Assembly: GCA_964605495.1 (NCBI GenBank)
Contig: CAZSCW010000001.1
Location: 4,843 to 43,931 of the forward strand
Reading direction: 5' to 3'
From: an uncultured Candidatus Saccharibacteria bacterium
GTDB taxonomy: Bacteria > Patescibacteriota > Minisyncoccia > Phycocordibacterales > UBA1006
Length of the DNA: 39,089 nucleotides
Shown here: positions 1 through 39,089 of the stretch, one piece after another
How the letters are laid out: every line of letters begins with the position of its first letter
Numbering within the stretch: position 1 is the first letter of the stretch
Notes under the pieces: generated by a model
What the model was told of the DNA's origin: nothing
The model's database searches: none
What the model saw: only the letters and a program-made list of their open reading frames with translations
Program-made: the position numbers and the translations under genes

Positions 1-694
1 GTAATGTTGCATCAATTGTTTTTTGTCGATCGTGGTACATTGCCTCTAATTTTTCCTTACTTAATGCAATTGGTGCAGGTGTGGTTTCTGTTGAAATAAT
101 AGGTTGTACTGGAATTGTTGGGTTTGTTGATTTTTCTTCCTCAGGATGGAATTGCAGTGGTGTAGTTCCTGAAACAGTAACGGGTGCAGGTGTTGCAGGT
201 GTAACTGGAACTGATTGTGGTACTGGTTTTATATCATCTGCAATTATTGTTTGCATTGGCGATGCAACACCACCTACGCGTGTGAAATTATCTGTTTTAG
301 TAACCAATGGTGTATCATCATTAGTTATTTCAAATCCAGCTGACTCCATGACACCGGTTGGTGTTGTTACAACCTTTGGTCCACCATTTACGATATAATC
401 ATGAATCGGTGTAAAAATCCGCTCATTTACTTGCTCAATGATTTTAGTCGCTTCTGATGGTGAAATAGCTAGTCTATTAATTAATTCGTTTGGATAATCT
501 TTTACTTGTACCAATCCAACCATGACGAGCATTGTTTCAACCTGTAGGTCTTCCAGCTGGTCAATGTGCAGTCCGTAATTTTTCCCAATCGATAGCAGTT
601 CCGTTGCCCAATCAAAAGACTTTAATGCTTGTTGATTGATTTCGGGTAAGTATACCAATTGTTCTTCAAATGATTGTCGTAATTTTTCATTCAT
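1..694 (-). CDS. hypothetical protein, N-terminal 231 codons (gene runs off the left edge)
   Basis: ATG at 694-692. Hand translation (MNEKLRQSFEEQLVYLPEINQQALKSFDW...) stays open to position 1 and has a P/T-rich tail. It is absent from the ORF track because no stop lies in the window. ORF 81..398(+) is its antisense shadow. Confidence 0.6.
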   Translation of the reverse strand, partial: MNEKLRQSFEEQLVYLPEINQQALKSFDWATELLSIGKNYGLHIDQLEDLQVETMLVMVGLVQVKDYPNELINRLAISPSEATKIIEQVNERIFTPIHDYIVNGGPKVVTTPTGVMESAGFEITNDDTPLVTKTDNFTRVGGVASPMQTIIADDIKPVPQSVPVTPATPAPVTVSGTTPLQFHPEEEKSTNPTIPVQPIISTETTPAPIALSKEKLEAMYHDRQKTIDATL

Positions 695-724
695 ATTAAT
701 TAATAGTATACATTGTTTTTGATC

Positions 725-758
725 AAAAAGAAAAGAGCAGATCGCTCTTTTCTTTTTT
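725..758. terminator. intrinsic terminator hairpin downstream of the 1264-aa gene
   Basis: AGAAAAGAGC (729-738) pairs with GCTCTTTTCT (744-753) around a 5-nt loop. A/T runs flank both sides. Confidence 0.6.
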
Positions 759-770
759 AATATTAAATTT

Positions 771-3700
771 TTATTTACCAGTAACATCTCTACGAACGCC
801 TGTTGCGGCATTTTCCCCAGCATTATTCAATGCCTCACCTCCAATTAACCCTCCAGTAGCTGTCGCTACATGCTGTGTCATTCTACCAAATACTTTTTGG
901 TATGCTGCTGCTTTCTTTTCTAAATCCTCAGCATATTTTTGTTGATATTGATAGTTCAGGTTATCTAGATTATTTTGTGAAGCATTTACATCTTTTTGTG
1001 CTGCAATTACAGCATTTTGTGCAGTTGCTTTTCGTATTTGTACTTCATGATCTTGTTCATATGTTTTTAAAGCTTCTTTTTCAAAATCACTTAACGCAGT
1101 TATTTTGTTACCAAATGCATCATCATAACGTTGTTTAGCAGCTTTATGGTCACTTTTAGCTTTGTTGTACTCAGTATCTTTTTTGTTACGTTCTGCAGTT
1201 TTTTCTGCAATATCAGCTTCAATTTGAGCTTTCTTAGTTTCATCTTTTTCATTTTTAAGTTTTGTGTTGAGTTTATTAAGTTCAGATTGAACCTCATCAG
1301 CTTCTGTTTTTTTCTTGTCCATCTCTGCCTTACTTTTTTCTGCAATTGTCTTTTCTTGACTATGTAAAGCTTCAAGTTCAAGTTCAATTTTCTTCTGTCG
1401 AGCATCTCGAACACTTGTAATTCCTGAAAGATTGTTTTGATATGCATCAGCTTTTTTAATTTTATCATCATTTTCTTTAATTTCTTTATCTTTTTCAGCA
1501 ATTGTTTTATCACGATCTTGTATTTGTATATTTTTATTTTGAAGTTCAACTTTCTTGTTATCGATTTCTGTATTTTTCTTAGCAAGATCTTCTTTTTGGA
1601 AGTTAATTTGTGCTTCAATGTTTGATTTTTTATCGGGATCTGTTTCTGCTGCTGCAGCTGTTTGTAATTGCTGAATATCTTTTTCTATTACTGTTTTTTC
1701 ACTTTCTAAATTACTGAGATCATTTTCAATATCTGCTTTTTCTGTGCTTAATGTAGTTTTTTCATTTTCAACAGTTAGTTTTTCAACATTAAGTTGGATA
1801 TTTTGGTTTTTCAGATCCTCTTTCTCTTTCTCTTTCTTATCAATAAATGCTTCAGGTCCCTGATTTTCAGCTTCCATTGCAATGCGTGCATCTTCTGCCT
1901 CTTTTGCTTTCTTGGCAGCTTCCAGTTTAGCTTGTCGTTCACGTAACTCTTGTGCATCTTTTGCTTGAGCGTCTAACAATGCATCAGCAGCTTCTTTTTT
2001 GAGTTTTTCTTCTTGTTCTTTTGCAATATGTTCTTGTCGTTTTCGGTATTGTTCTGAAAGTGTTCCTTCTGCTTTAAATCCACCTTCACGTAATCCACGA
2101 GTTCCAAGGTCGATTTTTTCTCCAGACATTTCAGTAAATTTACCAAACCCTTTCATTGCACGTTCATTTTTACGAACATCAAATGACGCAGCGCCTAATT
2201 TATCACCCATAGTACGCATCCCTTTACCAAGGAAACTGTTATCGCCACGATTAGCATTTGCAAGAGCTGATCCTGCGCGTCCTAATGTCTGTCGTCCAAG
2301 CATTGCTGTTCCACCTGTTGCGGCACCTAACGCTGCAGTGGTTGCCCAACCACTTACCTTTCCTACCATCTCTCCAATTGCTCCAGACATTTCTGTAGCG
2401 ATTTTTTTACCAGCAATTAATAACGCTGCGGCAATAAATAAAGGAAACAGTATGGCAAATATTTTAATAAACATGTTACCGTTATTAATAATAGAAGCCG
2501 GAAGTAATGTTTTAATTGCAAGAATTTTTACTGTTAAGTAAACAAAGAATAAAAAAATTGGTGTTAAGAATGATAATTTTACTAAATTATTTAGCCAGCT
2601 ATCAAATCCAATATATTTATTTTTACTGAGCATTGGTATGGCGTTACCTACGAACGCCAACGGCGCAACAATAATCGATAACCATAAGCCAACTATTCTT
2701 CCTAGGAATATAAATCCACTAGATACGAATACATAAATTAAAATTAAGTATACAAAGAATAATGTAACTGCGATTATTCCATAAGAAACATAAAATTCAG
2801 TACTTTTTGTACTTCCCACAAGTATTCCTCCAAGAGTAGCAGCTGCTGCAGCTTGACCACCTTCTACGATTAATTGAGTACCACCAGATAATAGAGTATT
2901 AACAACACTGACATCATTAGTTGCTGCATAAATAGCCCCACCAAGTACTGCACCTTTACTACTGAAACCAATACTTCTGTCATCCACGAAATCGGAAAGC
3001 AAAAGAGTTTGTGGATTTACAATAGAAATAATAGCAAGTGATGGACTTTTTATACCAAGATTTGTAAACAGTGCAGATATACTTAACGGTGATAATCCAC
3101 CGACAGCAACGTCTTTTGATGCAGCATCTTCAATTTTATTATAAAAAATATTAGCAAATAAATCAGCTGTTTGAATTACTACACGACACATCATGAAACT
3201 AAAGTTTACCAACAGTGCCATGATAATTACACGGACGACTGTTTTCTTTGGCTCAAAGCCCATGATATCTTTATTCAAAATCAAACTAAATGCGGCAATG
3301 AATAATGCAAATATGAATCCAATATTTGAAAAGTCACGTATGATTGTCCATGCACTGCGTAGTCCACTTTCTAAACCACTACCAGTTAGTCCGTACATTA
3401 CAGGGCTGATAGCAATTTTTAGCGAAACATCCATAAAGATACCTGCTACTGTAGCTATACCGTTTGGAATAAATAAAATGAAATCAATAATTAATGTATA
3501 GACACTACAAAAAACATCTATAATACCACACTCGAAATCTTTCTTTGATTCCCCTTCTTGGTCTTTTTGAATATTATTTAAAGCTTGCTGTGCTGCATCA
3601 GCATTTTGTTGTTGAATTTGTTGTTGGATTGCTGCATTATCAACAGGAGTTCCTGCTGTGAATGGTAACGGTGCAGATGGAACCGGCTTACCACCATTTG

Positions 3701-4544
3701 TTTTTATTTCATTTTCCTCTATGTGAATTTTATATGCTGTTCCTGTTATTAAGTTATTAACAACAAATGTATAAGCGAGTCCCCCAGGTTGATTTACCTT
3801 ACCTGAAATTCCAGTGATTACTTTCCTATTAATTTCTCTATCATTTATATCTGTTAATACCCAAGAGATATTTACAGGTGCATTATCTGTAGACGGCGTT
3901 GGTTGGGATGAATTTTTATAAAAAACCGCACCAGTAACTTTTATTTCATCTGGTTTTACTGGATCAATGAAACCTTCAGGAATTGAAAAACTTACTTTTA
4001 TTTCACTATCCTGGTTTGTTGTTGACGCATCTATTCTTTGCGTTGTTATCTTGCCTCCACTTACTACAAATTGAACCTTACTAGAATCAACATCAGTAGT
4101 TTGAAATAAAATATCTTCATAAAACCACCCAAGATAAGTTCCATCTGCGGGCATAGGTATTTTTTGTTTGAATGTTTTTTCCTCATTATTTTTAAAGTAA
4201 TCAGTTTCGTCAAACTCGCCATCAACAATAACAGATTGATCATTTAATCTAACTACTTTGTAATGGAGAGCGATAGCGGAAAGGCCAAGAGTATCTCCTT
4301 GTGAATAGCCTCTAATATTATATCGAACAGATGATGACATATTAAATGAAGTGTTATCACCTGGAATGTTTTCAACCGTTATTCCGCGACCAAAGAAAGT
4401 ATCACCTAATGTTCCTGCATCGACAACATTTTTCTCTACATTAATTTTTGGTGTATTACCAAACAATGACACAGAAAAAAAGACTGGAGAAAGTGTTCCA
4501 ATAAGTGTAATACATAATGCGATGGCTGCGTAAAATTTTCGCAT
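771..4544 (-). CDS. giant multi-pass membrane protein with an extracytoplasmic N-domain and a K/E-rich coiled-coil C-terminal tail
   Basis: Long ORF (track 771..4565; the MRKFYAAIALCITLIG start at 4544 gives a signal/TM). It has a ~330-aa N-domain, a Q-rich linker, roughly 8-10 hydrophobic helices, a Gly-rich segment, then ~430 aa of K/E/A/Q heptad-like sequence. No family assigned. Confidence 0.8.
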   Translation of the reverse strand: MRKFYAAIALCITLIGTLSPVFFSVSLFGNTPKINVEKNVVDAGTLGDTFFGRGITVENIPGDNTSFNMSSSVRYNIRGYSQGDTLGLSAIALHYKVVRLNDQSVIVDGEFDETDYFKNNEEKTFKQKIPMPADGTYLGWFYEDILFQTTDVDSSKVQFVVSGGKITTQRIDASTTNQDSEIKVSFSIPEGFIDPVKPDEIKVTGAVFYKNSSQPTPSTDNAPVNISWVLTDINDREINRKVITGISGKVNQPGGLAYTFVVNNLITGTAYKIHIEENEIKTNGGKPVPSAPLPFTAGTPVDNAAIQQQIQQQNADAAQQALNNIQKDQEGESKKDFECGIIDVFCSVYTLIIDFILFIPNGIATVAGIFMDVSLKIAISPVMYGLTGSGLESGLRSAWTIIRDFSNIGFIFALFIAAFSLILNKDIMGFEPKKTVVRVIIMALLVNFSFMMCRVVIQTADLFANIFYNKIEDAASKDVAVGGLSPLSISALFTNLGIKSPSLAIISIVNPQTLLLSDFVDDRSIGFSSKGAVLGGAIYAATNDVSVVNTLLSGGTQLIVEGGQAAAAATLGGILVGSTKSTEFYVSYGIIAVTLFFVYLILIYVFVSSGFIFLGRIVGLWLSIIVAPLAFVGNAIPMLSKNKYIGFDSWLNNLVKLSFLTPIFLFFVYLTVKILAIKTLLPASIINNGNMFIKIFAILFPLFIAAALLIAGKKIATEMSGAIGEMVGKVSGWATTAALGAATGGTAMLGRQTLGRAGSALANANRGDNSFLGKGMRTMGDKLGAASFDVRKNERAMKGFGKFTEMSGEKIDLGTRGLREGGFKAEGTLSEQYRKRQEHIAKEQEEKLKKEAADALLDAQAKDAQELRERQAKLEAAKKAKEAEDARIAMEAENQGPEAFIDKKEKEKEDLKNQNIQLNVEKLTVENEKTTLSTEKADIENDLSNLESEKTVIEKDIQQLQTAAAAETDPDKKSNIEAQINFQKEDLAKKNTEIDNKKVELQNKNIQIQDRDKTIAEKDKEIKENDDKIKKADAYQNNLSGITSVRDARQKKIELELEALHSQEKTIAEKSKAEMDKKKTEADEVQSELNKLNTKLKNEKDETKKAQIEADIAEKTAERNKKDTEYNKAKSDHKAAKQRYDDAFGNKITALSDFEKEALKTYEQDHEVQIRKATAQNAVIAAQKDVNASQNNLDNLNYQYQQKYAEDLEKKAAAYQKVFGRMTQHVATATGGLIGGEALNNAGENAATGVRRDVTGK

Positions 4545-4588
4545 ATCTATTATGCAGTATATCACTTTACTGAAATTAAATGCAAATT

Positions 4589-4614
4589 AAAAAACCTACA
4601 AATATAGGTTTTTT
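4589..4614. terminator. hairpin between the 948-aa and 1264-aa genes
   Basis: AACCTA (4593-4598) pairs with TAGGTT (4605-4610), extended by A/T runs. Confidence 0.45.
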
Positions 4615-4624
4615 AATATAAAAA

Positions 4625-7471
4625 TTAATCAACAATATCTTCGTTAAAAAGATAGCTTACCATTGTTTTTTTAGAAATTTTTGTCCAGTCACTACTACAC
4701 TCTACAGATTTATAATGTGCAGTTATTCCACCATACCATGCATATTCTTTTACAAAGCGATTTAATCTACATAAGGCAAGATCACCTTGGCTTAATAAAT
4801 CCCAAACAGATTTTGCCGGTTCAATTTGAAAGAACTCTGCATTATTTGTCAAATTAGGATCCGTTGGCTTATCATCATCGTTTATGTCCCCCTCTACGCC
4901 GATGTCTTGCTTGCAGTATAGTCCAGTATCCCTCACTACATTACTAAGTAATCCGACAGGAACTAATCTTGTACTTTCAGTACAATTATTTAATGGATCG
5001 GCTTGGTATGCTCCTATTTTTGTGTTTAAAATACTTTGACCTGTTAATATCTCGTTTCTAACCTCTGGGGTTGTAAATTCTTTTACCCTAGTTTTTAGAA
5101 TATCGAGCATTTTTTGATGTCCATCTGGATCTGTCGAAAGATTAAAGTTTGTTAAAATAATAATTTTTAGTTTATTACAATCCATAGTTAATTTTTCAAT
5201 TTGGTCAATTGTTGAAGTAAGTTCTTGTATAGATGTTTGTATTTTCTCGGTAGTATATGGTATAGCAATATCATTTTTTATACCATTAAATGATGTTAGT
5301 ATTGATGATTTATCTTTGATAAATTTATCAAATTTTTCATTTCCTGGAACCCACTCAGTCAGATTGGTTATATATCTCTCTGGATTCACCCATAGTGACC
5401 AGATTGCACTGAGGGCCATTTTTTTCTTTACGGTACATGTTTCGTCACAAGTATCTGTTTTTTCTATATTACTAGGATCAATTCCTGCAACTAACCATGC
5501 CGAGTCGAGTACGATACCTTTTTCTGTACTACCAGTCGGTATAGTATCTAATCCTTGAATTTTTTTCGCCCACTCCACTACTGTTTTTTTATCAACAGCA
5601 TTTAGCATATCCCACTCTGTTCCAAACAATGGGGTTTTTTCAGGCATTTTATTTAATTTTTTAGCCCAATTAACAAAGATATTTTGATCTGCTGGCGACA
5701 ATAATTCCCAGTTATGATCGGTGAATGCAATGTTTTGTGGGACTGCAAGACTGGGCTCAAAGCCGTTTAGTCCAAATACACTTGATTTTAAAGTGTTTTC
5801 GATTTGTGATAACACATTTATAGTAAATTGTTTATTTAATATATCTTTTTGGTACTGCTGGAAATTTGTTCGTACTTTTTTTAATATTGCTGTTTGTGAT
5901 TGCATAATTGATGCTCCTGGAATATTCATATCAGGGCGCTGATTAAATAATTCCATTTCTGTTTTTGCATAATCAACACTAGTAATAATGTCGTTATAGA
6001 CAGCTTGTCGCCATCGTTTTGTACCTTCCTTTCCTTTATCTTTTCTTCCTTCCAATCTTGATATTTTTGCTTTTTTATAAGTATCTAATCGTTTTTGATA
6101 TCTAAAGTCAGGACCAGGGATACATTGATCTAGTGCTATAATTTGATCAGAAAAATCCTTCCCATTAGGATCGTCTTTTGTTACAAGGTTTGAGTATTTT
6201 TTAAGCAACCCTAATTCAAATCGTGTTGATGACATTGCTGATGGGAATTCTTCTTGTAAATCAATGAGTGTATATGGTATTTGTGTCCAATTAATATTTT
6301 GACCGTTTTTACCTACCAGTGATTCTGCACCACCTACTGAACTTTTGGATGGCTTGAAATCAGCATTCAGTGCAGTTAATCCTCCTTTAATAAAACTATT
6401 TACTAATCCCAATACCATTCCTGCAATTACTTCACCAAGCTCATCTGATGCAGAAAGTGTTTTTGATCCAGCGTCGAGAGCACTAGTTATCATGCCAGTA
6501 GAAGTTCCTACTGGGTTATTAATAAACTCTTCTAAACATCCACCATAATCTTCGATTACTCCTTTTACAATACTTCCAGCAATTGCAGCTTGATCTATTT
6601 TAATATCTTTTTTAATATCGTTTATATTTGGCTCGTTTTCTTTTGGTTGTTCTGGTTCTGGTGTTGGTCCGTCACCTAATATATCTGAATTATTATTAAA
6701 AGGACTTGCAGGTACAGGAACTGATGTTTCTGCATTTGTCGCAGCATTTAATTGTGCAAGTATTTCCTTGTTTGCTTTAATACTATTAATTCTCTCCTTT
6801 TGTCTATTAACATCAGCTTTGTAATCAGAAAAACTTTTATTACATTTTCCTTGTGGTTTTATGCCTGTTGATGCTAATTTAATTTTTTCCAACTCCTTTG
6901 CTTTTGCGATTTTTTCTGCAATCTCTTGTTTTGCAAGAAGCGCTGATCCAATATTAGTGTTGGCAGGATTGGATAATGCTAAAAATCCATCCCACCCACC
7001 AACTGATGCATCATTTGCAAATTGTTTGTAATTAGCACCAATAACTTTATCTAGATCAAATGCAGAAAGTGCACTTTGACCACCTGCTGCACCTTGGGCG
7101 CTTTTAATTACCGATTTTGCAATCCCAGCAGCATAGGGGTTATTAGAAATTCCTAAATCAGTTACAAACTTGTCTACTTGTTGGCTATCTAGGTTAGCAA
7201 AATAATCAGCAAAATTAGTAATAAATCCATTTTGACTACTGTCGCCACTGGCACCACCTGTTGATTTGTTTACAATTTTATTACTGAGTTTTGCTCCTGC
7301 CATTTGTGCAAGTGAGTTAGCAAGGGTGTCCAAACCATAATCTTTTATAATTTTCAAAACGTTTTTTGCCTCATTCAAAGGGTCAATATTTTGCGCATAG
7401 ATTACATTTGGAAATAGCCCAATTGAAATAAGCAAAATTGCAGATATTATTTTTTTTTGAATAGTTTTCAT
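4625..7471 (-). CDS. secreted 948-aa hypothetical protein
   Basis: Long ORF with N-terminal signal peptide MKTIQKKIISAILLISIGLFPNVIYAQN. No family recognised. Confidence 0.8.
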   Translation of the reverse strand: MKTIQKKIISAILLISIGLFPNVIYAQNIDPLNEAKNVLKIIKDYGLDTLANSLAQMAGAKLSNKIVNKSTGGASGDSSQNGFITNFADYFANLDSQQVDKFVTDLGISNNPYAAGIAKSVIKSAQGAAGGQSALSAFDLDKVIGANYKQFANDASVGGWDGFLALSNPANTNIGSALLAKQEIAEKIAKAKELEKIKLASTGIKPQGKCNKSFSDYKADVNRQKERINSIKANKEILAQLNAATNAETSVPVPASPFNNNSDILGDGPTPEPEQPKENEPNINDIKKDIKIDQAAIAGSIVKGVIEDYGGCLEEFINNPVGTSTGMITSALDAGSKTLSASDELGEVIAGMVLGLVNSFIKGGLTALNADFKPSKSSVGGAESLVGKNGQNINWTQIPYTLIDLQEEFPSAMSSTRFELGLLKKYSNLVTKDDPNGKDFSDQIIALDQCIPGPDFRYQKRLDTYKKAKISRLEGRKDKGKEGTKRWRQAVYNDIITSVDYAKTEMELFNQRPDMNIPGASIMQSQTAILKKVRTNFQQYQKDILNKQFTINVLSQIENTLKSSVFGLNGFEPSLAVPQNIAFTDHNWELLSPADQNIFVNWAKKLNKMPEKTPLFGTEWDMLNAVDKKTVVEWAKKIQGLDTIPTGSTEKGIVLDSAWLVAGIDPSNIEKTDTCDETCTVKKKMALSAIWSLWVNPERYITNLTEWVPGNEKFDKFIKDKSSILTSFNGIKNDIAIPYTTEKIQTSIQELTSTIDQIEKLTMDCNKLKIIILTNFNLSTDPDGHQKMLDILKTRVKEFTTPEVRNEILTGQSILNTKIGAYQADPLNNCTESTRLVPVGLLSNVVRDTGLYCKQDIGVEGDINDDDKPTDPNLTNNAEFFQIEPAKSVWDLLSQGDLALCRLNRFVKEYAWYGGITAHYKSVECSSDWTKISKKTMVSYLFNEDIVD

Positions 7472-7476
7472 ATATA

Positions 7477-8415
7477 TTAATTTACAGCGAACATACGTTG
7501 CATTGTGTTGTAATTATTGACTAATAAATTATAATTTTTTTGAAAAACTAAAAATATAGCAATTCTGGTTGATTCATCTGATGGCCCAAAAACACTTTTT
7601 GATAATGCTTCTGACATTCTTTTCAAATCATTTAATAACATTAGGTGACCCTCGATAAAATCATTTGGTACCGGTAATGATTTTAATTCTGTGACTTCAC
7701 GACTGAGTGTTCCTTGAAACAATGTTAACTGTGCACTGTTCTCTCCACTAAACAAACTTGCATAAATTGCTTTTATAGATGCATCATCCAATATCACAAT
7801 CTTTTTTACACTGTCTATTTTAGCTTTATAAGGTGCTTCTGCGTTATCTTCTGAATATTCAATATCATCTAACGTATATGGTGAGATTTGATTTTCAATT
7901 GAATCTGCAAGATCTAATAACTCTTTGGTAGTTGCTGCCTGGACAGCCTCTTGGATATTATTTCCTTTCGGATCTGTTAGTAATCTTTGATAAATTTTTA
8001 GCGCAAGCTTGTCTTCTGTGGTAACTGCATTTTTTGCAGCATCACTATTTAATAAATACCGCACATCCTGAGGGACACTATCGGCACTGTTTGGGATGTT
8101 TGGATCAGTACCAATTAATGCTTCTTGCCAATCAGCAAGTCCATCACCATCAGTATCTTTATCCACACTGAGTTCTCCTTTTGCTCGATCCCCTGCTACT
8201 GGTGTTGGAATAGCTACTAATGATTGCAATGCATTGTTTCTAATTTTTTGAATGAGTGATAATACAGGTTTCCATAATGCATATCCAATAATTAAAATTA
8301 ATATAATGATCAATACTCGTCTGATCTGTGGACCAGGTAAATATTTTTCCCACGGATGTTTTGGTGGTTGTATAGTGTTTTCAATTTTTTTATTATCGAT
8401 GTTAGAGGTATTCAT
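7477..8415 (-). CDS. membrane-anchored hypothetical protein with one Ca-binding-like DxDxDGD motif
   Basis: ORF 7477..8463. The start at 8415 (MNTSNIDNKK) avoids overlap with the rsmA stop at 8420. TM is VLIIILILIIGYALW; motif is DKDTDGDGLADWQE. Confidence 0.7.
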   Translation of the reverse strand: MNTSNIDNKKIENTIQPPKHPWEKYLPGPQIRRVLIIILILIIGYALWKPVLSLIQKIRNNALQSLVAIPTPVAGDRAKGELSVDKDTDGDGLADWQEALIGTDPNIPNSADSVPQDVRYLLNSDAAKNAVTTEDKLALKIYQRLLTDPKGNNIQEAVQAATTKELLDLADSIENQISPYTLDDIEYSEDNAEAPYKAKIDSVKKIVILDDASIKAIYASLFSGENSAQLTLFQGTLSREVTELKSLPVPNDFIEGHLMLLNDLKRMSEALSKSVFGPSDESTRIAIFLVFQKNYNLLVNNYNTMQRMFAVN

Positions 8416-8419
8416 ATCA

Positions 8420-9235
8420 TTATTGATTATACAATACATTGGTAATAAAAATCCAGTCATCAACTGTTAATTCTTCAGATCGAACAGTCAATGTGAGTTT
8501 TCGTTCTGAGAATATTTTTTCAAGCAATGCACGATTACCTAATCCAGCATCTAACAAGTTTTTGATAAGCACTTTTCTTTTGTGAGCAAATCCTGCATGA
8601 ATGATTTCAAAGAATTTTTTTTCAAATTGTTCATTTATAAAGTTTTTCCTTGAAATATTCTCAATTTTTATTACTGCAGAATCAACACGAGGTACAGGAT
8701 TAAAATTACCTCGAGCTACTTTGGTTACTAATTTTGGTGTTCCATATACTTTTACACTGATAGAAAGCAATGATTCCTTGTTATCCCGGGCTAAAATTCG
8801 GGTAGCAACCTCACTTTGGATTAACAAGATCATCTTTTTTGGTTGAAATTCTTCAGATAAAAACTTTCTAATGATCAATCCTGTAATATTATAAGGAATG
8901 TTTGCGGCAATAATATAGTCGTGCACCTCTATTTTTTTAAGTGTTTTTGGGTCAAAATCAATAATATCTTTGTTTATCAAGGTTAATTTCTGATTTTTGA
9001 TCTCTTTTTTGAATTTTTCGTTCAAAATATCGAATAACTGGTCATCTTTTTCAATAGCGACCACTTTCCCAGGTAATTCTATAAATTTTTTGGTTAAAGC
9101 TCCCAACCCTGGCCCAATTTCAAGGATAGTGTCTTTTACGGTTGCTTCTATTGTCTCACAGATTCGTGAAACAACCCGTTCCGAGTTTAAAAAGTTCTGG
9201 CCAAGTGATTTTTTTGGAATAACCTGTAGTGTCAT
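8420..9235 (-). CDS. rsmA: 16S rRNA (adenine1518/1519-N6)-dimethyltransferase
   Basis: KKSLGQNFL, EIGPGLGALT (SAM-binding) and NIPYNITG motifs. Start taken at MTLQVIPKK (9235). Confidence 0.9.
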   Translation of the reverse strand: MTLQVIPKKSLGQNFLNSERVVSRICETIEATVKDTILEIGPGLGALTKKFIELPGKVVAIEKDDQLFDILNEKFKKEIKNQKLTLINKDIIDFDPKTLKKIEVHDYIIAANIPYNITGLIIRKFLSEEFQPKKMILLIQSEVATRILARDNKESLLSISVKVYGTPKLVTKVARGNFNPVPRVDSAVIKIENISRKNFINEQFEKKFFEIIHAGFAHKRKVLIKNLLDAGLGNRALLEKIFSERKLTLTVRSEELTVDDWIFITNVLYNQ

Positions 9236-9543
9236 ATGTATTATCATACTGTATTTTGACAAAAATCCATAATCGTTCTCTTTTTTGGATTTCCTATTGC
9301 CGATCAGGGATCATGTGTTACCCTTTAGTATAAGAGGCATTAGTGCCCCAAATTCAGTTGCTGTAGTATGGTTGTCCTGGTTGTCTATCCGCTTTACCGT
9401 AAAAAATTATCTAGAATTCTCAATTTATTTATATCTTTTGGTCTTTTTCTAGATAGTTTATTTTTTCTTGGCTTATAAACTTTTTCAAAACAAAAACCTC
9501 TTCTTTTTCTATTATACAAAAAATCACAAGTGGTGCTACCATT

Positions 9544-10578
9544 GTGACTTTAAGCGTTTGGGCTTTTGCTCCAAACGTTGTTTCTGCTGGTTTATTTAAT
9601 TTTGCATCTGCAGAACGTGCTGATACTCCTCGTGCAGAAACATTACAAAGTCTTCCTATTATGGAGGCGCATTTGTCACCTATGATGCTTGCAACTGTTG
9701 ATTCAACTGTGTCAATTACTGATGATGATACATTAACTGCTCCGTTTTCTTTATATGAATTGGATACAGTTGATGTTCCTGATCGTGAAACCATTTCGAC
9801 ATATACAGTCGAACCTGGTGATACTCTTTCAGGTATTGCAAATGAATTTGGTGTAAGTACTAATACTATCCGTTGGGCAAACGATATTCCAGCAAAAGCG
9901 ACAGTAAAGGTTGGACAAAAATTAGTGATCTTACCAATTACAGGAGTTCGCCATAAGGTAGCAAAAGGAGATACGATTGCAACCATTGCAAAGAGATATA
10001 AGGCTGATACTGCTGATATAGCATCATATAATGATCTTGATTCAGGTGAAAAATTAACCGTCGGTTCAACTATTATTGTACCTGATGGAGAAATTCAGTT
10101 TACCCAGGCACAGCTTGCAAAATCTTCAGGAAAAACTGGAAAGGGCGGAAATAGTACCGATTCCCAATATAAAAATACTATGGGCAAAATTGGAGGGATC
10201 TCAAAACAGTCTGCACCAAATGGATACTTTATTCGTCCTGTAGTAGGAACAAAAACTCAAGGGTTCCACGGACCATATAACGCTATTGATATTGGTGCCC
10301 CAGAGGGAACACCGATTGTTGCAGCAGCTGCAGGTACAGTAATTCTTGCAAAAGGTTCTGGTTACAATGGTGGATACGGAGGGTTAACTATTATTCAACA
10401 CCCAAATGGGTCACAAAGTTTGTACGCTCACCAAAGTAAAGTTACTGCAAATGTAGGTGACCATGTTGCACAAGGTCAAAAAATTGGTGAAGTTGGACAT
10501 ACCGGACGCGTAATTGGACGCACCGGAAATCATTTACACCTTGAATTCAGAAACATTAAAACTCCAATATTATATTAA
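9544..10578 (+). CDS. LysM-domain M23 family metallopeptidase (cell-wall hydrolase)
   Basis: Two LysM repeats (YTVEPGDTLSGIANEFGV..., HKVAKGDTIATIAKRYKA...). M23 core is AIDIGAPEGTPIVAAAAGTV...YAHQS...GEVGHTG...HLHLEF. GTG start; no ATG/GTG/TTG lies upstream in frame. Confidence 0.9.
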   Translation: MTLSVWAFAPNVVSAGLFNFASAERADTPRAETLQSLPIMEAHLSPMMLATVDSTVSITDDDTLTAPFSLYELDTVDVPDRETISTYTVEPGDTLSGIANEFGVSTNTIRWANDIPAKATVKVGQKLVILPITGVRHKVAKGDTIATIAKRYKADTADIASYNDLDSGEKLTVGSTIIVPDGEIQFTQAQLAKSSGKTGKGGNSTDSQYKNTMGKIGGISKQSAPNGYFIRPVVGTKTQGFHGPYNAIDIGAPEGTPIVAAAAGTVILAKGSGYNGGYGGLTIIQHPNGSQSLYAHQSKVTANVGDHVAQGQKIGEVGHTGRVIGRTGNHLHLEFRNIKTPILY

Positions 10579-10580
10579 AT

Positions 10581-10605
10581 AAAAAACTGCAGAACGCAGT
10601 TTTTT
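10581..10605. terminator. bidirectional terminator between convergent genes
   Basis: AAAAAACTGC agaac GCAGTTTTTT. Confidence 0.7.
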
Positions 10606-10611
10606 ATTTAA

Positions 10612-12132
10612 TCAGTTTTGTTTTGGTCTGTATTGTAGTGCTTCCAAAATATGGTCGCTAGTAATTATTTCCGAAGAATCTAAATCTGCAATCGTCCGAG
10701 CAAGTTTTATGACACGGTGATATGCACGAGGTGATAGTTTCATCATTTGCGCACTTTTATTTAATACTTGCCGCGCATCATCAGTAATTTCTAATTGCTC
10801 AACATCTCTTGACTGCATGTGTGCGTTTAATTTTTGATAAGTATTAAATCTTTCGAATTGCTTATCACGGGTTTGTTTTACTCGATTTTTTATATCTTCG
10901 CTTTTTTCTGCATGATGACTGTTACCTAATTTTTCATAATCAATATGTTCTACAGGAATCCATAGATCAATACGATCCATGATTGGTCCAGAAATTTTTC
11001 GCGAGTATCTGGCAATATCGTTTTGGGTACAAATACATTTTTTATTTAATGATCCTGCATTTCCGCAGGGACAAGGGTTCATTGCTGCAACTAAAATAAA
11101 TTGTGATGGAAACGTTGCGGTTCCTTTTGCACGAGAAATATTCACAATACGATCTTCCAGTGGTTGCCGCATTGATTCCAAAACTCGTGTTTCAAATTCT
11201 GGAAATTCATCTAAAAATAATACACCACGATGTGCAAGAGTTACTTCACCTGGCTTAGGGATAGTTCCACCACCAATGAGTGATACATAGCTTGACGTAT
11301 GGTGTGGCGACCTAAACGGTGGATGAATAATTAGTGGTTGTTGTAGTTTTCCAGAAATACTATGAATACCGGTGACTTCTAGTGCTTCATCTAATGATAG
11401 TGTCGGCAAGATTCCGGTAAATGCACGAGCTAACATTGTTTTTCCAGTTCCAGGCGGTCCAAACATGACAATATTATGCCCACCAGCTGCTGCAATTTCT
11501 AATCCCCTCTTTGCTATTTCTTGTCCTTTTATATCAAAAAAATCAGTTGTTATTTCTTGGTGTTCGTCGAAATTAATTTCTGTTTGTGGTTCAGGAGTTA
11601 ATTTTTCATTACCAGTTACATGATGTACAACTTGTTTTAAATTATCAACAGCATAAATGGTAATATCTGAAACCAATGCAGCCTCACAGGCATTTTTTCG
11701 TGGTACAAAAATTTCAGTGAAACCATTTTGTTTTGCATGTTGTACTAATGGTAACACTCCGCCAATTGGTTGAATACTTCCATCTAATGACAACTCACCT
11801 AAAAATATTTTATGTTCTGGGTCAAAATCGATTGTATGTGATGATAATAAATAACCAAGTGCAATAGCAAGATCAAAATACGATCCTTCCTTTTTTAATT
11901 CTGCAGGAGCAAGTGATACTACAGTTTTGAAATTTTCTTGTTTTGGAGAAACGAAACCTGAATTTTTTATTGAACTGGATACACGATCACGAGATTCTTC
12001 CACTGCTTTATCAGGTAATCCAATAATGGTAAAACTATGCAGTCCATTTGTAATATCTACCTCCACGGTAACTATATGTCCTTGTAATTGAAAAGGCTGC
12101 GCAGAATATACTCGTGAAAATGTAGAGATCAT
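10612..12132 (-). CDS. comM: YifB/ComM family Mg-chelatase-like AAA+ ATPase
   Basis: Lon-protease-like N-domain, Walker A GPPGTGKT, Walker B VLFLDEF, C-terminal ChlI-like domain, 506 aa. Confidence 0.9.
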   Translation of the reverse strand: MISTFSRVYSAQPFQLQGHIVTVEVDITNGLHSFTIIGLPDKAVEESRDRVSSSIKNSGFVSPKQENFKTVVSLAPAELKKEGSYFDLAIALGYLLSSHTIDFDPEHKIFLGELSLDGSIQPIGGVLPLVQHAKQNGFTEIFVPRKNACEAALVSDITIYAVDNLKQVVHHVTGNEKLTPEPQTEINFDEHQEITTDFFDIKGQEIAKRGLEIAAAGGHNIVMFGPPGTGKTMLARAFTGILPTLSLDEALEVTGIHSISGKLQQPLIIHPPFRSPHHTSSYVSLIGGGTIPKPGEVTLAHRGVLFLDEFPEFETRVLESMRQPLEDRIVNISRAKGTATFPSQFILVAAMNPCPCGNAGSLNKKCICTQNDIARYSRKISGPIMDRIDLWIPVEHIDYEKLGNSHHAEKSEDIKNRVKQTRDKQFERFNTYQKLNAHMQSRDVEQLEITDDARQVLNKSAQMMKLSPRAYHRVIKLARTIADLDSSEIITSDHILEALQYRPKQN

Positions 12133-12193
12133 ATAAAAAATATTTTATCACGAGAATTTTATTTTGAAAAAATGTCGTTAATTATTTTATAAT

Positions 12194-12221
12194 AAAAAAC
12201 TACTCATGTGAGTAGTTTTTT
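12194..12221 (-). terminator. terminator after the dksA-like gene
   Basis: AAAAAACTACTCA tg TGAGTAGTTTTTT. Confidence 0.65.
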
Positions 12222-12222
12222 A

Positions 12223-12597
12223 TTATAGATTCATCATTGCTTTGCAAGTTCGTGCAGCAGGATTTGCCATTAAACGATCAAGTTCGATAGGTTGTCCCGA
12301 TTTTTCACAAATACCATAGGTTCCATCTTCCATTTTTTTAAGAGCATCAACAACAGCTTTGAATCGTAATTCGATTTCACCTAATCGTGCAGATCGAGAT
12401 TCAAAATCTTCTACGTAATCAGCCTGGTCGGTATAATCAGATTCTGCATCTCCATCAGTTTCGACAGGGACTGCCATCCAATCTCCAGTACTTTTGTTTT
12501 GGACACCGATACTAGAAAGTTCCCCGCGGAGTGTTTCCTCCTCAGTTTCCAGTAGTTTTTTCAGTTCCGCAAGGGTTTTTTTGTCGATTTTGTTCAT
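12223..12597 (-). CDS. DksA/TraR-family zinc-finger protein
   Basis: 124 aa with a coiled-coil N-part and C-terminal YGICEKSGQPIELDRLMANPAARTC, as in TraR/DksA. Confidence 0.75.
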   Translation of the reverse strand: MNKIDKKTLAELKKLLETEEETLRGELSSIGVQNKSTGDWMAVPVETDGDAESDYTDQADYVEDFESRSARLGEIELRFKAVVDALKKMEDGTYGICEKSGQPIELDRLMANPAARTCKAMMNL

Positions 12598-12642
12598 AGT
12601 GTAGTGAGTATAGCAAAGATTCTAGTTTTGTCACTGTTGTGA

Positions 12643-14100
12643 CTATCTTCCAATCATGCGACGTAATAATGGTTCTGCTATTTCTGCAGATGGCGTAATT
12701 AATAATGTTCCGTCAGTAAGAAATCCATAGGTAATTGTTTTACCGGATGTAGTTGTTCCAATACGCATAGGAATATTATTTACAATTGTATCAACAAAAG
12801 TTGGCGCTTCTTCCTTGATTAATGTGTTTGATGTTTCATCAGGCCAAAATAATAATTGGGTTCCATCAATAATATCCGGCTCCCATTTATGTATTAATTG
12901 ATACATCATATCGTATCCTTCAAAACGAATTAAGAGAAACGGAACCTTTATACCAGATGATGGCTGGTAGTAACCATATATGAAATCATCAGCTTGTGAT
13001 GCAAAACCAGTTGGGAATTTTATTCCAAACGTTTCAATAAATAATTGCAATGTTGTTCGTGCACCCTGTTGTAGTGGGACAATAGCAGAAAATGTTTTTG
13101 TCCCGACTTCACTTGCTTGTAGTTCTTTTAGTTTGTCTTTTAGTTTAAATGTTTCAACTGATGTTAACTCAAAAGGTTTAATGGTTTCAACTCTCAATAA
13201 ATTAGTTGCATATTTTGTTGTATCAGTTCTAAGTAGCGGTACGGTTTTTGGTATTTGTGAAATATATGTATAACCAATTCCAATAATACCTGTCAAAATA
13301 AAAATTACAGAACCAATCATGTAAAAAATATTTTTTGGATTTTTTGGGCTTACTGATTTTTTCTCAGCTTCGCGTGCTCGTGCCTCGGTTAATAGTTCAG
13401 AAATAACCTTACCTTGGTATCCTGCAACACTTTGGGCAACATCAGTGTCATAAGTTACAATTGATGGAATAGATGATTTTGCAAGTGCTTCTTTTTGCCG
13501 CTCTTCTTCTTGTTGTGATGCTAGGAATGATCGCTCCTTATCCCTAAAGGTTATATCATCAAAAATCGATTGTAATACTGTAAACAATTCAACCTCTTTT
13601 GTATCAGTAAAATGTTCTGTACCAGAGAGTGCTTGTTTTTTTCCGGGTAGTAATTCAAAGAAACGCTGAGAAAGTTCTGGGTTAATAAAAGGATCTTTTG
13701 CGTTCCATATATGTACCGGTTCTGGAATTTTTTCTTTTAAAACATTCCAGTTAAGTGGTGTTTGCAAAAATGTTTCTGCAATAGGTGCAAGAGCTTTATG
13801 TGCGGGTACATCAATACAACCTGCAATACTGATGTACATACGGATTTTTTTCTCATGTAGTTCCATTAAACGTAATACCAAAAGAGAACTAATACCATGA
13901 CTAATAATAATTGTTTCTTCGTTAATAATTTCTTTGTATTGTTCTAATGATTTTAACCAAAACGTAAAACCTTGTTGAGCACCACTTGGTAGTTCTGGAG
14001 TGATCACTGAATAACCTGCAGGCAGGATTGATTGTGTTTGCGAGTACCAATAATCTGTTGGGTTTGCAAAAGCGTCATGAAATATAATTATATGTTTCAT
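12643..14100 (-). CDS. hypothetical protein: alpha/beta-hydrolase-like N-domain, one TM helix, unknown C-domain
   Basis: 485-aa ORF. The N-terminal ~180 aa loosely resemble YdeN/RBBP9-type hydrolases (weak, no clean GxSxG). TM is IFYMIGSVIFILTGIIGIGY. Confidence 0.55.
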   Translation of the reverse strand: MKHIIIFHDAFANPTDYWYSQTQSILPAGYSVITPELPSGAQQGFTFWLKSLEQYKEIINEETIIISHGISSLLVLRLMELHEKKIRMYISIAGCIDVPAHKALAPIAETFLQTPLNWNVLKEKIPEPVHIWNAKDPFINPELSQRFFELLPGKKQALSGTEHFTDTKEVELFTVLQSIFDDITFRDKERSFLASQQEEERQKEALAKSSIPSIVTYDTDVAQSVAGYQGKVISELLTEARAREAEKKSVSPKNPKNIFYMIGSVIFILTGIIGIGYTYISQIPKTVPLLRTDTTKYATNLLRVETIKPFELTSVETFKLKDKLKELQASEVGTKTFSAIVPLQQGARTTLQLFIETFGIKFPTGFASQADDFIYGYYQPSSGIKVPFLLIRFEGYDMMYQLIHKWEPDIIDGTQLLFWPDETSNTLIKEEAPTFVDTIVNNIPMRIGTTTSGKTITYGFLTDGTLLITPSAEIAEPLLRRMIGR

Positions 14101-14141
14101 ATAAGATCTAACATATAGTATACAATGTTTTTAAGTAAATA

Positions 14142-14174
14142 AAAAACACTCTCCTAACAGGAATAAGTGTTTTT
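14142..14174 (-). terminator. terminator after rpsO
   Basis: AAAAACACT pairs with AGTGTTTTT around a 15-nt loop, abutting the rpsO stop. Confidence 0.5.
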
Positions 14175-14437
14175 TATTTTAATCCAACTTTTGTAACTAC
14201 TTCTTGATATGAATCAAAGTTTTTCTTTTTCAAGAGATTTAGTAGTTTACGTCGCTCTGCAACCATGATTACCAACCCGCGTCGTGAATGGATATCTTTT
14301 TTATGTAGTTGCAAGTGTGCAGTTAATTGATTAATTTGCTCACTCAATAGAGCTACTTGAACTTCTGGTGATCCTGAATCAGTAGCAGTTTTTCCAAAGT
14401 TTTTGATAATTTTTGCTTTTGAGTCTTTTGTTAACAT
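14174..14437 (-). CDS. rpsO: 30S ribosomal protein uS15
   Basis: 87 aa with GSPEVQVALLSEQINQLTAHLQLHKKDIHSRRGL, typical of S15. Confidence 0.95.
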   Translation of the reverse strand: MLTKDSKAKIIKNFGKTATDSGSPEVQVALLSEQINQLTAHLQLHKKDIHSRRGLVIMVAERRKLLNLLKKKNFDSYQEVVTKVGLK

Positions 14438-14487
14438 GGGAATATTCTAGCATATACATAAAAAAAAGCAAGTATTTTGTCTTTTAT

Positions 14488-14982
14488 TTACCGTATTGTT
14501 ATATTTTCTAGATATTCAATCCGTTTCAAAGTTCCTTCTTCATTTAAATAAACTCCAATTCCATCTACCTGCCAGCGTGTTTCACGTGGAACTTTTTTTA
14601 AATTTGAATAGATTTCAGCAGTTTTTAATAATCGCTTTATTTTGAAAAATGAAATATTTCCAAAAGGATTAATCATTTTTTTATTTTCTTTTAAAAATGT
14701 TTCACGAGAAACAGTATTTTTCACCGTTTTTATGTCTGTTTCATGTGAAACAATTGGTTTTATTGATATTTCAACATTATTTTCAGTTTCACGTGGAACA
14801 GTAACAGATTTAACCTCAATAAAATGAATTCTATTATCTTTCTTGACTATTATATCAATCTCACCAAATCTACATGAAAAGTTTAATTCTAATATTTTGA
14901 AACCTCGTTTCACGAGAAACATTTCAGCGAATTTTTCACCAGTTGATCCAATTTTTTGTTTTTTTGATGTAAATTTACGCAT
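14488..14982 (-). CDS. YraN/UPF0102-family endonuclease-like protein with a ~45-aa parS-built insertion
   Basis: GEKFAEMFLVKRGFKILELNFSCRFGEIDIIVKKDNRIHFIEVKS core and C-terminal WQVDGIGVYL. The middle segment carries VPRET/VSHET/VSRET/VPRET, each encoded by a parS-like palindrome. Confidence 0.75.
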   Translation of the reverse strand: MRKFTSKKQKIGSTGEKFAEMFLVKRGFKILELNFSCRFGEIDIIVKKDNRIHFIEVKSVTVPRETENNVEISIKPIVSHETDIKTVKNTVSRETFLKENKKMINPFGNISFFKIKRLLKTAEIYSNLKKVPRETRWQVDGIGVYLNEEGTLKRIEYLENITIR

Positions 14983-15442
14983 AATTTTTTCTTTGATATT
15001 TGTTACACATGAAACAGGTATTTATATATAAAATATATATGTTTCACGTGAAACATATATATTTTCCACACAAGTTGAATATTGTTTTATTTTAATGTCT
15101 TTTCTATAATAGCTTATATTATAAGGCTTATATACTGCTGTATCATACAATAAAATGATTTCAGACACAATATTACCAAAGTAAAAGACATATTGTGAAG
15201 TGTCTTTTATGAACATACACCCCAATGTTATCCACAGTTCTTTTATTTATAAACCTTATTTCCCACACTAAAACATGCTTAAAATATATATGCAAAACCT
15301 TTTGGACATAATATAGGACATGTTTTCTTATTAAAACTGAGCAAAAGTGGGGATAACTTGGGGAAGTGTCTTAATAATAAATATTGTAGAGAATCACTCA
15401 AATTGAATAATATAAATTATATGTTACAGTGTCAGTATCAAT
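14983..15442. other. candidate replication origin (oriC-like AT-rich gap)
   Basis: - TTATCCACA at 15228-15236 is a perfect DnaA box.
- TTTTCCACA at 15062-15070 and TGGGGATAA at 15348-15356 (reverse orientation) have 1 mismatch each.
- TTTCCCACA at 15259-15267 has 2 mismatches.
- (TA)n tracts and a perfect parS are present.
- Gene orientation flips here.
- No dnaA gene is in the window. Confidence 0.45.
15040..15055. promoter_or_regulatory. perfect 16/16 parS site
   Basis: TGTTTCACGTGAAACA, nested in a longer palindrome AAAATATATA-TGTTTCACGTGAAACA-TATATATTTT (15030-15065). Confidence 0.85.
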
Positions 15443-15513
15443 GCGGGCATGGTTTAGTGGTAAAATACCTCCTTGCCAAGGAGGAGTCGGGGGTTCGATT
15501 CCCCCTGCCCGCA
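15443..15513 (+). tRNA. tRNA-Gly(GCC)
   Basis: Hand-folded cloverleaf: acceptor GCGGGCA/TGCCCGC, anticodon arm CCTCC-TTGCCAA-GGAGG, T-arm GGGGG-TTCGATT-CCCCC. No encoded CCA. Confidence 0.9.
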
Positions 15514-15601
15514 CAAAATAAAAATCAGTATATCTTTATCAGATATTTTATAGATACTAATATTTGATTTTTTCTAAAATCTATGCTATTTTAAGACCGT
15601 T

Positions 15602-15673
15602 GCACCTGTGGTGAAATGGATATCACGACTGACTTCGGATCAGTTATTCTAGGTTCGAGTCCTGGCAGGTGCA
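15602..15673 (+). tRNA. tRNA-Arg(TCG)
   Basis: Acceptor GCACCTG/CAGGTGC, anticodon arm ACTGA-CTTCGGA-TCAGT, T-arm CTAGG-TTCGAGT-CCTGG. No encoded CCA. Confidence 0.85.
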
Positions 15674-15710
15674 CAAAGTGAGATTATTAATTAATTTATT
15701 ATCTCCATAT

Positions 15711-15974
15711 ATGAAAAAATTATATCGTTCAAGTAATGATACTGTTATTGCAGGAGTATTAGGTGGTTTTGCTGAATATATTGAAGTTGATCCAACTATT
15801 GTTCGACTTGGTTATATTTTACTGACATTGATAACTTGTTTCTCAGGGATCTTATTTTATGTAATTTGTTGGATTATTATGCCAAAAAAAGTTTCACATG
15901 AAACACATAAACATCATACAAAAATAGAAAACCAAGAAAAGGTAGACGTTTCACATGAAACAAATTCTATATAA
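15711..15974 (+). CDS. PspC-domain membrane protein
   Basis: MKKLYRSSNDTVIAGVLGGFAEYIEVDPTIVRLGYILL... followed by a TM. Start moved to 15711 because the track ORF overlaps tRNA-Arg. The C-tail carries two VSHET units (parS-like sites). Confidence 0.8.
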   Translation: MKKLYRSSNDTVIAGVLGGFAEYIEVDPTIVRLGYILLTLITCFSGILFYVICWIIMPKKVSHETHKHHTKIENQEKVDVSHETNSI

Positions 15975-15978
15975 ATAA

Positions 15979-16006
15979 AAAGTAAGTTGTTTTTGCAACT
16001 TACTTT
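15979..16006. terminator. terminator after the PspC gene
   Basis: AAAGTAAGTTG ttttg(t) CAACTTACTTT. Confidence 0.6.
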
Positions 16007-16012
16007 GGTTAA

Positions 16013-16150
16013 TTATTGCCACATACGGCATTTATCACATCTGTATTTATATTCCCATTGTCCAGCATCAAAGTCACCTGTCCAAAATGATACCCATCGA
16101 TATTGAACATAGGAACATGAACCCTTGCAGTCTTTTTTTGAGCATGTCAT
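16013..16150 (-). CDS. possible 45-aa Cys-rich small protein
   Basis: Hand-translated MTCSKKDCKGSCSYVQYRWVSFWTGDFDAGQWEYKYRCDKCRMWQ*. Five Cys including a CxxC. No clear RBS and below the track cutoff. Confidence 0.25.
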   Translation of the reverse strand: MTCSKKDCKGSCSYVQYRWVSFWTGDFDAGQWEYKYRCDKCRMWQ

Positions 16151-16206
16151 AAGAAATTATTTTTCTAACTATATAGTTATTAATAATAAAGTCAATTTAA
16201 ATAATC

Positions 16207-17718
16207 ATGGAATTTACAATCCCAACAAACGTTACACGTGTAACAGAAACATTAAAAAACGCCGGTTATGAAGCGTTTCTTGTTGGTGGCTGTGTACGTG
16301 ACGTATTAATAGGACAAATTAACAATGTTTCACGTGAACCAAAAGACTGGGATTTAACAACCAATGCAGAACCAATACAAATCGTGAAACTCTTTGAAGA
16401 TAAAGGTTTTAAAGTTGTTTATGAGAATAATTTCGGCACAGTATCAATTGTTTTCGAAGAAGAGGAGTTCAGTAGTCCTGTCCGAGAAATTCAAATAACC
16501 CCATATCGAATAGAAGGATCATACTCTGATAAACGACACCCCGATAGTGTGTCCTTTAGTAAAAACATTAATGACGATTTGTCACGACGAGATTTTACCA
16601 TGAATGCAATCGCGATGAATCCTGTAACGTTTGAATTAATTGATCCGTTTCACGGGAAACAGGCAATAGAAAAGCAGATAATTGTTTGTGTAGGTAATCC
16701 AGCCGAACGGTTTTCAGAGGACGCATTGCGTATTATACGTGCAATTCGTTTTGCTGCGCAATTGAATTTTACTGTTTCACATGAAACCATGAATGCAATT
16801 ATTGAAACTAGAGAATTATTGCTGAATGTTTCAGCAGAACGTATTCGCGATGAATTTATTAAAATAATTAATTCAGATAATCCTGGTATTGCATTGTTTC
16901 ACATGAAACAATTAGGGTTACTTGAAATTATTCTTCCTGAAATTATTCCAGGGATTGGATGTGAGCAGGGGGGTGTACATATATATGACGTATTTGATCA
17001 CTTGGTTCATGCGGTGCAGCATGCCGCTGACAAGGGGTATATGTTTCATATTCGGTTAACAGCATTGTTTCACGATATTGGAAAACCAAAAACCAGACGT
17101 CCAGGTAATAAAAAAGCGTATACATTTTACGGGCACGAGGTAGTTGGGGCACGCATTGCAGGAAAAATAATGGAACGATTGAAATTTCCAAAAGCCGATA
17201 CAGAATTAGTTACAAAATTTGTGCGTTGGCATATGTTTTTCAGTGATACTGAATCAATTACACTGTCAGCAGTACGTCGTATGATTGCAAATGTGGGCGC
17301 CGACCACATTTGGGATCTCATGAAAGTTCGCGAATGTGATCGTGTTGGGATGAATAAAACAGAGGCTCCATATCGATTGCGTAAATATTTTGCAATGATT
17401 GAGGAATGTTTGCGTGATCCAATTAGTGTTTCACAATTAAAAATAGATGGAAATTATTTAATAAACGAGTTACACGTGAAGCCAGGACCACGTATGGGTT
17501 GGATGTTACATGCATTACTGGAGGAGGTTCTGGAAAATCCAGAAAAAAACACGATTGAATATTTGTCAGATCGTGTGAAACAGATGGAAAAAATTCCAGA
17601 TAAAGAGTTAAAAGCAATGGGTGAACAGGGAAAACAAGTAAAGGAATCAGTAGACCAAGAAGAGGTCAAAAAGTTACACGTAAAACATAATGTAACAAGA
17701 AAGCCAAAGAGTAAATAA
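16207..17718 (+). CDS. cca: CCA-adding tRNA nucleotidyltransferase with HD domain
   Basis: GGCVRDVLIG...PKDWDL nucleotidyltransferase head, RRDFTMNA, and HD motif LFHDIGKP. 503 aa with a K/E-rich tail. Consistent with tRNAs lacking an encoded CCA. Confidence 0.9.
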   Translation: MEFTIPTNVTRVTETLKNAGYEAFLVGGCVRDVLIGQINNVSREPKDWDLTTNAEPIQIVKLFEDKGFKVVYENNFGTVSIVFEEEEFSSPVREIQITPYRIEGSYSDKRHPDSVSFSKNINDDLSRRDFTMNAIAMNPVTFELIDPFHGKQAIEKQIIVCVGNPAERFSEDALRIIRAIRFAAQLNFTVSHETMNAIIETRELLLNVSAERIRDEFIKIINSDNPGIALFHMKQLGLLEIILPEIIPGIGCEQGGVHIYDVFDHLVHAVQHAADKGYMFHIRLTALFHDIGKPKTRRPGNKKAYTFYGHEVVGARIAGKIMERLKFPKADTELVTKFVRWHMFFSDTESITLSAVRRMIANVGADHIWDLMKVRECDRVGMNKTEAPYRLRKYFAMIEECLRDPISVSQLKIDGNYLINELHVKPGPRMGWMLHALLEEVLENPEKNTIEYLSDRVKQMEKIPDKELKAMGEQGKQVKESVDQEEVKKLHVKHNVTRKPKSK

Positions 17719-17762
17719 ATTTGAAATTAAGCCTTATTTTATGGTATAATTGTCTTACTTAT

Positions 17763-18755
17763 ATGGAAATATTTATACAGGCAGTGATTATTATTGTTAT
17801 TACAGGGTTTTTTGCGATGTTGGAGGCTGCGTTGTTTACCGTATCCTTATCGCGTGCAAAAGTATTACAATCTCAGAAAAAAGCAGGAGCAGACGCATTG
17901 GTTACTGTGAAACAGTCTATGGCACGATCGATTTTTTTGTTGGTGGTGTTTATGAACGTATCAACAGTATTGGGAAGTATTATTTTAGGAAAACATGCCA
18001 GTGAGCAGTTTGAAGGTTCTCTTGGACTCATTTCATTTTTGATGACCGCTGGAATTATTTTATTTGGGGAACTTATCCCAAAAAGTATTGGTGATAAACA
18101 TGCAGAAACCCTTGGTAGATTTTTTGCGCCATTTATATTATTAATTACCAAATTGTTCAGTCCAATTGTGTGGGTATACGAAAAAGTAATTCACTTTTTA
18201 ATCGGGAATCATGTAACACCAGTTTCCGAGGATGATTTACGTATTTTATCTGAAACCAGTCATGCAGAGGGGAATATTGAACTTGATGAAAAAAATATTA
18301 TTTTGAATACGTTTCGTATGAACGATGTGTTGGCTCGTGATATTATGACACCGCGTACTGTTATCGAAGCATTAGAAGAAGGAAGTACCTTGGAAGAAGC
18401 GCTGATTGTTATTGGTGAAAAACCATATTCACGAATGCCAGTATATCGGGGAACCATTGATACTATTGTAGGTGTCGTAACATCAAAAGATATTTTACGA
18501 GGTTTGGCACGTGATGAGCATAAAGTCTTGATCAGTAAATATATTCAACCATGTACCTATGTGCCAGAAACAATGCGCGCAGATCACTTGTTAGCATTAT
18601 TTCAATCCAAGAAAATTCACTGTGCTATTGTTGTTGATGAGTTTAAAGGAACTGCAGGATTTATTACACTAGAGGATGTGTTGGAAGTATTAGTAGGGGA
18701 AATTATGGATGAAACAGATGAACACGAGGATCTCCGAAACATTATTAATGCATAA
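17763..18755 (+). CDS. CNNM/DUF21 + CBS-pair transporter-like protein (HlyC/CorC family without the CorC_HlyC tail)
   Basis: Four TM helices (DUF21), then tandem CBS (ARDIMTPRT..., VGVVTSKDIL...). Start at MEIFIQAV (17763). Confidence 0.85.
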   Translation: MEIFIQAVIIIVITGFFAMLEAALFTVSLSRAKVLQSQKKAGADALVTVKQSMARSIFLLVVFMNVSTVLGSIILGKHASEQFEGSLGLISFLMTAGIILFGELIPKSIGDKHAETLGRFFAPFILLITKLFSPIVWVYEKVIHFLIGNHVTPVSEDDLRILSETSHAEGNIELDEKNIILNTFRMNDVLARDIMTPRTVIEALEEGSTLEEALIVIGEKPYSRMPVYRGTIDTIVGVVTSKDILRGLARDEHKVLISKYIQPCTYVPETMRADHLLALFQSKKIHCAIVVDEFKGTAGFITLEDVLEVLVGEIMDETDEHEDLRNIINA

Positions 18756-18793
18756 ATATTAAAAAATCCAGACATAATTTGTCTGGATTTTGT

Positions 18794-19153
18794 TTAATGA
18801 ACTTCTAATGAATTAGATATTGCCTTATTTAGTTTGTTTTCTAGCTGGTGCATTTTTTCTATTAATTCACTACGTAGTCTGTATTGATCGCCTGTCGGTT
18901 TCAGATCCTTGTCATTAAAAATTTGATCCCGTATAAACTCATTTCTCAATTCTGTTGCATCTTTTAGTACCTTTTCTAAATAAGCAGGACCCAGCTTACC
19001 GGCTCGTTTTGCTTGACTATAAAGGTCTTTAATTTTCTTGCGCGTACTTTTTAGGAATACATCTATGTCATTTGTTGGTCGTAGCACCAATAGCGCCCTG
19101 ATTACTACATAGACAATGAATAATACGATGCCTCCAATAATTATTTTTTTCAT
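18794..19153 (-). CDS. membrane-anchored hypothetical protein
   Basis: 119 aa with N-terminal TM KKIIIGGIVLFIVYVVIRALLVL and a helical charged remainder. Confidence 0.6.
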   Translation of the reverse strand: MKKIIIGGIVLFIVYVVIRALLVLRPTNDIDVFLKSTRKKIKDLYSQAKRAGKLGPAYLEKVLKDATELRNEFIRDQIFNDKDLKPTGDQYRLRSELIEKMHQLENKLNKAISNSLEVH

Positions 19154-19243
19154 GTTGTTATTTTTTATATAAATAGCATTATATTATTCTTTTGTCAATG
19201 AATAAAATTAAATAATTACAAAAAATTTTTCGTAAAGAAGTTT

Positions 19244-20038
19244 TTATATATCTATATTTAACGACACAGGACAATGATCTGATCCCATAAATTCAGGATG
19301 AATGGATGAGTTCACTACTTTTGATTTTAATATTTTTGATACAAACCAATAATCAATACGCCAGCCAACATTTCGTGCACGGGCATTTGCAAAATGACTC
19401 CACCAACTGTAATGACCGTTACCTGTTGTAAACATACGAAAAGTATCAATAAATCCGGCTGCGTGTATTTTATCAATACCGGCACGTTCTTCGTCAGTAA
19501 ATCCATGTTCACCAATGTTTGCCTTCGGGTTGGCGAGATCATCAAATGTATGTGCAACATTTAAATCTCCGCAAAAAATTACAGGTTTTGTTTTCTCTAA
19601 TTCTTTGCAGTATTCCAAAAATGCAGGATCCCAATTTTTATCACGTAAATGTAAACGGCTGAGATCAGGTTTAGAATTTGGTGTATATACATTTACTACA
19701 AAACATTTTTTCAATTCGACAGCGATAACACGACCTTCAGTATTTGGATCACCATATTGATCTGTCAGTGTATATTTTTTAATAATATGTTCTGGGAAAT
19801 CTAATAATATATTTATTGGTTTTTCTTTGGTAAATATTGCAGTTCCACTGTAACCCTTTTTTGCCGCTGAATTCCAATACTCATGATAATCAGGCAAATC
19901 AAGAGGGGATTCGTGTTGCATTGCTTTTGTTTCTTGTAAACAAATAACATCAGGTTTTAATTGCTCAACCATTGGAATGAATAAATTTTTTTTATGAACT
20001 GCACGTATTCCGTTTACATTCCAAGAAACTAGTTTCAT
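19244..20038 (-). CDS. xth: exodeoxyribonuclease III
   Basis: MKLVSWNVNGIRA, CLQETK, FCGDLNVAH, SDHCPV motifs. Start at 20038, not the 20257 track start. Confidence 0.9.
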   Translation of the reverse strand: MKLVSWNVNGIRAVHKKNLFIPMVEQLKPDVICLQETKAMQHESPLDLPDYHEYWNSAAKKGYSGTAIFTKEKPINILLDFPEHIIKKYTLTDQYGDPNTEGRVIAVELKKCFVVNVYTPNSKPDLSRLHLRDKNWDPAFLEYCKELEKTKPVIFCGDLNVAHTFDDLANPKANIGEHGFTDEERAGIDKIHAAGFIDTFRMFTTGNGHYSWWSHFANARARNVGWRIDYWFVSKILKSKVVNSSIHPEFMGSDHCPVSLNIDI

Positions 20039-20136
20039 ATGAATAACTATAACATGATGGTGTAATGATAGAGACTTGATTATATCCAATACTCGTGCTA
20101 TTGTCTGCATGAATTTAAAACCAAAAATATAAGAAC

Positions 20137-20493
20137 ATGAGCCAAAAGATTGTTGAAAACGAGTTCCATCAGATCTGGAAACAGGTAGACGAATTACTTC
20201 CTGAAGCATTGAATCGAAAAAGCGCCGCCGAAGTTGTAAAAACTGAAGGTTTGGCAAATTTGGATGTTTTCTTTAATGAACACAGAAAAACTGTCAAAGA
20301 GTTACTCAGCGACTCTGTAAAAGCAATAACAGCTGAACAGGAAAGTTATTTAGAAAAATTGTATGATGACATTGTTGAACTAATTGAAAATTGTATTCCA
20401 GAGAAAGGAGGCTACAACTGTAAGCAAAAAGTAAAATATAAAGAAATCGTTATTATCTTTATTGCTTGCTTTAAAAAATGGAAAATTTACTAA
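20137..20493 (+). CDS. hypothetical protein
   Basis: 118-aa ORF with an ATG start and helical acidic sequence. No family recognised. Confidence 0.5.
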   Translation: MSQKIVENEFHQIWKQVDELLPEALNRKSAAEVVKTEGLANLDVFFNEHRKTVKELLSDSVKAITAEQESYLEKLYDDIVELIENCIPEKGGYNCKQKVKYKEIVIIFIACFKKWKIY

Positions 20494-20535
20494 AATATAA
20501 ACCTCGACATGTGTCGGGGTTTACCTATAGCCGTA

Positions 20536-20726
20536 TTGACTCATTGGACCGTTTTTGCTATTGTCTCATTTCGTGAGTGACCAGTGGGGAAACTGTCAGA
20601 CTTATGTTGTTCTTTAAAAAACCGAAAACTAGATTACCGTCCTGTTGGCCTGACAAGTCATTATGCATTTTAGTACAATTACGTTTTGAAAAACCCTTAC
20701 CATTTCTGGTAGGGGTTTATTTTTTT
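20536..20726 (+). ncRNA. candidate small RNA unit (promoter to terminator)
   Basis: TTGACT(20536)-17 nt-TATTGT(20559), then ~150 nt with no ORF, ending in the hairpin AAACCCTTACC/GGTAGGGGTTT plus a T-run (20691-20726). It contains the CTCA-tttcg-TGAG hairpin and the TGTTCTTTAAAA motif shared with the island modules. Confidence 0.3.
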
Positions 20727-21379
20727 CTGAATAATGTGAATAATAATACAAGCTTATCACCAGGATCACTTCTAATTTCAAATGTATGGTTTTTTTGATC
20801 CACTACTTCAAAACCATTTTTTTCAAATAAAGGATTTAATACTTCTGGTGAAAAGAAATAATAGGAGACACCAAATTTCGTATAAGGTGATTGGTTGTTC
20901 ATTTTTGGAGTAAATCCTAAAAATCGAGGTGTTTCAGATGAAAGTGTGATCGACAGTACATAACCATTTTGTTCAGTAACTCGATATAATTCTGAAAGAT
21001 ATTGACCCCATTGATCGATTTTCAAATGTTGCATAACACCAATTTCTGTAATCAAAGGAAAACTACTATCGGTAAACGGTAAATCAGTTGCGTATCCATG
21101 AACGAACCGAGCTTTTTCCGCATAGGCATGGAGCTTGATATCTGCATTCACCTTATCAACGATAGTACGAACATAATCAAGTCCAATAACACGAAACCCG
21201 TGCTCGATTAATTTGAATGCCCAAACGCCGCGACCAGATCCAATATCCAGCACAATACTGTTTGGAGCGACTGTAGGAAGCATGTCGAGAGCTATTTGAT
21301 GATACGGTGTTTGTGTCCAGATATCAGAACCTGTGCGATATGCCGTATCAAAATACTGATGTTGAGATTCAGGAGTCAT
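20717..21379 (-). CDS. class I SAM-dependent methyltransferase
   Basis: VLDIGSGRGVWAFKLIEHGFRVIGLDY (motif I / post-I). Start at MTPESQHQ (21379). Confidence 0.85.
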   Translation of the reverse strand: MTPESQHQYFDTAYRTGSDIWTQTPYHQIALDMLPTVAPNSIVLDIGSGRGVWAFKLIEHGFRVIGLDYVRTIVDKVNADIKLHAYAEKARFVHGYATDLPFTDSSFPLITEIGVMQHLKIDQWGQYLSELYRVTEQNGYVLSITLSSETPRFLGFTPKMNNQSPYTKFGVSYYFFSPEVLNPLFEKNGFEVVDQKNHTFEIRSDPGDKLVLLFTLFRKK

Positions 21380-21529
21380 TACTACTATTATAGACAATGC
21401 AAAATAATTGTCACGAAAGATCATTTGTATTTATTGTGTGGTTTAAATTTAAAGTTAGAATCCGTTCGGAAAACATTGACTTTGGGTACTTTTTCTGGTA
21501 TTAGTGTGTCTAAATAAAAAAGAAAAAAC

Positions 21530-22078
21530 ATGAAAAGAAAAGCGCAAGTATTGAGAATTTTGCTCGTAAATTTTGGCACAGAAAAAAGCCCTTGGAATTT
21601 ATTTTGTGGTATTGATCAATACCGGGTAGTATTTTTTAAGTACCTTGAAATGTTTTCATTACCCGCACAAGGTTCGATAAACACACAGATTATCTTTTTC
21701 CGTAATGGTGAAATAATTAATTCATTGATCCCCTATATCAGCGGGGAACATGGAGCACCATTTCGATTGGAAATTGGAAAACATCCGGTACATGCAAAAT
21801 TCCCACTCTATGAATCATCAAAAATTTTCTCTGGAGATTTTACTGAAGGTGATATTATTGAAATCTATAAAAAAGACTGGGAACTAGACGATAATCCGTT
21901 ATCATTGGTTTCAACTCATCGGTCTGTTGGGCATGATTTTCATTTTGTTTTTCATGGTGATGAAATTGCACAAAAAATCGTACAATTTTCAGGTATGACC
22001 TATGGTGATCTTTCAGAAAAATCTGTAATCTTTGAAAACAGGCCAGGTGAATCTAAAAGATACATTTCGCATTATTAA
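21530..22078 (+). CDS. hypothetical protein
   Basis: 182-aa ORF directly upstream of the XRE gene (10-nt gap). No family recognised. Confidence 0.55.
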   Translation: MKRKAQVLRILLVNFGTEKSPWNLFCGIDQYRVVFFKYLEMFSLPAQGSINTQIIFFRNGEIINSLIPYISGEHGAPFRLEIGKHPVHAKFPLYESSKIFSGDFTEGDIIEIYKKDWELDDNPLSLVSTHRSVGHDFHFVFHGDEIAQKIVQFSGMTYGDLSEKSVIFENRPGESKRYISHY

Positions 22079-22087
22079 ATAATAACA

Positions 22088-22375
22088 ATGACAAAGGAAG
22101 GAAATATTTTTAAGAAAATACGAACAGATCGTGGGATTAAACAAAATTTCGTAGCTGATAAAATTAACTTTTCAAAAGAATATCTTTCCAATTTGGAGAA
22201 TGATGAAAAGCCGATGAGTTTAGAAGCTGCAAAGAGGCTCCTTAATTTTTATACCAGCGGTGAATGTAAAAAACTTACTGTTGCAGAGATAGAAGAGATC
22301 CACGTATTTCTTTTTGGGAAAAATGTAATGGAAAATTTTGTATCTACCATACAAAACAAAAGCACTCATTATTGA
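22088..22375 (+). CDS. XRE-family helix-turn-helix transcriptional regulator
   Basis: IRTDRGIKQNFVADKINFSKEYLSNLENDEK is a typical HTH_3 pattern. 95 aa. Confidence 0.75.
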   Translation: MTKEGNIFKKIRTDRGIKQNFVADKINFSKEYLSNLENDEKPMSLEAAKRLLNFYTSGECKKLTVAEIEEIHVFLFGKNVMENFVSTIQNKSTHY

Positions 22376-22384
22376 GTGCTTTTT
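22357..22384. terminator. bidirectional terminator between the XRE and xer genes
   Basis: AGCACTCA ttat TGAGTGCT with flanking A/T runs. Confidence 0.6.
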
Positions 22385-22415
22385 ATTTATTAAAAATTTT
22401 TTCAAAAGCAACGGG

Positions 22416-23378
22416 TTATTTCCCATGAAATTTCTTATGAACCTCGCGCAATTGTTTGTCAGTCACGTGTGTATAGACTTGGGTCGTTGCAATGTTCGCA
22501 TGGCCGAGCATCATCTGGACTGATCGAATGTCAGCGCCATTGGAAAGTAAATCAGTTGCAAAACTATGGCGTAGAACATGCGGTGTTACGCGCTTTGAAA
22601 TTCCCGCAACAGTCGCGTAATGTTTTACAATACGTTCGATGGATCGTGGAGTCAGTCGCATATCAGCAGATGATTTTGCAGATACGTTTACGAACATTGG
22701 TTCGGCAAAATCCTTGCGGACACTTAAATATTTTTTTATTGCATCACGCGCGCGATCTGAAATAAATACCACACGAACCTTATCACCTTTTCCTCGAATT
22801 GAAAATTCATCTTTACTTAAATCTAATCCTCGGTTCAGGGAACATAATTCTGACAGACGAAGTCCAGTAGAAAAAAATAATTCAAGTAATGCACGATCGC
22901 GGTAACGAACAATATTTTTTTCATCTTGTTTTTTTTCAGATTTTGGATTTGTTAAATTTTGCATCATTGGCGCCTTTAAAAATCTTTTTAGTTCATCACC
23001 TGACAACGGATCAATATCACGTGATCCAGTTTTGGCCAGTTCAATAGCATCTGGGGTCAGTGCCTCGATCCCACGTTTTCTCAAATATTTTAAAAACGAA
23101 CGCAGTGCAATCAGATAATAATTTTGCGTCGCCTTTTTCATAGTTCCTTGTGATTGGCCTTTTACTTTCACACCCTTGGAACGATTCAGGTGTAATCTGA
23201 ACTCTCTTAAAATATTTTCATTAATATCTGAAACATGTTGAATTTTCCCAAACTCAAAAAAAACATCCAAATAATGTTCGTAGTTACGAACAGTGTTTAA
23301 CGCACGTCCACGTTCGATTTCAACATATTCTAAAAATTGTCTTTTGAGATCTGTAATAGTCATATTGTTTTTTTTCAT
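22416..23378 (-). CDS. tyrosine recombinase XerC/XerD-like
   Basis: N-terminal SAM-like domain and catalytic HVLRHSFATDLLSNGADIRSVQMMLGHANIATTQVYTHV. The start could be 23378 or 23363. Confidence 0.9.
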   Translation of the reverse strand: MKKNNMTITDLKRQFLEYVEIERGRALNTVRNYEHYLDVFFEFGKIQHVSDINENILREFRLHLNRSKGVKVKGQSQGTMKKATQNYYLIALRSFLKYLRKRGIEALTPDAIELAKTGSRDIDPLSGDELKRFLKAPMMQNLTNPKSEKKQDEKNIVRYRDRALLELFFSTGLRLSELCSLNRGLDLSKDEFSIRGKGDKVRVVFISDRARDAIKKYLSVRKDFAEPMFVNVSAKSSADMRLTPRSIERIVKHYATVAGISKRVTPHVLRHSFATDLLSNGADIRSVQMMLGHANIATTQVYTHVTDKQLREVHKKFHGK

Positions 23379-23407
23379 TATATCACAATTTGGCATGCTA
23401 AAAATTT

Positions 23408-25135
23408 ATGAGAAATTTTGTGTCATGGTATACTGTTATCAATATGATGCCGTCTGCAGCAAAACAACAACAGCAAACTGTTGTAAAAAATGGAACCACT
23501 ACGACTACTACGACGGTTATTACCAACCAGTCTACTTTAGACAATACAAAATTTACTCAGGCAGAACTCGGGACACGCAGTTTTGCGCGCACAGTTGAAA
23601 AAAATATTGCAGAAATGAATAAGAAAAAAGGTGAAGTATCTACCAGTACTCTTTCAGAAATTAAACCGCACGAGGTTTCACACATTCCTGATGATTTAAC
23701 TTTTGGTTCAACGACTGATGCTAGTCAGTTACCCCAGACAGTAATAGATATACTTGCGTTTCACGGGATTACGTTTAGCGAGGGTGACCGAGTTATTCAT
23801 ATTCCTAGCGCAAAATATTTTAGTATTTCAAAGATGGAAGGTGAAGTAAAAACATATCGAACCTTTTCATTAGATGAAGATATTGTACCGCCGGAACCAG
23901 AACCAACTGCAGAATCTATTATCGAGGAGTCCGCAGAGATAGTAGTACCTGAAACAGAAGTTTCTGTAGCTTCAGATAGTGCCCAACCACTCAACACTGA
24001 TACTCTACAAAACAATACAACTGTTTCACAAAACACTGTACCCGTTATTTCACAAAACACACAAACCAATACATTGGGAACTATCGGCGTTTCACAGTCA
24101 GTAGGATCAGTAATTAGTGAGCCAACAGTACCAGAAAACTTCATGTCGCAATTTGCTTCAGGAGGTCCAACATCCGATCATTCTGAACCTGCAACACAAA
24201 CAGTAGTTACGCCTACGAAAGAAATTTCAACTGTTTCACAGGAGATAGTATCTGAAACTGCTGGATTATCACCACTGCAAATAAAACTTGAACAAACGCG
24301 CAGAGCGTCCAATCGAGAGCGCGATGCATACTTTGCAAATAGATACATTAATTCAATTACAGGAACAATTACAGAATTATTTGGTAGTAATACATTAATT
24401 CAATCAGAGTTATTTAAAACAATTCAAGATTATGACACAGCACGTAGAGCTATCTTGGTAGAGATGGGTACCACAAAAAAAACGTTTCATGAGGTAGTCA
24501 GTTGGGTGAAACAGGAACAAATTGAAATTGCTCATTTATTTTCACACCAGAAGAATCAATTATTTACGAAACTTGCAAAAGTGTTTCACTTGTCAGTACC
24601 AAGTATAATCGAAACACGAACAGGTGCTGCTCCAATGGTTTCACAGACATCGGTGTCAGTAATGAGTCAGAAATTAGGATTAGTGCCACATGTAGAAACA
24701 GGTCCCGCATGGAGTTATTTATTTAGTGTAGAACGTCCCGTAAAATTAGATTTTACAAAGACTGTGTTGGCAACAACTACCGTTAATACAGATTCATTAA
24801 GTAATACTAGTGTATCAAATATTCCCACCCCGCAGGCTAGTATTGTTACTGTGGAGCAATCTAAAAAAGTTGATCGTGCAAAACTTTATAATAAAATCCA
24901 CGATGCTGCTGTGTCTGTTTGGTTAATTAATAAAGAAATTAAACCAATCACAGAGTCAATTTCTGAAGAGGTGATAAAAGAACCAGTTGTTTCAGAACAG
25001 ATAGCCCCAGAAGAAAAACCAAAATCTGTTTCACGACCAATGGCAGCTATTAGTTTCCAACCAGAACCAGATGATGAGCCTACTGTCGATATGAACTCAC
25101 CCATGAAACAGCACCCCGAAGAATTATTTATTTAA
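23408..25135 (+). CDS. hypothetical T/S/Q/V-rich protein studded with GTTTCAC half-sites
   Basis: 575-aa ORF (alternative start 23444). Low-complexity N-half. No family recognised. Confidence 0.65.
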   Translation: MRNFVSWYTVINMMPSAAKQQQQTVVKNGTTTTTTTVITNQSTLDNTKFTQAELGTRSFARTVEKNIAEMNKKKGEVSTSTLSEIKPHEVSHIPDDLTFGSTTDASQLPQTVIDILAFHGITFSEGDRVIHIPSAKYFSISKMEGEVKTYRTFSLDEDIVPPEPEPTAESIIEESAEIVVPETEVSVASDSAQPLNTDTLQNNTTVSQNTVPVISQNTQTNTLGTIGVSQSVGSVISEPTVPENFMSQFASGGPTSDHSEPATQTVVTPTKEISTVSQEIVSETAGLSPLQIKLEQTRRASNRERDAYFANRYINSITGTITELFGSNTLIQSELFKTIQDYDTARRAILVEMGTTKKTFHEVVSWVKQEQIEIAHLFSHQKNQLFTKLAKVFHLSVPSIIETRTGAAPMVSQTSVSVMSQKLGLVPHVETGPAWSYLFSVERPVKLDFTKTVLATTTVNTDSLSNTSVSNIPTPQASIVTVEQSKKVDRAKLYNKIHDAAVSVWLINKEIKPITESISEEVIKEPVVSEQIAPEEKPKSVSRPMAAISFQPEPDDEPTVDMNSPMKQHPEELFI

Positions 25136-25148
25136 TCATATTTATATT

Positions 25149-25454
25149 ATGGATGCATCAACATTTCGCTCTACGATTATCAAGGAGTTTGAATTACAAA
25201 ACTTATCAGTAGATGAACAATCTGATTACGTAAATCAGATTGGGGAACTGGTATTGCAAGGGGTGATTATTAAATCACTATCTGCAATGGATACTAATCA
25301 TGCGGCTGAACTTGATCAAATTATTGATCAAGGAAAAGAGGCTCATGAAATTATGCATTATTTGGAATCAACCATTCCTGGTTTTCCAGATTTGGTTCGT
25401 GATGAAATACAGGCAATCAAACTAGATTTAAAAACAGGTATGGGTCAGGTTTAG
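25149..25454 (+). CDS. hypothetical protein
   Basis: 101-aa helical acidic ORF, 13 nt after the preceding gene. Confidence 0.6.
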   Translation: MDASTFRSTIIKEFELQNLSVDEQSDYVNQIGELVLQGVIIKSLSAMDTNHAAELDQIIDQGKEAHEIMHYLESTIPGFPDLVRDEIQAIKLDLKTGMGQV

Positions 25455-25456
25455 TT

Positions 25457-25487
25457 AAAAAACACTCAATATAATTGAGTGTTTTTT
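25457..25487 (+). terminator. intrinsic terminator
   Basis: AAAAAACACTCAAT ata ATTGAGTGTTTTTT. Confidence 0.8.
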
Positions 25488-25582
25488 AATAAAAAATCCA
25501 ACCACTAAAAAGAGTGATTGGATGGATTTGATGATTCTGACTCCCTGTATTTTTCTAGTATCAGTGTATCATATTAAGGTAC

Positions 25583-25679
25583 TTGACTATTTTCTTAGAT
25601 AGGCTATACTATTGATAGGGTTTTTATGTTCCTAGACTTTAGGGTTTGGTCAGTCTGCAATGGACTGGCCAATTTTTTT
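25583..25679 (+). ncRNA. candidate sRNA unit 1
   Basis: TTGACT(25583)-16 nt-TATACT(25605), then ~60 nt, then the terminator TTGGTCAGTC/GACTGGCCAA plus T7 (25646-25679). Confidence 0.3.
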
Positions 25680-25684
25680 ACCTA

Positions 25685-25806
25685 TTGACTTATTTTTCAG
25701 AAATAGTATCCTCGTAAAAAGGTACTCTAATAATTGTTTTCAGCAATTTGGTTTTCATAGTTTTATGGTTTTTGGGCCCAACGAGCTTTTAGTTCGTTGG
25801 GTTTTT
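25685..25806 (+). ncRNA. candidate sRNA unit 2
   Basis: TTGACT(25685)-16 nt-TATCCT(25707), then ~85 nt, then the terminator CCCAACGA/TCGTTGGG plus T5 (25777-25806). Confidence 0.3.
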
Positions 25807-25827
25807 ATTTGGCTTATATTTTGTTTC

Positions 25828-25904
25828 TATAATACAATAGAACTAACCCCACATTTTTAAATAGTTAGTTTAGTAGGCACCACGTTATATACGTGGTGTT
25901 TTTT
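25828..25904 (+). ncRNA. candidate sRNA unit 3
   Basis: TATAAT(25828) with a weak -35, then the terminator CACCACGT tatat ACGTGGTG plus T6 (25878-25904). It overlaps the 5' end of track ORF 25893, so pcrA must start downstream. Confidence 0.25.
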
Positions 25905-25949
25905 ATTTTCAATTTTGGAACCATGGCACACAGTGTTATACTCATACAC

Positions 25950-27902
25950 ATGAACGAAACTCTTCCAAAAATGAACAATGAATTTTCTTATCTACAAGAT
26001 CTTAATCCAGAACAGCAAAGAGCAGTATTGCATATTAACGGACCACTGTTAATTGTTGCTGGTGCAGGAACTGGTAAAACAAAAACATTAACATATCGTA
26101 TACTTCATTTAATTAATAACGGTGTTTCTGCCGAACACATTTTAGCGATTACGTTTACCAATAAAGCAGCAGCAGAAATGCGCGAACGTTTACACAACAT
26201 GTTAGGTGAACATCGGTTAATGCCAATGATGAAAACATTCCATGGGCTGGGTGTGTATATTTTACGAACATTTTATCAAGAGGCAAAACTGCGTAAAGAA
26301 TTTGTGATTATGGACACCACTGATACCACACGGTTGATAAAAGATTGTATGGAGGAATTATCAATTGATCCAAAACAATATGATCCACGTACTATTAAAA
26401 CAATTATTAGTAATGCAAAAAATGCAGGTAAAAATATTTTTGATTTTGAGGCGGATATTTATAATCCAGTAACTGATAATGCGGTTAAAATTTGGCGACT
26501 ATATGAACAAAAAAAACAACTCGAACACGCACTTGATTTTGATGATTTATTAGTAAAAACAAAAGAACTACTGGAAACCAATGTTGAAGTCCGGACTAAA
26601 CTCCAGAATAAATTTAAATACGTACATATTGATGAGTATCAGGATACCAACGAAATCCAATATCAGGTTGCAAAAATACTGGCGGGTACAGCACATAACA
26701 TTTGTGCTGTAGGAGATACGGACCAAAACATTTACAGTTGGCGTGGAGCAAATATCAAAAATATGTTGAATTTCGAACGTGATTTTCCAGGAACAGTAAC
26801 TATATTATTAGAACAAAATTACCGATCAACGAAAAATATTCTATCTGTTGCTGATGCAATCATTACTAAAAATACTTCACGTATTGATAAGACCTTACGT
26901 ACAGAAAAACATGATGGAGAATCGGTAACTGTATTTGTAGGATTGAATGAGGGACATGAGGCACGTTTGGTAGTCAGTGAAATAAAAGATTTGATTAATG
27001 GTGGAATTCCTGCAACAGAAATTGCAATATTGTTCAGAACTCATTTCCAATCACGAGCATTAGAAGAGGCATGTCTGCATGCAGAAATTCCGTATCAGGT
27101 ATTGGGTGTAAAATTCTTTGAACGAAAAGAAATCAAGGATCTGGTGTCCTATATTCGTGCATCGGTAAACCCAGATAGTTTGTCAGATATAAAACGCGTC
27201 ATTAATGAACCAAAGCGCGGTATTGGAAAAGTTGCACTGGCAAAGATTTTTGCAGGGCAGGCTGCTGATCTGTCAGGTGCAGCAGGGGGTGGTTATCGTG
27301 ATTTTCAGAATATTCTACATGATATTAGAAAATTATGTTCGGAAAAAATTCCATCAGAGGTAGTTCGTTATGCAATTCATCGATCAGGAATGTTTACGAT
27401 GTACAGCAATGGATCAGCAGATGAACGTGAACGACTGGAAACGATGGAGGAATTGGTAACGTATGCATTACGCTACGACGATTTTCCAATTGGTGAGGGA
27501 TTACTGCAGATGCTCGAGGATATTTCACTCCTTTCAGAACAGGATAATATTCGTGATGATCGTCCAGCGGTTCGTTTGATGACCGTGCATGCTGCAAAGG
27601 GGCTCGAATTTGATTATGTATTTGTAACAGGAATGGAGCAGGGATTATTTCCACATGCAGGTTATGATCAGAAAAAAGGTAAAGAGGAACAAGAGGAAGA
27701 GCGTAGATTGTTTTATGTGGCGGTAACACGTGCACGAGAACGATTATATTTGTCTCATGCATATGCTCGAACGGTGTATGGTCAACAGAATTTTAATGCA
27801 CCATCTGAATTCCTATCAGATATTCCAGGAACACTTTTGGATTATCCAGATACTGGAGATATTCCTGATGAGCCATTGAAAACTGTATATCTAGAATGGT
27901 AA
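25950..27902 (+). CDS. pcrA: UvrD/PcrA-type ATP-dependent DNA helicase
   Basis: LNPEQQRAV, AGAGTGKTKTLT (Walker A), HIDEYQDTN, QNYRS, VHAAKGLEF, YVAVTRA motifs. Start 25950 or 25971. Confidence 0.9.
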   Translation: MNETLPKMNNEFSYLQDLNPEQQRAVLHINGPLLIVAGAGTGKTKTLTYRILHLINNGVSAEHILAITFTNKAAAEMRERLHNMLGEHRLMPMMKTFHGLGVYILRTFYQEAKLRKEFVIMDTTDTTRLIKDCMEELSIDPKQYDPRTIKTIISNAKNAGKNIFDFEADIYNPVTDNAVKIWRLYEQKKQLEHALDFDDLLVKTKELLETNVEVRTKLQNKFKYVHIDEYQDTNEIQYQVAKILAGTAHNICAVGDTDQNIYSWRGANIKNMLNFERDFPGTVTILLEQNYRSTKNILSVADAIITKNTSRIDKTLRTEKHDGESVTVFVGLNEGHEARLVVSEIKDLINGGIPATEIAILFRTHFQSRALEEACLHAEIPYQVLGVKFFERKEIKDLVSYIRASVNPDSLSDIKRVINEPKRGIGKVALAKIFAGQAADLSGAAGGGYRDFQNILHDIRKLCSEKIPSEVVRYAIHRSGMFTMYSNGSADERERLETMEELVTYALRYDDFPIGEGLLQMLEDISLLSEQDNIRDDRPAVRLMTVHAAKGLEFDYVFVTGMEQGLFPHAGYDQKKGKEEQEEERRLFYVAVTRARERLYLSHAYARTVYGQQNFNAPSEFLSDIPGTLLDYPDTGDIPDEPLKTVYLEW

Positions 27903-27904
27903 AC

Positions 27905-27939
27905 AAAAACAACTCAAAATGAGTTGTTTTTGTTTTTTT
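27905..27939 (+). terminator. terminator after pcrA
   Basis: AAAAACAACTC aaaat GAGTTGTTTTT followed by a T-run. Confidence 0.8.
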
Positions 27940-27940
27940 G

Positions 27941-28011
27941 TGCGGCGTAAGGGAATCGAACCCTTATCTACTGCTTGGAAGGCAGTCATTCTACCACTAA
28001 ACTAACACCGC
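27941..28011 (-). tRNA. tRNA-Gly(TCC)
   Basis: The reverse complement folds as acceptor GCGGTGT/ACGCCGC, anticodon arm ACTGC-CTTCCAA-GCAGT, T-arm AAGGG-TTCGATT-CCCTT. No encoded CCA. Confidence 0.9.
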
Positions 28012-28063
28012 AATAAGGCTATCATAACAGATTATATATTTTTATCAAGTAGTTTTTTGCATG

Positions 28064-28161
28064 TAAAAACCCCTACCAAAGTAGGGGTTCCGGCTAACCA
28101 GGCCGTCTCTATAAAAAAAGATTTCTATCAGGAGTATAGAATAATCAATTAAATAGGTCAA
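28064..28161 (-). ncRNA. candidate minus-strand sRNA unit
   Basis: Minus-strand TTGACC(28161-28156)-17 nt-TATACT(28138-28133), then ~55 nt, then the hairpin AACCCCTAC/GTAGGGGTT (28068-28089) with a short U tail. Confidence 0.3.
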
Positions 28162-28172
28162 TATAGTAACAT

Positions 28173-28199
28173 AAAACCACCGGTCTCGACGGTGGTTTT
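28173..28199 (-). terminator. terminator after the HU gene
   Basis: AAAACCACCG gtctcga CGGTGGTTTT. Confidence 0.7.
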
Positions 28200-28207
28200 A
28201 TAAAAGA

Positions 28208-28480
28208 CTATTTAACTGCGTCTTTGAAAGCTTTAGCAGCTCGGAATTTTGGAACCGTAGTTGCAGCAACTTTTACTTGTTCTCCAGTTTTTGGATTGCG
28301 CGCCATTCGTGCAGGGCGAGCTTTTGCAGAGAAGATTCCAAGTCCAGCCAATGATACTTCTTCACCTTTTTTCAAAGTTGAAATGATAGCATCAATAATT
28401 GATTGTACTACTTCTTCTGATTGAACTTTTGTTCCACCAATTTTTTCGTGGATCATTTCTGCAAGTGCTTGTTTATTCAT
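28208..28480 (-). CDS. hup: HU-family DNA-binding protein
   Basis: MNKQALAEMIHEKIGG...GLGIFSAKARPARMARNPKTGEQVKVAATTVPKFRAAKAFKDAV. Start at 28480. Confidence 0.9.
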   Translation of the reverse strand: MNKQALAEMIHEKIGGTKVQSEEVVQSIIDAIISTLKKGEEVSLAGLGIFSAKARPARMARNPKTGEQVKVAATTVPKFRAAKAFKDAVK

Positions 28481-28692
28481 AGGGCTAAAAGAGTGAATCG
28501 CTATCAATGCATTGATAGGCAATTCGATTACATAATAATGCTCTAGAGCCTCTGAAAATCCTATTTGAGTAGAATTTTCGAAAGACCCTTATAGTATAGG
28601 TTATTTTCCATATATAAGGAAATATTGACAAATTCTATTAAATAATTATAATTTTACAGGAAAATCGATTCATTCATTAAAAACAAACAGAT

Positions 28693-29112
28693 ATGTTAGC
28701 ATCTATCAGATCAAAAATTCCCTTTTTAAAAAGTAAAAAGCTTCCCAAAGAAGACAAGAACTTAAAACCAGAAACAAAAGTAATCTCAATGAGAATACTT
28801 AACAAAGACCGAAATGTTGAAATTCTAAAGGATAAAATTTCATTTGAAATAGAAAACGATAAAAATTCACCCAAAAATGAATTATCGTTATTCTACAATA
28901 TCCTTTTGAAAGAACAAAAGAAAGATTTTGAAAAAGGTGATATAAAATTAGTTGAATCGTTTAATATCATACCTAATAAAGAAAAAACTGCCAAAGTTGA
29001 CATCACTATCACTAATAAAAGTTTTACAAAAATTAAAACAGATCATGACATTAGGGAATTGTTGAGTAAAATTTTGGTAATAAAAACAAGGTTCGAACAT
29101 GGAAAGCACTAA
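28693..29112 (+). CDS. hypothetical K-rich protein
   Basis: 139-aa ORF behind TTGACA(28625)-16 nt-TATAAT. Confidence 0.5.
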   Translation: MLASIRSKIPFLKSKKLPKEDKNLKPETKVISMRILNKDRNVEILKDKISFEIENDKNSPKNELSLFYNILLKEQKKDFEKGDIKLVESFNIIPNKEKTAKVDITITNKSFTKIKTDHDIRELLSKILVIKTRFEHGKH

Positions 29113-29242
29113 GCCAAGAAAACAATCTGACTGGGATCGCAAGAAAAAACCTGTCAAAAAAGTTGAAGAAAAACCAAAAAACCCTCATCACAAGGGCAGA
29201 AAACAGAAATACGTGCGACATTTAAATCTCCGCAAAAAATAA
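29099..29242 (+). CDS. possible 47-aa very basic small protein
   Basis: Hand-translated MESTKPRKQSDWDRKKKPVKKVEEKPKNPHHKGRKQKYVRHLNLRKK*. Its ATG overlaps the end of the preceding ORF. Followed by a terminator at 29253-29288. Confidence 0.25.
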   Translation: MESTKPRKQSDWDRKKKPVKKVEEKPKNPHHKGRKQKYVRHLNLRKK

Positions 29243-29306
29243 CATATATAGTAACAACCTAATCCACGGATTAGGTTGTTTTATTTTTGTGATATAATAA
29301 TCAAGT

Positions 29307-29522
29307 ATGGCATTTAACCCTAACAAACCACCTAAAAAAACAAATGGAAAAGAAATTATTGGAACTATTGATTTGAATAGTGCTGAAATGCGCAAGGAAA
29401 CTCCACAACAACGCGCAGAACGGGCTCGACTTGAAAAAGAAAATGGAGTAAAAGCGAACGTGTATAAGGATCGTACAAAATACGATCGAAATACCAAGCA
29501 TAAGAAAAATAAATTTGATTAA
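29307..29522 (+). CDS. hypothetical basic 71-aa protein
   Basis: ORF with its own TATAAT and terminators on both sides (29253-29288, 29521-29545). Confidence 0.5.
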   Translation: MAFNPNKPPKKTNGKEIIGTIDLNSAEMRKETPQQRAERARLEKENGVKANVYKDRTKYDRNTKHKKNKFD

Positions 29523-29570
29523 AAACCACGTTTTACGTGGTTTTTGTTTTTATGATATAATCAACATATT

Positions 29571-30335
29571 ATGCAAGAGCGAATCAAAAAATTTCTCCAG
29601 GATATTGGCCTTTCTGAAAAAGAGGCAGCCGTGTATCTGTCGTTACTATCAGTAGACAGTGCATCTGTAATTGAACTTTCAAAATCAACTGATATCAATC
29701 GAACAACATTATATCCAATTTTGGACGATTTGATTGCAAAAAAACTCGTTGTTGAGATAAAGCACGATAAAAAGGTTCGTTTTCAAGCAGAACCACCAGA
29801 ACGCATTGAAACATATGTTCAAAATCGAAAAAATCAGTTAGAGGAACAGGAAAAAGTGTTAGAGGATATTATTCCACAAATGCGTGGGTTTTCACGACAA
29901 ACAGGCGAAAAGCCGATTGTTAAAATATACGAAGGTCACGATGGAATATTGGATGCCATGAGTGATTATTATGAATTTTTAGGTAAAGATCAGGATGCAT
30001 ATTTAGTGTATTCACGAGATCTTATTGAATCTGCATTTTCAAAAAAGGAATTGGAACAAATAAAACAGAAGCGTTTAGGTAAAAATATTCCAGCAAGTGC
30101 AATTTATACGAAGAGCGATGGAGACTATACAACAGAATTGTCACCAAATCAGTTGCGAGTTGATGCTGAAAAATATCCAATTTTGGCAGATATTGCTGTG
30201 CTAGGTGACAGGGTTCGATTCATTACATTAAAACGAAATCTATCTGCTATTTTAATTAAGAACCAGGATATTGCTGAAACATTACAAAGCTTGATTAAAT
30301 TGGTATTAGATTCGCAAAATAATAACCGCACATAA
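29571..30335 (+). CDS. TrmB-like winged-helix transcriptional regulator (paralog 1)
   Basis: N-terminal LQDIGLSEKEAAVYLSLLSVDSASVIELSKSTDINRTTLYPILDDLIAKKLV, TrmB-type wHTH. ~170-aa C-domain. Confidence 0.8.
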   Translation: MQERIKKFLQDIGLSEKEAAVYLSLLSVDSASVIELSKSTDINRTTLYPILDDLIAKKLVVEIKHDKKVRFQAEPPERIETYVQNRKNQLEEQEKVLEDIIPQMRGFSRQTGEKPIVKIYEGHDGILDAMSDYYEFLGKDQDAYLVYSRDLIESAFSKKELEQIKQKRLGKNIPASAIYTKSDGDYTTELSPNQLRVDAEKYPILADIAVLGDRVRFITLKRNLSAILIKNQDIAETLQSLIKLVLDSQNNNRT

Positions 30336-30352
30336 AAGTGCGGTTATAGTGT

Positions 30353-30659
30353 GGAAAAGTTCTCGATAGCAAATAAATATATTAAATACATGATTTGTTT
30401 TTGCTTTTCGATCGTAATGGTGATTAACCCCTTGGGTTGGTGTGAAGGCGCTGGTACATATTGCTATGCCAGTTTTCTGAGGCCTTCACACCGGACGCGG
30501 TTAATGGTCCATAAGTAGATCTGTTCTAAAGAATTTACGTCAACTCAAGTTGTTTTTACGTTGAGCTGGTTGTTGTCATCTTTTTCTAATCAGAAACCTG
30601 ATTAGAAGTAATGACTTTTCCGAACGTTTGATGATCTACCGAGAACTTTCTCGTTTTTT
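30353..30659 (+). ncRNA. candidate ~300-nt structured RNA
   Basis: - No ORF.
- 30353-30369 pairs with 30636-30652 (14 WC + 1 GU of 17).
- Internal perfect stems are GGTGTGAAGGC/GCCTTCACACC (30439-49 / 30482-92) and TTCTAATCAG-aaac-CTGATTAGAA (30584-30607).
- T6 at 30654-59. Confidence 0.4.
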
Positions 30660-30930
30660 GGTTGCTTAGTGTCCCATTTTTCATTGTTAATTTTTAAAGA
30701 ATTGATTTACCTACCAAGTATAGCAGATTCTAAAAATATGTCAAGCTTTTTGCAAAAATAGTCTATCTTTTTCGTCAGGGTAGGCTTTTTTGTAATAATT
30801 TTAATTTTTTCCATTAAATATTTTTATAGAAATATGTCAAATTTTAGTATATTTTGTCTATTTAAAACAACAAAATATCCTTTATTTATAATGATTAATA
30901 TAGTTATCCACAGTTTTATGTCGAAATGAT

Positions 30931-30959
30931 TTGACAAAATATAATGAATCTGCTATACT
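30931..30959 (+). promoter_or_regulatory. strong sigma70-type promoter firing into the noncoding rsr leader
   Basis: TTGACA-17 nt-TATACT. A perfect DnaA box TTATCCACA sits at 30904-30912 just upstream. Confidence 0.6.
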
Positions 30960-31181
30960 GCAATTAAGAACGTGAGATACAGTCATGTTCAATACCGCGA
31001 GATACATAAAAACTGTTTAATTCTTTAGACAGACTCTTGAAACCAAGTCCACTTGATATCAGCCATATGGTTGGTATCTGGAATAGTTGGAATCAGGTAC
31101 GTCACCGAATGACGTTAAATGTCGGCGCAATCATATGCGATATTGAATAATTCTTTTACAAAAAAATAAAACTATATAACT

Positions 31182-31349
31182 ATGCCAAAAACACCGAAAG
31201 ATATCTGGAAATTAACAGTTGCCCTACTGGACCAAAACGGCTTTACCACTCGTGGTGAAAAGAAAAAAGACGCACAGAAGAAAAAGAAGCAATTCTTTTT
31301 TGAAAAGCGATTACTTACTAATCCGGTTGGGAATGGAAAACACCGTTAA
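31182..31349 (+). CDS. possible 55-aa basic small protein in the leader
   Basis: Hand-translated MPKTPKDIWKLTVALLDQNGFTTRGEKKKDAQKKKKQFFFEKRLLTNPVGNGKHR*. No clear RBS. Confidence 0.25.
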   Translation: MPKTPKDIWKLTVALLDQNGFTTRGEKKKDAQKKKKQFFFEKRLLTNPVGNGKHR

Positions 31350-31399
31350 GTTACCATCTGTCTCTCTTGCAGGTTTTGGCGTAGCCAAAGAGAATGTTC

Positions 31400-31474
31400 A
31401 TAATCGTAACTGATTATGATCTTTATCCAGATTATGAAGCAATTCATAGTTTGGTAGAGATGTTCTTTCAAAAA
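31400..31474 (+). ncRNA. A-type RNA module, copy A1 (variant)
   Basis: Small hairpin ATAATC/GATTAT, then CTTTATCCAGATTATGAAG-caat-TCATAGTTTGGTAGAG, then tail ATGTTCTTTCAAAA. Confidence 0.5.
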
Positions 31475-31547
31475 TCTTGAAAGGAATATCCCCAGCATCA
31501 TTTATAAAACGGAGATGGTGTTTGGAATATTCCTTTCGAGGAGAAAA
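31475..31547 (+). ncRNA. C-type RNA module, copy C1
   Basis: TCTTGAAAGGAATATCC ... GGAATATTCCTTTCGAGGAGAAAA, a ~16-bp stem. Confidence 0.5.
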
Positions 31548-31811
31548 ACAATAGGCTGGTGTCAGGACCACAACATCTCTGAATTTACATTCGAACTAAA
31601 TCGGATATAAATGTGGGATTGTTTGCAGAAATATTAAAAAATAATTCTTTGATAAGAGAAAGTAGGAAGATGCAAGAGCTTAGTCATTTCGACTATGTAT
31701 CGTCTATCCTATGATCCGCCTTTCTGATCAAAAGGTTTCAAATTTCTTGGCAGGGTATTACAACTATATCCTTATCTATAAGCATGACGATGTGAAATGG
31801 TAAAATTTTTC

Positions 31812-31921
31812 GGGAAATTGTTTTGCAATCGAGCAAAACAATTTCCCTTCTTATCAGGATCATAACTAATACAAAAAGTTATGGTTCTGTAGGAAGTAAT
31901 GGTCCTACTGTTCTTTTAAAA
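31812..31921 (+). ncRNA. A-type RNA module, copy A2
   Basis: Perfect 15-bp hairpin GGGAAATTGTTTTGC/GCAAAACAATTTCCC, then TTCTTATCAGGATCATAA-13 nt-TTATGGTTCTGTAGGAAG, then tail ...CTGTTCTTTTAAAA. Confidence 0.55.
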
Positions 31922-32692
31922 ATTGTTCACCAAACCGTTCTGCTTCTCAACCTGTGTTGTCGCGCAGGGCCATTATCCGTAAGGATATGGCGTTCCCTTG
32001 GATCTACTTGTCGCTGACTATTATTTCCCGGCTTGGAAATGATGGAAGACTACCTATCCGAGGTTACTTCGCAAATCTAACAAATAAAATTATGTTTTAC
32101 TGTTGGTGGATTCTCAATTCTCGACCAGAGGATTGTAGGGTTTACCAACGCAAACCGAGAAGCAGAGGGTGTGACTACCTGGGGCGGTTACCCAAACAGT
32201 CCAAGCGTTAGCAATCTTGATTATTATTTTCTTTATCATGCATTCCCATCAACCAGGAAGCCAATGTTTCAAAAAGAAACGTTGGCTTCTATCATCGGGA
32301 ATGATATGTTAGGAAAATAATTTTCAAGTCGTTTGGAATGATCATGTGCGCAGTGATTGTTCGAACCAAAGGTTGGTACTCCTTTGGAAGTTGTTAGGAT
32401 GATTCAGGAAATTCTTCTAGAGCTATTCAATGGTCTGGCCGGACTATTGATAGACGTGAAGGGTTTCCTGACATCCGAAATGTCCCGGCACTATGTCAGG
32501 ACAGTTACCTTATTCGCCTCTTGTCGCTTGATCTTTGATTTCTATACCAATAGAGAGAAAAGAAACGACTGCAGAATTAGGTTACTTCGCAGAAAAGTCT
32601 TTTTATTTCGGCGGGGATCCTGTTCCGTACAGACGATACCGCCAGGCCTTGGGATTGAACATAATGTTCAATCCCTTCTTATCAGGATCATA
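31879..32692 (+). ncRNA. ~0.8-kb ORF-poor, highly structured segment between modules A2 and A3
   Basis: Multiple long stems:
- 32244-32300: CATTCCC...GGAAGCCAATGTTTC-aaaaa-GAAACGTTGGCTTC...GGGAATG
- CCTGACAT/ATGTCAGG at 32467-32499
- long-range TCTGCTTCTC (31939-48) pairing with GAGAAGCAGA (32156-65). Confidence 0.4.
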
Positions 32693-32728
32693 AAGTAATT
32701 TGTGATTCTGTAGGAATTTGTTCTTTGA
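32651..32728 (+). ncRNA. A-type RNA module, copy A3 (immediately upstream of rsr)
   Basis: GGGATTGAAC-ataat-GTTCAATCCC, then TTCTTATCAGGATCATAA-loop-TGTGATTCTGTAGGAA, then tail TTTGTTCTTTGA. Confidence 0.55.
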
Positions 32729-32758
32729 TTTTAAAATAATTCTGTTGCTGACGATTTG

Positions 32759-32813
32759 TTTATTTGGTGAAAAAGGGGGTTAAATCACATGTGACTCTCT
32801 TTCACCAAATAAA
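32759..32813 (+). promoter_or_regulatory. perfect 14-bp hairpin ending 9 nt before the rsr ATG
   Basis: TTTATTTGGTGAAA (32759-72) pairs with TTTCACCAAATAAA (32800-13). The 27-nt loop contains AAGGGGG. Confidence 0.5.
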
Positions 32814-32822
32814 ATTTCGTCT

Positions 32823-34427
32823 ATGACTACTATACATACTATTACCGCTGCTTTTGCTGGAAGATCTACAGAATCATCTCATGTTAATCATGCAGGTGGT
32901 ACATCTTTCAGAAGATCCTTGTGGGAACAACTCCTACAAGTACTCAGCACGAATACCTTGAGTGATACATTTTATGTGAAGAAGGAGCAGCTTGCTTCGG
33001 AAACCATAGATGTGATCATGGAGGCTCGTGAAAAAGATCACCGTTTCCTCGCACAAGCAATTGTGTGGGCGCGTAGAGATGGTTTAATGAAATTGGTTCC
33101 GACACTTGCTCTCGCGATTCTTTCTGGAAAGAAAGGTATCGAGCCGCAATTGTTTTTGAACACGTTTCAGCAAACAATCTTGACGCCGGATGATCTCCGC
33201 ACATTCGTTTCAATCATCAAGTCTGGTGTAGTGCCAGGCAGAAGAGGAATTGGTGGAGTGGTGCGCGATGCTGTTCGTACTTGGATGGGTGGTATTTCCG
33301 AATATCATGCTGTTAAGTACGGCTCGGTTAATTCCGATGGAGTTACACTCCGCGACATCTTGCGCCTGACTCACCCGAAACCATCTTCTGATGTGTTGAA
33401 CGAGCGTTTTGGATGGCTTGCAGGTTCGCGCAAGGGAGACCTTACGTTGAATCCGCAGATTTTGTCATTGGAAAAATTGAAGCGTGCAACAACCGAAGAA
33501 GAGATAGTTCAATTGGTTCGCCAAGGAAGACTACCCTACGAGGTTGTGGTGCCGTCAGTTCCGAAGATGACAAAGGCTGTGTGGGCCGAGCTGTTACGAC
33601 AAGCTCCGTACATGAACCTACTTCGAAACTTACGTTCGTTCCGCGAACATGGAGTTTTTGAAGACCAGGCAAATGTCGAGTACGTTGTTGGCAGACTCAC
33701 CGATCCGCGTGCGGTTGAGGCAAGTCGAGTATTACCATTCCGCTTTTTTGATGCGTTAAAAGCTTTCACATTCACCTCTGCACCCGACATGCAGATACGT
33801 GATGCGATAGCGAGCGGGCTTGAATTGTCATTTGTGAATCTTCCGAATTTCGGTTCGGAGACACATGTGACAATTGGTTCAGATGTCAGTGGTTCAATGT
33901 CATCTTATTCAATCTCTGAAAAGAGCGAGACTAAGTGCATTGATATCTGTGGTGTCTTTACCGGAGCTCTCTTAAAACGTAGCGAAAATGTACTTACACT
34001 TCCATTCGAGGGACATGTTGTACATTTGCCACTTTCAAAGCACGACAGCATCGCTGAAACGGCTCGAAAGATTGCAAGTGTGCGAGGTGGTTCCACAGCG
34101 GTTGGTGCACCAATACAATACCTGCTTGATCGTAAGATTAAGACAGATGTATTCATTGGTATCACTGACAACGAGGATTGGGCATATGGATCAGGACACG
34201 CAGTGTCAGGTAAATTTTACGACTTGTGGTTACGCTACAAGAAGGAAATTAACCCAAATGCGAAAGCATTTCTGGTAACCATTCTCCCATACCGCGACGC
34301 TGTAGCCCCTGAGGGCTCGGATGTTCATTTCATCTACGGATGGAGTGAGAAGGTATTGAATTATATTGCTTTGAAAATATCTACAGGCGCGAGTCAGGTA
34401 GATAAGATCAGAACGATAGAAGTTTGA
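32823..34427 (+). CDS. rsr: Ro60-related protein Rsr (TROVE domain + vWA domain)
   Basis: 534 aa. N-terminal NHAGGTSF...LSDTFY and ...AQAIVWARRDGLMKLVPTLALAIL match the TROVE pattern of Ro60/Rsr. The C-terminal vWA has the MIDAS motif DVSGSM. Visibly higher G+C than its neighbours. Confidence 0.85.
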   Translation: MTTIHTITAAFAGRSTESSHVNHAGGTSFRRSLWEQLLQVLSTNTLSDTFYVKKEQLASETIDVIMEAREKDHRFLAQAIVWARRDGLMKLVPTLALAILSGKKGIEPQLFLNTFQQTILTPDDLRTFVSIIKSGVVPGRRGIGGVVRDAVRTWMGGISEYHAVKYGSVNSDGVTLRDILRLTHPKPSSDVLNERFGWLAGSRKGDLTLNPQILSLEKLKRATTEEEIVQLVRQGRLPYEVVVPSVPKMTKAVWAELLRQAPYMNLLRNLRSFREHGVFEDQANVEYVVGRLTDPRAVEASRVLPFRFFDALKAFTFTSAPDMQIRDAIASGLELSFVNLPNFGSETHVTIGSDVSGSMSSYSISEKSETKCIDICGVFTGALLKRSENVLTLPFEGHVVHLPLSKHDSIAETARKIASVRGGSTAVGAPIQYLLDRKIKTDVFIGITDNEDWAYGSGHAVSGKFYDLWLRYKKEINPNAKAFLVTILPYRDAVAPEGSDVHFIYGWSEKVLNYIALKISTGASQVDKIRTIEV

Positions 34428-34728
34428 TATCTTTGAAGGGATGTTGATATTTGGCGATCGGACCGGTTTCACACTGCTTACTACTACCGATAGCAAGGTA
34501 GCGTACAAGTATTTTTTCAAACGGAAAAAATGCGGAGCAGCCGGTTGGCAACAGAAAGTACCTTGCTTGCGAGGGAAAAAGTGAAGAAGGTATCAGATTC
34601 CGCCTTTTAAAATAATTGGAATCACTATATAGACTATTTCGTCATGTTTGCGAAAGCACATGAATATCCTCGCCTTGGTGGAAAACGAAAAGGTGAAATA
34701 GTCAGCGGTTACCAGAAATGGATCCGCA

Positions 34729-34779
34729 CCTGTCCTGAAATGTATATTTCAGCTGATGAGTCCAACAGGACGAAACAGG
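34729..34779 (+). ncRNA. type III hammerhead ribozyme HHR-1
   Basis: CCUGU-C(cut after 34734)-[CUGAAAU guau AUUUCAG]-CUGAUGA-[GUCC aaca GGAC]-GAA-ACAGG. All core nucleotides are present, with a GUC cleavage triplet and stem III open. Confidence 0.9.
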
Positions 34780-34798
34780 AATTGATATCGTGAATTAC

Positions 34799-34837
34799 AA
34801 CAAAACCGCTTGATTGCGGTTTTGTTGTTTCTTTTTC
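34799..34837 (+). terminator. intrinsic terminator right after HHR-1
   Basis: AACAAAACCGC ttgatt... GCGGTTTTGTT followed by a T-rich tail. Confidence 0.65.
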
Positions 34838-34858
34838 TACTCGTGCTATAATTTTGTT

Positions 34859-35407
34859 ATGAAAAGTATTAATACCATTAAAAATACAATAAAACATCAT
34901 CAATCAACCATTACTAAAATAATAATGGTTGTAGTAGTAATTGGATCAGCTTTTGCAGTACATCATGTAATGGCAGCTGATATTCCTGCAGCACCAAATC
35001 CTGCAAAATTGGTAAATGATAATGCAGGAATGTTGAGCGCTGAGCAAATTTCAACACTCGAGAAAAAATTACGAGCATATAATGATTCGACAACTAATCA
35101 AATAGTAATTGTAACAGTGCCAAGTATTGGAATGTACGCAATTGATGATTATGCAAACCGATTAGCAAATCAATGGGGAATTGGAGTTAGCGGAAAAGAT
35201 AATGGAATTTTGGTATTAGTTGCAAAAGGTGAAAAACAAATTGATATTGAAGTTGGTACACGCATGGATGCATCTGTAACTGATATTGATGCAAAACGAG
35301 TTATTGATCAACAAATGGTTCCAGCGTTCAGTAAAAAGGATTACTATGGAGGACTGACAGCGGCAGTTGATAAGTTAATTGCAACTATTACAGCACATCC
35401 TTTATAA
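34859..35407 (+). CDS. TPM-domain (YgcG-like) protein
   Basis: Signal/TM, then VNDNAGMLSAEQISTLEKKLRAYNDSTTNQIVIVTV...GILVLVAKGEKQIDIEVG. Start at MKSINT (34859), behind TATAAT at 34845. Confidence 0.85.
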   Translation: MKSINTIKNTIKHHQSTITKIIMVVVVIGSAFAVHHVMAADIPAAPNPAKLVNDNAGMLSAEQISTLEKKLRAYNDSTTNQIVIVTVPSIGMYAIDDYANRLANQWGIGVSGKDNGILVLVAKGEKQIDIEVGTRMDASVTDIDAKRVIDQQMVPAFSKKDYYGGLTAAVDKLIATITAHPL

Positions 35408-35410
35408 ATA

Positions 35411-35443
35411 AAAACACCTCATTCCGCAGAATGAGGTGTTTTT
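35411..35443. terminator. bidirectional terminator
   Basis: CACCTCATTC cgca GAATGAGGTG with A/T runs. Confidence 0.7.
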
Positions 35444-36218
35444 ATTTTGCCTGTATCCACAGTGTTTCAAAAATCATTTTCGCAAATTCGTAAATAGATT
35501 TATTGGTGATTACAATAGAATGTAATCCCTGATCCCAAATAGTAAATGTCACGTGATTTTTCCAGATAGAACAATGCAAATTCGGATTGAGTATTTTTTT
35601 TGAAATAATTCGTGTATCACGCAGTTTTAATCGTGATTCTTTTAGTTCGTCTTTTGCCATAGGGGATTCGGTAATAATGTTTCGTGCTGTAATACCTTTT
35701 TTCCGGCGAGCTTTACCATACCCATGCAGACGATCCTTTGCAACAGTAAATTTCTCAACTTCACCAGAAATACGTAACACTTCTCCATTTTTATCTTGAT
35801 CAAGTGACCTAAAAAACAAATCAATAAAACCGTCTTCACCTTCCAAGTGTTCTACATCTATTTGTTCAGTTTCGCCACGTAATGCAAAAAACGTACGAAG
35901 TTCTGGAAAAACAGATTCTAATGACTCCATTTTTTGTGTTGCAATTATTTTTTCATACTCTACAAAGTTTTTTATTTTTTCAGGTTTTTCAATATACATC
36001 ATGCGCCGCTTACCAAGTTTGGTTACACCCAAAACTTTTCTCTCAAGGAGGTTTTCAGTAGCTACATGTACCGTCGAACGGGGAAGTTTCACCCCAGATG
36101 CAATATCTGCAATAGTCGAAAGTCCAGATTTAAACAAGTAAAAAATAACCTGCTGTTCGGCCATGTCCAACCCAATAGTTTTTAATGCTGTTTTAATATC
36201 TTTTGGTATTTCAATCAT
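35442..36218 (-). CDS. TrmB-like winged-helix transcriptional regulator (paralog 2)
   Basis: LKTIGLDMAEQQVIFYLFKSGLSTIADIASGVKLPRSTVHVATENLLERKVL. Same length and architecture as 29571..30335. Confidence 0.8.
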   Translation of the reverse strand: MIEIPKDIKTALKTIGLDMAEQQVIFYLFKSGLSTIADIASGVKLPRSTVHVATENLLERKVLGVTKLGKRRMMYIEKPEKIKNFVEYEKIIATQKMESLESVFPELRTFFALRGETEQIDVEHLEGEDGFIDLFFRSLDQDKNGEVLRISGEVEKFTVAKDRLHGYGKARRKKGITARNIITESPMAKDELKESRLKLRDTRIISKKILNPNLHCSIWKNHVTFTIWDQGLHSIVITNKSIYEFAKMIFETLWIQAK

Positions 36219-36342
36219 GATTACAGTGTAGCATATATGTTTAAAATGACCAATTTTTATGACACTTTTAAAATATAATACTAATTTATAAAGGATATAT
36301 TCAAAATAATAATTAAAGTATTAGTATTTAGTGTCATTTTAC

Positions 36343-36371
36343 TTGACTTTTCATGTATACCATGCTATACT
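36343..36371 (+). promoter_or_regulatory. sigma70-type promoter firing into noncoding modules
   Basis: TTGACT-17 nt-TATACT. An inverted repeat ATGACAC..ATACTAAT / ATTAGTAT..GTGTCAT (36259-36337) abuts the -35. Confidence 0.55.
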
Positions 36372-36434
36372 GGTTGTAGAAAGATGAGATAAGAAAAACA
36401 TCTTTCATAAAAATTGTTCATTAAAAAACAACAT

Positions 36435-36572
36435 ATGAAAAGAATAAGAGAGTTTTTTGAAAATTTTAGTGATGATCACCCATTCATCACAGCAATAATG
36501 GTATTAGCTGTTATTGTTTATGTATGTCACTGGTTAGGTGTGCATACATCCTTGTCTGGCATTGACAGATAA
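36435..36572 (+). CDS. possible 45-aa hydrophobic peptide
   Basis: Hand-translated MKRIREFFENFSDDHPFITAIMVLAVIVYVCHWLGVHTSLSGIDR*. One TM-like stretch. No clear RBS. Confidence 0.3.
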   Translation: MKRIREFFENFSDDHPFITAIMVLAVIVYVCHWLGVHTSLSGIDR

Positions 36573-36586
36573 ATGCAAAGGAAAAT

Positions 36587-36665
36587 GGACGAGCCTTTAT
36601 AAAATCGTCCACATTATTCAGCTCACGAATTTCGCGAGTTGATAGTGTAACAATGTTCTTTGAAA
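36587..36665 (+). ncRNA. B-type RNA module, copy B1
   Basis: GGACGA-12 nt-TCGTCC, then CATTATTCAG-CTCACGAatttCGCGAG-TTGATAGTG, then tail AATGTTCTTTGAAA. Confidence 0.5.
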
Positions 36666-36668
36666 TAA

Positions 36669-36730
36669 TCTCGAAAGGAATATTCTGCATATCAGAATAT
36701 GATGAATAGAATATTCCTTTCGAGGAGAAA
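36669..36730 (+). ncRNA. C-type RNA module, copy C2
   Basis: TCTCGAAAGGAATATTC ... GAATATTCCTTTCGAGGAGAAA. Confidence 0.5.
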
Positions 36731-36844
36731 GCACTTCTTGTTTTGGTTGTTGAACAGGAAAGTAGAGACCTGCTCTCTCATGACACAACAACCAGCCTCG
36801 TATAGTTTGATGGAACTATGCTGTGGCGTATTTGCTCCATCATA

Positions 36845-36928
36845 GGGAAGTGTATAAGCAGAAACACTTCCCTTTCTTATCAGGATCATAAAACAATTTG
36901 TGGTTCTGTAGGGAAATGTTCTTTGAAA
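36845..36928 (+). ncRNA. A-type RNA module, copy A4
   Basis: GGGAAGTGT-10 nt-ACACTTCCC, then TTTCTTATCAGGATCATAA-loop-TGTGGTTCTGTAGGGAA, then tail ATGTTCTTTGAAAAG. Confidence 0.55.
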
Positions 36929-36931
36929 AGA

Positions 36932-36981
36932 TTTAATTGGTTACCTAAGTTTCTTACCAGAAATTTAGGTAACCAATTAAA
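36932..36981 (+). promoter_or_regulatory. perfect 17-bp hairpin ending 9 nt before the lipoprotein ATG
   Basis: TTTAATTGGTTACCTAA (36932-48) pairs with TTAGGTAACCAATTAAA (36965-81). 16-nt loop. Confidence 0.5.
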
Positions 36982-36990
36982 TTAAGAGAT

Positions 36991-37305
36991 ATGAAAAAGA
37001 TAAGTATTATCGCATTAGGATTCATAATGTTTTTGACTTCTTGTAAAAACGAAACCTATTACCAAGGTAAGGGTGTAGTTATTGAAGAAGACAGAACATA
37101 CTTTGGGGGTGTGCAAGTGAAAGTATCAGTTGATACTGCAGGAGATGGTAACCAGATTTGGTTCTGGGCATCTCCTGCAGGTTTTGCTGATAGCTATCAC
37201 CGCTATTCTCAAGGTGACACCGTAGACGTTGAATACATGGCATTCAATAGTTGGGTCAGTCCTGTGACGGAAAAGTCCAAACAAGACAGCGCTGAAGTAC
37301 AGTAA
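36991..37305 (+). CDS. small lipoprotein, hypothetical
   Basis: MKKISIIALGFIMFLTSC has an LTSC lipobox. 104 aa. Confidence 0.7.
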   Translation: MKKISIIALGFIMFLTSCKNETYYQGKGVVIEEDRTYFGGVQVKVSVDTAGDGNQIWFWASPAGFADSYHRYSQGDTVDVEYMAFNSWVSPVTEKSKQDSAEVQ

Positions 37306-37377
37306 GCATGTCGCTGGCTAAGGTGCAAAACACCTTACACTCTTGTCTGAAAGAGGTAAAACTTCAGGAAGGAGAAC

Positions 37378-37455
37378 GGGCAAGCCTATATAAAATTGCC
37401 CTCATTATTCAACTCACGAATTTCGTGAGTTGATAGTGTAAGTAGTTCTTTAAAA
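37378..37455 (+). ncRNA. B-type RNA module, copy B2
   Basis: GGGCAA-12 nt-TTGCCC, then CATTATTCAA-CTCACGAatttCGTGAG-TTGATAGTG, then tail TAGTTCTTTAAAA. The first stem is fully compensated relative to B1. Confidence 0.5.
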
Positions 37456-37679
37456 TGACAAATATTTTTTATGGAAGGTTTTATAGAATATCCCCAGTAT
37501 TGTATAGTTTTGGTATAACGCTGTACAAACTCGCTTATGATTCGGCACTATCCGACTCAATGATTGGCACCTGCATATGCCAAAGGAATTGGTTGATTTA
37601 CCAAATACCAATTTCAAAACTAGTAGGTTGATTATTCGTATGGGATTACGAACCTGTCTCTAGAAGATAAATGATCAAC

Positions 37680-37766
37680 GGAGAAACAAATGCCTTGGGA
37701 AATGTTTCTCCTCTTTATCCAATCCATGAAGTAATTCGTGGATTGGTAGAGAAAATGTTCGTTACA
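37680..37766 (+). ncRNA. A-type RNA module, copy A5 (variant)
   Basis: GGAGAAACA-14 nt-TGTTTCTCC, then TCTTTATCCAATCCATGAAG-taat-TCGTGGATTGGTAGAG, then tail AAAATGTTCGTTACAAAA. Confidence 0.5.
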
Positions 37767-37848
37767 AAAATATTTTCCAATCTATTAAATTCAGAAGATA
37801 ATAACTCTTAAATATTTTGGGTAAATTAACCAAATTTTTAAGTTAAGT

Positions 37849-38055
37849 ATGGAAAGATTAGATGTTTATATAGAGATAGGTGATCATTATTACTCTGGTC
37901 TCTATAAAAATTGCCCTGTAATATCTTCTGGTGATGACTGGGCTATTGTATATGTCGAGGTTGGCGATCATTATTACTCGGGAGAGTATAGAGTTCTGCT
38001 TTATGGTGATCGCTGGATGACTACAGACTACTATGGTTATCATTACGATGGGTGA
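37849..38055 (+). CDS. hypothetical 68-aa protein with an internal duplication
   Basis: VYIEIGDHYYSGLY and VYVEVGDHYYSGEY repeats; Y/G/D-rich. Confidence 0.5.
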   Translation: MERLDVYIEIGDHYYSGLYKNCPVISSGDDWAIVYVEVGDHYYSGEYRVLLYGDRWMTTDYYGYHYDG

Positions 38056-38178
38056 ACCCTCTCGCTCTAGAGGTATTGTCGTTAGACATGAGAGGTGCGT
38101 TTTGTCCCCGTCTTGCCGAAAAGATGGAGAGCCTCGAGGAAGCAGAGCCTCACGAGTGATTGCATCTTGCATCCTCGT

Positions 38179-38230
38179 TCTGTCCTAGAATGTATTATTC
38201 TAGCTGATGAGTCCAAAAGGACGAAACAGA
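38179..38230 (+). ncRNA. type III hammerhead ribozyme HHR-2
   Basis: UCUGU-C(cut after 38184)-[CUAGAAU guauu AUUCUAG]-CUGAUGA-[GUCC aaaa GGAC]-GAA-ACAGA. Stems I and III differ from HHR-1 only by compensatory pairs. Confidence 0.9.
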
Positions 38231-38268
38231 TTCTTTTACAAATTTCATAAACAAAAAAAACAGATAGC

Positions 38269-38568
38269 ATGGAAAAGAAATATTATCACTTAGAAAACCT
38301 TGATAAAATCATCACTAAAAAAATCGAGAGTGAACCACAACCACAAATGCAGTCACAGTCACATCTACCGCCAAACTGTATAGACTGTAAGCATCATCGT
38401 GTACTTCCTGACCCAGATCCCGATGATTGGTTCTGTGATGACGATGAAAAAGTTTTGTGTACCCTTGCGAAAAAATTAGTGACAGTCGCATGCAGGCCGC
38501 ACCACAAGCGAAAAGAATGCACGGTTCCGTCATGGTGCCCACTGCTGCAAGCAAACCAAACCGTATAA
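38269..38568 (+). CDS. hypothetical Cys-rich 99-aa protein
   Basis: Eight Cys (CIDC...FCDDDEKVLC...ACRPHHKRKEC...WC). Starts 39 nt after HHR-2. Confidence 0.55.
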   Translation: MEKKYYHLENLDKIITKKIESEPQPQMQSQSHLPPNCIDCKHHRVLPDPDPDDWFCDDDEKVLCTLAKKLVTVACRPHHKRKECTVPSWCPLLQANQTV

Positions 38569-38604
38569 AAGTATCATTATTTTTTCACCCTTAAAATAAT
38601 AACA

Positions 38605-38928
38605 ATGGACAATAAAAAATGTCTTTTCAAATATGATGATTTTCTCAAAAATCACATTAATGAGACAATGAGCCCCGAGATCACTGAGTTGTTTCGCAAC
38701 TATGCCTGGCAAGCACCACATGCATTTCTTGCGCTCAAGCGTATAGATCGCATCGCTCAAATAGGTACTGCATCAGGAGAAGTACTAAAACAACTTCTCG
38801 TTGATATGCAGGAAAAGTTCAAACGTGCCGGCATTGCAAGAAACGAGGTCGCGAAGATTAAACAGGTATTGTTTGATAGATATCCTGATATCCAGAGGAA
38901 AATCAAACAAACCCCTGTATCGCGATAG
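38605..38928 (+). CDS. hypothetical 107-aa protein
   Basis: ATG ORF 37 nt after the previous stop, followed by a terminator at 38939-38963 (AGAACAGG aaatc CCTGTTCT TTTT). Confidence 0.55.
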   Translation: MDNKKCLFKYDDFLKNHINETMSPEITELFRNYAWQAPHAFLALKRIDRIAQIGTASGEVLKQLLVDMQEKFKRAGIARNEVAKIKQVLFDRYPDIQRKIKQTPVSR

Positions 38929-38996
38929 TAGTTTTCACAGAACAGGAAATCCCTGTTCTTTTTATTCAATTTAATCTATAATTAGAAAATAATTCT

Positions 38997-39089
38997 ATGA
39001 AAGAACAATTAATTATAAAACGCGAAAGCAAACAAGAAAATCGAGAAAGTTTTTTAAAGCGATTGGAAGGGAAATTTACACCAGAACAA
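38997..39089 (+). CDS. hypothetical protein, first 31 codons (runs off the right edge)
   Basis: ATG at 38997. MKEQLIIKRESKQENRESFLKRLEGKFTPEQ stays open to the window end. Confidence 0.4.
   Translation, partial: MKEQLIIKRESKQENRESFLKRLEGKFTPEQ

What the first reader, a model, noticed from the sequence alone, without database searches (positions are those of the whole stretch)
34729..34779. Canonical type III hammerhead ribozyme 300 nt downstream of rsr
Every invariant core position is present: CUGAUGA, GAA, A15.1-U16.1, and a GUC cleavage triplet. The stems are:
- stem I, 7 bp (34735-41 / 34746-52) with a GUAU loop;
- stem II, GUCC/GGAC with an AACA loop;
- stem III, open, CCUGU/ACAGG.

The predicted cut is between 34734 and 34735. 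It sits at the end of the rsr transcript, just before an intrinsic terminator (34799-34837). Cleavage would therefore trim the rsr mRNA and its 3'UTR to a 2',3'-cyclic phosphate end. Placing a hammerhead as a 3'-end-defining element of a Ro60 gene is not something I know to be described.
Basis: seen in the sequence. Interest (0 to 1): 0.7.

Follow-up and report, generated by a model that had tools for sequence, protein, structure and literature searches.

The report
Hammerhead ribozymes punctuating a Ro60 locus
The sequence is a genuine self-cutting hammerhead RNA, one of a conserved set that sits between the Ro60 (rsr) gene, newly seen structured RNAs and neighbouring genes in ultra-small CPR bacteria; the ribozyme type is ordinary, but this gene context appears undescribed and gives a testable role for bacterial hammerheads.

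Summary
Window 34729-34779 (+) is a complete type III hammerhead with a predicted cut at 34734/34735.

- **Chance:** the core pattern occurs twice in the window against 0.01 expected. Rfam Hammerhead_3 scores 40.6 bits, below the curated cutoff of 48.5.
- **Second copy:** another hammerhead lies at 38179-38230.
- **Family:** 25 distinct homologous hammerheads occur in 11 of 35 CPR (Patescibacteria) rsr lineages, all on the rsr strand. Of 23 counted, 21 lie within 1.7 kb of rsr. Pairing is 97.7%, and 14 of 16 pairs show changes on both sides.
- **Position:** a hammerhead 246-336 nt after the rsr stop recurs in six lineages. Five related loci without one have a terminator hairpin at that place.
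- **The "3'UTR":** it is a conserved pseudoknotted RNA that matches no Rfam family.
- **Typical context:** many members sit 18-35 nt before the next ATG. This copy is atypical, because only a terminator follows it. Its 97% relative has an ORF there, and its 90% relative lacks the ribozyme.

The same ribozyme design is common in phage contigs that lack rsr. I rate it a new member of a known kind, in a new context.

The parts
32823..34427 (+). rsr (Ro60 ortholog, 534 aa)
   Evidence: Pfam TROVE and vWA_Ro60 match. Homologs are named '60 kDa SS-A/Ro ribonucleoprotein' by their sources.
34458..34585 (+). Class A RNA core. Layout: UCGG, P1 (ACCGG/CCGGU), a 7-nt bulge UUUCACA, hairpin P1b, invariant UGGCAACAGAAA, hairpin P2, then GUGAA pairing with the bulge (a pseudoknot).
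   Evidence: Found 69-122 nt after the rsr stop in at least 8 distinct lineages. P1, P1b, P2 and the pseudoknot all change in a compensating way. No Rfam match at E <= 10.
34705..34727 (+). Hairpin GCGG...CCGC directly 5' of the ribozyme. It would be the 3'-terminal hairpin of the upstream cleavage product, followed by ACCUGUC>p.
   Evidence: Present in the MFE folds. By eye, several other family members also have a hairpin abutting stem III.
34729..34779 (+). Hammerhead 1, type III. The predicted cut is between C34734 and C34735.
   Evidence: Sequence read directly. RF00008 scores 40.6 bits. The family model R1 scores 76 bits, though this sequence was in R1's training set. The MFE is the hammerhead fold.
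34797..34838 (+). Intrinsic terminator (13-bp hairpin plus U tract) that ends the rsr transcription unit.
   Evidence: Terminator scan. The same terminator is present in L051, which lacks the hammerhead.
38179..38230 (+). Hammerhead 2, type III. The predicted cut is between C38184 and C38185, 35 nt upstream of the ATG of the 99-aa ORF 38269-38568.
   Evidence: Regex hit. R1 scores 73.6 bits, though this sequence was in R1's training set. RF00008 scores 42.8 bits. Downstream ORF distance.
32061..32071 (+). Class C leader motif (AGGUUACUUCG), copy 1. It is part of RAGGACUGC-N5-6-YGAGGWUACUUCRA.
   Evidence: About 45 copies across the rsr loci, all on the rsr strand.
32579..32589 (+). Class C leader motif, copy 2.
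32676..32716 (+). Element X copy 2 (bulged-C hairpin), about 105 nt upstream of the rsr start. Five other lineages carry a hammerhead 147-359 nt upstream of rsr.
30931..30959 (+). Best sigma-70-like promoter upstream of the rsr RNA array (TTGACA-17-TATACT with an extended-10 TG).
   Evidence: This is a consensus match only. A paralogous copy lies at 36343-36371 (repeat D9).

Best explanation
**What it is.** Hammerhead 1 is an active type III self-cleaving ribozyme. It is transcribed as part of the rsr unit: possible promoter near 30931-30959, then class C leaders and element X hairpins, rsr, the class A RNA, the hammerhead and the terminator.

**What the cut does.** During or after transcription it cuts after C34734.
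- The upstream product is the rsr mRNA with, or later processed down to, the class A RNA. It ends in a hairpin (34705-34727) plus ACCUGUC carrying a 2',3'-cyclic phosphate. Only 6 nt of ribozyme remain on it.
- The downstream product is about 105 nt with a 5'-OH end. It carries the ribozyme body and the terminator.

**The family.** It belongs to a family of hammerheads that act as RNase-independent punctuation in rsr-centred multi-RNA operons of CPR bacteria. They separate conserved structured RNAs, rsr and small downstream cistrons. They stand where other lineages use an intrinsic terminator.

**This copy.** Only a terminator follows it in this genome. The net effect is therefore to trim the terminator hairpin and U tail from the rsr/class A transcript.

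**Shown versus inferred.**
- Shown: the motif, its conservation and covariation, and its strand and position linkage to rsr.
- Inferred: co-transcription, cleavage and the fate of the products.
For: - **Motif:** the core and helices are complete, and the hammerhead fold is the MFE.
- **Chance:** 0.01 expected against 2 found.
- **Rfam:** Hammerhead_3 is the only significant Rfam match in each of the two stretches that hold a hammerhead.
- **Covariation:** 12 independently found homologs are 97.4% paired, with 13 of 16 pairs changed on both sides. My search pattern did not require stems I and III. Twenty-five distinct sequences are 97.7% paired, with 14 of 16 pairs changed on both sides, against 30-47% paired in slid controls.
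- **Strand and position:** all hits with E <= 1e-3 are on the rsr strand. Of 23, 21 lie within 1.7 kb of rsr. Density is 0.187 per kb there against 0.011 per kb in the outer flanks of the same loci (p about 1e-7).
- **Recurrent placement:** a hammerhead 246-336 nt after the rsr stop, following a class A or B RNA, occurs in six lineages.
- **Terminator alternative:** class B loci without a hammerhead have a terminator hairpin at +310 to +355. The hammerhead-bearing loci have none there, except the window.
- **Downstream ORFs:** an ATG-initiated ORF starts 18-35 nt after the ribozyme in nine cases.
- **Precedents:**
  - Hammerhead arrays process polycistronic prophage RNAs (PMC3088659).
  - Theta ribozymes replace protein enzymes at tRNA 3' ends (PMC10879173).
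Against: - There is no cleavage or transcript-end data.
- The Rfam gathering score is not reached (40.6 against 48.5).
- A ribozyme 18 nt before a terminator looks redundant.
- The 90%, 83% and 79% Rsr relatives (L051-L053) and the 73-74% relatives (L007, L008) lack it, so it is dispensable for rsr function.
- Only 11 of 35 lineages carry any such hammerhead.
- The same ribozyme design occurs in 65 viral contigs without rsr, so the ribozyme is not rsr-specific.
- rsr-adjacent DNA is unusually poor in ORFs, which inflates the positional enrichment.
- Co-transcription of the whole array rests on consensus promoter and terminator scans only.
Confidence: 0.6

Rival explanations
1. **Stranded 5'-UTR element.** The selected job of this family is to cut just upstream of a downstream cistron. 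That gives the mRNA a 5'-OH end, a structured cap-like 5' end and a short A-rich leader, acting as a natural insulator. In this genome a rearrangement replaced the downstream cistron with a terminator. Hammerhead 1 may therefore still cleave but has no adaptive role for rsr.
For: - The L023 ortholog (97% Rsr identity) has an ATG 18 nt after the ribozyme and no terminator. Sequence identity with the window ends just 3' of the hammerhead.
- Nine family members have an ATG ORF start 18-35 nt downstream.
- By eye, many of the phage copies sit about 15-30 nt before an ATG.
- L051 (90%) has the same class A RNA and terminator with no hammerhead.
Against: - The copy is intact at every core position, and the two differences from L023 preserve structure (U-A to U.G, and one extra loop base).
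- The position after the class A or B RNA recurs across distant lineages.
- It alternates with terminators, so ending the upstream RNA seems part of the job.
- This rival and the best explanation are not mutually exclusive.
Confidence: 0.25
2. **Ribozyme-dependent biogenesis of Ro60 ligands.** The hammerheads exist to give rsr-linked RNAs (classes A, B, C) a defined single-stranded 3' tail ending in a 2',3'-cyclic phosphate. Rsr or its partner exonuclease would need or recognise that end, so the ribozyme would be functionally coupled to the Ro60 RNP.
For: - Strand and distance linkage to rsr is tight.
- The type III topology leaves only 6 nt on the upstream RNA.
- By eye, several members have a hairpin directly before stem III.
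- Known bacterial Y RNAs lie within 4 kb of rsr on the same strand (PMC4201824).
- In L021 a hammerhead abuts a 131-nt tRNA-like domain, which recalls the tRNA mimicry of YrlA.
Against: - No evidence shows that any of these RNAs binds Rsr.
- Class A lacks the GNCGAAN0-1G motif and has no tRNA-like domain.
- Most rsr lineages have no hammerhead.
- Many hammerheads precede ordinary ORFs.
- No rtcB or rtcA gene lies in the window.
- Eight viral Rsr loci have no such hammerhead.
Confidence: 0.12
3. **Chance or decayed motif.** The sequence has no catalytic activity.
For: - The Rfam score is below the gathering threshold.
- Stem II is short (4 bp), and both loops are small.
Against: - 0.01 matches are expected by chance.
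- A second copy lies in the window.
- 25 distinct homologs covary in all three stems.
- Every invariant core base is present.
- From my own knowledge, the design matches classic active virusoid and sTRSV hammerheads.
Confidence: 0.02
4. **Circular RNA or retrozyme-like unit.** The RNA between two hammerheads would be excised and ligated into a circle.
For: - There are two same-strand hammerheads in the window. Hammerhead products carry the 2',3'-cyclic-phosphate and 5'-OH ends that an RtcB-type ligase joins (general knowledge).
- Other loci have hammerheads 480-1170 nt apart.
Against: - The two window copies are 3.4 kb apart. A terminator, a gene with its own promoter and an opposite-strand gene lie between them.
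- No rtcB gene is in the window.
- No repeat structure suggests a mobile unit.
Confidence: 0.02

Closest known systems
Type III hammerhead ribozymes (Rfam RF00008), especially the sTRSV / plant virusoid design
   Same: - The catalytic core, the open stem III, the GUC/GUH cleavage triplet and the G10.1-C11.1 pair are identical.
- Stem I of 6-7 bp is closed by an (A)UGUGUAU-type loop.
- Stem II is GUCC-NAAA-GGAC.
- Two contigs of 366 and 377 nt found by my pattern (L073, L082) carry the same design. By size they are probably the VTMoV and SNMoV virusoids, which is my recollection and is not verified.
   Different: - It is encoded in DNA of a CPR bacterial chromosome, not in a circular RNA replicon.
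- It has a single polarity and shows no multimer processing.
- It scores 40-43 bits, below the 48.5-bit curated cutoff. None of 15 comparative loci gives a Hammerhead_3 match at the curated cutoff either, so standard annotation misses this subfamily.
Hammerhead arrays flanking genes in prophages and bacterial genomes (Perreault et al. 2011, PMC3088659)
   Same: - Several same-strand hammerheads flank single genes or short blocks.
- The proposed role is processing of polycistronic RNA.
- The distribution is patchy and modular.
   Different: - Those are described as mostly near integrases and in prophages, with no constant gene.
- Here the anchor gene is constant (rsr) across 11 lineages.
- The flanked units include conserved non-coding RNAs.
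- The neighbourhood is chromosomal housekeeping.
- All copies here are type III.
Theta (HDV-like) ribozymes next to phage tRNAs (Kienbeck et al. 2024, PMC10879173)
   Same: A small self-cleaving ribozyme abuts a small structured RNA and is proposed to replace protein RNases in forming its end.
   Different: - It is a different ribozyme class.
- The partner RNA there is a tRNA.
- The setting is phages, not CPR chromosomes.
Bacterial Y RNAs (YrlA/YrlB, Yrn1) next to rsr (Chen et al. 2014, PMC4201824)
   Same: Conserved non-coding RNAs lie within a few hundred nt of rsr on the same strand, often in more than one copy.
   Different: - Classes A, B and C and element X do not match the YrlA hallmarks or any Rfam family.
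- No ribozyme is mentioned in the parts of that paper I read, and its search entry shows no occurrence of 'hammerhead'.
RiboJ-type synthetic ribozyme insulators (own knowledge)
   Same: An sTRSV-type hammerhead in a 5' UTR cuts off upstream RNA and stays on the downstream mRNA.
   Different: - RiboJ is engineered.
- The natural copies here also define the end of an upstream structured RNA.

Membership tests
Hammerhead ribozyme, type III | Conserved core: C3 U4 G5 A6 N7 G8 A9 and G12 A13 A14 | tested here: met
   CUGAUGA is at 34753-34759 and GAA at 34772-34774. Both blocks are invariant in the 12 aligned homologs.
Hammerhead ribozyme, type III | A15.1-U16.1 pair and an NUH cleavage triplet | tested here: met
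   A34775 pairs with U34733, and the triplet is G-U-C 34732-34734. The pair is U-A in 24 of 25 homologs.
Hammerhead ribozyme, type III | Three helices around the core, with stems I and II closed and stem III open, supported by covariation | tested here: met
   The MFE of the 56-mer is exactly this fold. Pairing is 97.4-97.7%, and 13-14 of 16 pairs change on both sides, against 29-47% paired in slid controls.
Hammerhead ribozyme, type III | Rfam RF00008 curated gathering score (48.5 bits) | tested here: not met
   Scores are 40.6 bits for hammerhead 1, 42.8 for hammerhead 2 and 42.9 for L021. No Hammerhead_3 match reaches the curated cutoff in 15 comparative loci. The alignment shows a 4-base gap against the model in loop II and extra bases in loop I.
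Hammerhead ribozyme, type III | Loop I / loop II tertiary contact needed for fast cleavage at physiological Mg2+ | tested here: inconclusive
   The loop I and II sequences are conserved more than loops usually are: (A)UGURUAU in loop I and NAAA in loop II. From my own knowledge they resemble sTRSV and virusoid loops.
Hammerhead ribozyme, type III | Site-specific self-cleavage giving 2',3'-cyclic phosphate and 5'-OH ends | not testable with these tools
   This needs in vitro transcription or end-specific RNA-seq.
Prophage-type hammerhead arrays (Perreault 2011) | Several same-strand hammerheads flanking genes within one transcription unit | tested here: met
   There are two in the window, and two to four in L011, L012, L017, L020, L036 and L048, all on one strand.
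Prophage-type hammerhead arrays (Perreault 2011) | Prophage or integrase-linked context | tested here: inconclusive
   An integrase (22416-23396) lies 9.4 kb upstream of rsr. A tRNA gene (27941-28011) separates it from the rsr region. The HU ... TrmB-rsr ... RNase Y-ClpP-Tig neighbourhood recurs in L051, where no integrase was called in the fetched stretch. No phage structural genes were seen.
Bacterial Y RNA / YrlA (for the class A RNA that the ribozyme ends) | Encoded within about 4 kb of rsr on the same strand | tested here: met
   The class A motif starts 69-122 nt after the rsr stop in every confirmed lineage.
Bacterial Y RNA / YrlA (for the class A RNA that the ribozyme ends) | GNCGAAN0-1G motif near the 5' end | tested here: not met
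   I read all 8 distinct class A cores, and they start UCGGRYSGG with no GNCGAA.
Bacterial Y RNA / YrlA (for the class A RNA that the ribozyme ends) | tRNA-like domain (T and D arms) | tested here: not met
   No tRNA-clan or Y RNA match at E <= 10 in 34300-34900. The class A fold is a bulged stem, a hairpin and a pseudoknot.
Bacterial Y RNA / YrlA (for the class A RNA that the ribozyme ends) | Binds Ro60/Rsr | not testable with these tools
   This needs RIP-seq or EMSA.

The most novel reading that the evidence does not exclude
In CPR bacteria, type III hammerheads may be a built-in maturation step for a new set of Ro60-associated non-coding RNAs (class A and B pseudoknotted RNAs, class C leader RNAs, bulged-C element X hairpins, a mini tmRNA-like tRNA mimic). 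Self-cleavage would give them defined 2',3'-cyclic-phosphate 3' tails that the Rsr RNP recognises, or that shield them from its partner exonuclease. That would give bacterial hammerheads a concrete cellular function and reveal CPR-type Y RNAs.
Probability: 0.15. Interest if true: 0.8.

Novelty: new member of a known kind. Interest (0 to 1): 0.55.

Why it matters
**An open question becomes testable.** Apart from glmS, the cellular roles of bacterial self-cleaving ribozymes are called "largely elusive" (PMC6765202). Here a hammerhead family has a constant anchor gene (rsr/Ro60), a constant strand and recurrent positions. It also alternates with intrinsic terminators. That turns "what are bacterial hammerheads for?" into an experiment in a defined locus.

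**Annotation gap.** This hammerhead subfamily falls below Rfam's curated threshold, so standard annotation misses it.

**New RNAs.** Following the ribozyme uncovered several conserved, covarying RNAs around Ro60 in CPR bacteria that match no Rfam family. They are candidates for CPR Y-RNA analogues. These organisms have reduced genomes, and RNase-independent processing could matter there (my inference, not tested).

**Limits.** The ribozyme class and the idea of hammerhead punctuation of operons are not new.

Tried and rejected
- **Rfam scans.** The default scan of the window found only three tRNAs. Permissive scans of 30200-32900, 34300-34900 and 36200-38320 found no other ribozyme, Y RNA, YrlA or tRNA-like hit. 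The miRNA, snoRNA and sRNA hits are hairpin noise well below their cutoffs.
- **Class A as a YrlA-type Y RNA.** Rejected on motif and domain tests.
- **Class C as the Y RNA.** I looked for the GNCGAA motif. Class C has YGAGGWUACUUCRA instead, so this is inconclusive.
- **The GUUCUUU tag after hammerheads and element X.** I tested whether it pairs with the 5' GAGRAC of class C to close a Y-like stem. It can pair in L011, L012, L017 and L020, but only through G.U pairs with no covariation, and it fits poorly in the window. I left it unexplained.
- **Circular RNA idea.** Rejected: a terminator and an opposite-strand gene lie between the two copies, and there is no rtcB.
- **Prophage origin of the rsr region.** Not supported.
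- **Literature.** I searched for hammerhead or self-cleaving with Rsr, Ro60, TROVE or Y RNA, and for hammerhead, Ro60, Rsr or TROVE with CPR, Patescibacteria or Saccharibacteria. No relevant paper appeared among the top-ranked hits. The library lacks most subscription journals, so absence is not proof.
- **Viral Rsr loci.** No hammerhead.
- **ARAGORN on L021.** It finds no tmRNA, although Rfam's tmRNA model scores above its cutoff.

Full report
**1. The observation**

The layout is CCUGU C | CUGAAAU GUAU AUUUCAG CUGAUGA GUCC AACA GGAC GAA ACAGG, spanning 34729-34779 on the + strand. The scissile bond lies between C34734 and C34735.

The upstream ORF 32823-34427 is a Ro60 ortholog: Pfam TROVE and vWA_Ro60 match, and sources name its homologs "60 kDa SS-A/Ro ribonucleoprotein". 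A 13-bp terminator hairpin with a U tract lies at 34797-34838.

The match is not chance:
- The core pattern CTGATGAG-N8-20-CGAAA occurs twice in the window, against 0.01 expected from shuffles.
- Rfam's Hammerhead_3 model gives 40.6 bits, E = 2.2e-7, over its full length.
- The hammerhead fold is the MFE and centroid of the 56-mer. It survives in 141-nt and 413-nt contexts.

One caveat applies. The score is below Rfam's gathering cutoff of 48.5 bits, so a default Rfam scan reports only three tRNAs.

**2. A second copy, and a family**

A simple descriptor search over the window and fetched loci found a second hammerhead of the same build at 38179-38230. Its predicted cut is at 38184/38185, and RF00008 scores it 42.8 bits.

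The exact Rsr protein occurs on 22 metagenome contigs. Its relatives are Candidate Phyla Radiation (Patescibacteria) bacteria: Paceibacterota, Saccharibacteria, Parcubacteria, Falkowbacteria and Doudnabacteria.

I collected 16 rsr loci from species-representative genomes, 28 from metagenomes and 3 from intermediate relatives. I aligned twelve distinct hammerheads. They were found without any requirement for stems I or III. They are 97.4% paired, and 13 of 16 pairs change on both sides. None of 500 shuffles reached the observed pairing or covariation score, and slid controls are 29-46% paired.

A covariance model built from them (R1) finds 25 distinct sequences at E <= 1e-3 in the CPR loci. These are 97.7% paired, with 14 of 16 pairs changed on both sides. 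That second alignment is fitted to the model, so the first count is the cleaner test.

**3. Linkage to rsr**

- Every hit with E <= 1e-3 is on the rsr strand.
- With one locus per lineage, 11 of 35 lineages carry 23 hammerheads.
- Of these, 21 lie within 1.7 kb of rsr. Density is 0.187 per kb there against 0.011 per kb in the outer flanks of the same loci (binomial p about 1e-7).
- The window itself has none in the 30 kb upstream of the rsr region.
- Caveat: rsr-adjacent DNA is ORF-poor, which favours any intergenic element.

Two positions recur:
- 246-336 nt after the rsr stop: window/L023, L011, L012, L020, L036 and L048, plus L018 at +54.
- 147-359 nt before the rsr start: L011, L012, L017, L020 and L048.

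**4. What hammerhead 1 follows**

The 300-nt spacer is not an anonymous UTR. Its first part (core 34458-34585) is a conserved RNA that I call class A. Its motif starts 69-122 nt after the rsr stop in at least eight distinct lineages. Its parts are:
- **P1:** ACCGG/CCGGU, changing to AUGGG/CCCAU, AUCGG/CCGAU, GCCGG/CCGGC and ACGGG/CCCGU.
- **Bulge:** a 7-nt UUUCACA.
- **P1b:** a hairpin that differs in sequence in every lineage.
- **Invariant strand:** UGGCAACAGAAA.
- **P2:** a second hairpin, also different in every lineage.
- **Pseudoknot:** a 3' GUGAA that can pair with the bulge. L052 has AUUAC/GUAAU instead, a compensating change.

No Rfam family matches it. It lacks the GNCGAAN0-1G motif and the tRNA-like domain that define YrlA-type Y RNAs (PMC4201824).

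In Saccharibacteria, Parcubacteria, Falkowbacteria and Doudnabacteria loci the same position holds a longer conserved RNA, class B. Its conserved blocks are GCGCAGA...GUCUGACUGCGCG, UAAAAGACCGAAACC and GAUAAAUUAAGUGGGAG.

Class B loci without a hammerhead have a terminator hairpin at +310 to +355 (L013, L014, L015, L027, L035). The hammerhead-bearing loci have none there. Hammerhead and intrinsic terminator therefore look like alternative ways to end the rsr-proximal RNA.

**5. What usually follows the ribozyme**

In nine cases an ATG-initiated ORF begins 18-35 nt after the hammerhead. These include window hammerhead 2 (35 nt, before the 99-aa ORF 38269-38568) and the L023 ortholog of hammerhead 1 (18 nt). 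Others precede rsr itself. ORF listing is mechanical, but the recurrence is striking. The family is therefore best described as intercistronic punctuation. The upstream RNA keeps only 6 nt of ribozyme and gains a cyclic-phosphate end. The downstream RNA starts with a 5'-OH and carries the ribozyme body.

The window's hammerhead 1 is the exception, because a terminator starts 18 nt after it. The next gene (TPM-domain, ATG at 34859) has its own extended -10 box (TGCTATAAT, 34844-34852) and appears leaderless.

Close relatives show how modular this is:
- **L023** (97% Rsr identity) keeps the hammerhead, with a U-A to U.G change in stem I and one extra loop base. Its sequence diverges from the window just 3' of the ribozyme.
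- **L051** (90%) keeps the class A RNA and the identical terminator. An unrelated segment of about 85 nt, with a GGUAAAGC/GCUUUACC hairpin, replaces the hammerhead.
- **L052 and L053** (83% and 79%) and **L007 and L008** (73-74%) have class A but no hammerhead.

**6. How it most likely works**

*Shown:*
- The hammerhead motif is intact, conserved and covarying.
- It lies on the rsr strand, after a conserved RNA.

*Inferred:*
- It is transcribed with rsr.
- It cleaves after C34734.
- The rsr/class A RNA is left ending in the 34705-34727 hairpin plus ACCUGUC>p, and a fragment of about 105 nt (ribozyme plus terminator) is released.

I put 0.6 on the reading that it is an RNase-independent end-forming punctuation element of rsr-centred multi-RNA operons.

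The main rival (0.25) is that this copy is a stranded 5'-UTR element, whose selected role concerns a downstream cistron that this genome has lost. The two readings overlap.

A direct functional coupling to Ro60 is not excluded but has no direct support (0.12-0.15). In that reading the cyclic-phosphate-tailed RNAs would be Rsr ligands. Most rsr lineages lack hammerheads. No rtcB or rtcA gene lies in the window. Eight viral Rsr loci have none.

**7. Comparison with what is known**

- **Ribozyme class.** It is a standard type III hammerhead. A pattern for its specific design (stem I closed by AUGUNUAU, a short stem II) hits 65 viral contigs. None of them encodes Rsr. Two tiny contigs (366 and 377 nt) carry the same design and are probably plant virusoids. 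That identification is my recollection and is not verified.
- **Punctuation of operons.** Perreault et al. 2011 (PMC3088659) showed multiple hammerheads flanking genes in prophages and proposed processing of polycistronic RNAs.
- **Ribozymes ending small RNAs.** Kienbeck et al. 2024 (PMC10879173) showed ribozymes abutting tRNAs as substitutes for protein 3'-end processing enzymes.
- **State of the field.** The 2019 review (PMC6765202) says bacterial ribozyme roles remain largely elusive.
- **The rsr link.** I found no paper linking hammerheads to rsr, Ro60, Y RNAs or CPR bacteria. The library is incomplete.

My verdict is a new member of a known kind, in an apparently undescribed and unusually well-defined context.

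**8. By-products**

The rsr neighbourhood in these bacteria is dense with conserved RNA motifs that match no Rfam family. They are the class A and B RNAs, the class C leader, the bulged-C element X hairpin, a second repeated hairpin module, a recurrent GUUCUUU tag, and in L021 a 131-nt tmRNA-like tRNA mimic directly after a hammerhead. Details are listed under things noticed in passing.

Noticed in passing
window 38179-38230 (+): A second type III hammerhead. Its predicted cut is at 38184/38185, 35 nt upstream of the ATG of a 99-aa ORF. A conserved block GAGGAAGCAGAGCCUC (class D) precedes it, and the same block also precedes a hammerhead in L020.
   Followed up: yes
window 34458-34585 (+); also L005 ~9690-9800, L007, L008, L009, L040, L051, L052, L053 just 3' of rsr: The class A RNA is a conserved pseudoknotted motif with an invariant UGGCAACAGAAA. 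All helices covary. It is not in Rfam and does not look like a YrlA-type Y RNA. It could be a Ro60-linked RNA or a cis-regulatory 3' element.
   Followed up: partly
window 31420-31460, 31848-31895, 32676-32716, 36874-36914, 37712-37752 (+); also L008 2574, L009 6362, L036 1373, L051, L053 1641: Element X has a conserved outer stem of 7 bp (UCUUUAU/GUAGAGA or UUCUUAU/GUAGGAA). It also has a bulged C and an 11-13-bp inner stem that differs in every lineage but stays paired. It is always on the rsr strand. In the window it sits upstream of rsr and of small ORFs, much as hammerheads do in other genomes. It could be an RNase III site, a protein-binding (Ro-like bulged helix) site or an unknown ribozyme.
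   Followed up: partly
window 32046-32071 and 32566-32589 (+); about 45 copies in L007-L053: The class C leader is RAGGACUGC-N5-6-YGAGGWUACUUCRA, followed by non-conserved sequence. One or two copies lie within about 1 kb of rsr in most CPR lineages, always on the rsr strand. It is the most widespread rsr-linked element and a candidate for the conserved module of CPR Y-like RNAs.
   Followed up: partly
L011-L021, L027, L034-L039, L047: 40-150 nt after the rsr stop: The class B RNA is about 250-330 nt long. Its conserved blocks are GCGCAGA...GUCUGACUGCGCG, UAAAAGACCGAAACC (which resembles the vertebrate Ro-binding GGUCCGA) and GAUAAAUUAAGUGGGAG. It ends in a terminator or a hammerhead. No Rfam family reached its curated cutoff there.
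   Followed up: partly
L021 6170-6300 (+): A 131-nt match to the Rfam tmRNA model (56.9 bits, cutoff 47). It consists only of the tRNA-like domain (GGGGACGA...GGGUUCGAUUCCCCGGCGUCUCCACC), with no mRNA-like part. It starts 7 nt after a hammerhead and 620 nt after rsr. ARAGORN does not call it.
   Followed up: partly
window 36578-36650 and 37369-37441 (+): Two 86%-identical copies of another module. It is a small hairpin with a compensating change (GGACGA/UCGUCC against GGGCAA/UUGCCC) followed by a long hairpin CAUUAUUCARCUCACGAAUUUCGYGAGUUGAUAGUG. Each copy is followed by GUUCUUU.
   Followed up: no
window 31910, 32720, 36655, 36917, 37445, 38228; after most hammerheads in L011, L012, L017, L018, L020, L036, L048: A GUUCUUU(G/A/U)A tag recurs 3-12 nt after hammerheads, element X and the repeated hairpin module. 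An A-rich stretch and an ATG with no obvious Shine-Dalgarno sequence often follow it. Its function is unknown. Pairing with the 5' GAGRAC of class C is possible but unsupported by covariation.
   Followed up: partly
window 30931-30959 and 36343-36371 (+); repeats 30951/36363, 31470/36664, 31515/36699: Two paralogous ORF-poor arrays (about 30965-32820 and 36378-38270) each start with a near-consensus extended -10 promoter and share several repeated blocks. L005 encodes the identical Rsr protein. It has a different module set in the second array, including a second class A plus hammerhead pair. That is strain-level module swapping.
   Followed up: partly
window 34844-34861 (+): The TPM-domain gene appears leaderless. 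TGCTATAAT ends 7 nt before its ATG (34859), directly after the rsr terminator.
   Followed up: no
window 30322-30744 (-): There is a strong minus-strand promoter-like site (TTGACA-16-TATACT, 30744-30717) and a minus-strand terminator (30347-30322). They bracket about 370 nt with a long GGUGUGAAGGC...GCCUUCACACC hairpin and no long ORF. This may be a divergent small RNA.
   Followed up: no
L073 (366 nt) and L082 (377 nt), IMG/VR contigs: These two very small 'viral' contigs carry the same hammerhead design. Their sizes match the VTMoV and SNMoV virusoids, which is my recollection and is not verified.
   Followed up: no
window 29571-30335 (+) and 35442-36218 (-): Two TrmB-family regulator genes bracket the rsr RNA array. 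A TrmB-family gene is also called near rsr in L051 (upstream) and L053 (downstream, weak match). They may be regulators of the locus.
   Followed up: no
window 22416-28011: A tyrosine integrase, two unknown ORFs and a UvrD-type helicase lie next to a tRNA gene (27941-28011, minus strand). No counterpart was called upstream of the HU gene in the fetched stretch of the 90% relative L051. This may be a small integrated island, separate from the rsr region.
   Followed up: no

Follow-up and report, generated by a model that had tools for sequence, protein, structure and literature searches.

A conserved type III hammerhead ribozyme upstream of a cysteine-rich gene in a Patescibacteria genome

Overview

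A genuine, conserved type III hammerhead ribozyme, designated HHR-2, is located at positions 38179-38230 of a 39,089-nucleotide stretch of DNA (the window) from a genome of the Patescibacteria (candidate phyla radiation, CPR). The ribozyme is probably active and constitutive and situated in the 5' untranslated region of a cysteine-rich gene (38269-38568), where it could plausibly split a polycistronic transcript. HHR-2 belongs to a common, phage-type group of hammerheads that cut long transcripts at intergenic sites. The find is solid but of a rather ordinary kind, a further example of the known phage-associated hammerheads, in a CPR genome. In the literature, the functions of hammerheads in bacteria are still regarded as largely elusive (PMC6765202). 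The locus is a clean natural case of a ribozyme that is tied to one small gene while the upstream gene is replaced, and it extends the phage-type hammerhead module into the Patescibacteria. The features most worth pursuing are an invariant 95-nt element directly upstream of the ribozyme and a repeated motif, ncRNA-A, near a Ro60 gene.

Genomic setting

The window has a GC content of about 35 % and contains the housekeeping genes for KsgA, ComM/YifB, the CCA-adding enzyme, UvrD and an XerC-like protein. ComM, whose named homologues (about 62-65 % identity) belong to Pacebacteria, Paceibacterota, Nomurabacteria and Patescibacteria, identifies the host as a CPR bacterium. In the contigs of near-identical strains, HD_4, RNase Y, ClpP and trigger factor are encoded directly outside the window. 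The region from about 28 to 39 kb contains a Ro60/TROVE gene (32823-34427; Pfam matches), two TrmB-like regulators, a gene with a TPM domain and many small ORFs without a family. A phage origin of the neighbouring ORFs was rejected, as a search gave no PHROG match except for the Ro60-like protein.

Two hammerheads are present in this region. HHR-1, the paralogue of HHR-2, is located 300 nt past the Ro60/TROVE gene and is directly followed by a terminator-like hairpin; its orthologues were found in L148 and L149. Alignment of the HHR-1 and HHR-2 loci revealed no flank homology beyond the ribozyme itself. The HHR-2 locus was compared with the contigs of the four closest homologues of the cysteine-rich ORF (L131, L135, L136 and L137; 65-78 % identity) and with L148, which was fetched via its Ro60 protein and carries a 75-aa cysteine-rich homologue. 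The features of the locus are listed in Table 1.

Table 1 Features of the HHR-2 locus and of related elements in the window
Feature	Position	Strand	Sequence, basis or remark
HHR-2, type III hammerhead ribozyme	38179..38230	+	sequence; Rfam RF00008; phage-derived model R1; covariation in orthologues and paralogues
HHR-2 stem III, open, 5 bp	38179-38183 with 38226-38230	+	UCUGU/ACAGA
Predicted scissile bond, 3' of C38184 (C17)	38184..38185	+	position predicted from the hammerhead consensus
HHR-2 stem I, 7 bp	38185-38191 with 38197-38203	+	CUAGAAU/AUUCUAG
HHR-2 loop 1	38192-38196	+	
HHR-2 C3-A9	38204-38210	+	CUGAUGA
HHR-2 stem II, 4 bp	38211-38214 with 38219-38222	+	GUCC/GGAC
HHR-2 loop 2	38215-38218	+	AAAA
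HHR-2 G12 A13 A14	38223-38225	+	GAA
HHR-2 A15.1	38226	+	pairs with U38183 (U16.1)
Hairpin abutting stem III	38152..38178	+	outer stem ACGAG/CUCGU; inner hairpin GAU-U-GCA UCU UGC AUC
ncRNA-B, conserved upstream element	38058..38151	+	alignment with L131 and L135
ncRNA-B hairpin P1	38058-38073	+	CCUCU/AGAGG; two compensated pairs in L135
ncRNA-B hairpin P2	38077-38088	+	
ncRNA-B hairpin P3	38108-38127	+	
ncRNA-A (window copy)	34458-34586		covarying helix: ACCGG/CCGGU, AUCGG/CCGAU, ACGGG/CCCGU
HHR-1, paralogous type III hammerhead	34729..34779	+	Rfam 40.6 bits; R1 67.8 bits
Promoter-like site	36343..36371	+	TTGACT, 17 nt, TG-TATACT; consensus match only, 10/12, best in region
ORF directly upstream of HHR-2	37849-38055		68-aa protein
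A/U-rich leader, 38 nt, ribozyme to start codon	38231..38268	+	sequence; conserved in L131, L135 and L136
Cysteine-rich ORF, 99 aa	38269..38568	+	motif NCxDC...DPDPDDWFCDDD.KV.C...CRP..KR.EC..P.WCP
107-aa ORF	38605..38928	+	ORF list; order kept in L131 and L136
Terminator-like hairpin and T run	38939..38959	+	consensus scan

Sequence and fold of HHR-2

The plus strand at 38179-38230 reads UCUGU C|CUAGAAU GUAUU AUUCUAG CUGAUGA GUCC AAAA GGAC GAAA CAGA, with the bar at the predicted cleavage site. A type III core was taken to consist of C3 U4 G5 A6 N7 G8 A9, G12 A13 A14, an A15.1-U16.1 pair and a nucleotide other than G at position 17, and all of these are found in HHR-2; every conserved hammerhead nucleotide is present, and position 17 is C38184. 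Three helices surround the core; loops cap stems I and II, and stem III is open, which is the type III topology. The G10.1-C11.1 pair beside the core is formed by G38211 and C38222. In type III hammerheads a tertiary contact between loops 1 and 2 permits rapid cleavage at low Mg2+; in HHR-2, loop 1 (U7 G8.. U11 R12) and loop 2 (NAAA) both fit the consensus of the phage subfamily. When the single HHR-2 sequence is folded, stems I and II form in the minimum-energy structure, and HHR-1 alone folds as a hammerhead. The minimum-energy fold of a 191-nt context lacks the HHR-2 hammerhead, and folds of this kind ignore tertiary contacts and co-transcriptional order.

The earlier note had described a type III hammerhead at this site, and the description is borne out by the intact core, the correct topology, the match to the phage-derived model R1 and the orthologues with covarying stems. 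Its predicted cut after C38184 agrees with the hammerhead consensus, and its placement of the site between genes holds, in a 213-nt gap from ORF 37849-38055 to ORF 38269-38568. Comparison of the two sequences also confirmed that HHR-2 shares its core and stem II with HHR-1, and the compensatory differences that had been listed are exact, with two swapped pairs in stem I (A-U/G-C in HHR-2 and G-C/A-U in HHR-1) and one in stem III (U-A and C-G, respectively).

Against the Rfam family RF00008 (Hammerhead_3), HHR-2 scored 42.8 bits, with an E-value of 3.4e-6 over the whole window and 5.2e-8 locally. This is under the Rfam gathering score of 48.5 bits, which is a curation threshold and not a property of the ribozyme class, and HHR-2 is therefore missed by a default Rfam scan. 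Such a scan of the window reported three tRNAs only, and both hammerheads surface when E-value thresholds are used, HHR-2 as the top non-tRNA match and HHR-1 as the second. The shortfall arises because loop 2 has 4 nt where the model has 8 positions, and because loop 1 is longer, with inserted nucleotides. The covariance model R1 was built from 60 phage-contig hammerheads and included no sequence of the window or its relatives; it matched HHR-2 with 65.5 bits (E about 7e-16 over 225 kb), and HHR-1 and HHR-2 were its only matches in the window. A lax type III pattern gave 18 matches in 1500 Markov-random windows (0.012 per window), compared with two in the real window, both on the plus strand.

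Orthologues and covariation

In all five orthologous loci (L131, L135, L136, L137 and L148) the cysteine-rich ORF is closely preceded by a type III hammerhead. Stem I differs among them, being GGAAAGU/ACUUUCC in L131 and L136, GGAGAG/CUUUCC in L135, UCAGAAU/AUUCUGA in L137 and UUGGAAU/AUUCCAA in L148. Over the window and the five orthologues (n = 6), 97.9 % of cells are paired, double changes occur in 8 of the 16 pairs and the core is invariant. The covariation in these six hammerheads was equalled by none of 500 shuffles, and slid controls paired at 37-50 %. In the seven CPR hammerhead copies, paralogues included, 98.2 % of cells are paired and double changes affect 9 of the 16 pairs. The orthologue in L148 has a U.U mismatch at 10.1/11.1, beside the core, followed by two compensated pairs, and an R1 score of 49.3 bits versus 65-69 bits for the others. 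A mismatch of this type was treated as grounds for rejecting a hammerhead by Perreault et al. (PMC3088659). The L148 hammerhead may be weakened, and the mismatch therefore suggests that the site may tolerate a weakening of the ribozyme.

A metagenome scan with the close relatives recovered L135 again and no further orthologue. The loci of distant cysteine-rich homologues had no hammerhead or other Rfam ribozyme nearby; these included several phage-like contigs and nine Patescibacteria species representatives, which were obtained from an alignment of the cysteine-rich protein with one genome per species.

Flanking genes

The cysteine-rich ORF has 29 homologues and no Pfam or PHROG family match. 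The distance from the hammerhead to the ATG is 29-38 nt in five of the seven CPR hammerheads, and 76 and 79 nt in the other two. The gene directly upstream of the hammerhead encodes a 158-aa protein in L131, a 129-aa protein in L135, an 81-aa protein in L136, a lipoprotein in L137 (the homologue of which in the window is 36991-37305) and a 91-aa protein in L148 (10005-10280). In the comparison of the window, L131, L135, L136 and L137, the upstream gene is unrelated in each relative, so that the ribozyme, the leader and the cysteine-rich gene form the conserved unit. This attachment to the downstream gene, taken with the compensatory changes in the helices, fits a role as an insulator or a processing signal. 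The 107-aa ORF is probably co-transcribed with the cysteine-rich ORF on the predicted downstream cleavage product.

A coding function of the spacer that contains HHR-2 was rejected, as all six frames are interrupted by stops in the window and in all relatives, and a 24-codon ORF at 38088-38159 has no synonymous variation.

Relation to phage-type hammerheads

Viral contigs (IMG/VR) were scanned with a string of stem II and core, which returned at least 120 stretches and gave at least 76 distinct type III hammerheads from phage contigs, other stem II sequences included. The retrieval pattern was taken from the window, and the likeness of the phage set to HHR-2 in stem II and core is therefore partly by construction; the pattern did not cover the loop 1 consensus, the length of stem I, the hairpin upstream or the spacing to the ATG. 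Among the matches listed, the 76 phage hammerheads have U7 (100 %), G8 (89 %), two variable positions, U11 (82 %) and R12 in loop 1, an NAAA loop 2 and C17 (89 %), and an ORF-opening ATG lies at a median distance of 23 nt downstream, after a short A-rich leader. The stem I hairpin in the matches listed is 18-19 nt long, stem II has 4 bp and stem III 4-6 bp, and a strong hairpin abuts stem III, the 40 nt upstream folding with a mean of -14.2 kcal/mol versus -5.1 kcal/mol for control segments. The phage contigs among these matches often contain three hammerheads each, spaced about 1 kb apart.

HHR-2 follows this layout, with a hairpin abutting stem III, the hammerhead, the 38-nt A/U-rich leader and the ATG, and it shares with the phage copies the length of the stem I hairpin, the UGNNUR loop 1, the 4-bp stem II, the NAAA loop 2 and C17. 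The suggestion in the earlier note that HHR-1 and HHR-2 may form a lineage-specific subfamily did not stand; the two ribozymes belong to a large subfamily that they share with phages. HHR-2 differs from the phage set in its A/U-rich stem I, in a loop 1 that reads UGUAUUA and not UGAGUG or UGUGUG, in its leader (38 nt versus the median of 23 nt among the matches listed) and in its upstream hairpin, which is unlike the GUGUCUUCAAAGACAC hairpin that recurs in many of the phage copies. The hairpins upstream of the phage hammerheads were considered as possible tRNAs, and this identity was rejected because ARAGORN found no adjoining tRNA in the type III loci tested. A different form of hammerhead sits inside phage tRNA arrays.

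Upstream elements

The sequence between the upstream ORF and HHR-2 contains ncRNA-B, with hairpins P1 to P3, followed by the hairpin that abuts stem III. About 95 nt of this stretch (roughly 38075-38178, including the abutting hairpin) are identical in the window, L131 and L135. Between the same three genomes, the flanking proteins have an identity of about 78-83 %, and 8 of the 19 stem I positions differ. The closing pair of the inner hairpin (38158-38173) covaries, being A-U in the window and G-C in L131 and L135, and a simpler hairpin occupies the position of 38152-38178 in L136 and L137. ncRNA-B matched no Rfam family at E-values up to 10 and had no match in phage records or viral contigs. 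P1 was flagged as a weak terminator by a consensus scan.

Between them, the window, L131 and L148 contain five copies of ncRNA-A. For four of the five, a hammerhead follows at a distance of 60-150 nt; three are just downstream of a Ro60 gene, and in L131 ncRNA-A adjoins ncRNA-B, the two together extending to the hammerhead. The signature of bacterial Y RNA (YrlA) consists of GNCGAAN0-1G near the 5' end and a tRNA-like module of T and D arms (PMC4201824). Identity of ncRNA-A or ncRNA-B with Y RNA was rejected, since GNCGAAN0-1G was not seen by eye in 38056-38184 or 34428-34728 and no Rfam family matched (E up to 10); the nearest approach to the motif in the stretches read is GCCGAAAAG, which has one A too many.

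Proposed mechanism

A plus-strand transcript of roughly 2.6 kb would start near 36.37 kb, at the promoter-like site, and end at the terminator near 38.96 kb. The hammerhead would fold during synthesis, its 5-bp stem III stacking on the hairpin at 38152-38178; this stacking may aid folding on such a short stem, and a stem III of 5 bp may let the products part. The RNA would then cleave itself after C38184. The upstream product would carry at its 3' end the hairpin and the six nucleotides UCUGUC with a 2',3'-cyclic phosphate, and the downstream product would be an mRNA about 0.78 kb long that spans the cysteine-rich ORF and the 107-aa ORF and starts with 5'-OH-CUAGAAU. The 5' part of this mRNA would consist of the folded ribozyme body followed by the open 38-nt A/U-rich leader, and the stability and translation of the downstream genes may thereby be freed from dependence on upstream sequence. 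The chemistry of the ends, 2',3'-cyclic phosphate and 5'-OH, is established for the hammerhead class (PMC6765202).

Splitting of a polycistronic transcript is plausible because same-strand ORFs lie on both sides of HHR-2, promoter-like and terminator-like sites are present and the same layout occurs in phage contigs. Processing of polycistronic transcripts is a standing hypothesis for such ribozymes (PMC6765202), and hammerheads clustered in bacteria and prophages, which flank single genes, cut polycistronic constructs of about 2 kb in vitro (PMC3088659). The points against an active, processing HHR-2 include the Rfam score under the gathering score, the fold of the 191-nt context and the mismatch in L148. 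If P1 is an efficient terminator, little read-through would reach the ribozyme, and the extreme conservation of the 95 nt upstream is left unexplained by processing.

Alternative explanations

The conserved upstream sequence could itself be the product that matters, with the hammerhead selected for 3'-end formation of ncRNA-B (about 38058-38184), and the freeing of the downstream mRNA secondary. The ribozyme would then set free a structured non-coding RNA that ends in a defined 2',3'-cyclic phosphate and might act with the Ro60/Rsr protein encoded 4 kb upstream. This would suit a type III hammerhead, which leaves just 6 nt on the upstream product, as well as the invariance of the element while the flanking proteins and stem I diverge, the position of ncRNA-A relative to hammerheads in four of its five copies and to the adjoining Ro60 gene, and the contiguity of ncRNA-A and ncRNA-B up to the hammerhead in L131. 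However, in L136 and L137 the hammerhead and the gene are present but ncRNA-B is missing save for its last hairpin, the element is found in only about two independent lineages, it begins right after a stop codon with no evident promoter, and neither the YrlA signature (by eye) nor an Rfam family was matched; this role is considered unlikely. It is decidedly unlikely that both hammerheads are 3'-end-forming devices for ncRNA-A and ncRNA-B, by which a CPR bacterium would make Ro60-associated non-coding RNAs with 2',3'-cyclic phosphate ends. There is a similarly slim chance that HHR-2 is the relic of a phage-derived gene cassette, which may still cleave, brings no specific gain to the host and is decaying in some lineages. 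The mismatch and low R1 score of the L148 copy would agree with decay, and the fit of HHR-2 to the phage subfamily (R1) with a phage source, as would the distant cysteine-rich homologues in phage-like contigs, which carry tRNA arrays, T4-like and Lar-like ORFs and tightly packed small genes. The homologous loci in those contigs nevertheless lack a hammerhead, so the ribozyme was not simply inherited with those genes, and across six lineages the hammerhead has retained all 16 pairs, 8 of them doubly changed, around an invariant core, which requires purifying selection on the fold.

Regulated cleavage, in which an upstream sensor toggles between a pairing of GUUUUGUCC (38099-38107) with GGACGAAAC (38219-38227) that blocks the ribozyme and the hammerhead fold, is very improbable. 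RNAalifold and the minimum-energy fold both choose this 9-bp pairing, and the upstream element shows the nucleotide-level conservation typical of aptamers, but the segment is invariant and offers no covariation, no riboswitch family was matched in Rfam, and the best duplex between the upstream sequence and the ribozyme (-23.0 kcal/mol) compares with -20.3 +/- 2.9 kcal/mol for shuffled sequences and is equalled by 18 % of 500 dinucleotide shuffles. The pairing was rejected as a switch because it is no better than shuffles and because the segment is missing in L136 and L137. Excision of RNA between pairs of hammerheads, as circles or mobile cassettes, was considered for HHR-1 and HHR-2 and for L136, where the 81-aa gene, which the other relatives lack, lies between two hammerheads on the same strand, 435 nt from each other. 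The 5'-OH and 2',3'-cyclic phosphate ends could be joined by a ligase, as in the circularisation of viroids (PMC6765202), but a gene on the minus strand (35442-36218) and a terminator-like hairpin lie within the 3.4 kb from HHR-1 to HHR-2, neither a ligase nor a reverse transcriptase was seen in the window, and circular or spliced products of clustered bacterial hammerheads were sought by Perreault et al. and none were found (PMC3088659). Excision is given hardly any weight. The preferred reading is an active, constitutive hammerhead in the untranslated leader of the cysteine-rich gene.

Comparison with known systems

The clustered bacterial and prophage hammerheads of Perreault et al. 2011 (PMC3088659) resemble HHR-2 in their canonical core, their intergenic position on the coding strand and the presence of more than one copy per locus; they likewise lie between short genes of unknown function and were proposed to process long transcripts into gene-length mRNAs. 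HHR-2 differs from them in its Patescibacteria (CPR) host, in the invariant 95-nt element directly upstream and in surroundings without recognisable phage structural genes. A literature search found no mention of hammerheads jointly with the candidate phyla radiation. The viroid, satellite RNA and eukaryotic type III hammerheads of Rfam RF00008 have the same core, three-helix junction and open stem III, whereas HHR-2 has a 4-nt loop 2 (8 in the model), a longer loop 1 and no rolling-circle replicon context.

Synthetic insulators of the RiboJ type consist of a hammerhead in the 5' untranslated region that severs the upstream sequence, with an accessory hairpin downstream of the ribozyme. HHR-2 is similar in that a hammerhead is placed shortly upstream of a start codon and would make the 5' end of the mature mRNA independent of upstream sequence. 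It differs in being natural and conserved, and its accessory hairpin lies upstream, on the fragment that is predicted to be released.

Sequences adjoining the hammerheads

About 95 nt immediately 5' of HHR-2, the type III hammerhead upstream of the cysteine-rich ORF, are identical in the related loci L131 and L135, the flanking proteins being only about 80% identical between the window and these loci. Covarying hairpins occur within this stretch (window 38075-38178), as does a 24-codon ORF (38088-38159) that is free of synonymous variation, and the last hairpin of the stretch alone is kept in L136 and L137. No match to it was found in Rfam or in the phage and viral collections.

HHR-1, the paralogue of HHR-2 (34729-34779), has a different setting. 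A Ro60/TROVE gene lies 300 nt upstream and a terminator-like hairpin (34799-34835; AACAAAACCGC UUGAUU GCGGUUUUGUU, then a U-rich run) comes directly 3' of the ribozyme, so the predicted 3' cleavage product would be short, at only about 90 nt.

In the hammerhead of L148 orthologous to HHR-2, the 10.1/11.1 pair adjoining the core is U.U, the next two pairs of stem II show compensatory changes (UCUC/GAGU), and the nucleotide at the cleavage site is A. R1, the covariance model built from phage-contig hammerheads, gives this copy 49.3 bits, and it may be weakened or decaying. In L136, an 81-aa gene not present in the other relatives is flanked on both sides by type III hammerheads, 435 nt apart, and resembles an inserted cassette carrying its own ribozyme.

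Coordinates of hammerheads and repeated motifs
Feature	Locus	Position (nt)	Accession
ncRNA-A	Window	34458-34586
ncRNA-A	L131	1140-1260; 3684-3775
ncRNA-A	L148	about 7555-7690; 10281-10365
Orthologous hammerhead	L148	10426-10477	NCBI GCA_035910635.1, JAMHXB010000468.1
Type III hammerheads, same strand	L136	632-680; 1115-1166
Third intergenic motif	Window	36580-36652; 37371-37441
Third intergenic motif	L131	about 1325; about 2680
Long inverted repeat	Window	36933-36982
Long inverted repeat	L131	2452-2500
Hammerhead, CUGUCU form	L027 (viral contig)	585-608
Hammerhead, CUGUCU form	L050 (viral contig)	2183-2206
Hammerhead, CUGUCU form	L124 (viral contig)	7457-7480

Repeated intergenic motifs

A structured repeat, ncRNA-A, was found in five copies. 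Its parts, in order, are CGGAYSGG, UUUCAC, a helix whose insert varies, CCSRUUGGCAACAGAAAGUAC, a hairpin and GAAAAAGUGAA. One helix covaries (ACCGG/CCGGU, AUCGG/CCGAU, ACGGG/CCCGU). Three copies lie just 3' of a Ro60/Rsr gene, and a hammerhead follows 60-150 nt downstream in four of the five. The repeat matched no Rfam family, and the signature of the bacterial Y RNA YrlA, judged by eye, is absent from it.

A third motif (GGAGAAYGGRCRAGCC..AAAUYGYCC.CAUUAUUCARCUCA, hairpin, GUUGAUAGUGUAA) also has one covarying helix (GGACGA/UCGUCC, GGGCAA/UUGCCC, GGACAA/UUGUCC), and a small ORF precedes both window copies. The long inverted repeat UUAAUUGGUUACCUAAGUUUC ... GAAAUUUAGGUAACCAAUUAA is conserved in L131, and in the window a lipoprotein gene (36991-37305) starts just downstream of it.

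On the 5' side of the Ro60 gene, a region of approximately 2.4 kb (30336-32822) has no + strand ORF of at least 90 aa, and the matching region of the strain contigs has a single called gene, of 55 aa. Such sparse coding is unusual in a compact CPR genome. Rfam gave zero families there at E up to 1.

Phage links

The cysteine-rich small protein family is probably phage-borne. Distant homologues occur on three phage-like contigs (L133, L150, L151) with tRNA arrays, densely packed small ORFs and weak matches to T4 Y00F, Lar, Peptidase_U49 and dATP/dGTP pyrophosphohydrolase. On three viral contigs, large phage tRNA arrays enclose a hammerhead form that differs from the type III copies and reads CUGUCU CUGAUGAGUCCGUAGGGACGAAAC ... 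GUCAG, with a tRNA 3' end immediately before it; in L027 the tRNAs on either side of it are tRNA-Asp (496-572) and tRNA-Ile (741-817).
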